Positions 1-64,000 of a stretch of DNA of 64,000 bases are shown here, in pieces. The DNA comes from Antedon mediterranea. Its lineage: Eukaryota > Animalia > Echinodermata. The notes below the pieces were generated by a model that was not told the origin of the DNA, ran no database searches, and saw only the letters and a list, made by a program, of their open reading frames with translations. The translations under genes were made by a program, and so were the position numbers. Location of the stretch: assembly GCF_964355755.1 (NCBI RefSeq), contig NC_092676.1, forward strand, positions 26,740,871 to 26,804,870, given 5' to 3'. Every line of letters begins with the position of its first letter. The stretch's first letter is position 1.

Positions 1-260
1 ACATCACACTACAACGTAATAATAGACGTTTTGTTCTCCCACAATGGATTGCGACGGCGATCAAGTGGTTGTGATTGTGCCGTGTTGCAATATTGCAATT
101 TATACATCTTAACGACAACATGATTTTATTGATTTTCTCCCACTATTTGTGAAAACAGAGCCACTGTGTTTGTTCTTAAATACCAGTTCTTTTTACTTCT
201 ATTCTAAACTACTGATCAATATGTGTAAATAATTTCATATGGTTTGAGTATTACTACTAC

Positions 261-570
261 TACAATCAATACTTATGTAACAACATGCATATATAGTGGC
301 ACAATAGATGGTACTTTAAGTAAGCCTTTAAATTCTACAACTCTGGGTTCAAATCTGCCTAGCTTCCATGGTCAAAAACAACATCATGTATCTGCCAAAA
401 AGTATTTATTTTTTATTTAGTTTGTATTAACTTATACAATCAATACTTTAATGTAACAACTAACATGCATATATAGTGGCACAATAGATTGGTGCTTAGT
501 AAGCTGGCCTTTAAATTCCACAGCCCCGGGTTCAAATCTTCTCATGGCAAAAAACAGCATCATGTAATGG
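261..570 (+). repeat. Diverged ~175-bp tandem duplication, each unit with a tRNA-like SINE head
   Basis: TACAATCAATACTT...CATGCATATATAGTGGCACAATAGAT...GGGTTCAAATCT...CATCATGTA occurs at ~261 and ~435; GGTTCAAATC resembles a Pol III B box. Confidence 0.65.
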
Positions 571-793
571 ATTGCACTAAGGCATGTAAACTTTTTATTT
601 TTATTTATTTAATTAAATTCTGATTTTTTTTATGAAGAGCCTGTAGAATTCTGATGCCCTGGATTGAAAAGCTATCAAAAGAGGACGCAGGACAAATACA
701 GGTCACGGACGTTGGTGGTGCATGTTTTGTGAAACGACGAATTAATTTTAAAGAAAATGCTTATCATTGTTTACTTATGAAGTACAATAATTA

Positions 794-1360
794 AATTGAC
801 TAGCATGACTATGTATGAAACAATGTTTGTATGACACATATACAGGTGTAAATGGATGTCTAAAGTAAGGTAAATAAAAAACATCTGCTTGGTTTCACAC
901 ATGAATATTAATTCGCTTCTTGTTAAGAATGTCAAAATGATCATAAGTGTGTTTGTGGCAACAAGAATTTGTTTCACATTCTTCCACGGATTCTTTCAAC
1001 TTAAATTAAGGTTTTATAAATGTATGTAACTTATATACTGTCATAAAAGATACAATTAAAGATGTACAGTATTGTCAAAAAATTGACTAGCATGACTATG
1101 TATGAAACAATGTTTGTATGACACATATACAGGTGTAAATGGATGTCTAAAGTAAGGTAAATAAAAAACATCTGCTTGGTTTCACACATGAATATTAATT
1201 TGTTAAGAATGTCAAAATGATCATAAGTGTGTTTGTGGCAACAAGAATTTGTTTCACATTCTTCCACGGATTCTTTCAACTTAAATTAAGGTTTTATAAA
1301 TGTATGTAACTTATATACTGTCATAAAAGATACAATTAAAGATGTACAGTATTGTCAAAA
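794..1360. repeat. Near-perfect direct tandem duplication (287 bp + 280 bp)
   Basis: AATTGACTAGCATGAC...GTATTGTCAAAA at 794-1080 and 1081-1360; copy 2 lacks CGCTTCT. Explains the twin spurious ORFs 771-977 and 1031-1279. Confidence 0.95.
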
Positions 1361-1632
1361 ATAGTCAAACTGGCTGCCAGCCAAATTTGGTTTTTTTTTA
1401 TATATTAAATTTTACTGTTTCTTTTGTCTTTTTAGTGAAAACATTGTTTTTTAACATTTTTTTTTCTACGAAAATGATTAACTTATTAATTAAATCTGCA
1501 AATGGACATTCAAAGTCTGATTTCATTTTTTGGGGGGACAATACATTTTTAAAAATAAAAAATGTTAATATTAATTTTCTAGTTTTATAAATTATAGACC
1601 AAAATCAACAACATCCAATTCAATAGTCTTAC

Positions 1633-1729
1633 CTCTTGTCATAAATTGCTGTTTATCTCCAAATGAATTAACATTTTTTAAACTAAATTTGGCAACTCGT
1701 TGAGGAACAGCATGGGATATCCACGCCAT
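1633..1729 (-). CDS. Possible alternative first coding exon of the AGBL2/3-like gene (MAWISHAVPQRVAKFSLKNVNSFGDKQQFMTR)
   Basis: Open frame from ATG (1729) to a G|GTAAG donor, phase 1, the same phase as the end of exon 3699-3827. Confidence 0.35.
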
Positions 1730-3698
1730 TTATTTTATTTAAAAGTCTTCATTACAGATATTCAGTATCTAATTGCATAATCAGCACCACCTGTATTTAA
1801 ATAACCGATATATTCACATTCGAATAGGAAATCAATATAAATATTCCATGTTGTACAACTAACAAAATCCAAATAATATACAGAATATACATACAGTACA
1901 CCACCACATGGCATTTGAAGCTATTAAAAATTTCAAACTTCAAATTTGGTATACATAAGATTTTTCAACATCCTGTGAAATGCTCACGATCTGTATAATT
2001 TACGTTGTATTATACTGGTTGGTAAAAGTGCTGTGTAGGTAGGCCTACACAGCATGAGAGGGACAACCAATAGGCCTATAGTATAACCCTTCTATATAAT
2101 CCTTCTATATAATCCTTCTATATAATCCTTTTACAAATGATAACAGAATATAACAAGACCAGTTGCATTGTTATTCAGTAGTATTTCTGTCACCCTTCAA
2201 ATTCAGGTACTTATTTGATTGGCTGTTTTAGCTTAAACTGTATCTTGTCATGATCTTTAGTTTGTTAAGAGGACATACTTAACATCTCAAGGTTAAGACT
2301 TAAGTCTTAAGAACAAATAGGTTTTTTTTTAAAGTTACATCAATAGGTGTAAGGTCAAGACAAACAACACATGCTTTTCTATTGAAAAGAATTAATGTTT
2401 GTTTGTAATCATGTTATGGAGTTAAAAACACCTTTCACACCCGTAACTATGTATCAAAATTGAAACAATGGTAAAATCCAATAAAACATGTACTTGAGGA
2501 CGCTATTATTGAATTTATACAAAAAATAATCTTTATCAATTAATTTTGACATTTAAAAATGTAAAAATTAATTAGGATTATTTTTTGTATACTTTTTAAA
2601 AACTTTTTTTGAACTCTTTTTCATTTTTTTTATAAACTATGTGGACATTGTATAATATAAATAAGTTTTAAAAATATGCTATTTCATATATACATAGTTG
2701 CTTCGTTATGTTTGTATTGTTGTAATATACAAACTTATGATGGTTATCTAAAAAAAAAGTTAACTTTGCAGATAACTGAAATAAATACCAAATACCAAAC
2801 ATCTACCTATCAATCAATATTTGATACATTTAGGAAACTGATTCATGAAACCCAAAAGCTATCAAAACCATAAAAAAGCCACATATTCTGCATATATACC
2901 TATATTTTTTATCTTTTCTTTTTATCCTATAATACATTTTCAAATTAAAAAGAAAAGTTGTACACAGTAAACATTAGGAAATCAAAAATTATGTAATTTT
3001 GGAGGCGGGGATAAGGAAATTACTTTGATAAATATGTTATCAAATAACAAACAAAAGGGTGTGTAGTAACAGAATTTGATTGATCCTGTTGTTAGTTGAC
3101 GGACTAAATTGATGCATAAAAAATTCTCCAGAGAGGGCAGTATTCTAATAAATTAAGGTCTCAAATCTTAATTTAAGGTCTCAAATCTTAAATGCGCCTT
3201 GAGCACTCTTGAGTGGTATGTGCGCTATAAAAATCCTGTTATTATTATTATTAATCTGTCCTCCTTTTCATTCTGAAACCAGACTTCCCAGAAACTATTC
3301 AGCTAAACTGTATAATTTAACATAATCTATTTTAATAATATCAAGTAATTACAGGGATCTTAATGAATTACATAACACAATGATGCAATTGGTTAGTAAG
3401 CTCAATTTAACGGTAATATTAACTGATCAATAATGCCTCAAGGTGGAAGTAATTTCATATTGTCTACCAATAAAGTGGTGTATTTTCTTTCTACATAATA
3501 TGTACAGCTTTTTTGGTAAACTAGAAGATTTGATTGATTTTATATACCATTAACTTTATTATTTATTTTGTGAGGAAATATTGGTCTCAGACATGCCTTG
3601 AAGCTAAGGTTCATTTTTGTTATTAATCGCGATCTGTTTCTTACAAATTTGCTTCCAACTTTCAATTTTAGAAGACATATATATAGCCTATACTTTAC

Positions 3699-4528
3699 CT
3701 TGATCTGATTTGTCATCTTCCAGCGCTTGGTTTTCATACTCTGTTTCCGATTGGTCACTAATTGGGTAGTCATGATTTTTCTGCCAGTCTTCATAGACCT
3801 TTCCAGTCCGGTATGTTTGATTTTTTCCTGAAAACAGAACATAAAAAAAAAAATGATATTGATGAGGGTGGGCCACTTACTGACTACAACATTAAAGTGA
3901 ATTAAATGTTAGTTGGATGGGGTAATTTATTATATTTCTTACCTGAATAATAGCCGTAGTGTTTCAGATGATTTCTCATAAAACTTTCATATGGATTCTG
4001 AAAAATAAATATATTAATTGTTTTTATGCAGTGTACTATTATTAAGACTCAACAAGATATCTTAAAAAATACTACTACTACTAGGCCTACTACTACTAGG
4101 CCTACTACTACTCTAGGCCTACTACTACTAGGCCTACTACTACTAGGCCTAGGCTACTACTACTTTAAACTATGCAAACAAAAATGGATGATGATCATAG
4201 TTTATTGCAAAAATTAACTTTCAAAGTTAATTTTTATCATCCATTTACTTGAATGTGTACATAACTATAGAGGTGGAATAAACATTAATTTCCATAGAGC
4301 CAGTGAGTATGCATTGTATTGTAATTAATTGATCATTGTATGTTGTACTTCTTAATCTTAACTTATTCTTTAATAAATAATTTTTACTTAATTATTAGCC
4401 TAGTTAATTAGTAATATAACTAATGTAATGAAACTGAATTATTGTATTTTTCTTTTTAATGAAAATAAAATGATATTCACCATATCATACTCAAAATGAC
4501 ATTCCTCCTTATTTTTTCGAAGCATCAT
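3699..4528 (-). CDS. AGBL2: Cytosolic carboxypeptidase 2/3-like (tubulin deglutamylase), first three coding exons 4528-4481, 3997-3943, 3827-3699; gene continues leftwards out of the window
   Basis: GT-AG exons join in frame: MMLRKNKEECHFEYDM|NPYESFMRNHLKHYGYYS|GKNQTYRTGKVYEDWQ... The NPYESFMRNHLKHYGYY motif resembles the AGBL2 N-terminus as recalled (DPYEDFMYRHLQYYGYF). The catalytic domain is not in the window. Confidence 0.6.
4072..4162. repeat. (CTA)n microsatellite interspersed with TAGGCCTA
   Basis: Repeated ACTACTACTAGGCCT units. Confidence 0.9.
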
Positions 4529-4859
4529 GACAAAGTCTTCTTAGTAACATCTGCAGGTTGCAGTTTCCTCCTAGCTAGGCCTACTCCTTCGTTCCGCCAG
4601 CGCGCTGATCATCAGAAAAGAAGATTTGCCTAGGGCCCTAGCAGTAGTAAGGTCTAGCTTTTAGGGCCTAGGCCTAACCTACGTAAACATTAATCAACAA
4701 AAGAAATCTTTAAATGGCTCAAACAACCCACAAACTCAACATAAAAGAAATGAATTATCTGTTAGAGATAACTAAATGATTTATATTTAAAATAATAGAT
4801 AGTTTAGGTAGTTCTCAAACTGTTTTTAAAGTCGAAAATCACAACACATCCAAAAAAGC

Positions 4860-4876
4860 GTTCTAAACCTAGCAAC
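4860..4876 (-). promoter_or_regulatory. RFX X-box-like half site upstream of the AGBL2-like gene
   Basis: CCTAGCAAC (GTTGCTAGG) ~340 bp upstream of the ATG; RFX sites are typical of ciliary gene promoters. Confidence 0.4.
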
Positions 4877-5700
4877 ACGAGCGCCACCTATCGTTTCAGA
4901 CAAATATCTGATAAATGATCCTCTCTCTCGATCCTCCTCTCTCTCTCCCCACTCAATTATGATTTCCTTATAAAATGATAACTCCTTCACAAAATATCCT
5001 CAATCAATTGACAATTTTGGTCAGATTGTTCAAATCGATGTAAACAAAAGCATTGAATGGAGGCTTGATTTAATTACTATGCAATAAAGTGTTATTGACC
5101 ATTTGACGCATAATCAATGGTTAATTACATTACCAATTATTGTTGCCTAATGAACTTTTAATTGTGTTTCTCTTACTCTGTAGACTGTGAATTCAAAAGG
5201 AAGCGCAGTAATTAACATCATTATGTGTAAAAAAAAAAATTACTTTCTAATAATTTCATTTCTTTAAAATTCGAAGTGGATTTTTCAAACAGGAGAACGT
5301 TAATAGTCTGTCAAAAATACTATCAAAAAGTAGTTCATAATGTCATTTTAGCATTCAAAAGGGACGCGATTATGAATATTATTTAAATGTGCACTACATA
5401 TATAAGTGTTAATGTTAATTTAAGACAAACCAAAAATATTAAAATACAAATGATTTTATTTTTCATTTTTATTCAAGCACACTCAGTGCCTCTATATACA
5501 GTTTATTTTCAACAAATCATATATTTACAACAAAATTTTAAAATCAGCAACAAATCTAAAGATAACCTTGCCATTTTAATATCATGATTTTATTATATTG
5601 CATTTATTACATAAAAATACTGATTTATAACGATCAGATATTTGGTTAAGTCTGTACAAAAAGTTTGCATTAATATAAGAATATATTTGGTTGAAATCCA

Positions 5701-7901
5701 TCAAACTGACACAGGTTTTCCACTTGCATATGTTTCATATTCTGTTTTGTAAGTTTGTGGTACTGCAAAGGTTTGTTCCGGCCCTGCGTTTGGAATTACC
5801 CATGGCGTGTCTACGGGACATGAGAAGAGCTCCCTCATTTTAGGATCTGACGGAGTTTGATACGAAGCTTGAGCGAGAGTTTGCATTCCGCTATGTGGAA
5901 CTTGTTTGAATTTCTCAGGCCATCGAACTGGTTCTCTGATTTCTGTTTTGAAGATCATTTCATCTCTCATGGGAGGTCTTGAGCGTGGAACAGAGTCTTT
6001 TGGCAATGGACTGTACAAAGAAAAGAAATTCAAAGTTAAAAAACATGTTTTTTTTTAAATTTTATTTTCACTTAGGAAGTAGCACTGTTTGCTTGTTCAT
6101 ATGAATCTTAAATTGAATCCTGAATTAGGTTGTAAGATTGTAGGCAAGCTTGTTAATCACCAACCTCTTATAGTTAAATCATCATTTGCACTATCAAACT
6201 AGTTTGACAAAAAAAGTATGATGTGGCCAAATATGGTAGTATTATGCCTAAATATAGTAGTGATATGACATCATCATGTCCATATATGGGCACATCACTT
6301 TTTTTGTCACATAAAGTTTGATAGTGTAGAGCTTAATTTGTACATACAAATGGCATTGTGGGTAAAACAGTTTTCACCTCATGACTGGATAAATGGCAAA
6401 ATAACATAACAGAATACTTACTTGTGTTTTGTGCCGTGACCCCACGCTTGTGAGTAATCTTCACATCTCCAATACGTCGCTGCATCTTTCTTTGGATAAT
6501 CATCGAGGGCGTGCCGACTGAATCGTTTAAAATCTTTGTGAGTTGTCGTTACATACGGATCAAGTAATTGTAAAGCACCTCCGTCCCTCACTAAAGTTGG
6601 TTTGTATTTTGGAGTTTTATCCTGAAATTGAAAACAAAATGTTAATGAACGAATAAAATTATCTGTACATTATAATTCCAAGCAAACATTTCCAGACTTG
6701 ACCATAAAATAAATTCCTTCTTTTCTTTACAAAAGCAACTTACTGCAATAGGTGCTGGCATAACGGCATGGTGCTCTTGCAGTTTACTCGGTTGAGGGTT
6801 GCGGTTCAAGTATGTGTTAAAGTCAACTCCTGGCTGGGTGTTTCTTCCTTTAAATTCGTCTTGCATCTCGCTTTCTTGGTTACCCATTGTTAATGGTTTC
6901 CTCCAGCCTCGTGATCTCGTCTGTCAGAACAAAAATATTCATTTAATTATTGATAAACTAAATTAGATGAAATAAACTAAATAACTAAAATAATATTATA
7001 TTGTGAAAATGAAATTATGACCATTTTCTTTGCTTTATAATAATCTGAATAAAGACAACACATTAAATATTTAATGAAAATCTATAAAATAAAATAATTT
7101 AATATAGTCAATAATATTGATTATCATTTGTAATTCTATTGAATAGTAAGAAATTCTCTTCCTTGCTAAATCAATATATCATTAATAATTTAATTATAGG
7201 CAACATATTGCAATAATCCTGTACTTAGAACAAAAATATACAAACCTTTTCTCTAAGATCTTTATTGTAATGGATATTCCAATGTCCTGGTGCCTTCTTA
7301 TGTTGATTGTTTCCATAGATACCACCATGATGTTTAAAATCATGCGTTTCTCCTGTAGTTGTTGTGTATGGTTTGATTATTTCATCTTGTTTTGCTAGCT
7401 CAGGTGGTAATGGGTTATTTATTGTTGTCTAAAAAGACAAAAACATTACATATAAACTTAATCAGTACAGAATATTTAAATTAAATTAAAAAGGTAAAAT
7501 CAGTATAAAACTAGGGCTAGCCTAGGCTAGGGCCTAGGCTTATTTATATTATTTTATACATTTATTATTGATGGTCAATAATATAAAAAATACAATTTTT
7601 TATTAACAATAAATAAACTAGGCCTAGGGCCTAGGCCTATTTATTTTTTGCTCGTTTTTTTCTTAAATGTTATGTTGATTTTAAAATGTATTTTCATTAA
7701 AAAAAAGAGTAGGCCTAACCTAGGCCTAGGCTAGGTAGTAGTACCTATTTAAAGTGGGCGAGCCAATCAACCACGCCAGGCAGGGAGGGTGTTTCTTACC
7801 TTAAAATCGGAAGCTGGAAAATAATATCCTGGCCTATAATCCAATCCTTTTCCTGAACTGGTTTGATGTAAATCAAATCGTCGATCACTAGTGTTCGTCA
7901 T
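5701..7901 (-). CDS. SAXO3: Stabilizer of axonemal microtubules 3-like, 323 aa; exons 7901-7800, 7428-7246, 6920-6744, 6621-6422, 6010-5701
   Basis: Five GT-AG exons total 972 nt in frame: MTNTSDRRFDLHQTSSG...NPLPPELAKQDEIIKPYTTTTGETHDFKHHGG...QESEMQDEFKG...DPYVTTTHKDFKRF...YPKKDAATYW...YKTEYETY. Multiple Mn-like (TT/SE...DF/Y) motifs; resembles recalled mammalian SAXO3. Gene structure is solid, name less so. Confidence 0.7.
6187..6335. mobile_element. MITE family A (~150-bp palindromic element, TIR AGCTCTGTCTACACTATCAAAC; PIF/Harbinger-like termini)
   Basis: CACTATCAAACTAGTTTGACAAAAAA...AAATATGGTAGTGATATGACATCATCATGTCCATATATGGGCACATCAC...GTTTGATAGTGTAGAGCT; about nine copies in the window. 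Confidence 0.8.
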
Positions 7902-8054
7902 GTTTCCTAAATGTCTCTTTTAACACCGGAGAAAATGCAAATAATATAGTTGACGTTAGTCTCGCTCTCCTCTTCTCAATCAATGATCTTTCGCTGTGGA
8001 ATGTGGATCGATGTTTATTGTTTGTTGATTGTCTACACGTGTTTTGTATACGGT

Positions 8055-8068
8055 ATCTCCATAACAAC
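8055..8068 (-). promoter_or_regulatory. RFX X-box-like motif upstream of the SAXO3-like gene
   Basis: ATCTCCATAACAAC (GTTGTTATGGAGAT) ~155 bp upstream of the ATG. Confidence 0.45.
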
Positions 8069-8600
8069 GACAACCAAATAAAATTCGCCCTCATCGGCAA
8101 TTTTATGAGTAAAACTTTTTTTAGACGTGAGTTCAATATTTAAAAATACGCGCGCCTTCTTTCATAATTAACGTCTGATTTGTTTGTCTAAATGCCTGTT
8201 GCTATTATGCTATATCAGCCTGATGCTTTTGAAGTTTATCGATGGCAAAATTAGGCCTAATATTAATGCGCGTCGTATAAAAAGTATGGCTGGAGTTTCT
8301 AAACACACCAACTAAGCCTATGCCAAATGGCCGTTAGAGCACTACGCATTGCACATCGCACTATGCCGCACTGTCCATAAAAAAAGTTACAAAATAATAT
8401 TGTTTAAACAATTCAAGTTTGTTATAAAAAAATGTCAAAGATAGTATCGTATCGTATTCGTAGCCATTATGCCTATACCGACTATGAAAAGTCAGGATAC
8501 TCAACATATAAGCTTTAAAAATGTCAAAATTCCTGTTATAATCACCAAAAGTTACTGAAACGGTGACTTTCGATGAAAATAATGTCGCAATATAAAAAGT

Positions 8601-9641
8601 TCAAAACCATGTATTTTGTGAGCTGTAATTAACACCATGTCCAAAATCTCTCGAACTACTCTGACTTCCTTTTCGTTTACAATCAGGTTTTTTCGGCAAA
8701 AATATATCCTTGCAGATTTTGCGGAATTCAGGCAAACCATATGCATAGACAAACGTGTTAATATACGTGTTTGAAAACGCCAGAATAACAGAGCATTTAT
8801 ACAGATCTGACGTCATATCCAAAGGAAATCCTAGATTAAATCCAAAGTAAAGAACTTGGTTGAGTGTCCAACAAATCGCGTAGGCCGTGCTTATACCAGC
8901 AAAAGTGATTAAAACACTTCGAAATGCGCCAGAAAATCGGTCAGATTTACTGCCTCCAGAATGAAATGAAGGCCTACGAAGAAGCTTCAGTGCAATGGAA
9001 ACATATACAAACACGTTGACAATCAGGACAGAGAAATATATTACAACCACGACCAAAACACCCGCCACGTTTTGTAGCCCGCTTATTGGCCAATTAACTA
9101 CGCAGTGGTCGTCACCATCTAAGACGTTTACGAGGGCCCAATGAAGCTCGATTACAGTGCCTACTACCCACGGGATCACCGTGCACCGACGGGCTATTTT
9201 AAGGGTAAAGCCCGTGTAATGTTTGATAGGATGTACAATTGCGAAATACCGATGCAACGTCATCAGGATCAGGTTGACAGACGATGAAATCGCGAAAGCC
9301 CAATGGAAATATCCAGACGTCCAAAACATGCAAATTAACCTCTTAAAAACACGAGTTTCTATCCGACTCAGATCAGTTATAGGCAGAAGGTTGAATAAAG
9401 AGAAAGAAAGGCTTGTCGATAAATCAATTAGTGACTGGTTGAACACAAGAACCTTGGTGGTGTTTCGAAGCGATTGGACCTTTACTATGACCAACATTAC
9501 TAAGAGGTTACCAGTGACACCAAGCACACCAACCATGGCGCTCAACCCGATATACCAACTTGAACTCACTGCTGGTGATGTTGTGTTTGAGTCTTCATAA
9601 TCACTGTACTCTTCGTATTCGTAATGATTCTGCATGTTCAT
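8601..9641 (-). CDS. Rhodopsin-like (class A) GPCR, 346 aa, intronless CDS, orphan/peptide-receptor-like
   Basis: Seven hydrophobic segments; TM1 GN, TM2 NQSLID, TM3 HRYFAIVHP, TM4 W, ECL2 Cys, TM6 CWTL, TM7 NTFVY, helix 8 EFRK; N-glycosylation site NTT. A splice acceptor (TTTTTTCAG) directly precedes the ATG. Confidence 0.92.
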   Translation of the reverse strand: MNMQNHYEYEEYSDYEDSNTTSPAVSSSWYIGLSAMVGVLGVTGNLLVMLVIVKVQSLRNTTKVLVFNQSLIDLSTSLSFSLFNLLPITDLSRIETRVFKRLICMFWTSGYFHWAFAISSSVNLILMTLHRYFAIVHPIKHYTGFTLKIARRCTVIPWVVGTVIELHWALVNVLDGDDHCVVNWPISGLQNVAGVLVVVVIYFSVLIVNVFVYVSIALKLLRRPSFHSGGSKSDRFSGAFRSVLITFAGISTAYAICWTLNQVLYFGFNLGFPLDMTSDLYKCSVILAFSNTYINTFVYAYGLPEFRKICKDIFLPKKPDCKRKGSQSSSRDFGHGVNYSSQNTWF

Positions 9642-10665
9642 CTGAAAAAATGCTACAAATACCTGAATAATAACAAAATGTGTGTTTAATAGACCATTTT
9701 AAAAATTAATACAATACATTTTGACCGGAAAAAAAGAACCGAAAAAAAGTTACTTAAAAATCCTAGTGTCGGAAGACGACGTAATTCTGTTCAAATAATA
9801 TCTGTCTTTCTTCTTTAGTGAAATTATTATTTTGCTTTTTTTTTATATAAGTTTATTATAACTAAAATTAAAAGTTCATCTTATTCTTTATTTTCATAAC
9901 TTGGATGAGTTTTAACGGATTTCAATCAAATCAAACATCAATTAACTAATATTTCTTGAATAGATGTGATATCATATTACTTAAATGTAAACATTCAAGA
10001 ATGTTCTCATCAATTTTCAAACGTGGGCATGTGCGTCAATATCTCCATGGATAATATTCACAACAAGGAGAGTTGATTGGAGTCGTCACAGCTCAATAAC
10101 CTTCTTACAAACTACCTTGGTTTTAGCTGATTAATAGTTATAAAATGATTTAATTTAGGCCTACTTTAACTAGATACAATTTACATAAATACCAGTTATT
10201 GTTTGCGTAAATTTCAAATTCGATAGACCTCGCGTAACAAAGGCCAGATAATTGTGCATTATTTATACTCGGTGGTTTCATTTTGTTAGTAAATTTTATA
10301 TATCAATTAAATACTATAACTTAGTTATTTCACCATTTCTCCAAACTCAAGTGGTATAAATTTTCGAAAAATTCTCGTCGTAAATTTCTGAGGAGTCGTG
10401 CGAGTAATTTTCGGCAACTTTTTATCGCCGCCAGAGAATTCACGCGAGTTAAATTCTTACCATCGTCAATTTTCACAACGAGTGTTGGTTGCGTTTTTGG
10501 TATAACTATTAATCGCTGTCAATTTGCAAGGGCTCGGTGCGACTTTTCAAATATTATTCCCAATGGGATAAAGAAACAGGAACATGGAATAACTTGCCTT
10601 TATTATACGACTTCTGGACAATTTACCTTACTGGTTACAAATCGTTGCAGTAACTTCTCGGTGCT

Positions 10666-11190
10666 GATAAGATAAGATAAGATAAGATAACTTTTATTAA
10701 TCCTCAAAAAGGAAATTCATTGCTCGTCATAATAATAAAGAAACACTATAAAACCAAATATAGCATAAAACCATTCATATAAAAACATCTAAAAAATTAC
10801 AATATAAAATTATCTTCTTGACTTCCTGTTGTACTGGATGATACCGGAGGGAATAAAGGATTTAGCAAATCGATTTGTTTTCACACTGAGGAGCCTCAAT
10901 CTACCACTTGGATTAAGTTGGTCTATGATCACTTTGTGGAGAGGATGAGAGGCATCCGACTCAATGCGTTCGAAATCTTTCTGGAGGTGTTCTAGGTGCA
11001 CATCGGTAAAGGAAGGCAGTTCCAGACCTATCATTTTACCAGCCCGACAGATAAAAGTTTCAAGGCGTCCTTTATTCCCTCCGGTAACATTACCAGCCCA
11101 ACAGGAGAGGCAATACGTCCAAACACTACATATAACGGATCTATAGAACGAAAGTAACATCAAATCACAGGATTCTGATACTGATATCCA
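10666..11190 (-). mobile_element. 5'-truncated LINE 3' end (Rex1/Babar-like) with (TATCT)n tail
   Basis: ORF2 C-terminus FYRSVICSVWTYCLSCWAGN...SHPLH...PSGRLR...TNRFAKSFIPSGI; GATAA repeats at ~10666-10690. Confidence 0.85.
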
Positions 11191-11982
11191 GTACATACGA
11201 TATATTTTCCCCCAGTATCAGGAAAACTCCTTAATACAGGATCTAATGTGTATCACATGTGAAATGATGCTGTTATACAATGGAGTAGAGAATTAATCCA
11301 TGGTTATACGAAAGATAAGGATTTAGTTTTATCACCCTTCCCGGTGTTATACAGCAAGTATATTCTAAATGGTCACTAATAGTATACAGCAACAAGAATA
11401 ACACTTACGATTTTTGGCCAATAGATGTTGTTTTGTACGATTATTATAGCTGATGAAAAATCTTTGTCACCAACAACAAAAACAAATCTCCTCTATCACC
11501 AGTCAATGATCTTACGAAGCCCAATAAAAGTCATAAGATCTTTTAAGTCATATTATTTTCAGTTATTGGAAAATGGACAACAATGTTGCCCAATCAGAAA
11601 GACGATGTCCGGGTAGTCAAGGAGATATTGAAAGACTAATGGTCAACTCAACTATCATAGATCATTGATGTAAATTTTCAATGATTATATTCATGATTGT
11701 TGTCGATGTGTGGAATTTCCAGTAGAAATGTAAATTGTATACAGTACCGTGTTGTAACCCGTTGTGGGGTGACACCCCACCCCCTCCAAAAAAAAAACCT
11801 TGTAATATATCTTTTAAAAGAAATTATTTCTCATTTTTATTAATAATTATTATTTATTTATTAATTGATTATTAGTCTGACAATATACAGCTGACCTATG
11901 TAGATAAAAATTACAGTAATATATATTATTAGATTACGTTTTGAACTAAAAAAGGAAATTTTCTGGCAACGTTTCGTGTTTA

Positions 11983-12010
11983 CCGCCATTTAAAGAAATT
12001 CCGCGAAACG
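11983..12010 (+). promoter_or_regulatory. Putative POLD1 promoter: YY1-like and E2F-like sites
   Basis: CCGCCATTT at ~11983 and TTCCGCGAAA (TTTCGCGGAA) at ~11999-12008, ~950 bp upstream of the ATG, which sits just after an acceptor (12944). E2F control of replication genes is established. Confidence 0.55.
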
Positions 12011-12954
12011 TTTCATTTTAGTTATTTTCGTTTTTAAAAAAAGTAAATTGACTTTTCTGATATATGTATATTTGTTTGTATAGAAATATGTGTTATGTAG
12101 TGTCCGTAAATTGTTTTACTGATGATTTATTGTAAACGAAATTAATGCTATTTAGTAAAATAAGTCTAGACCTAGCCTAGGCTAGAATTTTGTGATCATC
12201 ATAATTATGTTTACAATTTGACGGGACCCGCATGCGGTCTGGTCGGTGTGCATTCCCCCAAATCAAGCCTAGGCCTAGACTAGAGGCCGATGTTGGTTGG
12301 TTGGAACATTCACAGGATGTATGTTATTAAACAAATAATGAATGTTTATAAAGGGAATAGATAGATTATTTTTTAAAGTTGGATAATGGACTAGCCTCTA
12401 GTAGTAGGTTTCGGCTGTTTTATTATTAATTAATTTAAAATTAAGTGGATTTGTCAATATAAATAAGATACAAAACACATTTATTATTAATATTTTGTAA
12501 GGCCTATATATAGTGCCTATAATTATAATGATATTTTTCTCACTTTTACCATGCCATTATGATACATAGAGTGTTAAGCTTAGTAAGGGTCTCGGGATGT
12601 GGTATCCCAATAACATTAATTATTAATTATTTTCACTGGTAAATACCACTTATAACACACATGCTGTGTACTACATAGTAGTATTTGTCAAGGTTTTAAC
12701 TCTTATAATATAATAGAGTACTTGCTCTATATTTTAAAGCACGTGTCGTGTAATTATAGAGGAACAAACATGACATTAAAAGTGCTGCTTCAGGAAAAAA
12801 TTTCTTTAAAAAGTTTGATTGGTAAACTGCTGATCAATTTGAGTTTGAAGTGGAAACAGTTCTGTATTGCGTTTTTGCTACAGTATTTCCAAGCACACAT
12901 GAAGATTTTGATCTTTTATTACCATATTCACATATTTTTTATAGATTCGTAGAA

Positions 12955-15900
12955 ATGGAAAAGCGCAAGTTGTTTTCAACTGTTGGTCCGCCCGCCAAGA
13001 GATCCCACGTCGACTTTGATGACGATCCCTCAACATTTGAAGAAGAGTTAGCACTTTTTGACCAGTTGGAGTCGGCAATGACTAAAGGCGATTCTATCAA
13101 AGATTGTAAGTAAAATTCACTATAATGTGAGTTGTTGGTTATGATGCTTGGCTACCAATCCAAGGGTCCTGGGTTCAAGTCCTGCCAGTGTAAGAATTTT
13201 TTCTAATGACAATTTACAACTCCACTTCCAAAGACTTGTATTAAGACTTTGTTTAAGTAAAGCATCTTGTGCATATGTTTGTCATTCAAGAAGGATAGAA
13301 TGAATTCGCTTATGGTTATCTTTGACAATTTGCCTAAACATAAAAACAAAAAATACGCAGGAGTGTTGGTAATATCATTTATTTTTATGTTTTCTTTTCA
13401 CAAATAATGGGTTTCATATACATTTCCAATGTAGAAACCTCCAATTGTCTGGCAACCTTATTATTACACTTTTTCCGTAGCCTGTGGTGTTCAAGTGTAA
13501 TTAAAACATTTAATCAAAGTATTTAACCTACTACCTGCTAACATCACCCTCACATTAGCCATATTTAAAAAATCCACTTAAAAGTGAATTGAGACGACTA
13601 TATGACGCGCTATACTTATCAGTATCCGAACTAATGCATGTAATTCATGCATATATGAAAAATAATGCACTTACTCCCCACGATAATGTAGCCTAATGGA
13701 TATAACCTTGTACACTTTACTCGTTAAAATATAAGTGCTTGTTCTCTTGTCTGACACGCTTAAGTGTAATCTTAAATGCTAAGACCGATCATTATCAATT
13801 TTCTAAGAATTTAAAATGCAAAAAGCAATTTTTAACGCATTTGACATTTAAAATGAGTATTATTAATAAAATTATCATTTAAAATAAGATTTTGAATAAA
13901 TGAAAAAATGATTTTTTTTTCAATCAAAGTGAGAGTGTTGTGGTCTAAGTAAAATTAAATTATTTCTTTTGTGAATTTATTGAGTGTATGCCTTTTATTT
14001 ATTATTTTTATTTTCATTAAAGGCACGTCAACTACTGGTAAAGAAAAATGGAAAAGGCCGGCTCCACCCATTATTGATCCAAAGGAAGATAGCTTGCTAT
14101 TTCAACAAATAGATTTGGACTATTATATCGGTAAATACATTTGTGTCTAAGTCTAAAAGAAAAATATACTAATTAAGAGTATTAGAATTTTCTGTCTATC
14201 AAACACAATAGATAATTTTCATTCTATTATAAAAATAAATCTGATTATATCTAATCGAACCCAATAGATCGTTGCCCATTGACCTTAATTTAGATTTAAT
14301 TAAAATCCAACATTAGACACCTTGGTTTCTGTATTCTGTATTATATAACTTCATTTTATTCCAATCTTAAAACAAAATTGAAAAAAGTACTTTTGTCTCA
14401 ATGGTTTATTGTTTTTCCTGTCCTTACTAGAGAATTAAAGTGTTTGATATATGTTTCATTCATTCAAAGGTACACATATGAAGGACATGCCAGGCCCCCT
14501 TAATGGCCCTACACCTATTGTTAGAATGTTCGGCATCACCATGGCTGGGAACAGTGTACTGTGTCATATACATGGCTTTACACCCTACTTCTACATCAAG
14601 GCCCCCAGAGATTTCCAGGAAAAGCACTGCCAGATAGTCCGTGACCAGTTGAATAAAGCAGTGCTGGGTGACATGAGGTCAAATAAAGATAGTCTAGCAG
14701 AGGTCATCTTAGCAGTTGACATGGAAAGCAAAGAAAGTGAGTTTTAGCCTTTGATTTTGTTGTACAATATATTTTTATTTGTAATGATTTCATTTTATTA
14801 AAACATTATCTTTAAGGTATTTATGGTTACCATGGAAATAAGAAAGAGCCGTTTCTAAAAATCACATTGGCAACTCCGAAGTTCATAGCACCTGCGAGGA
14901 GGTTACTTGAGCACGGTTCTGTCAATTTCTCGCCATATCCGTCTGCGTGTCATCAAAGCTATGAAAGCAATATAGACTTTGAGATTAGGTAAGTTGTTAT
15001 TTCGCTCATTTTATGATTTGTTCAACTGTGTTAAATGATGCACTCCGTAGCATCTTTTTCATTTTTGTAAGTCATAAGTTGTTCTGAAAGTGTGCAAAAT
15101 TTTGGATGTAATTTTAACTTATGGTAACATTGATAACTGGACAGTTAGTGTTGCATTGATAACTGGACAGTTAGTGTTGCATTGATAACTGGAGAGTGAG
15201 TTAGTGTTGCATTGATAACTGGACAGTGAGTTAGTGTTGCATTGATAACTGGACAGTGAGTTAGTGTTGTATTGACAACTGGACAGTTAGTGGTCCATTA
15301 ATAACTGGACAGTTAGTGGTCTATTGATAATTGGACAATTATTGGTCCATTGATAACTGGAAATTTAGTGGTCCATTGATATCTGGAAAGTAAGTAGTGC
15401 ATTGATAACTGGACAGTTAGTGGTCCTTTGATAACTGGACAGTTAGTGGCTCATTGATAACTGGACAGTTGGTGTTGCATTGATAACTTGACGGTTAGTG
15501 TTGCATTGATAACTTGACGGTTAGTGTTGCATTGATAACTGGACAGTTAGTGGTCCTTTGATAACTGGACAGTTAGTGGCTCATTGATAACTGGACAGTT
15601 GGGTGTTGCATTGATAACTTGACAGTTAGTGTTGCATTGATAACTGGACAGTTAGTGTTACATTGATATGGGCTGTTAGTGGTCCATTGATAACTGGACA
15701 GTTAGTGGTCCATTGATAACTGGACATTTAGTGGCCCATTGATAACTGGACAGTTAGTGGCCCATTGATAACTGGACAGTTAGTGGCCCATTGATAACTG
15801 GACAGTTAGTGGTCCATTGATAACTGGACAGTTAGTGGTCCATTGATAACTGGACAGTTAGTGGTCCATTGATAACTTGACAGTTAGTGGTCCATTGATA

Positions 15901-18900
15901 ACTGGACAGTTAGTGGTCCATTGATAACTGGACAGTTAGTGGTCCATTGATAGCTAGACAGTTAGTGGTCCATTGATAGCTGGACAGTTAGTGGTCCATT
16001 GATAGCTGGACAGTTAGTGGTCCATTGATAGCTGGACAGTTAGTGGTCCATTGATAACTGGACAGTTAGTGGTCCATTGATAACTGAGTTTGATACAAAC
16101 ATCGACGGATTCTCATGTGAAAGGTCTGACCGAACACTAGACTCTGGAAAATCCATTGGAGGCAGTGTTTGCGTTTTTGTCAACAGTCTATGGTGCAACA
16201 ATGTTACGGTGAAATATCGGCGGTGTACTACTAACTATGAACTCATTACTGTTTCGCTTCGTCCATTTTATCTTCCTCGCGAATTCAATAACATTTTTGT
16301 CACAGTAGTCTACATCCACCCGAGAGCTGATATGAAAGTAGCTGCATCTGACATTCAAACCATATTAAGTGAGCTGGACACAGAATCCCTTGATGCTGTT
16401 AAGTTAGTCACTGATGACTTTAACTCGTGCGACCTCAAGAAGGTTTCGAATTATTATCAGTACGTAGACTTTCCCACACGCGGTGACAAAATACTTGATT
16501 GTTGTTACGGCAACATAAAGAACGCGTACAAGTCGTCGCCTAAGGCAGGTCTTGGTAAATCAGATCACAAGATGATTCATTTAATACCAGCTTATAAACA
16601 AAAGTTAAAACAAAGTAAACCAATGGTCAAGGAAATCAAAGTGTGGACAAATGATGATAGTATGGAGGAATTTAAAGGATGTCTTGAAGCTACGAATTGG
16701 GATGTGTTTATGAATACAGATTCTATTGACGCCACTATCGAAACAATTGTTGAATACATTAATTTTTGTGAGTCTAGCATCATTAAAAAGAAGGAAATAA
16801 AAATTTATCCAAATAGTAAACCATGGGTCACTAAGGATATCTGAGAACTTTTACAGCAAAAACAACAAGCTGTTCGCAATAATGATGTTATGGAAAAGAA
16901 GCGTATTCAGAAGTTAATGAAAAAGCGAATTAATGATGCCAAACGCAAATTTGGAGAGAAAATAAAGAATGATTTTGATAGCGGTAACCCCAAGCAAGCA
17001 TGGAATGGATTAAAGAAAGTTATTGGAAACGCGAAAAGGCAGAACCCAACAATAGTTCCATCCGGATCCCGACCATTGGACTTTGCAAATAAACTAAATA
17101 TATTTTTTAACAGATTTGATAATGATGACCAAATTAATAATACTAATGATAATGATGTTAAACTGAACCTAGAGTTAAATACAACCAAATCTGATGTACC
17201 TAAATTTGATCTGCTTTCAGTTGAGAAAGTATTTAAGGGTGTTAAGCCAAATAAAGCAGCTGGGTCAGATAAACTAACTGGCAATATTTTAAAGTCATGC
17301 TATAAACAACTTGCGCCTATCTTTTGTAGATTATTTAACTGGTCGTTAAGCTCTTCTTGTGTCCCATGCATGTGGAAGTATTCAATAATAGCCCCAATAA
17401 GTAAAGTACCTAAGCTGAAAATATTAAATGATTATCGTCCTGTTGCTCTAACCCAAATTATTACAAAGTGCTTTGAGAGTCTATTTAAAGATGTATTGAT
17501 TACAGAAACGTTGCCTTTTGTTGATAATAATCAGTTTGCATACTGTAGTAATAGAGGTGTCGACGATGCAATAACTACCCTCTTGCATCCAATCTATGAA
17601 ACTTTGGATAAACCTAGGCAATATGGAAGGACATTATTTTTAGATTTTTCTTCGGCTTTCAATTCAATGAAACCAAACATACTTCTTGATAAATTAGTTA
17701 GTATGAATGTTAATCCTTTTGTTTGTCTATGGATCAGAGATTTCTTGAAAAACAGAACCCAGCGTGTTAGAATTGATAATGTTTTTTCTGATATCATTGT
17801 TTCAAACACCGGTGCCCCAGAGGGATGCGTGTTATCTCCATTGTTGTTCACATTATATACAAGCGACCTTAGAAGTGAATCATGTGAAGAGTGAGCTTCT
17901 CACAATAACAAGAAAGAAGAAGAAGAAAGTAAAGCAGAAATACACCCTATGTGGAAGCGAAATAAAGAGTGTTGATGTTGCTAAATACCTTGGCGTCAAC
18001 ATCTCCCAAGATATGAAGTGGAACTCCCATGTGGATGCCATAACTTCCAAGGCAGATAATGCACTCAACTTTTTGCGAAGAAACTTGTGTGTCAGGAACA
18101 AACGGATAAAAGGCCTTGCATATAAATGTTGTGTACGCCCTCTATTAGAGTATTCTAACACCGTCTGGGACCCATATAATTCCAATTTAATTGGTAAACT
18201 TGAAATGGTACAGAGAAGAGCGGCTAGATTTGCCTGCAACAACTATAAGCGCACGTCAAGTGTAACCGAAATGATGAAGGTCCTTGGTTGGGAAACCTTG
18301 GAAGAGAGGAGGAGGATAGCTCGACTGTTAATGTTCCATAAGATACACTACTGCAATGTAGCAGCCGATATGAAACTGGTCATGAAAAACACCTGTAGAC
18401 CCAGTCGGAGAGAGAACAGTCAATCATACCATATTCCTCACTCAACAGTTGATTATTTTAGGTATTCATTCTTTCCACGCACTGCCATCGACTGGAATCA
18501 TCTACCAGATAAGGTTGTAAATTGTACTTCTATTCTGGAATTCAAAACCCATATTGTCCAAACTTAATTAAATAGGGTACCCCTTGTCACAACTTACTCT
18601 CTGGGAGTCTCTGTCTTGGTGACAGCTCGCTGGGCAACTGGATGGCTGAGGCGGGGTAAATGGGTATCCAGCTACTTTATTCTGCCTCCTAGGTAGCGGC
18701 CCAGGAAAGTGATAGCGGTTGGCACGGACGGTAGACTTCCATAGTGTTAATGTTGGGTACAGTTTACTCTTTTTTTTACTCTTTACAAGGTGTCTGAATA
18801 CAATACAATTATATAATAGATAGGATAGATCCAATAATTATATATATTCATACTAAACATGTATATATAACTTTAAAAAAAGAGATAAGGGAAAGGGAAG

Positions 18901-21900
18901 AAAAGAGAGAAAGAAAAGTGAAAGGAGAAGTAAGGGGAAAAAAAAAAAAAAAAAATTTAAAAATTAAAAAAAATAAGAATAATAATAATAATAATTAATA
19001 ATAATAATTATAAATAAATAAGGCAGTCAGTTTCTCTCTGTAAAAGAATAACTAAATAGAACAATAATACACAACCAAATACAGTAGAGCTAGCAAAACA
19101 GAGTTGGAGGAGCAGAGTCTTCACATATGAAGTTGGCTCCTAATACGAAGAAGAGAAGAAGATGTCAAATAGTTAAATTTGCTGATGACACCTGTATCAC
19201 AGGCTTAATTGTAAACAATGATGAGAGCACGTATAGAACTGAAGTTAATAATATAATTAACTGGTGTGATATGAACTGTCTAAGTATTAATGTAAATAAA
19301 ACAAAGGAAATTGTGTTTGACTTTCGTAAAATTAAGAGGCAACTTATACCTTTAAATATCAAACATAATGATGTCCGCACAACTAGTGAACATAAATATT
19401 TAGGAGTATGGATAGATGAAAAACTGTCATGGAACGCCAACACTGCCAAAGTCTATGCGAAGGCAAACCAAAGATTGTACTTCTTAAGGAAATTAAGAAA
19501 CTTTAAGATTGGCAGAGATGCGCTGTCTCTATTCCATCAGGCTATGATACAGTCCATATTAACATTTTGCTGTATTGTATGGCTAAATAGTTTATCTAAG
19601 AATAACTCAAATAAATTACAGAGAATAATAAAAATGGCTAAGAAGGTAATAGGTGCAAACGTCCCATCTATCCATGATATATGCGATAAGGTTATGGAGA
19701 AAAAACTAAAATGTATAATTAACGACCAGTCTCATCCTCTTTTTAACTTTATAAATTTCAGTAGATCCGGAAGGATGATTCCTTCAATTAAGAAGACTGA
19801 GCGTCATAATAAATCATTTCTTCCGTGTGCAATCAGGCAATACAACAAGCAATTTAAAAGATAACTTGAGACGTTTTATATTTTATTCTTTATATAGTAT
19901 TTTAATATTTATACTGTTCATAATGTTTTATACATAGCATATTTTCTTATATATTATCTTATCCATTGTATAGTATTGTATGTTTTTAACTGTTGTTATT
20001 TTTACTGTAATTTCAACCTTGGAAGGCAAATTTCATTTACTGTGTATTTGACAATAAATTTTAACTTGAACTTGAACTTGGACAGTTAGTGGTCCATACA
20101 TACCTAGACCCCTAGTGTACCTTCCAAAAATGTTTATTGTAAACAGATTTATGGTTGATACCGAAGTCGTCGGTTGCAACTGGATTGAACTGCCAGCAAA
20201 CCAGTACCATATAAGGAAAACCGGTAACGGAGAATTTGACAAACAGTCGCTGTGTCAGATTGAAGTTGATGTCGCATGGGATGCTTTCATAAGTCACGCC
20301 GCCGAAGGCGAGTGGCAGAAAGTGGCGCCCTTCAGGATACTCAGTTACGATATAGAATGTGCCGGTAGAAAAGGTAGGCTGTTTGACAATGATAACAAAT
20401 GCAGTTACATGTGGGGAAGAATTAAGATCTGAGAAGCACTCAGTCATCTATTTCCACATATGACAATGTTATATGCAAATTCCATCATACAGCATCTTAT
20501 GTGATGTTTTTATCATGGAAGGTTAGGCTAAGTAATTTATAATAATGAATAATAATAGATCTATATTTTTGTATTGTTATTGTATAAATGTGTTTTGTTG
20601 GGGACCCCTTTTGTTGGGGACCCCTTTTGTTGGGGACCCCTTTTGTTTGGGACCCCTTTTGTTTGGGACCCCTTTTGTTTGGGACCCCTTTTGTTTGGGA
20701 CCCCTTTTGTTTGGGACCCCTTTTGTTGGGGACCCCTTTTGTTTGGGACCCCTTTTGTTTGGGACCCCTTTTGTTTGGGACCCCTTTTGTTTGGGACCCC
20801 TTTTGTTTGGGACCCCTTTTGTTGGGGACCCCTTTTGTTTGGGACCCCTTTTGTTTGGGACCCCTTTTGTTGGGGACCCCTTTTGTTTGGGACCCCTTTT
20901 GTTTGGGACCCCTTTTGTTGGGGACCCCTTTTGTTTGGGACCCCTTTTGTTTGGGACCCCTTTTGTTTGGGACCCCTTTTGTTGGGGACCCCTTTTGTTG
21001 GGGACCCCTTTGGAAACAAGGGTTATCTTCTGCTTTCCATGTTTAATTTCTCATGTTTAATGTTTGTATTAGTCTATGTATTTATTTTAATTCATATTTT
21101 ATGCTGTTTTATAAATTTTACTGTTCTTGGAAAGCAACAAATATTACTTACTTACAGACTAAGAATTAGGTTAGTGTTTTAGACCCTCTGTTCTATCTTC
21201 TTTGTGAAATTTGACTTTTTCATAAGATTAAAAAAAATTAGGACATTAATTGAGCATCCAGACGCCCATAGTTAATTGCGTCTCTTTTTTAGGTATTTTT
21301 CCAGAACCTGACAAAGATCCAGTCATTCAGATAGCCAACATGGTTATATGCCAGGGGCAGAAGGACCCATTTGTTCGTAACGTCTTCACTCTCAACTCGT
21401 GCGCACCCATAGTTGGAAGCGATGTGTTGTCCTTCATGAATGAGAGAGATTTACTAAAGGTACAAATTTGTTCCATAAATTTCTTTAAATGTGGTATGGT
21501 ATGGTGTTTAATGTACTCGTGCATGCATGGATTGAAGCTCTGTCTACACTATGAAAATAATTTGACAAAAAAATGTGATGTACCCAACTATGGTAGTGAT
21601 ATGACATCATTATGTCCATATTTGGGCACATCACATCACATTATTTTTCTTTAAAGTTCAATCAAACATTATGTGAATTGATGTACCCATATATGGACAT
21701 GATGATGTCATATTACTACCATAAGTTGGGCACATCACACTTTTTTTGTCAAAATATTTTCATAGTGTAGACAGAGCTTCAATCCATGCATGCATGAGTC
21801 CATTAAACATGTACACATTTTCTGAATCCAAGTCATGTTTTTTTATCATTGCCTTTAATTATGTATAATGAATTATTATAAATGTTATTATATCCTTTTA

Positions 21901-24900
21901 TATTAAAGAGTTGGTCAGAATTTATAAAGGACGTTGACCCTGATATTATTACTGGATACAATATCCAGAACTTTGACATGCCGTACCTCCTGAACCGTGC
22001 AGCTACTTTGAAAGTTAAGGAGTTCCCCTTTTTAGCACGTGTCCTAAACACGCGTAGTGTTATCAAAGATTCAACATTTCAGTCCAAGCAGATGGGCAAG
22101 AGAGAGAACAAAGTTGTGAATATTGAGGGCAGAGTTCAATTCGATTTATTCCAGGTAAATCATTCATTTTAAAGTTTTTAACCTTTTAACAGCTACAATG
22201 CTATCTATTGCATTGTAATTTGTTAAAAAATGTTAAGCTGCCTATAATAAATGTTGTCAAAAAGTGTGACATTTATGTACATTTTTCCTTGCTTCAATTA
22301 TACTCTCCAATAAGCCTAAAGGATTTTTTTGTTTTACAGATTCTTTTGCGGGATTATAAATTGCGTTCGTACAGACTGAATGCTGTCAGTTTTCACTTCC
22401 TAGAAGAACAAAAGGAAGATGTACAGCATTCAATCATTACAGATCTACAAGTAAGAAAAGATACTAAATAATTGTTATACCCAATTCACACATGCAACAC
22501 AAATATAACAAATGGAAGAATATCTGGTAGGATAATCTTACTGAGGCACAGTGCTTTCACACACGGTATAATGTAATGTAAAGGCTGTGTAAAGCTCTGT
22601 CTACACTATCAAAAAAGTGATGTGCCCAAATATGGTAGTGATATGACATCATCGTGTCCATATATGGGCACATCACATTTTCTTATATAAAGTTTGATAG
22701 TGTAGCTTTAATAACCTCTTAAATATATATGCACTAGTGTTACACTGCTGTTGCATGAATGTAATCTTTTAGAGGCCTCCAAAAATTACCAACTTTATCC
22801 ACAAATTTACATCGATCTAATGAAACACTTTACTATGGTTCGTCCAAGGTAACAATACGTTACAATGTTACATTTGGTAAGAGTATCATAGTGTGAATCA
22901 GGTGTAAGTTTAAACTAGGTTTCATTAACCATAGCTCCAGTGTACACAACTAGCTCATATGTCCACATTAAAGAACCTAGTACATCTTTCAAAACGAGTA
23001 GGGGGTTACCCCGGTGTACTAGTACACACAGCCACTGATCATAACTGATCATAACTGATCATAACTGATCATAACTGATCATAACTGGGAAACCAGTCTT
23101 TGAAGATATTACCAAGTATAAATAAATAATACAAACAAAATTATTACAATAATTTTTTTTCGATTTTTAGAATGGTTCCAATCAGACTAGGCGTAGACTT
23201 GCCGTGTACTGTCTTAAAGACGCCATGTTACCCATTCGTCTCCTTGAAAAACTCATGTGTATTATTAACTACATGGAGATGGCCAGAGTCACGGGTGTAC
23301 CGATGACTTATCTGCTTTCTAGAGGACAGCAGATTAAGGTTGTATCGCAGTTGTTGAGGCATTCTAAGGAACAGGATTTGTTAATGCCAACTCAAAAAGT
23401 GGACACTGGTGATGATTATGTAGGAGCTACTGTCATTGAACCAGAAAAAGGGTAAATATGTTACAGTTAAATCAACATAATAGAGGGCGACACATACATT
23501 TTCTTTCATTGTAGTAACCCTAACCCTTACCTTAGTGACCAATGTCTCCCATGAATAGGGGTTAGTGGTACAGTAGTTTTAAAACCATATATATAGCCCA
23601 TCATTAGTTTCTCCTAAATATGGGTGGGTCCCCTAAATGTGGGTGTGTTCTCGAAATGGATGTGTTCCTGAAATGGGGATGTTCGATGGAGGTATTTTGT
23701 TTTTGTTTTGTTCTAAAACCGGAAAAAGCCTTATAGAGGGCGCATCACTTAATGAAAAAACGTTACAGAGAGAATTTTGAAACTTGATTTTTATAAAACA
23801 ATAAGTTAACTCGAAACCTGCCAGGAATAATAGAGAAACTCTATAAATATAAAAAGGGAAAGATTAAAAAAAATTAAAAAATAACTATGGCTATGATTTT
23901 ACTTCTTTTTTTTTTGTGTCTTGTTTAATTTGTTGAGTTGTATTAAAATGTATCTTTTGCCTGAATAAATATTAATAATAATAACTGCAAAAATTGTCAC
24001 CCTCATTTTTTAGTTATAATTAATTTTTAATTAATTATTTTTTAACATTTTCAGGTATTACAATATTCCAATTGCAACGTTAGATTTTTCCTCCTTGTAT
24101 CCGTCCATCATGCAGGCTCACAATCTTTGTTATACTTCACTTCTTTCACAGGGTATGCGGGAAAAGTAAGTGTACAATTGTTTGTTTGTTTGTTTGTTTT
24201 TCTCTATTTATTATTTTGATTACTCTTTGTCTTTACTTTATTATGATGTCTGCAGAATAAAGAAAGAATAAATAAATAAAATATAATAACCAAATTTACT
24301 TTTGCATATTTAATAGATTAAACAATCTATCTGTATGTTTTGCGAAAGTTCTTAATTTCTCTTTATCCAAAATTTAATAGCAAAAAGATAATTTAAATTT
24401 TATCAAAATCAGGAGACATCATGCAATTTATGCAAAAATTAGTCTGCCAAAAGTCTGTGGTATAATTTGACTTAAAAATGTTTGTTTCTTTTTTCTTGAT
24501 AAATGTTGGTGATATTTGACCCGACCTTAATAATTTGATATTAATGCACCAAAAATAATCCTATATGATTAAAAAAACATGCAAAATTCTGAAATATTAA
24601 TAATATTGAAACTAAAATTAAAATTAACAGGTGTTTTATGTTTTCATTATCCAGAGATTATTTTGTCACTTGATCTGTTTACAGGAAGTACTAAAATAAA
24701 AATGTGAATTTGTCTTGAAAAACCATTAGATTAGACCAATAGATATGTAGATTGTTTTGTGCAAAATTGTTAATATATTAACTTCCCTCTTTTTGTTTTC
24801 CTTTGTCTTAAATTTTCTATGCCATATTAGTTAATTTTTATCAAATCAAAACTATTTACAGATTGAATCCGGATGAGTACATCAAAACACCTTCTGGGAA

Positions 24901-27900
24901 CTATTTTGTGAAGGCGTCTGTACGTAAAGGTCTACTTCCTGTCGTCTTAGCAGGATTGCTATCTGCAAGAAAAAAGTACAGTCATACAAATTTTAATATT
25001 TTTTATCGATTAAAAATAGAATTAAATAAAAGATAAATAAATTATATGCATATTACATTTACGATTACAATATTTGTTAATTGAAAAAAAATGAGTTAAA
25101 TGCATAATATAGGTCACCAGCCTTACATTTATGAACTTTTCCCAGGACTATTATTGAGCTCCTATTACTCTTTACACTCAATATGCCTCCTATTCCTGTT
25201 GTCTCTTAAGCTCTGTCTACACTATCAAACTAGTTTGAAAAAAAAGTGTGATGTGCTCAAATATGGTAGTGATATTCCCAAATATGGTAGTGATATGACA
25301 TCATGTCCATATTTGGCACATCACATTTTTTTGTCACATACAGTTTGATTATTTTAATATTAATATACTATTTTACAAAGGCTTTTGATTATCATTGTAC
25401 TAGACAATTAACAGCAACTAAAACAATTTTTTTTAGAGCTAAAACAGAACTAAAGAAAGAGACTGACCCATTCCGAAAGAAGGTACTTGATGGCCGCCAG
25501 CTAGCTTTGAAAATCAGCGCCAACTCTGTGTATGGCTTCACAGGGGCGCAAGTTGGCAAGCTACCATGTTTAGAGATCTCGCAGGTACTTTAAATATATT
25601 TAAATAAAATATAATAATTAAAATAGTCATTTAAGAATGTTACAGTAAAATTTAAAAAGAGTAAAGATTATTTGTACATTTTGCAAGTAAAAAAATCAGG
25701 CATTTGTAATGTTATTTCATATATTTCATTTCATTTATTTATTTGACCAACTAACCATAATGTAAAATATACAGAGATGAATTGGTCAGGGACTGCTAAA
25801 GTTAATAAGATTACTATGACTACAAGAGTCAGCAGTCTCATATATATTATATTAATATATATCATATTTTTCTGTCCTGTACTGCAGTATCAATTGGAAT
25901 GAATTCTCTATAAAAACTTGCATTTCAGAGCGTAACAGCATTTGGAAGAATGATGATTGAACGAACCAAGGACTTTGTGGAATCTAAGTACACAGTTGCA
26001 AATGGTTATCAACATGATGCAAAGGTACGTTAGCAACGGTAGATTGGTAGTTAACATGTTTACCATAATTCCGGGTTCAACCTTAAGCTAAGGCCAGGGT
26101 TCAATCTTAAGCTAGTGTTAGGGTTCAATCTTAAGCTAGTGCCAGGGTTCAATCTTAACCTAGTATCAGGGTTTGATCATAAGCTAGTGTCAGCGTTCAA
26201 TCTTAGCTAGTGTCCGAGTTGAATCCTTAGTGTCAAGGTTCAATCCTGACCTAGTTTTTTATATATTTAGGCAAATTGCCAAGAATAAGTTATTCAGTTA
26301 TAAACTGTCATAATCATTAGAAGAAATTTTGACACTGACAGGACTTGAACCCAGGACCCTTGGCTTGGTAGCTAAGAGTCATAAAAGCTCTCCAACAACA
26401 ACAGTTGTACCTAACAACTGTTTCTCCACTACCTAAACCTCAAATGAACCTTGAGGATATAGTTTTATCCATCCTGTAATTGGCGAGTTGCTTGCTGTTG
26501 GATGTGTAGTTCAGTACATTTTTATAACTATTTATTACAGTTTTTATTCTTTTATTCTGAAATTGTTGTACCTTTGTAGGTAATTTATGGCGACACAGAT
26601 TCTGTTATGATTAAGTTTGGTGTAGATACTGTCCAGGCAAGCATTGACCTGGGAAAAGAAGCAGCAGAGTGGATTACAAAGGAATTTCCAGATCCGTGCA
26701 AGTTGGAATTTGAAAAAGTAAATATATTTTTCTTTTTAAAATAAACATTTTTTTAAAGTTAAAAAAAATAAAATAAATTTTAAATTTAATTTAATTTAAT
26801 TTGGTTTTTTTTCAGGTTTATTTTCCTTACTTATTAATCAATAAGAAACGGTATGCAGGTTTGTATTTCACAAAAGCTGATGTTCATGATAAGATGGATT
26901 GCAAAGGGATAGAGACGGTCCGTCGGGATAACAGTCCACTCGTTGCAAACCTCATAAATACTTGTCTCCAGAAAATATTAATCGAAAGGTATGTCATATC
27001 TTCCGCAAAATTATGTCTTTAGCTGATTTAAATAATGTAATAGTGTAATTAAGGTAAATTTTTCACTAGCAAATCTATTCACATGAATAAATTAAAGATA
27101 TATTGTCCCCTAAAAAAAAATATTTTTGAAATTTTTTGTTGAATATGCCATTTTAATATCACATAATAGTTATTCATTTTGACCAAAAATTGGATCAGCA
27201 AAAAACAACTGTAATTTAAAGCCAAAAAATGGGTTTAGACAATGTGTTTTTGGTTAAATTTAACTGGTTTTTTTTGTTGTCTTTTTATAATGCAATTCTA
27301 TGGAATTGAATAACTTCATTAAAACTGTAGTCTGATGATGATGATTTTAGAGAACAATACATCATTAACAAAATTAATAAAGCAGTCAGTAATATACTGG
27401 ACTTTAATTGATTTATATTAACAAAACAAGATTCAAACCCAGAATCTTCTCTTAACATTTTATTTCTATTTCACAGTTGTTTCGTTAATGTTTGAGAACT
27501 AACTGGTCTAGTGTCTGAAATTGAGAGTGTTTATAACGCGTTATTCTTTTAATTATTAGAGACCCTGATGGCGCTGTTGAGCATGCGAAGCAGACAATAT
27601 CTGACCTCTTGTGTAATCGAGTCGATATCTCACAGCTTGTCATCACCAAAGAGCTAACGAAGACCGGGGAAGAGTATGCTGGGAAACAAGCGCATGTTGA
27701 GTTGGCGGCAAGGTTTGTGAATTAATGTTATATTTTTTTTATTTTATTTATTTCAACAATATTTTATGAGGGTGATCCATCCAGCATAAGCTGATCATTA
27801 GGGACCCTCAAACAATACAAACAGAAAATACAAAATAAACTATAAAAACACAAAATTAACAAAGATAAAAAAATAAATATATATATAAATATACAGTAGG

Positions 27901-30900
27901 CCAACAATGAAAGAAGGATAAAAAGAAATAGTATCAGAGAGAGAGAAACAGGTGTTTTTTCAAAAGAGATTTAAAGGAGAAGAAATTGTAAGAGTTACGA
28001 ATGCTTATAGGTATAGAAGCATTGAAACTAAAAGAAAGTTTAAAGATGATGAATATGATAAGAAATGATGATAAATATGATAAGAAATGATGATAAATAT
28101 GATAATAAATTACAACTTTTATTATTTTAGTGTTTATATTATTGGCTTATAATAGTGTATTAGTTACCCACTTAGTATATAGAAGTATATTAAAGATATA
28201 TTGTTGATCAGTGACTGATCAATTAATCCATAACTTGTGATTGGTCAAATTTCTTACATTGCTTTACGTCGTTAATAATGAACATTTTGTGATGGAATGT
28301 TATCTAATCAATAAAACCACATTTTTAATCTAATAATAGAGATGAAAATTTTTAGAGCAAAATTAGAAATATCGAACAATATAATATTGTTTGTCTAAAA
28401 ATTGTATACTTGTTTAATTATTAGCAATGTTTCCTCTTTTACATTCATTTCATTCATTTGTGTTCAATCCCAAAAAAATAAATATGCACTAACTAATAAC
28501 TAATATTTCAGGGGCTTTTCCCATTTTGTATATATGACGTTAAAATGTTCAAAAAATGTATTTTTTTGGGACTTTAAATGTTGATATATTTAAAAAAAAA
28601 AATTTTTTTCCACTATTCAACTTTCAAAACTTAAAAAATATTTATCATTATTTTCTGTATTGAATGATTATACCTTTAAATGAACTACTTTGTTTTGCTT
28701 TTTTTGGAACTACTAAATTTACTGAAAAAGGGTACAGATTTTAATTAAAAATACTATAATTATTTTTGTGTGTAGAATGCGTAAAAGAGATGCTGGAAGT
28801 GCACCAACACTTGGTGACCGTGTACCGTATGTTATCGTCTCCGCATCAAAGGGTGCTGCGGCTTACGAGAAATCAGAGGTAATGTTTTTGTTTCATACTA
28901 CAATGTGGAGTATACCGTGGTCAGAGGGATTATTTCATACAACAAACAAAAAGAAAAGTATAAAAAATTACATTTAAATCCTAAATAAGAAGCATATTAT
29001 ACAAGTAAAATGAAATAGTAAAAACAAAATAATGTTAGACAGAACAATACTTAACTTTTATGATGGAGTTAATGTTAGACAGAACAATACTTAACTTTTA
29101 TGATGGAGTTAATGTTAGACAGAACAATACTTAACTTTTATGATGGAGTTAATGTTAGACAGAACAATACTTAACCTTTATGATGGAGTTAATGTTAGAC
29201 AGAACAATACTTAACTTTTATGATGGAGTTAATGTTAGACAGAACAATACTTAACCTTTATGATGGAGTTAATGTTATTATCTATTTATTATCATTATTT
29301 TTGTTGTCAATCAATGATGAGATATTATATTTGTTTATTTTTATTTATCAGTCTGTGTTTGTTTTTGTAGGATCCTATCTACGTTCTTGAGAATAATATT
29401 CCAATTGACACAAAGTATTATTTAGATAATCAACTTAAAGGACCTCTGTTGCGTATCTTTGAACCTGTTCTTGGTGAAGCCAAAGCTCTTTCTGTTCTCT
29501 TCAGTAAGTCTATTTTTATGCTTTACAACTTACGATTAGTTAAAGCAACGTTCCGCAAATTATGGGCTGTGCCAAAAACATTTTTGAAGGGCCACAGTGG
29601 CTTCAGAAAAAAAAACCCAAATATAATGTTTCAACGTCGTAAGCGCCTTTATTTTAACCATGGAAAATAAGTTAGGTTTGATTAATTTGACAAGGCACTG
29701 CTGTATGCGGTCTATTGCATTTCCAGCAGTTAACAATAGGTGTTGTCAATTATCATATCTTCTAAACCAATGTGAGAACAAATTATTAGATTAAAAAACC
29801 AAATATATTTTATTTTTTAAGAGGGTGACCACACTAGGACAAAGACGTTAGTAACGTCGAAGGTTGGAGGGTTGTCAGCATTCACAAAAAAGCGCAGTAC
29901 TTGTATAGGATGCCGTACACCATTGGATCGGGATAATATAGCTGTATGTCAATACTGTAAGGAGAAAGAATCGGAGTTATACCAAAAAGAGGTAGATTTT
30001 GATATTATTTATTTGTAATGTAATTTGATACAATACTTATCATCATAAGTACATTAACCGAATTGTGGCAAACACAGGATACGAATGAAGAACACACATC
30101 CCTGGATACCGCTGATTCCGGGAATCCAGGTCATTTATGGAAATGTTTGTATGTAAATATGAAATAAAAATGATACATTTTTTGAAAAATATGTTGGAAA
30201 AAAAAAATGTTAGAAAATTGTTTATGCTGCCCTCTAATGTCAATACTGGTAACTGGATAAAATCAGAACAAAACCTTTTGAGGTGAAAAAAACCCCAAAA
30301 TGTTTTTATATAGTAAAAATTTGCAGTATTAAGCTCTGTCTACACTATCAAATTGTATGTAACAATAAAATGTAATGTGCCCATATATGGACATGATGGT
30401 ATCACTACCATATTTGAGCATATCACTACCATATTTGGGCACATCGTAGACAGACCTGTACACACATTTTATGGGTTTAATAGTTTGTCATTAAAAAGTG
30501 GGCGGGACCAACTTCTGTTAAAGCTGTATGCACACATGCTGTCTAGCTGTATCTTGGTGGTTAAGATGCTCAGCTTCTAATACCAGGGTCCTGGGTTCAA
30601 ATCCTGTCAGATGCCAGAATTTTTTTCATGACAGAACAACTTCACTCTCTTTGTCTTTGTAGACAGAGTAGAGTATCTTTTGTATATGTTTGTTTTTTTA
30701 AGGGGGAGGTCTCTTTTATAGCCACTGGCTGGAGACTTGTCTCCTAACTGTTGTAGAATAAAATATAAATAAATTTAAATCCTAAAATAAATTGAAATTG
30801 GTTAACCTTCCTGAAACTAGATTCCTTAAATGAACCTCTCTCAAAACCAGACGGTAGTTGACTGTCACAAATTGTTTTATACAACGTAAAATCCGTTGCT

Positions 30901-33900
30901 TGCAATTCGTTCCAAACGATGTCTGTTTTTGTGAGAGTTGATCTATTTAGTTATAAGCATACTGTACTATTACCTAAATATGAATAGTTAAAAAAAACAT
31001 AAATAGATTTTATTAAATCCTCATAATGTGGTAGTCCGATTTGTTTATGTTGAAATCATCTAAAGTTGCTTGTAAGATTTGAACTTTTTCCTGTAGGAAA
31101 CAAAACAAGTTATAATGTGGTTGGAAATGAAATTGGAGTAAGCCAAAAATAAGAGCACTTGTGAATATTGATGATATAAACATATAGACGAAGATGTTAT
31201 TTCACAACGTACATGTTTTTCTCAAAAGGGCATACACTTTTACACAAATCCAATATTTATCTAGGTTTTTTATATTTTTCAGTTTCATCCTAAACTTGTC
31301 TTATTTCTGCTTATAACCAAGGCAATCAGGTAACTGAGCTCGCCTTGCCAATATAGGAACTTGTAACAGTCCTTTGATCTTATGTCTAGCTGCCACAAAT
31401 ACCAACAGTACTGTACAATATTCTCTGTGGCACTGATCGTGTTGCAGCCACAGCTAAGCCCTTTGATCTCTGGAGCTCAGCATCCTGTTTTTAGATTGCC
31501 TTGTTATAACTAAGCACATTTTGAAGCAGAAAATTTGCTATATTTAGGCATTATGAATAGGTTTAAAAACTTTCTAAAACTCTACCAATACCAGAATTTC
31601 TGGAAAACCAGAAATATTAGAGTAGCCCAAGGGTTCCGGTATTTGGATACTTTCCTATGAATTATAGCTACCTGTCAAAAAACCAAAAGCCTATTTTTAT
31701 TGCTGGAAGTGACTACCGGTAACCCATTATTATATATATATATATATACAAAGCCACAAATTTGTCCATTGTTGCACAATCAGTTATCTGTATAGAACTG
31801 GTTTAGGATGTTCGTTGTCATTACTCATTGTACAAGCTGTGTCATATTTTTAGTTTCACAGATTCTCCATATCTATGACCACTACTCCATGTTTCACATG
31901 TATAAATGTTGCTTTGCTAAGAGAAGTGTGTGGGTCAACTTTTTTATTTTTGTTTTGTATTCAACCTTATTTATCATGGGGCCCTCAGGATGATTTATGA
32001 TAACTGTCTGTGTGTGACAGTGGCTGTGTGTATACTAGTACACTGGGGTAACACACTACTCGTCACGTCTCCAAAGATGTACTAGATTCTTTAAAATGCA
32101 CATTAGCCAGATGAGTACACTGGACCTACAGTTTTTTGCCCTTATCCGAGAAGACTCGTTCTACCACCAAAACCATGGAGCGAGTGAGGCTCGAACCCTT
32201 GCCTATGTTATGGCTAGGTATTATGGTTCTACTGTCGTAACCACTTGACCACTCATTTGCTCAGGATGGGCAGAGACATTTCCAGTTAATGACCATTGTT
32301 ATGTGATAGGGACACATTATAGCAAGCCTCTTAGACCCTTATTATAGACTAACATGGCTGGCCTAAATATGCATCCTTAAATAAAAGAACTTTCAAATTG
32401 ACCACTAAATCCCTGTCACAAAGCCATGTATATTTAAAGAAATGTGCACTTTCAAAGAACTGTTTTTTTAGCATATTCTACTAACACCAGATATGGCTTT
32501 CCCTGCGTCTTTCCCTGAACCTTTTGTATTGTAATAGGAACTCACACAGGAAATGCAGGGTTAGAGGTCTTGGAATGATTGAGTTGTTCGTACCGTCGTA
32601 AGCAACGCTCGTAGCTATACTATTGTCTTTCAATCCTTGTTACTTAGATGAAAAAATAATTCAGTTCTTTGAATTTCAAACTGGGAAAGCATGAGTCAGA
32701 GATCTTGGAATTGAGATGTTATTGATATGTTTGTGGTAAACAACCTTGTCTCACAAATGTAATTACTGCCGAATATAAGTTCATGCAAAATTAGGAGGTT
32801 AATCTGCGAAATCATTCAATATTGTCAAATAAGGCCTGATATTTTCTTAAGCCTTGTCTACACTATCAAACTTTATGTGACAAAAACATTTGATGTGCCC
32901 TTATATGGACATGATGATGTCATATTATTACCATATTTGAGAATATCACTACCATATTTGGGTACATCACTATTGTTTTTGTCAAACTAGTTTGATAGTA
33001 TTTACAGAGCTTTAAAAGGTTGAAATAATTTTATTTGAGTTTAATTGATAATATTAAAATAGAGTAATCATTTAGCTATGTTTTGTATATTTAAATCTTA
33101 GAGCAAATGAGGTTTATGGAATTTATTTGATGTATTTAGTTTTTAATTAATAAAATGAAAATTGAGATTAATATTTAAAAAGTTTAAAGTGAAACTAATT
33201 TAGTCATAATTGAGCAGCAGTTTCATGGTAAAAAAACTATTGTAACCAATTGCACAACTTTAAAATCAACAGTTATTTTTATGAGAATTATTATGTATAT
33301 TGATTAAATAAATTATTAAAAAATCGGGATTTTTACCGAGACATTGTTTAGCAAGACAATATATAAAGGGAGTTAGTCAAACGTGATGAGCGCTATCACG
33401 CATAGTTTTGTTACAATGAAAGCAAATAGAAAAATGAAATGCCATATAGATGATCTAATAGAATATACACAATTTATATTACAATTTATATACACAATAT
33501 ATAATATATATATAAATTTGTTTATTACAATCACATATTTTCATTATATAATTAATAAAAGAGTTACAAAGAATTGATTTAAACTAAAACTTAAATGAGT
33601 CACTCAATCCTCATCAACGCAGTAATGTATTGTTAGGCAACAATGGTTTACGAATGGTTTCATTATTATTATTTAGTAATTTTTGTATGCAAATTTAAAT
33701 AAGTGTACTTTTGTATGTCTATATCTCTTTCAGTTTCATTTTAATTGTTTAAAAAAAATAAAAATATCTGGGGTTTTCCAATTCTAATTATAGAAATAAT
33801 TTAAAAAGCTACAGTACAACACCATAGCTGTATGTTTTTTAAAAAAAATTGGAAATATTAAAGATGAAAAACATATACAATAAAAAATAAAATCAAACTT

Positions 33901-36182
33901 CATATTTTGGAAAAAATATTGATTTTACATTTATAAAAACTAAACTAATTTTTATCTTCAAATTACAATTTAATCAAGAAAGTACTTTTTCTCGAAAATT
34001 TTTGGTCAAATGCAAATGCCTATTATGTGGCATTAAGATTGTCTATTCAACAACAACATCATTTTAAAATTATTTTTTGAGGGGATGATGCATCTTTAAA
34101 GATCTTGTATTTTTAATTTGTAATTTGGTAGGTTTTTGGTGTTTTTTTAAAAAAAAGTAAACGGCTTTGAGAGGAAAATTATAGAGAACAATATTGTAAT
34201 TTGGTAGGTTTTTGGTGTTTCTTTTTGTGTCAAAAAGTGAACCGCTTTGAGACTCAGGAAAAATTATAGAGAACAAGATTGTTTATGCTGGAGTTGTTCT
34301 CCAAATCATCAATTTTGTCTCTCTTTTAGTATTTTTATTGTTTCAACAATTTTTTACCGGGATTGATGGTACTGATGCTTTCAATACTGTCATCAATCCA
34401 GATACCATGAGTATGTTGACTTTCATATCATATATAACATCCTAATCATGAATTAACTGTAGAGGGAAGTTATTTTTTTATTAGTGGAAGATAAACCAAT
34501 TGAGGTCCTTGACAAGAGGCACTGTGTATTATCACGGCACATCCACATATTTCAATAAAACGTGTCATTATTATCAATTTAGATGATTTGTTAGTTTTTA
34601 GTGATTTCTTCCTCTTTACCTTATTTATCTAATTGTTGACGAGTGCTCTTAATTTAAATTCAATGTATCTCTTTGTTTTACAAGTAATAATATATATCAT
34701 GTTTATTAGCAGCTGATCCCATGTACAGTACAATGTTTTATTGAGATTTTGGCATTTTCAACAGTTTAAAAAATTTACAGATTTTAGAATTTTTTTGTAG
34801 TACATCAACAATTTAATTTAAAAAAATTAATAGATAAATTTACTTTATTAAAAGCTTTTCTTTAATATGCCATTTTAATGTCACCCAATAGTTATTCACT
34901 TTGATCAAAAACAGGATTTAAACAAAAAATGATTTACCTTAAAAAAATGTAATTTAAAGCAAAACATTCTTAAATTGTCTGTCAGACAATGGTTTTTGAT
35001 TAAAATTTTTTTTTAAATCTTTTGTCTTTTTTTAACAGAAGTGAATAACTTTATTAAAACGGCAAAATGGCCTATTTTAAGTCTGATTTTATTAATCTTC
35101 ATGTGTCATGTTTTTGGGAACAATACAAAATACATATATTGCAAGTTGTATCCAGTTTTGTTGTAGTTTTATGTGATTATACTGCCCTCTTTAGTGGGCA
35201 ATTTCCTACTATAATGGATTTAAAAGCATTGACAAAATCCTACAATTGAATAGTGAGAAATATTAATATTTTATTGGTATACCAAAAAAAAAAATTCAAA
35301 ATACACCCCAACATTTAATTTAATCAAGCTCTGTCTACACTATCAAACTAGTTTCATGAAAAAAAAAGTGTAATGTGCCCAAATATTGTAGTTATACGCC
35401 CAAATATGATATTGATATGACATCATCATGGCAATATATGGACACATCATTTTTTTGTGACATAAAGTTTGATAGTATAGACAATGCCTAACTTGGTCTT
35501 TGGGTAGAAACATACCCAGAAACTTAATTCTGTGTTCAAGACCTGTGGGCATATTTAAAATTACAGTAATGAATGAGCTTTTTATCAGAAGCAGGAAAAA
35601 TGTTATTGATATAATAAGTATGGCGGTAAAACATCTGTGTATATGATTGTATTAATTTTTTTAAATTGTAATTTCTTTCTTTAAGATGTCCCAATTCAAT
35701 GCCATGGAAGAGAAATTCTCGAGATTGTGGACGCAATGCCAAAGATGTCAGGGTAGTCTTCATGAAGACGTCTTATGTTCCAGGTAATGAAGCAATAAAA
35801 AATACAATAGTGCCTATTATGCATAGGTAAAACAATATTATGATAAAGTAAATGAAATCAAACATTAAAGATGGATCGTCCCCATGAAAAAATAATTCTT
35901 TAATGGGTTTTTGTTGTTGAATTTAACCATTTATTTTGTCATTTTTATAAGTGAAAACTGCTATTTTGTTTTCGTTTTTTTCTACGGAAGTGATTAACAT
36001 TATTAAAACTATGATTTAATTAATCTTCATTTGTTCATGTTTTTGGGGGACAATAATTGATTAATTGAATTCTGTTTCCTTATAGCCGTGATTGCCCTAT
36101 TTTCTACATGCGTAAGAAAGTACAAAAAGATCTTGCAGATCAGAATAAGTTAATCAGGAGGTTCGGCAATCCAGCATGGTAA
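12955..36182 (+). CDS. POLD1: DNA polymerase delta catalytic subunit, ~1087 aa, 21 coding exons: 12955-13105, 14023-14130, 14470-14736, 14817-14988, 20147-20373, 21293-21459, 21909-22154, 22340-22450, 23171-23451, 24055-24165, 24862-24975, 25437-25584, 25929-26024, 26580-26717, 26816-26988, 27560-27712, 28776-28878, 29371-29503, 29822-29991, 35686-35783, 36086-36182
   Basis: All introns GT-AG, 3264 nt in frame. Exo motifs [20 protein letters not shown]; pol motifs [35 protein letters not shown]; C-terminal CysA (CIGC...CQYC) and CysB (CQRC...C...DCPIFYMR). Confidence 0.98.
13128..13290 (+). mobile_element. tRNA-derived SINE family 1
   Basis: TGGTTATGATGCTTGGCTACC...GGGTCCTGGGTTCAAGTCCTG...CCAAAGACTTG...AGCATCTTGTG; similar copies at ~30553, ~40553 and ~26320 (minus strand). 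Confidence 0.8.
15128..16085. repeat. Minisatellite, 25-bp unit CATTGATAACTGGACAGTTAGTGGTC-like (variants ...GTGTTG), over 35 copies, POLD1 intron 4
   Basis: Directly visible tandem array; one more partial unit follows the LINE at ~20080-20098. Confidence 0.97.
16086..20080 (+). mobile_element. 5'-truncated Rex1/Babar-type LINE (APE + RT ORF2), interrupted by a nested insertion
   Basis: APE ([15 protein letters not shown]) and RT ([35 protein letters not shown]). In-frame TGA at 16842-16844; AATAAA plus (AACTTG)3 tail at ~20053-20080. Confidence 0.93.
17886..19161 (+). mobile_element. Second LINE 3' fragment (CR1/L2-group-like) inserted in the Rex RT domain
   Basis: KYLGV...VRPLLEY...WDP...[11 protein letters not shown]...[14 protein letters not shown]; (GAA)n-like tail; flanked by ATGT at 17882-17885 and 19162-19165. 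Confidence 0.88.
20594..21013. repeat. Minisatellite, 16-bp unit GGGACCCCTTTTGTT(T/G), ~26 copies
   Basis: Period 16 visible; source of the four overlapping repetitive ORFs at 20545-21182. Confidence 0.98.
21505..21809. mobile_element. Foldback structure built from two inverted MITE A arms plus ~30 bp of inverted flank
   Basis: GTTTAATGTACTCGTGCATGCATGGATTGAAGCTCTGTCTACAC ... GTGTAGACAGAGCTTCAATCCATGCATGCATGAGTCCATTAAAC. Confidence 0.85.
22593..22707. mobile_element. MITE family A copy
   Basis: AGCTCTGTCTACACTATCAA...GTTTGATAGTGTAGCT. Confidence 0.85.
22925..23130 (+). mobile_element. SINE family 2, 3' part, with internal (ACTGATCATA)n expansion at ~23034-23087
   Basis: TTAAAGAACCTAGTACATCTTT...CGAGTAGGGGGTTACCCCGGTGTACTAGTACACACAGCCACTG is the reverse complement of ~32018-32130. 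Confidence 0.75.
25209..25349. mobile_element. MITE family A copy
   Basis: AGCTCTGTCTACACTATCAAACTAGTTTG...CACATACAGTTTGAT. Confidence 0.85.
26070..26255 (+). repeat. ~24-bp tandem array of a SINE B-box segment (GGGTTCAATCTTAAGCTAGTGYCA)
   Basis: About eight degenerate units following an A-box-like TGGTAGTTAACATG. Confidence 0.75.
27096..27364. mobile_element. MITE family B (Kolobok-like; TTAA flanks, TIR AGATRTATTGTCCCC)
   Basis: TTAA|AGATATATTGTCCCC ... GAACAATACATCA|TTAA; homologous to 35869-36056, 37161-37447, 61698-62027 and partial copies at ~1362-1550 and ~34850-35127. Confidence 0.75.
27740..28012 (-). mobile_element. Short LINE 3' end (L2/Crack-like)
   Basis: Minus-strand [25 protein letters not shown] followed by a 3' UTR ending GAGGGTCCC...ACCCTCAT and an AATAA-rich tail. 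Confidence 0.6.
29031..29277. repeat. 40-bp tandem repeat x6 (AATGTTAGACAGAACAATACTTAACTTTTATGATGGAGTT)
   Basis: Near-identical units with one T/C variant. Confidence 0.98.
30332..30455. mobile_element. MITE family A copy (reverse orientation, truncated)
   Basis: AGCTCTGTCTACACTATCAAA...GTGCCCATATATGGACATGATG...ACTACCATATTTGGGCACATC. Confidence 0.75.
32010..32250 (-). mobile_element. tRNA-derived SINE family 2
   Basis: Minus strand begins GTGGTCAAGTGGTTACG (A box) ... GGGTTCGAGCC (B box); body matches 22925-23040. Confidence 0.75.
32849..33012. mobile_element. MITE family A copy
   Basis: AGCCTTGTCTACACTATCAAAC...GTTTGATAGTATTTACAGAGCT. Confidence 0.85.
35327..35488. mobile_element. MITE family A copy
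   Basis: AGCTCTGTCTACACTATCAAAC...GTTTGATAGTATAGACA. Confidence 0.85.
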
Positions 36183-37160
36183 CAATAGGTTTGACAAGGT
36201 AACCGTAAGCTTCCAATACCTACAGAATACAAAGGTATGTTACTGCACACTCTTAACAACTCTTGTACAATTGTTTTGATTGTAAACTGGAAAATTATTA
36301 CTTTTTGTTGAACCAAATAATACAGACACAAATGGTGTAAATACCTTAGTGACGTTTCTATGACTTGCTTTCAACGTCTTCAAACTACTGTCTGGAATGG
36401 TCTGTACAGTCTTAGAGACGCTGTGTAGCGCCACCAATCGTCCTGCTGTTGATGATTAAGCTTTTTTACGTATGGTTGTAATATACCTTGCAGGCCAAGA
36501 ATACGGCGTGCCATAATTGCGATTTATTGATCAAGTATTGTATCGTTTTTCCATTGGAGTTTGTGTACTGGAACATGCGAAATGAAATACTATTTTTTGC
36601 GAGCAGCATACACTTGATAGGAGCATAGAGGAGTACCTAATTCCTCCATGATTAGAGTACGTAGGCCTATGCCTATATTTGAAGTATGGCTTACTGGTCT
36701 TGCATACAAGATCAACACTGTTGTTTGTGGATATGAGATTATTTTTTGAGAACGCTGTTTGTACAAGTATCATTGTGGATTATAAACTCTGGATAACTTT
36801 ATGTATATTGGACATCAATTTTTCATTCAGTTTTTGTATTTATACAGAACTTTCATATTAACTTTATGTACGCACATCATGTTTTTGTTAATGTACAGAA
36901 CTTTCATAATAATTTGTTAAATCGGGTATAAAGTCTACTGATGAAATAGACGCAAGGATATTTTGCTTAACTATGCAAAAAAATAGTTGACTTCATTCAT
37001 TTATGTGTTTCAATTGGTTCAGTTCTGCTTCAATGCTTCGGGATCGGAAACTATTATAAAGCTGCTAATGACTGCTAAGAGAATGTTTCAGAAAAAAAGC
37101 AAGGTTTCACAGAATTGTTGGAAATACAATTTGATCACCAAGATAAACTTATTACTTTAA

Positions 37161-37447
37161 AGAAATATTGTCCCCTGAAAAAATAATTTTGTTGTTGAAT
37201 ATGCCATTTTGATATTCCATATTAGTTATTCACCTTAAACAAAAATTGGATCGAAAGAAAACCATTTATTTACCTGAAAAAACTGTAATTTAAAGCAAAA
37301 AATTGGCTGCCAGCTAATAGGTTTTTAAGTTTGTAAGTGAAAATTTTTTTCTGCGGAAGTGATTAACTTTTAATAACTAAAATTATGAAATAGACTATTC
37401 AAAATCTGATTTTGTTAATTTTCATGTTTTTGTAGGACAATACATCT
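37161..37447. mobile_element. MITE family B (Kolobok-like), complete copy
   Basis: TTAA|AGAAATATTGTCCCC ... GGACAATACATCT|TTAA. Confidence 0.8.
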
Positions 37448-38718
37448 TTAAGAATTTGTTTTGAATTTTTCACAAAAAGTAGATGAAAATATAAATATGA
37501 ATGCGCATTAGTCAACACTTTTCGATTTGTGCCAATAAATTTGACTAGTGGAAAAACAGCTTTACATACATTTGTTTTTTATCGAGAGTTGATTTTTTAA
37601 ACTGTTGTTCAGTATGAACTGTTAAAATACATACTTTGGAGGAACCACACCCGAAGGACATCCAAACTTTACTCTCTACGCACTTGACTCGACTCAACTA
37701 CTTTTCAGATGCCAAAAGAATTATCTGTTTGTGCCATATTTTATCATGGTATTCAACAATACAAACAAACAAGACTTTCTAGAAAGTACAATAGGTGTTA
37801 TTGAATTCTTACAACTCGGATTTATTGGTAACTTTTTATTTCTCTTGCAGATTAGATAATAGTCCTTTAACAATATAAACTTTACAATAGTGCTATAAAT
37901 GTAAAGCTACTTAACTCAACTTAAGTAATACAACTGAAATCATAGCTCAACTGTGTATCTATGCCATTTGGATATGTGTAAAATAATAAAGAAGTACCAT
38001 ATTATCTTTCTTAAATTACGTTGTTTCTTTTTGTTTTTTTTTCTAATATTTTCATGTCGCAACACACACAGAATGACTTTTTAACTCGACAGCTGTGACA
38101 TTGCAATTGATGAATAAAAGTGTGAAAATATTATTACACTCACTAGAAACTTTACTTTATATAAAAATAAAACATAATTTATACTGAAAATGTTTATTAT
38201 TAAATAATATTTCAGGGGAAATTAAAGATAAAACAAGTAATATTTGATGTTTTTTATGCTTTTAATACAGGTACTATCAATGAAAAATATAAAATAATAA
38301 AAATACAAACTAATACTGGAGGTATCAAAAGTTAAATACTGGACTCGGATTTAACCTTTGAAACCAATACAACTTTAGTTTAGTTTCGGTTTCAATTCAT
38401 TGCCACTATTTACATATACATGACAACACATTTTCACAAGATGAATTTAAACAATAAAAATAAGAATTTTACCTTTTTAATTTTATGAATTTTTAAAAAG
38501 AAACTTCTTTGAAGTTTACAGTACATTTGAGTTTTTGTACTTTTATAGTATTGGTTTATGGAAAAAAGAAAACAGTTTTTAATATGTACCTGTGCCTTGT
38601 CTAAAAATCAATTTAGCTTCATACATAGATAGTCTGGATGCAATGAAACCATCTGTGGAAATACAGTAACCGCATTAGATACCTAACCCTACAGTAGCTG
38701 TCTTGGATACTTTATTTA

Positions 38719-39376
38719 AGCCTGTTTTCCTGTCGACGTTAAGTTTCGTTGAGTTTAAAATCGTTAAAGTTGAATAGCGATTACGATGATCGAGTCAGAC
38801 CGCTAATATTTACACATTTTGACGCGATCGTTCAAAGTTTCTTGGTTCTCTCGAGCGTTGCTGGGACATGTGGATGTAAAGTATTGCAAAACCAAGGCCG
38901 GCCACATGCAACCGGGCCCGCGTGAAAATTGAAAAAGTTAAGGGTTTTGATGCTTCAATCCAGCGTAGGACATGCTTTCGTTGATATCTTAATCTAGGCT
39001 TACATTAAAGACAAACATTAAATTTAATTGGTTTAATTTTATAATTTAATTTGACTTTTTTAAATATCAGACCTTAAAAGTGTACAAAAAAGGTGAAAAA
39101 CATCGTCGCGTTGTAAAAATTCAATAATTGTCAGCGCGTGACTACTTTTTCACAAACTGCAATGACATAATTTGTGAACCATTTGATTGGTCAGTTTTAA
39201 CGATCGTAAAAATCGTTAAAATCTTAAATCGTTAAAGTTGAACCGAGTTCAACTTTAACGATTTAAGATTTTAACGATTTTAAACGTTAATTTCTACCCC
39301 CTTTTCCTGTCAAATCGTTGAATCTGTCAACTCAACGCAACTTAAGGCAACTTAACGATCGACAGGAAAACAGGCT
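38719..39376. mobile_element. Non-autonomous PIF/Harbinger-like DNA transposon, 658 bp
   Basis: TTA|AGCCTGTTTTCCTGTCGA ... TCGACAGGAAAACAGGCT|TTA (perfect 18-bp TIR, 3-bp TTA TSD); internal palindrome at ~39211-39280. Confidence 0.88.
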
Positions 39377-40552
39377 TTAGTTTGTAGATTTTATAACATT
39401 ATAGTAAAACGCTACACTATTGTTCCAATTGTCTCTTAATACCACAACAAAATAAAGGGTTTTCAATCGCAATACAGTATTTTAAATACTAATGGGTATA
39501 TACCCTCTTTATAACAATCTGAGGCTCGAGTTTACCTGAGCCATTATTTTATTTCAAAAACAATACTTACTACAGGGTAAGGGAGTACAAATGGTTGTTA
39601 TATATTGTATTCAAAACCACAAACTCAGCCATTAAATCTTTTTATATATTCTTCCCATAAAAATCAGCTAAAATTACTCCAGAATGACGAACATTTTTGG
39701 AATGTTAAAATTGTTTCCCATATTGTCAGAGAATTATTTCTATTTATCCATTAAGAGCTAGTTAAATGAGTTCAGGTTGTCAATTCCTACTTTTTTAAAG
39801 TGTTCTGTTTATTTTCTTATGTCAAAGTGTCCACTAACTTGAGGTAATATAATGAATTTTATTGCACTATAGATCGTAAGAGTGAAGTATGACCAAAAAG
39901 CCTGGAAAGTATGTAGTATTAGTAATGACATTTATATTGCAACCCCTTTTTTGGAACAATTATAACACCCTGCACTTTTAACTTGGCCTCTATAAATTCC
40001 CCTAAATATTAAAACAAACGCATTAGTCTTTTGATCTGCAATTATTCCATTTCAAACTGATTTTCTTGTCAATATGTCAATCTATTTTGTGTATCTTTAT
40101 TTAAGATCTGTCTATACTATACAAACTAGACAAATAAAGTGTGCTCAAATAATGGTAGTGATATGCCCAAATATGGTAGTGAAATGACATCATCAGTTGT
40201 TTCAAGGGGTATTGATGTGATATATTTTTTGTTTATTCATTTAAATGAATACTCTTTGAAGTGTTGAGGGAGGCGTAGTGTCTGTTTATAATACAGCTAA
40301 TGTGAATATTTATACATAGATTAACCACACTATTAGTTGAATATTGTATCAAAGGTTCAAAGCATAATAGTATCTTATAGATAAAAGATAGTATTTTTTG
40401 CTGAATAATCAAATAAAGAAGATACTATTAACTGAACTGAACTTAACTTAACAAACAAGACTAGGGGCGATGAACTTAGGTCTCTTACAAATTGTACATT
40501 TTTATAGCACACTTCCCTGTTGAAAAATGAACAATACATGTTTCAACAGTAT

Positions 40553-40790
40553 GGAGTTGTGGCTTGGTGGTTATGATGCTTGGCTACCACTCCAAGGGTC
40601 CTGGGTTCAAGTCCTGTCACATGTCAGTTTTTTTTCTAAGGACCAAATTACTCCACTCCCAAAGACTTGTAATAAGACTTGTTTATGTAGAGCATCTTGT
40701 GTATATGTTTGTCTTGTGAACCTCTGAGGGTCCCTAATAATCAGCAATAGCTGGATGGAACACCCTCATTAAATATGGTTTTTTTTAAAA
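40553..40790 (+). mobile_element. tRNA-derived SINE family 1, near full length
   Basis: A box GTGGCTTGGTGG, B box GGGTTCAAGTCC, body matches 13128; 3' end GAGGGTCCCTAATAATCAGC...CACCCTCAT. Confidence 0.82.
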
Positions 40791-41506
40791 ATGGCCAATC
40801 TCTATTTAAAGAACACCTTTAATTTTATTTGGTTCAGAAGGAGTCCCCATAAATATGGATACCTGCTTCAATTCAGTATGACTAAAAAGTACTACTGTGG
40901 TAAAGTTAGGTTTCCGCAAACCTAACTTTACTAGTGTTTATTCGCCATGCAAACCTTTAAACTTTAATGATTAAAAAGTACACATGTTTTAATTTTTTAA
41001 ATGAAATATAATCACTTTATTTTGAATCTGATATTTTGCATCTGGTTATTTAACACTAATCATTTTTGTTTTCAAAATAATTTAAAATAGTAATGATTTA
41101 ATATAATAACAATTTAATGAATACTAATGTTACCATATCTACGTTTCACAGAGGAGATCTGTACAAAACCTTTTGCATTGTGTCTGCCTATTTCAGACTA
41201 AAGCATAATATAGATGTAAAGATTAGTACAAGAAAAATACTATCTAGAATATCTTTCTAGAATATACAGTATATTAAATATTTGAAATAAAATATTTAAC
41301 TTCGTTTAAACATTAAATTGATCATCATTTTAAAAATATAGTTTTGAACATTAAATTTTGCATTGAAATTTACAATTAATTTGTAACAATATTGCAGTCA
41401 ATCAAAATACAAATTTCTATTTATATGTGCAATGGACCTCATAATTTGTTTTCTATTATTATTATTTTGAATATTATATACAGAACATTAAGGATCATCT
41501 GCTTCT

Positions 41507-43186
41507 TTATTTTTGTCTGTCCATTTCATCCTTCATAGCTGGGATAAGACCATCCCTAAACGCGATGTCAAGCAGCTCTTGACTACTTTCAACTTTGGGA
41601 TTTTGTCTTCCGGCCCAAATCAAGAAGTGTCTGAACTCATACCAGTCAATCATGCCATCTTGGTCCATATCCATAGCTTTTAAGCCTTGTTGGCTGTCTT
41701 CACAGCGATAGCATCCGAAGTATGGCGCCATAAAACCGATATAAAAATGGTCAAAGGTCAAACGATTATCTACCTTGCTGCCATGTCTTCCATCCCATTC
41801 ATCCCAAGATTTCTTAATCTCATCTATGAGGGTGTTAATGTATGGAGAGTTCTTGTTATCCTGTGCGATGATTCCGGCCATCTCATTTGTCAACTTTCCA
41901 CCAGCTTGATCAAACAACATGGCAAGTCCTACTTTACTGTTATATTCTTCCTTTCTGCCATCTGAAGCATTTTTCAACATCTGCTCCTTCATCTTTCCTG
42001 CCATTTCAAGAGTAAATTGTGGATCTTCACCAAACACATCATTTAGTTTTATCAGTATCATATCTGCATTCGCCATGTTTGAAATTCTAACTTCTTGTTC
42101 AATTCCGAAGAATTTGGCCATGTTAAATCCACCCTGGGCTGTAGGATCTGAGAAAATGAAGCCGAACACCAAGTCAGTTGCCCTTTCACCGTAGATTGGT
42201 TGCTTAGGATTTGGCTTTTTACCAGTGACTGCTTTGGTGACGTTGATAGCTGCTTTTCTGAGATATTCACAGTTGTATTGTTTCAATACTTTTGTGTTTC
42301 CAAGTCTGATCAAGTTCAAAATGGCAGTACAAGTATCGGCATGGCCAAGTGCAGCGCCCTCTATGCATAAGCCTGCCCACATGCCTGTAGCACCTGATGC
42401 AAGAACCTCCAGGTTGGCTGCATGCATTACACCCCACTGCTCGTGCTGGTGGAACAAAAGTTGTCCATCTTTCCATCCACATCGTTCCATCTCTTTCTTA
42501 ACGGCATGTGTCCAAGCTCCTAGCTGCTCTGGCATAACAGCACCAAGATCTTCAAATGCTAAACCGAGAATTCTTTCTTCCTTAGGAAGACTGGAGAGAT
42601 AGTTGACAACATGTCTGACACGTTCAGGATACTTAATCATAGTTGTGGAGAAATCTCTGAAGTTGACTAAAATTAATGAATCTTTGGAAAGATTAGCTCG
42701 AATCCAGTCGATTTTTTCTTTGAAATACTTGCAAACTTCATCCATGTTCATCTTATTATAATCAATCTTGTAATACATCAGGTCAAATTCGAGGAACACG
42801 TTATTTATGCCAAACTCTTTACATTTCAACATTCCAATTGGGATGTCAGGCTGAGGAACTTTATCAACTATCTTCTCCCACAGTTCTGAGAAGGCAAACG
42901 CATTTGATAGGTCTTCACCCTTTGCATTTAGTTCTTCCAAAAACAGATCTCCAATTCTTGTCTGATGGTTGAAAGATTCCACGATGAAGTATTTAAACCT
43001 GCATTTCTTAATCTCTTCATAGATTGCTCGCTTGTTCTCGATAGTGTGTGCCTTTAACGAAGCTACAGTCGTCTCTCGCAAAGAGTTGTCAAGAACAAAG
43101 AGCTCCATGTTCTTCAATCTCTCATGATCCTTGTTAACTGCAGTCATTTTTTTTTCAATGTTTTCATGAAATTTAGCAGAACTCAT
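41507..43186 (-). CDS. DRE-TIM metallolyase-like barrel + EF-hand protein, copy 1 (559 aa)
   Basis: Uninterrupted ORF. LDNSLRE (cf. DSTLREG/DTTLRDG), FHQHEQWG (cf. HxHNDxG), GLCIEGAALGHADT (cf. GLGERAGNA); canonical EF loop DMDQDGMIDWYE preceded by a degenerate EF hand. Confidence 0.9.
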   Translation of the reverse strand: MSSAKFHENIEKKMTAVNKDHERLKNMELFVLDNSLRETTVASLKAHTIENKRAIYEEIKKCRFKYFIVESFNHQTRIGDLFLEELNAKGEDLSNAFAFSELWEKIVDKVPQPDIPIGMLKCKEFGINNVFLEFDLMYYKIDYNKMNMDEVCKYFKEKIDWIRANLSKDSLILVNFRDFSTTMIKYPERVRHVVNYLSSLPKEERILGLAFEDLGAVMPEQLGAWTHAVKKEMERCGWKDGQLLFHQHEQWGVMHAANLEVLASGATGMWAGLCIEGAALGHADTCTAILNLIRLGNTKVLKQYNCEYLRKAAINVTKAVTGKKPNPKQPIYGERATDLVFGFIFSDPTAQGGFNMAKFFGIEQEVRISNMANADMILIKLNDVFGEDPQFTLEMAGKMKEQMLKNASDGRKEEYNSKVGLAMLFDQAGGKLTNEMAGIIAQDNKNSPYINTLIDEIKKSWDEWDGRHGSKVDNRLTFDHFYIGFMAPYFGCYRCEDSQQGLKAMDMDQDGMIDWYEFRHFLIWAGRQNPKVESSQELLDIAFRDGLIPAMKDEMDRQK

Positions 43187-43415
43187 GATTGACTAGCTGA
43201 AAAAAAAGAGTAGTGTTTGTTCACCTACTGACAGATCTACTTTAATTTAAATTTTCCCTAAATGACTAGAGCTTTTTGATTGTTGTGCATTGATTTGCAT
43301 CCACAATTTCTATAACTAGTTTTCAACAGGTTTTATCTTGATAATGTCATAGTTTTGTTTGACAATAATGATTATCAAATATTTTGAACCATGCTAAATT
43401 GTACATCTCAGTAAC

Positions 43416-43613
43416 CAGTGGTGTAATGGCTATGAGCGCTCACTGGCTAAACTCAGGGGCCCCGGATCTTATGGGGCCCCTGAGGAGTGTCCAGAGGAAA
43501 AAGCAGACATTCAAATATGTCGGAAAAGGCTAGAATCACCCGATGCCTCCAGCGTTGGAGGGCCACTTGGGGTTCCTAAGCCAGGGGCCTCAGGTCTCTC
43601 CATTACGCCACTG
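43416..43613. mobile_element. hAT-like MITE, 198 bp
   Basis: TIR CAGTGGTGTAATGG/CCATTACGCCACTG; 8-bp TSD TCAGTAAC/TCGGTAAC (7 of 8 match). Confidence 0.85.
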
Positions 43614-43968
43614 TCGGTAACATAACACAAAAAAGAATACCTTAGTTTTACTTTTTACTTGACTCTAAAAGTATGTAATAACTTCACTTCAAGAATTTCT
43701 ATATTAAGAAAGAAATACAAAATTCTAAAGTGTCTAATTCTAAGTATCGCTGCACATATTTTAAGATGCATACCTTTATGAAGCAATTAAAATTAATATA
43801 TATATTACAGATACAATAATCTACCTTACTTACTTTTAAATTGTTGCAGACGTTTGACTGAATTAAGTGCTATTGCAAAATGTATAGACTTCCAGGTCCT
43901 ATTGGTACTGACTCTTCACAGTGTCCTATAGTCTTGTCATCAATGATGCTCATGTCCGGTATGAACTG

Positions 43969-44007
43969 CTTTTATAACTAAATGTTATCTCTTATCTCTC
44001 TTATCGT
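43969..44007 (-). promoter_or_regulatory. Putative promoter of copy 1: TATA box with three adjacent GATA sites
   Basis: CTTTTATAAC (TATAAAAG on minus) then GTTATCTCTTATCTCTCTTATCG; downstream donor-like sites at ~43830 and ~43640 suggest 5' UTR exons. Confidence 0.45.
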
Positions 44008-44097
44008 ATAAAGGCATTGAACAGAAGGGTTTGTTTGCTAAGCAATTTAGATAAACATCAGAATGTCTGATTTAGTTTGTCCAACGTCATCGGAGTT

Positions 44098-44500
44098 CAG
44101 TTGAATGACCACCGCCACCAAGGTTTAGTTGAATGACCACCTCCACCAGGGTTTAGTTGAATGACCACCGCCACGAGAGTTTAGTTGAATGACCACCGCC
44201 ACTAAGGTTTAGTTGTATGACCACCGCCACCAGGGTTTTAGTTGTATGACCACCATCACCATGTTTAAATGAATGATTACCGTCACCAGGGTTTAGTTGA
44301 ATGACCACCGCCACCAGAGTTTAGTTGAATGACCACCTCCACCAAGGTTTAGTTGTATGACCACCGTCACCATGTTTAAATAACTTACCACCGCCCCTAG
44401 GGTTTAGTTGAATGACCACCGCCACCAGGGTTGAGATGAATGACCACCGTCATGTTTAAATGAATGACTACCGTCACCAGGGTTTAGTTGAAGGACCACT
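44098..44500. repeat. 28-bp minisatellite (TTAGTTGAATGACCACCGCCACCAGGGT), ~14 degenerate units
   Basis: Period 28 visible. Confidence 0.95.
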
Positions 44501-45821
44501 AGGCTTCTTTTGAATCACCATTTCTTGCCTGGTTTTATTGAAACATGGTTTTACATTCTACCCATTTTTCATGAACAAAACTAAAATCTAAATTCCACTT
44601 CTCTGCATTCAAAAAATTGGGTGATATTAGAGGTGAAAAGTTGAACCCAGGTTAATATACTACAATTGTGTTTACTATAGTTTATGTGCAGCAAATCACA
44701 TTACACTGTCTGATTGACATAGACAAACGTCATCAACTGTCAACATGCCTAATATTTGGTTCAATTCATAACTTTATTATGACAATTACTTGTTATTGAG
44801 TGTCAAAACCAGTGTCATAACCAGTGTCATAACCAGTGTCATAACCAGTGTAAACAGCTTTAGTATCGTCGTATATCGTGCGTTTATAAGTATCATATAT
44901 GAGTAAAAAACTCAAGTTAATTAATTATACTATAATATTTAATATTATTCACCGACCTATACTTGTTTACATAAAAAAAAATTGACAAAAAAAGTGTGAT
45001 GTGCCCAAATATGGTAGTGATATGACATCATCGTAATGTGTAGCTGTGGTTAGCATGCTTGCCTTCAATCCCACTGTCCAGGGTTTTAAATCCTGACCTA
45101 GTACCACTCCCAAAGCCTCAAATTAAACTTAGTTTATAAGCATGGTAAAATACTTTATCCATCCTTTAATTCACGATTTCCGTATGAATAATGTCTAATG
45201 CTACTAGACACACCTTTAATGTTCACCGTTTCAATTTATGTTTTGACTGACTATCTATATTATAATAGCACTAACCCAAAATGTGTTACTCTGTCTCCCC
45301 TTAAATCGTACAACAGATACTCTGTCTGTTTCAGATTATTATTCATTATTTATAAAGCGTATTTCCAGAAGATCTGTACAGAGAGACTTTTTAACAGAAC
45401 CACATACAACAAAAATTAAATAAAAATGCAACTTAGGGAACACATGCGTTTTGAGATGTTTTTTAAAAAGACCTTTTCCTCTTTGTCCATTCGGCTATAG
45501 AACAGCACATTTTCAGGAAAAATTTGTTTTTTAGACATCTGGAAACCTCTGCAAGGTATTCCAGTACAGGTAATTATATTATACCAGCAGATACCATAAT
45601 ACAGTATACCACATTACCACATTTACACTTAAAGAGGAAAATATTTATCGGCGCATATGGCTCATTAGTTTCAGTATTTCAGTAGCATAGTGGCTATATA
45701 GTTTAATTAGATTGGATTACAGTTAGTGTTAAGTAGGCCTTTCATTTTCCGAGTTTGTGACCCCTTGTAGATGGCTCAGGTCTCAGTAGCTTGTTATAAA
45801 AACAGTCCATATACTAAACTT

Positions 45822-46672
45822 TCATTTCATTATTTATTTGGTCTATTTGAGTATATACATAACAAAAAAAACTGAAATTGGGGAGACCAGGGTCAACCTA
45901 AGTGAACTGAATCACTGTAGCTGAGCCGGTTGACCCAACCCAAAAGACAGTTTAGACATAAAAGACAAAAGACAAAATACAGTTACAGCGAATCAAAATG
46001 AATATGAACTTTTCTAATGAAGGCTGATGGGCTTTCTAGGACTGCAGCATCAGTCAACGGTCTGGGAAGCTGGTCCCAGACACGGGGTAACCTGATTGTA
46101 ATAGAATGGAAAAAAGCCTGTGTCCTTGATGCTTGATGTCTGAAGCACAGGCGATCATTGTGACGGGTATTTATTAAAATACAGTCATGAACTGTGCTAC
46201 AGTCCAGAAACCCCACCAGAACCTTAAAACAAAATATAATAAGAAATTTATCTCTTCTAACGGACAAAGATGAAACAGAAAGCAAATTTAACCTCTCCTC
46301 AGAGCACATCTGTCCACGATGCTGTTTGAGAGCAAGACGAGTTGCTCTCCTATGGACCCCCTCAAGCTGATCTGACAAAGACTTCGTCCATGGAAACCAA
46401 GCAGGTTGCGCATACTCCAGACCAGGCAAAACAAGACTTTTGTACAAAGACAAAAATGCACTGGTCGAAGCATGTCCAGCCACACTCCAAACAAAGCCCA
46501 ACATACGTTTAGCTTTGGAAACATGGACATGGTCATCCCAGGTCAATTTTGAGTTAAAAATAACACCAAGGTATTTAAAAGATGTCACCGGACTAATATG
46601 AGAGTCAGACAAAAGGTATTTAGACAACTGTCTGTTACGTGAACGTGTGACATGCAGGACATTCGTCTTCAT
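45822..46672 (-). mobile_element. 5'-truncated LINE 3' fragment (CR1/L2-group-like)
   Basis: FKYLGVIF...LYKSLVLPGLEYA...LEGVHRRATR...RLPRVWDQLP; tail CAAATAAATAATGAAATGAAA. Confidence 0.85.
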
Positions 46673-47126
46673 CCCATGACATCATCACACCTCCCATGAC
46701 ATCATCACACCTCCCATGACATCATTACACCTCCCATGACATCATCACACCTCCCATGACATCATCACACCTCCCATGACATCATTACACCTCCCATCAC
46801 ACCTCCCATGACATCATCACACCTCCCATGACATCATCACACCTCTCATGACATCATTACACCTCCAATAACATCATCACACCTCCCATGACATCATCAC
46901 ACCTCCCATGACATCATTACACCTCCCATGACATCATCACACCTCCCATGACATCATCACACCTCCCATGACATCATTACACCTCCCATGACATCATCAC
47001 ACCTCCCACGACATCATCACACCTCTCATGACATCATTACACCTCCAATAACATCATCACACCTCCCATTATATCATCACACCTCCCATGACATCATCAC
47101 ACCTTCCATGACATCATCACACCTCA
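46673..47126. repeat. 20-bp minisatellite (CCCATGACATCATCACACCT), ~22 copies
   Basis: Directly visible; abuts the truncated 5' end of the LINE. Confidence 0.97.
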
Positions 47127-48079
47127 CTTTATAGTCAATTTTTCAAATCATTGTCAATTGTCAACTACATTAATTACTAGTGACCTCATGAAATAAATCA
47201 CATTAACATTAATGTTTTTATTGTGGATTTAATAATATGAAGATTAACAAATAACTAAACTGAAAAGTTGCTAAAAATAACTACATCGCTATACTAATAA
47301 CTAAATATAACAAGAAATATTTCTTACAAAAAACGCCGCGTAACTTTTTGACTGGTCAGTTGTAAGAACAATCTTCATTAATCTAATAATGCCCTTTGTA
47401 TTTTGTAAAAAATAAATAGACATTGACTTATTATCAATCAACTTTTTGTGTATTTATTTATGTGGATTTCGTGAAAAGATATTTATTATATTAATAGTAA
47501 TACTGATTAATTAATTTGAAACGATACGAGAGGAATCTGTATGATAAAGCTTCTTAATGAGATACATACACATCAAAGATAGTTCTTTAATTATGAATTA
47601 CATGCCCATTTTTCACTAGTTAATTATATACTATAAATACACAATACATTTTTAATAATTTATGGAAAAAATGTTTTTTTTACCATGGAAATGTGTAACA
47701 AAATAAAAATGTGTTGATTAATCGCAAAAATACACAAACTAATAGTTATTAAATTGTAAATCACATCATGCCCATTTTTTTAATATAAAAATGTTATCAG
47801 TACAAATGCAAACAACATTTAATTGTGCTTTACACAAAAATAAATCACATCACCAAAAGCGCTATAAATGAATTTAACTTATTCCTCTATTAATTATTTA
47901 GTTACTACAAATGCAAAGAAATCAAACTGTTGGTTAGAAACTTCTATTAGAGAACCATTTATAAATCAATCAATAAAATAAATTTTATTCCATTAAAATG
48001 AAACATTTTGGTTAGAGTATATCATCAGAAGTAGAGAACTCAAAATAGGCCTAATCCTAATTAATAGTCATGTTTTCCC

Positions 48080-49759
48080 TTATTTTTTTTTATTCATTTC
48101 ATCATTCATAGCTGGGATAAGACCATCTCTAAAGGTGATGTCAAGCAGCTCCTGACTTGTTTTAACTTCAGGATGTTGTCTGCCAGCCCATATCAGGAAG
48201 TGTTTAAACTCAAACCAGTCAATCATGCCGTCTTGGTCCATATCCATAGCTTTCAAGCCTTGTTGGCTATCTTCGCAGCGATAGCAACCAAAGTACGGTG
48301 CCATAAAGCCGTTATAGAAATGGTCAAAGGTCAGTTGGTTATCTACCCTGCTGCCACCTCTTCCGTCCCATTCATCCCAAGATTCCTTAATCTCATCTAC
48401 GAGTGTGTTGATGAAGGAAGAATTCTTGGTACCCTCTGCAATGACGTCGGCCATCTCTTTTGTCAACTTCCCACCAGCTTGATCAAACAACATGGCAAGT
48501 CCTACTTTACTGTTATATTCTTCCTTTCTGCCATCTGAAACATTTTTCAACATCTGATCTTTCATCTTTCCTGCCATTTCAAGAGTAAATTGTGGATCTT
48601 CTCCAAACACATCTTTTAGTTTCATCAGTACCATATCTGCATTCGCCATGTTTGTAATTCTAACTTCTTGTTTCATTCCAAAGAATTCGGCCATATTGAA
48701 TCCTCCCTGGGCCGTAGGATCTGAGAAAATGAATCCAAACACCAAGTCAGTTGCCCTTTCACCGTAGATTGGTTGCTTAGGATTTGGCTTTTTACCACCA
48801 GTGGCAGCTTTGGTGACTCTGATAGCTGCTTTTCTGAGATATTTGCAGTTGTATTGTTTCAAGACTTTTGTGTTTCCAAGTCTGATCAAGTTCAAGATGG
48901 CAGTACAAGTATCGGCATGGCCAAGTGCAGCGCCCTCTATGCATAAGCCTGCCCACATGCCTGTAGCACCTGATGCAAGGACTTCCAGGTTAGCTGAATG
49001 CATTAAACCCCACTGCTCGTGCTGGTGGAACAAAAGTTGTCCATCATTCCATCCACATCTTTCCATCTCTCTCTTGATAGCAAGTGTCCAAGCTCCTAGC
49101 TGCTCTGGCAGTACTGCACCAAGATCTTCATATGCTAAACCCAGGATTCGTTCTTTTTTAGGAAGACTGGAGAGATAGTTGACAACATGTCTGACACGTT
49201 CAGGATACTTCATCATGGTTGTGGACAAATCTCTAAAGTTGACCAAAATCAATGAATCTTTGGAAATATTTGCCCGAATCCAGTCGATCTTTTCTTTAAA
49301 ATACTTGCAAACTTCATCCATGTTCATCTTATTATAATCAATCTTATAATACATCAGGTCAAACTCAATGAACACGTTCTTTATGCCAAACTCTTTACAT
49401 TTCAACATTCCAATTGGGATGTCAGGCTGAGGAACTTTATCAACAATCTTCTCCCACAGTTCTGAGAAGGCAAACGCATTCGATAAGTCTTCACCCTTGG
49501 CAATAAGTTCCTTCAAGAACAGATCTCCAATTCTTGTCTGATGGTTGAAAGATTCCACGATGAAGTACTTGAACCCACATTTCTTAATCTCTTCATAGAT
49601 TGCTCGCTTGTTCTCAATAGTGTGCGCCTTTAAAGTAGCTACTGTTGTCTCTCGCAAAGAGTTGTCGAGAACAAACAGTTCCAAGTTCTTCAATCTCTCT
49701 TTGTCCTTGTTAACTGCGGACATTTTCTTTTCAATGTCGGAGTAAAATGGTAAACTCAT
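48080..49759 (-). CDS. DRE-TIM metallolyase-like + EF-hand protein, copy 2 (559 aa; possible 18-aa N-terminal extension via exon 50312-50265)
   Basis: Same motifs as copy 1; acceptor TTAG|TCAACCATG at 49765. Confidence 0.9.
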   Translation of the reverse strand: MSLPFYSDIEKKMSAVNKDKERLKNLELFVLDNSLRETTVATLKAHTIENKRAIYEEIKKCGFKYFIVESFNHQTRIGDLFLKELIAKGEDLSNAFAFSELWEKIVDKVPQPDIPIGMLKCKEFGIKNVFIEFDLMYYKIDYNKMNMDEVCKYFKEKIDWIRANISKDSLILVNFRDLSTTMMKYPERVRHVVNYLSSLPKKERILGLAYEDLGAVLPEQLGAWTLAIKREMERCGWNDGQLLFHQHEQWGLMHSANLEVLASGATGMWAGLCIEGAALGHADTCTAILNLIRLGNTKVLKQYNCKYLRKAAIRVTKAATGGKKPNPKQPIYGERATDLVFGFIFSDPTAQGGFNMAEFFGMKQEVRITNMANADMVLMKLKDVFGEDPQFTLEMAGKMKDQMLKNVSDGRKEEYNSKVGLAMLFDQAGGKLTKEMADVIAEGTKNSSFINTLVDEIKESWDEWDGRGGSRVDNQLTFDHFYNGFMAPYFGCYRCEDSQQGLKAMDMDQDGMIDWFEFKHFLIWAGRQHPEVKTSQELLDITFRDGLIPAMNDEMNKKK

Positions 49760-50720
49760 GGTTGACTAAAAAATAAAACATTAAATAAAACATATAAAGT
49801 CCATAATTTTTATTTTAATATTTAAAATGTGCTTGTGCTTTAAGAGCAGGTGAAGATCAGAAAGAAAGTTCTTCTTTTTTTTTTTTACCATAATTAAAAA
49901 CGCAAGTCAGTGAAATTTATCTGTAAGTTCAGCCTATTGCAATTTTCTATGACTTTGGAGTAAAAAAAATCTACAGATTTGAATTGTTGAGCTAATATAA
50001 ATGCAATTATCACTTTCTTGGATTTGTGGCTGTCATTAATTTTATTTCCCATAAGTACAACAGTTATTTACATAAATAAAATGACAACAATGTGTTAAAA
50101 GAGATCAAAATATGTAAAAATTGATTTAAGCATTGACCACCTAAGCAGTAGTAAACTATTTATATATAATGACAATTGAATTGTTTTTCAGTTCCAAGCT
50201 AACTGATATAGCAATATATAAAATCTAAATTAATTTAGCTTCTTTTACAGGAAAAAAACTTTACCTTAGGTTTCTTTCCAACTTGATCTTTTGGCTGAGA
50301 TTTTCTAAACATTTCTGCTCACCTATGGTTAAATTTCTCCTATAAATACAATTGTGTTTGCATAAATAACTTATTAATAACTCAACTACCTTCATTTTTC
50401 AACTCTATTTGTTTTAAAAAGTTTTTTAATTTGCTTTGTGGATGAATTAGCAATTATAAAAAGGGTATTGTGAAACTTTGAAAATAATCCCATGGTCTTA
50501 AATCCCTTTTAATTTAACTATTGTTTTTGAGAGTAATATATTGTAGTATAAATGTGGCGTTGGTTTGTATATTAAACATATTTTAAGTTTTACTAAAGTA
50601 AGTTTTCAAAACTCCCAAGAGTTTTGTAATACCCTTTTATTTTACAAATGCAGTTATGTTGGAAATTATTAACCTGACTGCCATAAATTTTCAACTGTCT
50701 AATAATAGTTTGTTTTAAAT

Positions 50721-51472
50721 TATTATTGGTTATCGCACTTATATTCCCCTTGTTATTGTCAGGATCTTTTTTTTTATTTTTCTATGTTCTTCTTTCTTTC
50801 CACGAATTTTGTTGCGCGTGTATCTCTAAATCTTCTCAACATAACATTGTATAACTTAATCAGAAGATTGACCTCTATCTGAAGATGTCGTAATAAGGTT
50901 TTCAGTCTTGTCCGAGTTGCGCAGCGTAAGTTACACGCGATTTTATGAATTTCAATGATTGATCATAGATTAAAAACTAAAAGTCATTTTGTATTGACAC
51001 TTGCTGAAAATTTAACTCACTCAAAATTGATTAGAAATTAATTTTGCGCATTTTGAAATTTTAAATGCGCGTGCGCGCGTAACTTCTTGTGAAACATGCC
51101 ATTTTTAATCCGTAGAAAGTTTGCCCCTGATATGACTTAAATTTTGTCAAAGTGTCAATACTAAATGACTTTTGGTTTTTAATCTATGTTCAATCATTGA
51201 AATTCATAAAATTGCGCGTAAGTCACGTTGCGCAACTATGACGTCATTCAAAAATAGGAGGTGCACAACTTCACGTAAATGCCCATATGTTGTCAAAGTT
51301 ATGAAATGTTATGTTTACACATTTTAGAGAAACGCGATCCACAAAAAGGAAGGATGGAAACGAGAATAATACAGAAAAAAAATGTTGATCTCATACAATA
51401 ACAAGGAGTTATCCGCTTGGTATACCAAGCGGATAACTAATTATCCGCTTGGTATACCAAGCGGATAACTAA
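50721..51472 (+). mobile_element. Helentron/DINE-like non-autonomous element
   Basis: Subterminal IR CCTTGTTATTGT/ACAATAACAAGG; 3' palindrome AGTTATCCGCTTGGTATACCAAGCGGATAACT (duplicated); ~90-bp internal IR; absent from the paralogous site at ~56270-56305. Confidence 0.7.
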
Positions 51473-51690
51473 TAATGTGCAGTCCTTTATATTAGCTTTA
51501 GAATTCAAGTATTTTCTCTACCATTATAAAATAGCTAAAACTAATTGTGATGGAATGATTGCATTGTATAATTGTTTATTAATTATTATTAAAGTAAAAC
51601 AAAAACTTGTCTGAAGTTTGTCTCCTTCAATGTTTAAACTAGTTCAAACCAGTTTGCACTACAACAAAACTTCCCTTCTCTTTGACTTAA

Positions 51691-52292
51691 AGACCCCTTC
51701 CCTGCAAATTTGGACGTTTTTTGGAAAATAATACATATATATCACTTTAAAAACATTAAACCATGTCATTTTTTGTCTTAAATGTACGTTTTATGGTAAA
51801 TTATGATAAAAAGTGAGAAACAATGCACTACCTAAGTAGCTCCCGGCGATCGACCTCTCGTGGACGGTCTTAGGCCTAGCCTAGCCTAGGCTTAGTTTTG
51901 TAGGCCTAGCTGGTAAACATCGGTAACGTACGAACATCGTACGCTAGCTATATACCTAGCCTGACGTTGTATAGTTGCTGCATTAATTGTCTTTCTATTT
52001 TTGCAAAACCCGGTATTTTCGCTGAAAAGTTAGGAGTCTTTCATTAGTTTTGGCCTCACGATCGATCGAAAAGTGGGCGAATTACAGGTGAAAAACAAAA
52101 ATATCAATCCGCGCGCAATGCATTTTGGGATTTATAGCGGGCCGCTATAATTATTAGAATCGACTTATTTTTCACATTTGTAACCGTTTAAAGACGAACA
52201 AAGTTATCGCAATAGGACCATATAGTATTATTTTTACATTAAATATAGTTTGTGATCTTAAATTAGATCTAAAAAACGTAGGGAAGGGGGCT
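51691..52292. mobile_element. Non-autonomous TTAA-targeting DNA transposon (Kolobok-like), 602 bp
   Basis: TTAA|AGACCCCTTCCCTGC ... GTAGGGAAGGGGGCT|TTAA; empty paralogous site TTTGACTTTAAATTTATC at ~56517-56534. Confidence 0.88.
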
Positions 52293-53754
52293 TTAAAATT
52301 TATCCAACTTTACTTATTCTTGACCGCTTGACTAACAAATTGTGCTAATAACTTACAGTAAACTCCCAAGAGAATGAACCTATTGATTCCCCCTCTCACC
52401 CCATCATTTTAATCTTACCTGTAAAACTGTTGTCCTAGAAGGAATATTCTTCTGTGTGCAAGTCCAATTCCAACTACCAGAGTAGAAGACTTACTTTCAC
52501 TGTTGCTTAAAATTAAAATGGGATCAATATAAATCTTGATGGATTGTGTTATAAAAAGTTGTTTTGTTAACTTTTATAAGCATGGTATAATAGTTACTCT
52601 CTAATTTGACACAACAGTTAGAAATCTTCTTTATTTAATGAATATGCCCATTAACCAATCAACGAGTCTCTTGGAGGTCTGTAATGTATTGTTATAGCCT
52701 GTATCAGGGCAATCTTTGGTTAAATTCGTTGATTGCTTTTAATCATCTTAGCATTGTAGTTTTTTTTTTCTTGCAGTAAATATACTTTAATGGAACAGGG
52801 TCGGTGGAGCGCACCCTCTTTTGTTTTCCATTTCATAAATTCTCTTAGTATTTCATTGTTGCAAGTTAAGAGCTCTACTTACATATCCATGTAATCTTTG
52901 GTATATATTGTGTAAATTCGTTGAGTGCTTTTAATCATCTCAGCATTGTAGTTTCTTCTTTTTATTTTATTTTTTTTGCAGTAAATATACCTTAATGGAA
53001 CAGGGTCAGCAAAGCTCACCATCTTTTGTTTGACCACTCTTTCATAAATCCTCTTCACATTTCATATTTTTTAAGTTAAGGCATCTACTTACCAAGCGAC
53101 TATAAATCCTTTTAATTGCCAACCATTATCTGCTTTTCCATAATGTTCATGTATGTACATATTGTGTTTTTTTTTACTAGGTTTATCAAGTATAAAATAT
53201 ATATTATAATAATTTGATATTTTGTAAATTGTATTGTATTGTAATTGTAAATACGAACACTTTAGAAATATTTGCAAATCAACCATTAAGCCGCAGAACT
53301 TTTGAAATTAGTAAGGTTGTTTTAGGTGCTAAAAAATTTACTACATCACTATACTAATTATAAATGAATTTAATCACTACAAATGCAAACAACATTTAAT
53401 TGTGCTTTAGACAAAAATAAACCACGTCACCAAAAGCGCTATAAATGAATTTAACTTTAATAACTCTATTAATTATTTAGTTACTACAAATGCAAACAAA
53501 ATCATTGTGCAAAACCACTTAAGAACTATAAATGAATTTAACTTATTCCTCTATTACTGTAACTATTTAGTTACTACAGATGCAAAGAAATCAAACTGTT
53601 GGTTAGGAACTTCTATTAGAGAACCATTTATAATCAATCACTAAAATAAATTTTATTCCATCAAAATTAAACATTAGGTTAAAGTATATCATCAGAAGTT
53701 GTGGAAAAGGGAACTCAAAATAAGCTTAATCCCCATTAGTAGTCATGTTTTCCC

Positions 53755-55434
53755 TTATTTTTTTTTATTCATTTCATCATTCATAGCTGGGATAAGACCA
53801 TCTCTAAACGCAATGTCAAGAAGCTCTTGACTACTTTCAACTTTGGGATGTTGTCTTCCAGCCCAAATCAAGAAGTGTCTAAACTCAAACCAGTCAATCA
53901 TGCCATCTTGGTCCATATCCATAGCTTTCAAGCCTTGTTGGCTGTCTTCGCAGCGATAGCAACCAAAGTACGGCGCCATAAAGCCATTATAGAAATGGTC
54001 AAAGGTCAGTTGGTTATCTACCCTGCTGCCACCTCTTCCGTCCCATTCATCCCAAGATTCCTTAATCTCATCTATGAGTGTGTTGATGAAGGAAGAGTTC
54101 TTGGTACCCTCTGCAATAACGTCGGCCATCTCTTTTGTCAACTTCCCACCAGCTTGATCAAACAACATGGCAAGTCCTACTTTACTGTTATATTCTTCCT
54201 TTCTGCCATCTGAAACATTTTTCAACATCTGCTCCTTCATCTTTCCTGCCATTTCAAGTGTAAATTGTGGATCTTCTCCAAACACATCTTTGAGTTTCAT
54301 CAGTACCATATCTGCATTCGCCATGTTTGTAATTCGAACTTCTTGTTTCATTCCAAAGAAATCGGCCATGTTGAATCCCCCCTGGGCTGTGGGATCTGAG
54401 AAAATGAATCCAAACACCAAGTCAGTTGCCCTTTCACCGTAGATTGGTTGCTTAGGATTTGGCTTTTTACCACCAGTGGCAGCTTTGGTGACCCTGATAG
54501 CTGCTTTTCTGAGATATTTGCAGTTGTATTGCTTCAAGACTTTTGTGTTTCCAAGTCTGATCAGATTCAAAATGGCAGTACAAGTATCGGCATGGCCAAG
54601 TGCAGCGCCCTCTATGCATAAGCCTGCCCACACACCTGTAGCTCCTGATGCAAGGACTTCCAGGTTAGCTGCATGCATTAAACCCCACTGCTCATGCTGG
54701 TGGAACAAAAGTTGTCCATCTTTCCATCCACATCTTTTCATCTCTTTCTTGATAGCAAGTGTCCAAGCTCCTAGCTGCTCTGGCAGTACTGCACCAAGAT
54801 CTTCAAATGCTAAACCAAGAATTCTTTCTTCCTTAGGAAGACTGGAGAGATAGTTGACAACATGTCTGACACGTTCAGGATACTTCATCATGGTTGTGGA
54901 CAAATCTCTAAAGTTGAGCAAAATCAGTGAATCTTTGGAAATATTTGCTCGAATCCAGTCAATCTTTTTTTTCAAATACTTGCAAACTTCATCCATGTTC
55001 ATCTTATTATAATCAATCTTATAATACATCAGATCAAACTCAATGAACACGTTCTTTATGCCAAACTCTTTACATTTCAACATTCCAATTGGGATGTCAG
55101 GCTGCGGAACTTTATCAACAATCTTCTCCCACAGTTCTGAGAAGGCAAATGCCTTGGACAGGTCTTCACCTTGTGCAATAAGTTCCTTCAAGAACAGATC
55201 TCCAATTCTTGTCTGATGGTTGAAAGATTCCACGATGAAGTACTTGAACCCACATTTCTTAATTTCTTCATAGATTGCCCGCTTGTTCTCGATAGTGTGC
55301 GCCTTTAGAGTAGCTACGGTTGTCTCTCGCAAAGAGATGTCGAGAACAAACAGTTCCAAGTTCTTCAATCTCTCTTTGTCCTTGTTAACTGCGGACATTT
55401 TCTTTTCAATGTCGGAGTAAAATGGTAAACTCAT
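53755..55434 (-). CDS. DRE-TIM metallolyase-like + EF-hand protein, copy 3 (559 aa)
   Basis: Closest to copy 2; first motif reads LDISLRE. Confidence 0.9.
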   Translation of the reverse strand: MSLPFYSDIEKKMSAVNKDKERLKNLELFVLDISLRETTVATLKAHTIENKRAIYEEIKKCGFKYFIVESFNHQTRIGDLFLKELIAQGEDLSKAFAFSELWEKIVDKVPQPDIPIGMLKCKEFGIKNVFIEFDLMYYKIDYNKMNMDEVCKYLKKKIDWIRANISKDSLILLNFRDLSTTMMKYPERVRHVVNYLSSLPKEERILGLAFEDLGAVLPEQLGAWTLAIKKEMKRCGWKDGQLLFHQHEQWGLMHAANLEVLASGATGVWAGLCIEGAALGHADTCTAILNLIRLGNTKVLKQYNCKYLRKAAIRVTKAATGGKKPNPKQPIYGERATDLVFGFIFSDPTAQGGFNMADFFGMKQEVRITNMANADMVLMKLKDVFGEDPQFTLEMAGKMKEQMLKNVSDGRKEEYNSKVGLAMLFDQAGGKLTKEMADVIAEGTKNSSFINTLIDEIKESWDEWDGRGGSRVDNQLTFDHFYNGFMAPYFGCYRCEDSQQGLKAMDMDQDGMIDWFEFRHFLIWAGRQHPKVESSQELLDIAFRDGLIPAMNDEMNKKK

Positions 55435-58400
55435 GGTTGACTGAAAAATAAAATATAAATTCCATAATTTTTATTTTAATAAAACATGCTTGTGCTTTAA
55501 GAGCAGGTGAAGTGCCCCTCACCCTTATTTATTTTTATAAAACCATAATTAAAAATGCAAGTCAGTGAAATTAATCTGGAAGTATTGCAATTTTCTTTGA
55601 CTTTGGAATAAAAAAAATTTACAGATTTGAATTGTTGAAATAATAAAAATGCAATTATCACTTTCTTGGATTTGTGTTTGTCATTAATTTTATTTTCCAT
55701 AAGTACAAAAGCTATAAATAAAATGACAATGTGTGAAAAGAGATCAAAATAAGTAAAAATTGACCACCTAAGCAGTAGTAAACTATTTATATATAATGAC
55801 AATTGAATTGTTTTTCAGTTCCAAGCTAACTGATATAGCAATATATAAAATCTAAATTAATTTTGCTTCTTTTACAGGAAAAAATGTGCTCACCTTCTGC
55901 CTATGATTAAATTTCTGCTATAAATAAAATTATATTCATATAATAACTTTATTAATAACTCAACTACCTTCAATTTTCAACTCTATTTGTTTTAAAAAGT
56001 CAAGTTTTTTTTATTTGCTTTGTGGATGAATTAGCAACATTATAAAAAGGGTGTTGTGAAACTTTGAAAATAATCCCATGGGCTTAAATCTCTTTCTAAT
56101 TAATTATTGTTTTTCAGAGCAATATATTGTTACTGAAGTAAGTTTTCAAAACCAACAACTCCAAAAAGTATTTTTTTAATACCCTTTTATTTTACAAATT
56201 GAGTTAGGTTGGAAATTATTAACCTGATTGCCATCAATTTTCAACTCTGTCTAACAATTGTTTTAAAGTATTCTGTTATTTGAAAAGGGTAAAAATAATT
56301 AGAAATAATGTGCAGTCCTTTAGCTTTAGAACTCAAGTCTTTTCTCTACCAGTATAAAATAGCTGTTTAAAACTAATTGTGATGGAAATGATTTTAAAAG
56401 CATTGTATAATTGTTTATTAATTATTAAAGTAAAACACAAACTTGTCTGAAGTTTGTCTCCTTCAATGTTTAAACTAGTTCAAACCAGTTTGCACTAAAA
56501 CAAAATTTCCCTTCTCTTTGACTTTAAATTTATCTAACTTTACTTATTCTTGACCGCTTGACCAACAAATTGTGCTAATACCAACAGAATGAACCAATGG
56601 ATTCCCCATCTTTTTAATCTTACCTGTAAATAAACTGTTGTCCTAGAAGGAATATTCTTCTGAAGTGCAATTTCTTATGTTTGATGACCAAGCACCAGAG
56701 TAGAAAATTTAAAGTGGATCAATATAAATCTTGATGGATTGTGTTATAAAAAGTTGTTTTTTCTTTCTTTTATAAGCATGGTATAATAGACAGGAAATCT
56801 TCTTTAATGTTTTAATGTCCATTAACCAATCAACGAGTCTCTTGGAGGTCTGTCATTAGTGTTATAGTCTGTATCAAGGCAATCTTTGGTCATATTGTAT
56901 AAATTCGCTTTTAAATGCTTTTAATCATCTTAGCATTGTAGTTTCTTTCTTTTTCTTTTTCTCGGCAGAGAGCACCCTCTTTTGTTTGACCATTCTTTCA
57001 GAAATTCCCTTGATATTTCTTTTTTTCAAGTTAAGACCTCTACTTATCCATGTAATCTTTGGTCTATATTGTGTAAATTTGTTAAGTTCTTTTAATCATC
57101 TCAGCATTGTAGTTTCTTCTTTTTATTTTATTTTTCTTGCAGCAAATATACCTTAATGGAACAGGGTCGGCGGAGCGCACCCTTTTTTGTTTGACCATTC
57201 TTTCATAAATCCTCTTGATATTTCATTTTTCCAAGCTAAGACCTCCATTTACCAGGTGACTATAAATCCTTTTAATTGCCAACCATTGTCTGCTGTTCCA
57301 TAATGTGCATGTATGTACATATTGTGTTTTTATTACTAGGTTTATCAAGTATAAAATATGTATGGATACCACACGCAATAATTATATTATCATAATGATT
57401 TGATATTTTTGTATAATGTGTAATGTAAAAACAAATGCTTAGAAATATTTGCAAATCAACCATTAAGCCGCAGACCTTTTGAAATTAAGAAGGTTGTTTT
57501 TAAAGTCTTTTGCACCTACAGTAACTGAGCCTAAGACTTCACGGTTACTCACCATCACAGCCGCGCAGCATTAAAGCTAGAGAAGTTGAGGTGCGAAAGT
57601 GTAGTAGCACCATACAAAATCAACTAGTTTATTGATTGAGATTCCAGAATCAAGAAACATTTTGTATTCCTCCAGTCCACACATAGTAGAGTATTATAAA
57701 TTAAGTTGTTTTAAATTTCAATGTAAATTGGCTAGATGCCTCTAAAGTTGAATTGAATAGAAAGGAAAGGATACAATATAACATGTGTTCAGTTTTTATA
57801 CAATATTTCATTTATTGTGTAATACGGTAACCCAAGTGAAATTTTCCAAATAATAATAAATTTAATATTCTTTAGCTTTTATATTATGACTATATTTTGA
57901 AAAAACAAAGTTAATATAATTGCAATCTTTGTTAGGTTAACATAAAATATATGAGAAAAAAAAATTAGTCAAAAATGAATTGCCATCATTGGCGGATTCA
58001 GGATTTCAAAATAATATACTTTTAAAAAAAATCAACCATAAAAACTGAATAATGATGAATATATCCTAATTTGACCATTTAAATACAAAATAGTATTTAT
58101 TCTAATGTATTATATTTATAAAATAATAATTGTTTTGTTTTGCAATGTCTATCGGTGAAGGATTTAAAAAGAAGGCCAAGAAAATAAAATAAGAATAATA
58201 TTTACAGTTAGACAGCCAAAAAAAATTATCTTTACTTTAAAGTTTAAATAAATATGTAAATAATTTAATACTTATGTTAGAACAAGTATAGTTATTAGGC
58301 AAATGTAAACAGAACAAGTATAATTATTAGACAATGTAAACAAAGTGTTTTACATTGTTTTATTAGGCAGTAAGGGAAATATATTTTCAGAAAGTACGAT

Positions 58401-58439
58401 GAGATGACAGAAATAAAAACAAGTGCTGCAGCTTCTATT

Positions 58440-60188
58440 TTATTCTGAGTTTGCAGCCTTATTTTTATTTCTGTCCATTTCATCCTTCATAGCTGGAATA
58501 AGACCATCCCTAAACGCGATGTCGAGCAGCTCCTGACTTGTTTTAATTTCAGGATGTTGTCGCCCAGCCCATATCAGGAAGTGTTTAAACTCAAACCAGT
58601 CAATCATGCCATCTTGGTCCATATCCAAAGCTCTCAAGCCCAATTGACTGTCTTCGCAGCGATAGCATCCAAAGTACGGCGCCATGAAACCAATATAGAA
58701 GTTGTCAAAGGTCAGTTGGTCATCCACCACACCATCTCTTCCGTCCCATTCATTCCAGGTTTCCTTGATCTCTTCAATAAGAGTGTTGATATGAGGCAAA
58801 TTCTTATTACCTTCAGCAATGATTCCTGCCATCTTTTCAGTCAGTTTCCCGCCAGCCTGATCAAACAACATGGAAAGCCCTAACTCACTGTTATACTCTT
58901 CCTTTCTGCCATCCGCAGCATTTTGTACAATCTGTTGTTTCATCTGTCCAGCAATCTCCAGCGTGAACTGTGGGTCTTCTCCAAAAACATCATTTAATTT
59001 CATCAGAATCATTTCTTCATTTGCCATAGTTGTGATTCTAACTTCACGCTCTACTCCCAAGAATTCTGCCATGTCAAATCCACCATTTGCCGTGGGGTCC
59101 GAAAAGATGAAACCATATACCAAGTCGGTTGCTCTGTCACCATAAATCGGTTGCTTAGGGTTTGGCTTCATACCAGTGACAGCTTTGGTAACATTGATGG
59201 CTGCCTGCCTAACATATGGACAGTTATATTGCTCCATAACAGTCTTGTTTCCAAGTCTGATAAGGTTTAGAATGGCTGTACAGCTATCAGCATGACCAAG
59301 TGCAGCGCCCTCTATGCATAAGCCTGCCCACATCCCAGTAGCGCCTGCTCCAAGTGCTTTTAGGTTAGCTGAATGCATTAAACCCCACTGCTCGTGCTGA
59401 TGGAACAAGAGTTGTCCATCTTTCCATCCACATCTTTCCATCTCCTTTTTCATAGCATTTATCCATGCAGCTAACTGTTCTGGCATACCAGCACCGAGAT
59501 CTTCAACTGCTAAACCAAAGATTCTTTCTTCTTTCTGAAGGCTGGACAGGTAGTTGATGACATGTCCAACACGTTCTGGATACTGAATCATTGATGTTGT
59601 GAAATCTCGGAAGTTGATCACAATCATAGAATCTTTGGAAAGATTAGCTCGAATCCAGTCGATTCTCTCCTTTAACAACTTGCAAACTTCATCCATGTTC
59701 ATCTTATTATAATCAATCTTATAATACATCAGGTCAATCTCAAGGAACACGTTCTTTATGCCAAACTCTTTACATTTCAACATTCCAATTGGGATGTCAG
59801 GCTGAGGAACTTTATCCACAATCTTCTCCCACACTTCAGAGAAGGCAAATGCCTTGGACAGGTCTTCACCCTGGGCAATAAGTTCCTTCAAGAACAGATC
59901 TCCAATTCTTGTCTGATGGATGAAAGATTCCACCATGAAGTATTTGAATCCACATTTCTTAATTTCTTCATAGATTGCCCGCTTGTTCTCGATAGTGTGT
60001 GCTCTAAGAGAAGCTACGGTTGTCTCTCGCAAAGAGTTGTCAAGAACAAACAGTTCCATGGTCTTCAGCCGCTCAAGCTCCACATTTACCTCATGCATGC
60101 CTTTTTTAACATCTGAACAAAACGTCGGTTTTAGCGATGATATGGAACGTTGAAGTTTTTTCTCCAACTTGCTGAGAATTTCGCTCAT
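58440..60188 (-). CDS. DRE-TIM metallolyase-like + EF-hand protein, copy 4 (582 aa, most divergent, longer N-terminus)
   Basis: Same motifs; acceptor TTTTTATAG|AAAATCATG just upstream. Confidence 0.9.
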   Translation of the reverse strand: MSEILSKLEKKLQRSISSLKPTFCSDVKKGMHEVNVELERLKTMELFVLDNSLRETTVASLRAHTIENKRAIYEEIKKCGFKYFMVESFIHQTRIGDLFLKELIAQGEDLSKAFAFSEVWEKIVDKVPQPDIPIGMLKCKEFGIKNVFLEIDLMYYKIDYNKMNMDEVCKLLKERIDWIRANLSKDSMIVINFRDFTTSMIQYPERVGHVINYLSSLQKEERIFGLAVEDLGAGMPEQLAAWINAMKKEMERCGWKDGQLLFHQHEQWGLMHSANLKALGAGATGMWAGLCIEGAALGHADSCTAILNLIRLGNKTVMEQYNCPYVRQAAINVTKAVTGMKPNPKQPIYGDRATDLVYGFIFSDPTANGGFDMAEFLGVEREVRITTMANEEMILMKLNDVFGEDPQFTLEIAGQMKQQIVQNAADGRKEEYNSELGLSMLFDQAGGKLTEKMAGIIAEGNKNLPHINTLIEEIKETWNEWDGRDGVVDDQLTFDNFYIGFMAPYFGCYRCEDSQLGLRALDMDQDGMIDWFEFKHFLIWAGRQHPEIKTSQELLDIAFRDGLIPAMKDEMDRNKNKAANSE

Positions 60189-61407
60189 GATTTTCTATAA
60201 AAAAAAATAGAGGGCATATTTAAAATAATCTTGAAATCGGAGACCTTTTGTAGGCAAGGGCTGAAAAAGGATAAATTTAACAATCATGGCTACAATCACT
60301 TTTAAGATCAGTAGCAATACACTTGCTGCAGTGCAAACTTCATATAAATTAAAACGTGGATATGTGCGCTCTATAAATCTTATTATTATTATTATCATCA
60401 TTTTAAACTTTGAACAGTGATCCTTAAATCAGTGGCTACATACTTTGCCAAAAAATTAAAAAAGGAAAAATAAACCATGCTAGGGCACACATGTGTGTTC
60501 TTCTTTGGAAATTGATTCATAAATAGGAAGGAAAAAATGTAGTATGCCCTACGCGAGACGACTGTGTTTGCTGTTCAGATTTGTTTTCTTAAATTAAAAT
60601 GGTCACTATTACCACTGTCACCAGAAGACTGGTAAATGTAATGTAATCCTGCCGTGTCTTCTTTTAAACACTTATCACCTGAAATGTTGACATGTACAAT
60701 AGTCTTAACGTGTAGAAAATAAATATAAAATTTTTATTGTTACCTTTCTTTTGGAAAAATTGCAGTACCAAGCTAGTATGATGAACAGAGTACATTAAAT
60801 GGAAATGTATTGGAAGCAATTGGGCCCTACCTTAACAAGCGAAAACAGACTATTGGTTCATTTCACTTCAATTAACCGGTCGTCTTCGTTATGGCAAGTT
60901 TTGTTTTATGTGTGAATTGGAATTAGTGAAGCAATAATAAATGTATATGTACGACTTAATCTTTTGTATTAGCAACTGAAAGTGACTTTTTATGCTAGAT
61001 TAATCGTAATTCAAGTATTTGTCTTTTGTGATCTCCGTGATGCATGAAAGCTATTCCGTAGTGGTATTTGTATTAGAATTATAAGATTGTTATGTTAATC
61101 CTATATCTATACCACTCTGGGCCACTATTGTTATAATTATTTCAGCCCGATATTGTCACTAAAAATGGTATAATGGCGCCCTTGTGGTAAAACTGAAATG
61201 TCAAGTGACAGGGTCATGAGAAGTTGTAGAAACTTGTTTCAAAAGGTGATGTGACTGTTATGGAATTATAATAGCAAAACAAAAATTATAATAGTAAAAA
61301 AAAAATTATAATAGCAAAAAAAAAAAAGAAAGCGTCAAATTTAGAATAGGGGCTGAATGATCTTTTAAAAATCTTTTATAAAAGAACACACAGAGTTCAT
61401 TTGAATG

Positions 61408-61561
61408 CAGGGGCAGATTCAAGGGGGTCCATCCGGCCCGGGCCTCCTCTAAATTTCGCAAATTGAAATGCAAAAGATGGACATACAAATTAAATTCAGC
61501 ACGTTATTTCACTATTTTAAGGCCCTGGGCCCCCTATTTCAAAATCCTGGATCCGCCACTG
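61408..61561. mobile_element. hAT-type MITE-like element
   Basis: CAGGGGCAGATTCA ... TGGATCCGCCACTG termini; no clear TSD. Confidence 0.6.
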
Positions 61562-61697
61562 GTATGCAATCCTAAAAGATACCTACAGTAAACCACCCTT
61601 TGTAATACTTGGCGCTCCATACATGCTCATCATGTTAGCATTTTTTCCTAATATTTCATTATTATATCAATATAATAACAATTATTGTATACATTAA

Positions 61698-62027
61698 AGA
61701 TGTATTGTCCCACAAAAACATTAAAAATGAAGATTAATTAAATAAGACTTTGAATATAGGTTATTTTGTAGTTTTAATAAAGTTAATCACTTCCATAGAA
61801 AAAAAAATAATGTTTTCACTTATAAAATAACATAATAAATGATTAAATTCAACCAAAAATTCATTGGCTGGCAGCCAATTTGACAATTTTTTGCTTAAAA
61901 TTACAGTTTTTTCAGGTAAATACATTTTTTTAGATCCAATTTTGGATAACTATTTAATGCGACATTAAAATGCCATATTCAACAAAAAAAAAGTTAACAA
62001 TTATTTTTCAGAGGGGACAATACATTT
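61698..62027. mobile_element. MITE family B (Kolobok-like), opposite orientation
   Basis: TTAA|AGATGTATTGTCCC ... GGGGACAATACATTT|TTAA. Confidence 0.8.
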
Positions 62028-64000
62028 TTAATTTAAACATTCATTTATTTAATATTTCCTTTTTGATTGATACAAACGTCTTCCTGTGGGAAACATAATC
62101 TTTTCTATTGGTATTTTTAATCCATGTAAAGGAAATCTTATATGAAATGATCCTGTTGGAAGAACCAATATCAGATTGGGAAAACACCTACTTGTGGTGA
62201 ATTGCTTCGCCCCTTTAAGTACATTACTCTAACCTTACAATACTTAGTGTTGTATATTCTTGTACAGTCGCTCCATAATCTCTTTGTTTTCTTCCATATA
62301 TCTTTAATCTTAAAATGTTTTTTTTACTAACAATTTTATTATTTTATTTATTTGTCACTTTATGTACACGTCAACTAACGATCAAATAACAGTTTTCTCA
62401 TCGCAACTTGTAAAAATTAATTTAGAAAACTATTACCATTTTTCAATAAACATACACATCATACTAGGCCTACATACATTTCTACCCTAACACAATTTTT
62501 CAAAACTTTCTATTATTTAAAAGTCGAAGATAGCCAGGTCTCGGATCCATTCTATTGTCGCCACAGATTGATATCTTCATCAGTACTTCTATGAATGGAT
62601 GGGAACGCTAGTTGATCATACCCAGTACCGTTTTGATCGTACGATTAATCGGGGAAACCACCTCACGACGATTATAGGGAGAACTGCAATCACTATTATT
62701 AATATTGTTTATTGAACTTCAACATCCAAATTACTAGAACATAGCAACAAAAAATGCTGAATTGAGTTCAAATTTACATTAAAAACATTAAAAGGTAAAA
62801 AGTAGGCCTACAATAAATATAAAAATATAAATTCATCACAATACCCCTATATAGATATATACAAAAGGCAAGCATTCATTCATAATAATTTAATTTAATG
62901 ACTATATAACCAAAGAAAAAACAACAAAACACTTGTTCAAGTTTGGTAGGTTGATCGCAGTTATCATAATTGCTAACCCCAAAAATTTCCCACTACTGCG
63001 TAAAAATGTATAACATGGTATAAACGTAGATCTTAAGCACAACCAACAGTGAAGTCTACTGATATTAAGTATCCGTCAATGATGGGCAAGCGTCTTCAGA
63101 AGAAGACGGCTACAATTGGACAGTACCAGTAACCTACCAGTATTATTTGAAAAACAAAGTAGCGGTTGCTACAAAAATATTTTCTTCTTTAATTTCAGCT
63201 ATAAACCAATCTTAGTAGTAGGCTCACTTGAACCCTGGACAATAAGAAGGGATGGCAAGAGCAAAGCTACAACATCCTTTCGTCCCTTTAATACTCATGA
63301 TCACTCCTCATCCTACCATGAATAGGCGTACTTAGATGTACACTTATGTAAACTAATTACTATTATAACTTTCGATATTGGATATTTAATTATTGTGAGA
63401 AAATGTGGTACGTACCAAGAGTGAATTTGTGTTAGTGGAGTACTCTGAGTGAACATCAGTCCAAATAAGGTCATGGAAATATTTCTGAACAGGGCACTCA
63501 AGATTATTTTCCCATTTGAGTGATGGAAGCTGATTGGGGAATATCCCTACTCACTGTACTACAACAACTAGGCCTACAACTTAGCTGTCTACTTTGGAAA
63601 TTTACTAATGTAAAATAGTTTGTACCACTGATAGTTGGAGAGTTAGGTACAGTTAGGTTAACATTTAGCCTAGATACTGTATTATTCTAAACACAATGTT
63701 GGGGCTGGAAAAAAGCTTAAGTTAAAAATCTTCCAGAATTTACAATAACAATTGCAGGTGAATATACCTGGTGACACACCTGGGAATGGTATAAATTGAA
63801 CAATCATACCATAGGTGAAAATAAAATATATCAACAATTGGAGATTTTTCTTCAGTCTGATGAGATATTCTCAACAAATCGTAAAAGGTGAAAACAGGTG
63901 CCAGCGAAAATTTGGGGAGATGCTCAAAGGGAACAGATTTACTGTAATTATTATGATTTAGTATCCAAATATGTTAAACTTTATATTGTATACCAATTAA

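What the first reader, a model, noticed from the sequence alone, without database searches (positions are those of the whole stretch)
41507..60188. Four-gene array of DRE-TIM metallolyase / EF-hand fusion enzymes: candidate Ca2+-regulated specialised-metabolism system in an animal
Seen: four intact same-strand ORFs sharing LD[N/I]SLRE, F[I/M]VESF, FHQHEQWG, GLCIEGAALGHAD and a C-terminal EF-hand pair. Established: DRE-TIM enzymes (isopropylmalate, homocitrate and citramalate synthases, HMG-CoA lyase, pyruvate carboxylase CT domain) use an R-[D/E] helix and HxH to bind a divalent metal and make or break C-C bonds. Animals lack the Leu/Lys synthases, and none of the classic members I know carries EF hands. 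Inference: an uncharacterised enzyme family condensing or cleaving acyl-CoA/2-oxoacid substrates under Ca2+ control, amplified here for a lineage-specific product.
Basis: partly seen in the sequence, partly recalled or inferred. Interest (0 to 1): 0.9.

Follow-up and report, generated by a model that had tools for sequence, protein, structure and literature searches.

The report
Crinoid ilborin array, rewired active site
Four intact neighbouring genes in what is likely a feather-star genome encode ilborins, a family named in sponges in 2022 and predicted to be calcium-controlled metal enzymes; they lack the residues their closest relatives use to activate acetyl-CoA, so they likely run a different, still untested reaction.

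Summary
In detail: four intact single-exon ORFs on the minus strand, 80-89% identical, under purifying selection (dN/dS 0.10-0.17). The nearest named relatives are from the crinoid Anneissia (80-84%). The predicted fold is a homocitrate/isopropylmalate-synthase-type DRE-TIM module (Z about 30) plus an EF-hand lobe with one canonical Ca2+ loop, not two.

The family is already published as ilborin (Borisenko 2022, PMC8864356), with the same architecture, the same R-E/HxH argument and the same Ca2+-regulation idea. It is a major protein of sponge flagellated cells and has no biochemistry. Multiple copies are common across the family, which argues against a lineage-specific product.

Two things are added here. 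(1) The acetyl-CoA-activating set is replaced: the β5 Glu is Arg in 369 of 373 rows, and the Gln, Thr, GER motif and general-base His are gone. The enzyme is therefore likely not a Claisen synthase; I favour an aldol, retro-aldol or decarboxylating reaction on a dicarboxylic 2-oxo acid. (2) Crinoid copies group with ctenophore copies (100/100), and the species-tree arrangement is rejected (AU p=0.0001). This points to horizontal transfer or hidden paralogy.

Verdict: new member of a known, biochemically uncharacterised family.

The parts
41507..43186 (-). Ilborin copy 1, 559 aa, single coding exon
   Evidence: AlphaFold model pLDDT 91, pTM 0.79
42152..43105 (-). Copy 1 DRE-TIM barrel (about residues 28-345): R37, E38, H246, H248, H282; family-specific E133, N175, R177, D178, E212, W270
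   Evidence: VIA Z 28.5-30.8 to citramalate, homocitrate, isopropylmalate and MAM synthases; HHalign 98%; counts
41858..42151 (-). Copy 1 subdomain I/II equivalent (about residues 346-443)
   Evidence: Full model aligns 21-443 to homocitrate synthase 6ktq, Z 28.6; C-terminal model residues 360-439 match 6ktq 309-390, Z 5.8, rmsd 3.6, 69 aligned, a middling score
41597..41848 (-). Copy 1 EF-hand lobe (about residues 447-530), non-canonical first loop, C492-x-x-C495 linker
   Evidence: Profile hit to centrin E 2.7e-8; VIA Z up to 7.5, nearly all listed rows EF-hand proteins
41636..41671 (-). Copy 1 canonical Ca2+-binding loop, residues 506-517
   Evidence: D1, D3, D5, G6, E12 read from the sequence; conserved in 305 of 344 rows
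48080..49759 (-). Ilborin copy 2, 559 aa; polyT-AG acceptor ends at 49765, 6 nt before the ATG
   Evidence: a contig of run X9 stops at 49765 with 121 letters unlaid
53755..55434 (-). Ilborin copy 3, 559 aa; youngest pair with copy 2 (dS 0.17); carries N34I at a position that is Asn in 351 of 373 rows
58440..60188 (-). Ilborin copy 4, 582 aa, most divergent (dS 0.76-0.95); acceptor ends at 60194
   Evidence: a contig of run X9 stops at 60196 with 56 letters unlaid while DNA run X1 continues
47862..56272 (.). Tandem duplication unit: 47862-50724 matches 53526-56272 (88.5% over 2.9 kb, gene plus flanks); 52293-53323 matches 56523-57500 (78%)
   Evidence: self-blastn
44095..47125 (.). Spacer between copies 1 and 2: 28-bp and 20-bp minisatellites and a 229-aa ORF (45983-46672, minus strand) that looks to me like a LINE C-terminal fragment but has no Pfam hit; not part of the system

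Best explanation
The four genes are tandem ilborin paralogues in what is likely a crinoid genome; each is predicted to be a cytosolic divalent-metal DRE-TIM enzyme that likely makes or breaks a C-C bond of a small dicarboxylic 2-oxo(hydroxy) acid without activating acetyl-CoA, and is likely gated by one Ca2+ site. SHOWN: intact copies, purifying selection, conservation pattern, loss of the Claisen residues in alignment. PREDICTED: a homocitrate-synthase-type barrel plus subdomains I/II, with an EF lobe where LeuA carries its leucine-sensing domain. INFERRED mechanism: E38, H246 and H248 (perhaps H282, which sits at the Asn of GERxGN) hold Mn/Zn/Co. The substrate's 2-oxo-carboxylate chelates the metal and R37 stabilises the enolate. 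R177, in the place of the Claisen Glu, would clamp a second carboxylate, and E133 or E212 would shuttle the proton. That gives an aldol, retro-aldol or beta-decarboxylation. Ca2+ at loop 506-517 would move the single long helix 434-465, which runs from subdomain II into the EF lobe, and so switch activity. My odds by step: ilborin identity 0.95, active metalloenzyme 0.8, Ca2+ modulation 0.65, non-Claisen aldol/decarboxylase-type chemistry 0.5.
For: Ilborin identity: the paper's full-length HHblits hit, Hondaea A0A2R5GS87, is P0130 here, found at E 2.4e-161 by the window-based profile. The same species recur: Hydra, Nematostella, Dendronephthya, Stylophora, Acropora digitifera, Mnemiopsis. Architecture and length match. 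Fold: pLDDT 91; Foldseek best E 3.9e-13 to homocitrate synthase; VIA Z 28.5-30.8 for Claisen enzymes, 23.3 HMG-CoA lyase, 22.1 aldolase, about 19 carboxyltransferases, 14.3 or less for other barrels. Metal set kept: R37 357, E38 361, H246 370, H248 364, H282 365 of 373 rows. Claisen set lost (HHalign; panel of 33 LeuA/CimA/NifV-type proteins): LeuA Q17 (32/33) = V41; E141 (31/33) = R177 (369/373); T171 (32/33) = Pro or deleted; E234-R235 (33/33) = A-A/G/S; H300 (32/33) = a variable loop with any His in only 65 of 373 rows and none in the window copies; Y311 = F354. In MAM synthase the equivalents R89, Q93, E227, T257, H388 and Y399 form the catalytic site; H388A and E227A are dead (passages of PMC11532901; mapping to LeuA by constant residue offsets, my inference). 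The independent alignment to citramalate synthase 3ble also puts R177 on the YLED Glu. One DmpG aldolase likewise lacks the β5 Glu and the ER pair. New near-invariant polar residues: E133 366, N175 365, D178 372, E212 370, W270 368 of 373. Regulatory slot: two distant relatives carry cyclic-nucleotide-binding domains C-terminal to the catalytic module, with no EF-hand hit (P0201, P0218). Helix 434-465 is continuous in the model. dN/dS 0.10-0.17 for all six pairs.
Against: No activity, metal or Ca2+ binding has been measured for any member (the paper says functional studies lie ahead). Residue equivalences come from profile alignments at 12-18% identity. I could not inspect model coordinates, so convergence on one site is inferred from the fold match. 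Subdomains I/II and a basic pair R411/K412 (279 and 297 of 373) are retained, and these serve acetyl-CoA use in Claisen enzymes (recalled), so CoA chemistry with a relocated base is possible. The aldolase-type His four residues after the Arg (DmpG) is also absent (V41). Ilborin is a major SDS-PAGE band in sponge larval cells and about 20% of UMIs in one Amphimedon cell cluster, which is very high for a regulated enzyme. Bacterial neighbourhoods gave no pathway. The paper numbers the HxH as His205/207 against 246/248 here; I could not reconcile this without its supplements.
Confidence: 0.5

Rival explanations
1. Ilborins are acyl-CoA-dependent synthases or lyases after all (homocitrate-, citramalate- or HMG-CoA-lyase-like), with the general base moved to E133, E212 or H282 and R177 binding the substrate's distal carboxylate.
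For: Best structural matches are all Claisen enzymes and include subdomains I/II. R-E rather than R-D is shared with homocitrate synthase. A Gln two residues later (Q43) is present in 210 of 373 rows. R411/K412 are retained.
Against: Six Claisen fingerprint positions are replaced together. Q43 is absent from all four window copies. HMG-CoA lyase scores about 7 Z units lower.
Confidence: 0.27
2. Ilborin works mainly as an abundant non-catalytic protein of ciliated cells: a Ca2+/metal or metabolite buffer or a scaffold at the flagellar base, in the manner of enzyme-crystallins, with the pocket kept for ligand binding.
For: Very high abundance and apical ring-like localisation in choanocytes; loss of the canonical catalytic base; repeated duplication could serve dosage.
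Against: A full metal set plus five new polar pocket residues stay above 95% conserved from protists and bacteria to animals. Fusions to an alpha/beta-hydrolase, SnoaL and thioredoxin occur in distant relatives. These fit catalysis better.
Confidence: 0.15
3. The array was amplified in crinoids to make a lineage-specific product such as a pigment or feeding-deterrent precursor.
For: Four maintained copies; the crinoid copies differ from the family consensus at E70, Q43 and the β6 loop.
Against: No tailoring genes lie nearby; neighbours include a DNA polymerase delta exon, a GPCR and LINE fragments. Those sequence differences are shared with ctenophores. Multiple copies are usual in the family. 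A term search of the crinoid pigment paper PMC11414698 found no mention of EF-hand or isopropylmalate. Pocket residues are the same in all four copies.
Confidence: 0.08

Closest known systems
Ilborin (Halisarca dujardini S-antigen; Borisenko et al. 2022, PMC8864356)
   Same: TIM barrel plus C-terminal EF-hand pair with one canonical Ca2+ loop; Arg-Glu helix and HxH; about 560-610 aa; several paralogues per genome; same taxa; same Hondaea relative; ctenophore copies placed among cnidarian ones in both studies.
   Different: No crinoid is listed in the paper's tree legend (its echinoderms are Acanthaster and Asterias). In the text I read, the paper does not report the loss of the Claisen residues, the invariant R177/E133/E212, the subdomain II match or the cNMP variants. 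The window copies carry E70, lack Q43 and have a one-residue-shorter β6 loop than sponge copies.
Claisen-condensation DRE-TIM enzymes (homocitrate synthase 2ztj/6ktq, citramalate synthase 3ble, LeuA, MAM synthase 6e1j)
   Same: Barrel and subdomains I/II (Z 28.5-30.8), Arg + acidic metal ligand, HxH, a C-terminal regulatory slot.
   Different: Gln, β5 Glu, Thr, GER, general-base His and Tyr are replaced; EF lobe instead of an amino-acid-sensing domain; 12-18% identity.
4-hydroxy-2-oxovalerate aldolase (DmpG type) and HMG-CoA lyase
   Same: Same barrel and metal logic (Z 21-23); the one DmpG read here also lacks the β5 Glu and the ER pair.
   Different: No His four residues after the Arg; different C-terminal domains; lower structural scores.
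Unnamed bacterial cluster in the ESM Atlas ('putative Homocitrate synthase', 435 aa, 65 members, no common Pfam family)
   Same: TM 0.72/0.84 over residues 3-443 of the bacterial ilborin, with about twice the score of canonical synthases.
   Different: Too short to carry the EF lobe; sequences could not be fetched, so its active site is unchecked.

Membership tests
Ilborin | N-terminal aldolase-type TIM barrel (about 22-354) | tested here: met
Ilborin | C-terminal EF-hand pair with a single canonical Ca2+ loop | tested here: met
Ilborin | Arg-Glu helix and two metal His | tested here: met
   R37, E38, H246, H248 in all four copies; 357-370 of 373 rows
Ilborin | Full-length homology to the paper's members | tested here: met
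   Indirect: the paper's hit A0A2R5GS87 = P0130, E 2.4e-161; same named species. The Halisarca sequences themselves were not available.
Ilborin | Cytosolic, no signal peptide or membrane helix | not tested
   No predictor run; the model is a soluble fold starting with a charged helix.
Ilborin | Expression in flagellated or epidermal cells | not testable with these tools
   No tissue data available.
DRE-TIM metallolyase superfamily | (β/α)8 barrel closest to DRE-TIM structures | tested here: met
   Ranks 1-16 are all DRE-TIM, Z 18.8-30.8; next fold 14.3
DRE-TIM metallolyase superfamily | Invariant Arg, acidic metal ligand and HxH | tested here: met
DRE-TIM metallolyase superfamily | β2 Glu (LeuA E44; recalled as the E of 'DRE') | tested here: inconclusive
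   E in 30 of 33 panel proteins; family positions 68/69 are I/V, but window copies have E70 and the register is uncertain by one or two residues.
DRE-TIM metallolyase superfamily | Residues converge on one metal site | not testable with these tools
Claisen-condensation subgroup (IPMS/HCS/CMS/MAM) | Subdomains I/II after the barrel | tested here: met
Claisen-condensation subgroup (IPMS/HCS/CMS/MAM) | Gln four residues after the Arg | tested here: not met
   V41 in 346 of 373 against Q in 32 of 33
Claisen-condensation subgroup (IPMS/HCS/CMS/MAM) | β5 Glu (LeuA E141, MAM E227) | tested here: not met
   Arg in 369 of 373
Claisen-condensation subgroup (IPMS/HCS/CMS/MAM) | General-base His and Tyr of subdomain I (LeuA H300/Y311, MAM H388/Y399) | tested here: not met
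   Variable loop, any His in 65 of 373 rows, none in the window copies; Phe in 329 of 373
Claisen-condensation subgroup (IPMS/HCS/CMS/MAM) | D-T-x-G Thr and G-E-R-x-G-N | tested here: not met
   EDLG and GAALGH in the window copies
Aldolase subgroup (DmpG) | His four residues after the Arg | tested here: not met
   One DmpG sequence has His; the family has Val
Ca2+-regulated EF-hand enzymes | Ca2+ binding changes activity | not testable with these tools
   Needs assay; only the loop sequence and fold were checked.

The most novel reading that the evidence does not exclude
Ilborins are a fifth DRE-TIM subgroup: a synthase-type scaffold rewired (Glu to Arg, three His plus Glu metal site) for a new reaction and put under swappable second-messenger control (Ca2+ or cyclic nucleotide). 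The gene has moved horizontally among marine animals, and feather stars took their copy from the ctenophore lineage before expanding it.
Probability: 0.25. Interest if true: 0.75.

Novelty: new member of a known kind. Interest (0 to 1): 0.42.

Why it matters
Ilborin is among the most abundant proteins of sponge larval flagellated cells, yet I found no assay of it. The residue map redirects the obvious experiment: an acetyl-CoA/DTNB screen alone would likely come up empty, and R177, E133, E212 and H282 are specific mutational targets. If the chemistry is new, it adds a subgroup to a well-studied enzyme superfamily and a direct link from Ca2+ to metabolism in ciliated cells of marine animals. 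If the crinoid-ctenophore grouping reflects transfer, it is a rare animal-to-animal transfer of a non-mobile enzyme gene. The family, its architecture and the Ca2+ idea are already in print, which caps the novelty.

Tried and rejected
Contamination or assembly artefact: rejected. The window-encoded proteins lie on a 30.6-Mb contig, amid a DNA polymerase delta exon, a GPCR and LINEs. Anneissia has two homologues. Ten runs of four studies and three organism codes hold part of the stretch; study P1 may be the source, and organism C's share is only 0.09.

Expression: no RNA holder listed. X9 is only guessed to be RNA. Its contigs cover copies 2 and 4 and show little or no cover of copies 1 and 3, which is no evidence of silence. 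No joint across a 5'-UTR intron was listed, so splicing is not shown.

Bacterial operon as a guide to function: the GTDB pattern scan gave 2 loci from 33 pattern matches. There was no further member among 300 order relatives of G001, 200 family relatives of G002 or 400 phylum relatives of G002. The 24 best other loci checked were ordinary LeuA/CimA/HCS-type genes. There was no plasmid hit and no viral hit. None of 63 metagenome loci had gene-dense flanks (all 0.74 or less, against 0.87 and 0.94 for L001 and L002). The pattern scan did not return the cyanobacterial copies that the paper reports, so it is not exhaustive. L103 was fetched but not analysed.

Nesting of crinoids inside ctenophores, or of both inside Cnidaria: drawn by the trees but not established. 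AU tests do not reject cnidarian monophyly (p 0.147) or ctenophore monophyly (p 0.167).

My early idea that other echinoderms lack the gene: dropped, because the paper lists two sea stars.

Homodimer/CoA model: the complex predictor was not available. Foldseek on the C-terminal part alone gave no hit at E<=0.001. HHalign against a single LeuA was uninformative. No Rfam match in 38000-64000. No whole genome is held. Earlier scan findings: none. Casey 2014 (PMC4025573) is not held.
Full report
OBSERVATION. The four ORFs are real and intact: 41507-43186, 48080-49759, 53755-55434 and 58440-60188, all on the minus strand. They are 89, 89 and 80% identical to the first, with every quoted motif, and there is no further copy in the window. 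Each is one coding exon with a polyT-AG acceptor 6-10 nt before the ATG. Contigs of run X9, only guessed to be RNA, stop at 49765 and 60196 with 121 and 56 letters unlaid, while DNA run X1 continues past the second site. That fits spliced 5'-UTR exons but is one run and no joint was listed. Copies 2 and 3 share a 2.9-kb duplicated block. dN/dS is 0.10-0.17 for all six pairs. Copy 4 is 0.91-0.94 identical to copies 2 and 3 over alignment columns 75-175 against 0.75-0.85 in most other blocks, which suggests gene conversion. The host is inferred to be a crinoid: the nearest named proteins are from Anneissia japonica (80-84%). Other genes in the window include a DNA polymerase delta exon, a GPCR and LINE fragments.

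FOLD. Pfam and NCBIfam give only sub-threshold HMGL-like, EF-hand and citramalate-synthase hits. The AlphaFold model from 111 sequences has pLDDT 91 and pTM 0.79. Foldseek ranks homocitrate synthase first (E 3.9e-13). VIA gives Z 28.5-30.8 for citramalate, homocitrate, isopropylmalate and MAM synthases, 23.3 for HMG-CoA lyase, 22.1 for an aldolase, about 19 for carboxyltransferases and 14.3 for the next fold. The match to 6ktq runs to residue 443, so subdomains I/II are included. The C-terminal 200 residues folded alone (pLDDT 94) match 6ktq 309-390 (Z 5.8) and EF-hand lobes (Z up to 7.5); these are middling scores, but nearly all listed rows are EF-hand proteins. A deeper profile hits centrin at E 2.7e-8. 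Only the second loop is canonical (305 of 344 rows reaching it); position 12 of the first loop is mostly S/H/D/A/N. Helix 434-465 joins subdomain II to the lobe without a break.

WHAT IT IS. A search for homocitrate synthase with sponge and cnidarian terms returned Borisenko et al. 2022 (PMC8864356). I read the outline, parts 1-4 of 7 and methods 5.6; figures are not held and supplements were unavailable. It names ilborin: TIM barrel 22-354, EF-hand pair 458-540, one Ca2+ site, HHpred hits to 2ZTJ and 1YDN, Arg35/Glu36 and two His. It reports members in sponges, cnidarians, ctenophores, Macrostomum, two sea stars and two cyanobacteria, and proposes Ca2+-regulated energy metabolism. Its full-length HHblits hit A0A2R5GS87 is P0130 here, and six of its species recur in my hits. 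Ilborin is a major cytosolic protein of larval flagellated cells and sits apically in choanocytes; no function was assayed. 'Ilborin' and 'v1g246312' each occur in that paper only. 'DRE-TIM' with 'EF-hand' gave 0 papers, and 'HMGL-like' with 'EF-hand' gave one unrelated listing. The library lacks most subscription journals.

ACTIVE SITE. HHalign of 85 family sequences against 9, then 33, Claisen-type proteins gives 98-98.7%. Counts use the 373 of 463 held rows that cover 90% of the barrel; the set includes near-duplicates. Kept: R37 (357), E38 (361), H246 (370), H248 (364). Replaced, with panel counts: Q17 (32/33) by V41; E141 (31/33) by R177 (369); T171 (32/33) by Pro or a deletion; E234-R235 (33/33) by small residues; N238 by H282 (365); H300 (32/33) by a variable loop with any His in 65 rows; Y311 by Phe. 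The HMMER alignment to 3ble agrees on R177. Passages of PMC11532901 show that the MAM equivalents form the catalytic site, with His388 as general base; I mapped MAM to LeuA by constant offsets. The family also fixes E133, N175, D178, E212 and W270 at 365-372 of 373. So it keeps the metal-enolate core of DRE-TIM enzymes but fails the Claisen membership test. One DmpG aldolase also lacks the β5 Glu and ER but has a His where ilborins have V41. Against my reading: identity is only 12-18%, I could not see coordinates, and subdomains I/II and R411/K412 remain.

MECHANISM (inferred). A metal on E38/H246/H248, perhaps with H282, chelates a 2-oxo-carboxylate. R37 stabilises the enolate, R177 binds a second anion, and E133 or E212 moves the proton, giving an aldol, retro-aldol or decarboxylation. 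Ca2+ at loop 506-517 acts through helix 434-465. Support for a sensor slot: among 55 long relatives scanned, two have cNMP-binding domains and no EF-hand hit; others add alpha/beta-hydrolase (3), SnoaL (2), DM9 (3), PDZ, thioredoxin or extra EF-hands. One bacterial copy is followed by a cyclase-AAA gene, a single case.

RANGE AND ORIGIN. Named homologues come from sponges, anthozoans, Hydra, Sanderia, ctenophores, a thraustochytrid, diatoms, Synura and green algae. Two bacterial MAG loci have gene-dense flanks. Bacterial copies are rare: only the query genomes themselves among 301, 201 and 401 searched. The Atlas shows an EF-less-length bacterial cluster closer in structure than canonical synthases, which I could not fetch. 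Trees: FastTree on 212 rows (463 held, 372 long enough, unnamed rows thinned at 80%); IQ-TREE quick on 59; careful on 25 named rows (near-duplicate corals, copies 2 and 3 and all protists but Skeletonema left out). All join crinoid with ctenophore copies (100/100), inside a cnidarian group. Copy 1 is 56-64% identical to ctenophore copies and 45-53% to cnidarian and sponge ones. E70 is confined to these two groups among named rows, and a one-residue β6 deletion is shared with most of one cnidarian group. Forcing crinoids with that cnidarian group and without ctenophores costs 216 lnL (AU p 0.0001). Cnidarian and ctenophore monophyly are not rejected. I named these groups after seeing the first trees. 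The paper also found ctenophores among cnidarians and Macrostomum among sponges. Horizontal transfer is plausible (about 0.35), but hidden paralogy with many losses is open. Unnamed transcripts sister to the crinoids (P0006, P0017, P0018, P0024) could be other echinoderms, and I could not see where the paper's sea stars fall. No named sea star or urchin appears among the best 120 of 654 hits.

VERDICT. What is added is the active-site map and the crinoid-ctenophore grouping. New member of a known kind; interest 0.42.

Noticed in passing
L002 6528-6530: The Verrucomicrobiales copy has a stop codon at the position of the conserved Trp of the second EF-hand; the frame continues in register after it. 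Truncation or sequencing error.
   Followed up: partly
L001 1458-5531: An adenylate/guanylate cyclase-AAA ATPase gene starts 87 bp after the gammaproteobacterial ilborin on the same strand.
   Followed up: partly
P0201, P0218 (proteins): Distant relatives with cyclic-nucleotide-binding domains after the catalytic module and no EF-hand hit.
   Followed up: partly
window 41702-41713 (copy 1, residues 492-495): CxxC between the two EF-hands, Cys in 301 and 302 of 373 rows; possible redox switch or metal site. One relative is fused to thioredoxin (P0163).
   Followed up: no
window 58440-60188 against 48080-55434: Patches of high identity between copy 4 and the others (alignment columns 75-175 and 525-575) suggest gene conversion.
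   Followed up: partly
ESM Atlas row 3: A 435-aa bacterial cluster (65 members, no common Pfam family) with TM 0.72/0.84 to ilborin residues 3-443; possible sister family without the EF lobe.
   Followed up: partly
window 21250-21654 (+): Exon of DNA polymerase delta catalytic subunit.
   Followed up: partly
window 8601-9698 (-): Intronless rhodopsin-family GPCR.
   Followed up: partly
window 15128-16086, 16044-19864, 20497-21182: Long tandem repeat, LINE endonuclease/reverse-transcriptase fragments, and a short-period repeat open in several frames.
   Followed up: no
L032, L035, L037, L038, L051, L053: Some eukaryotic homologues have introns near residues 59 and 227, while the window copies and many other loci have unbroken coding sequence.
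   Followed up: no
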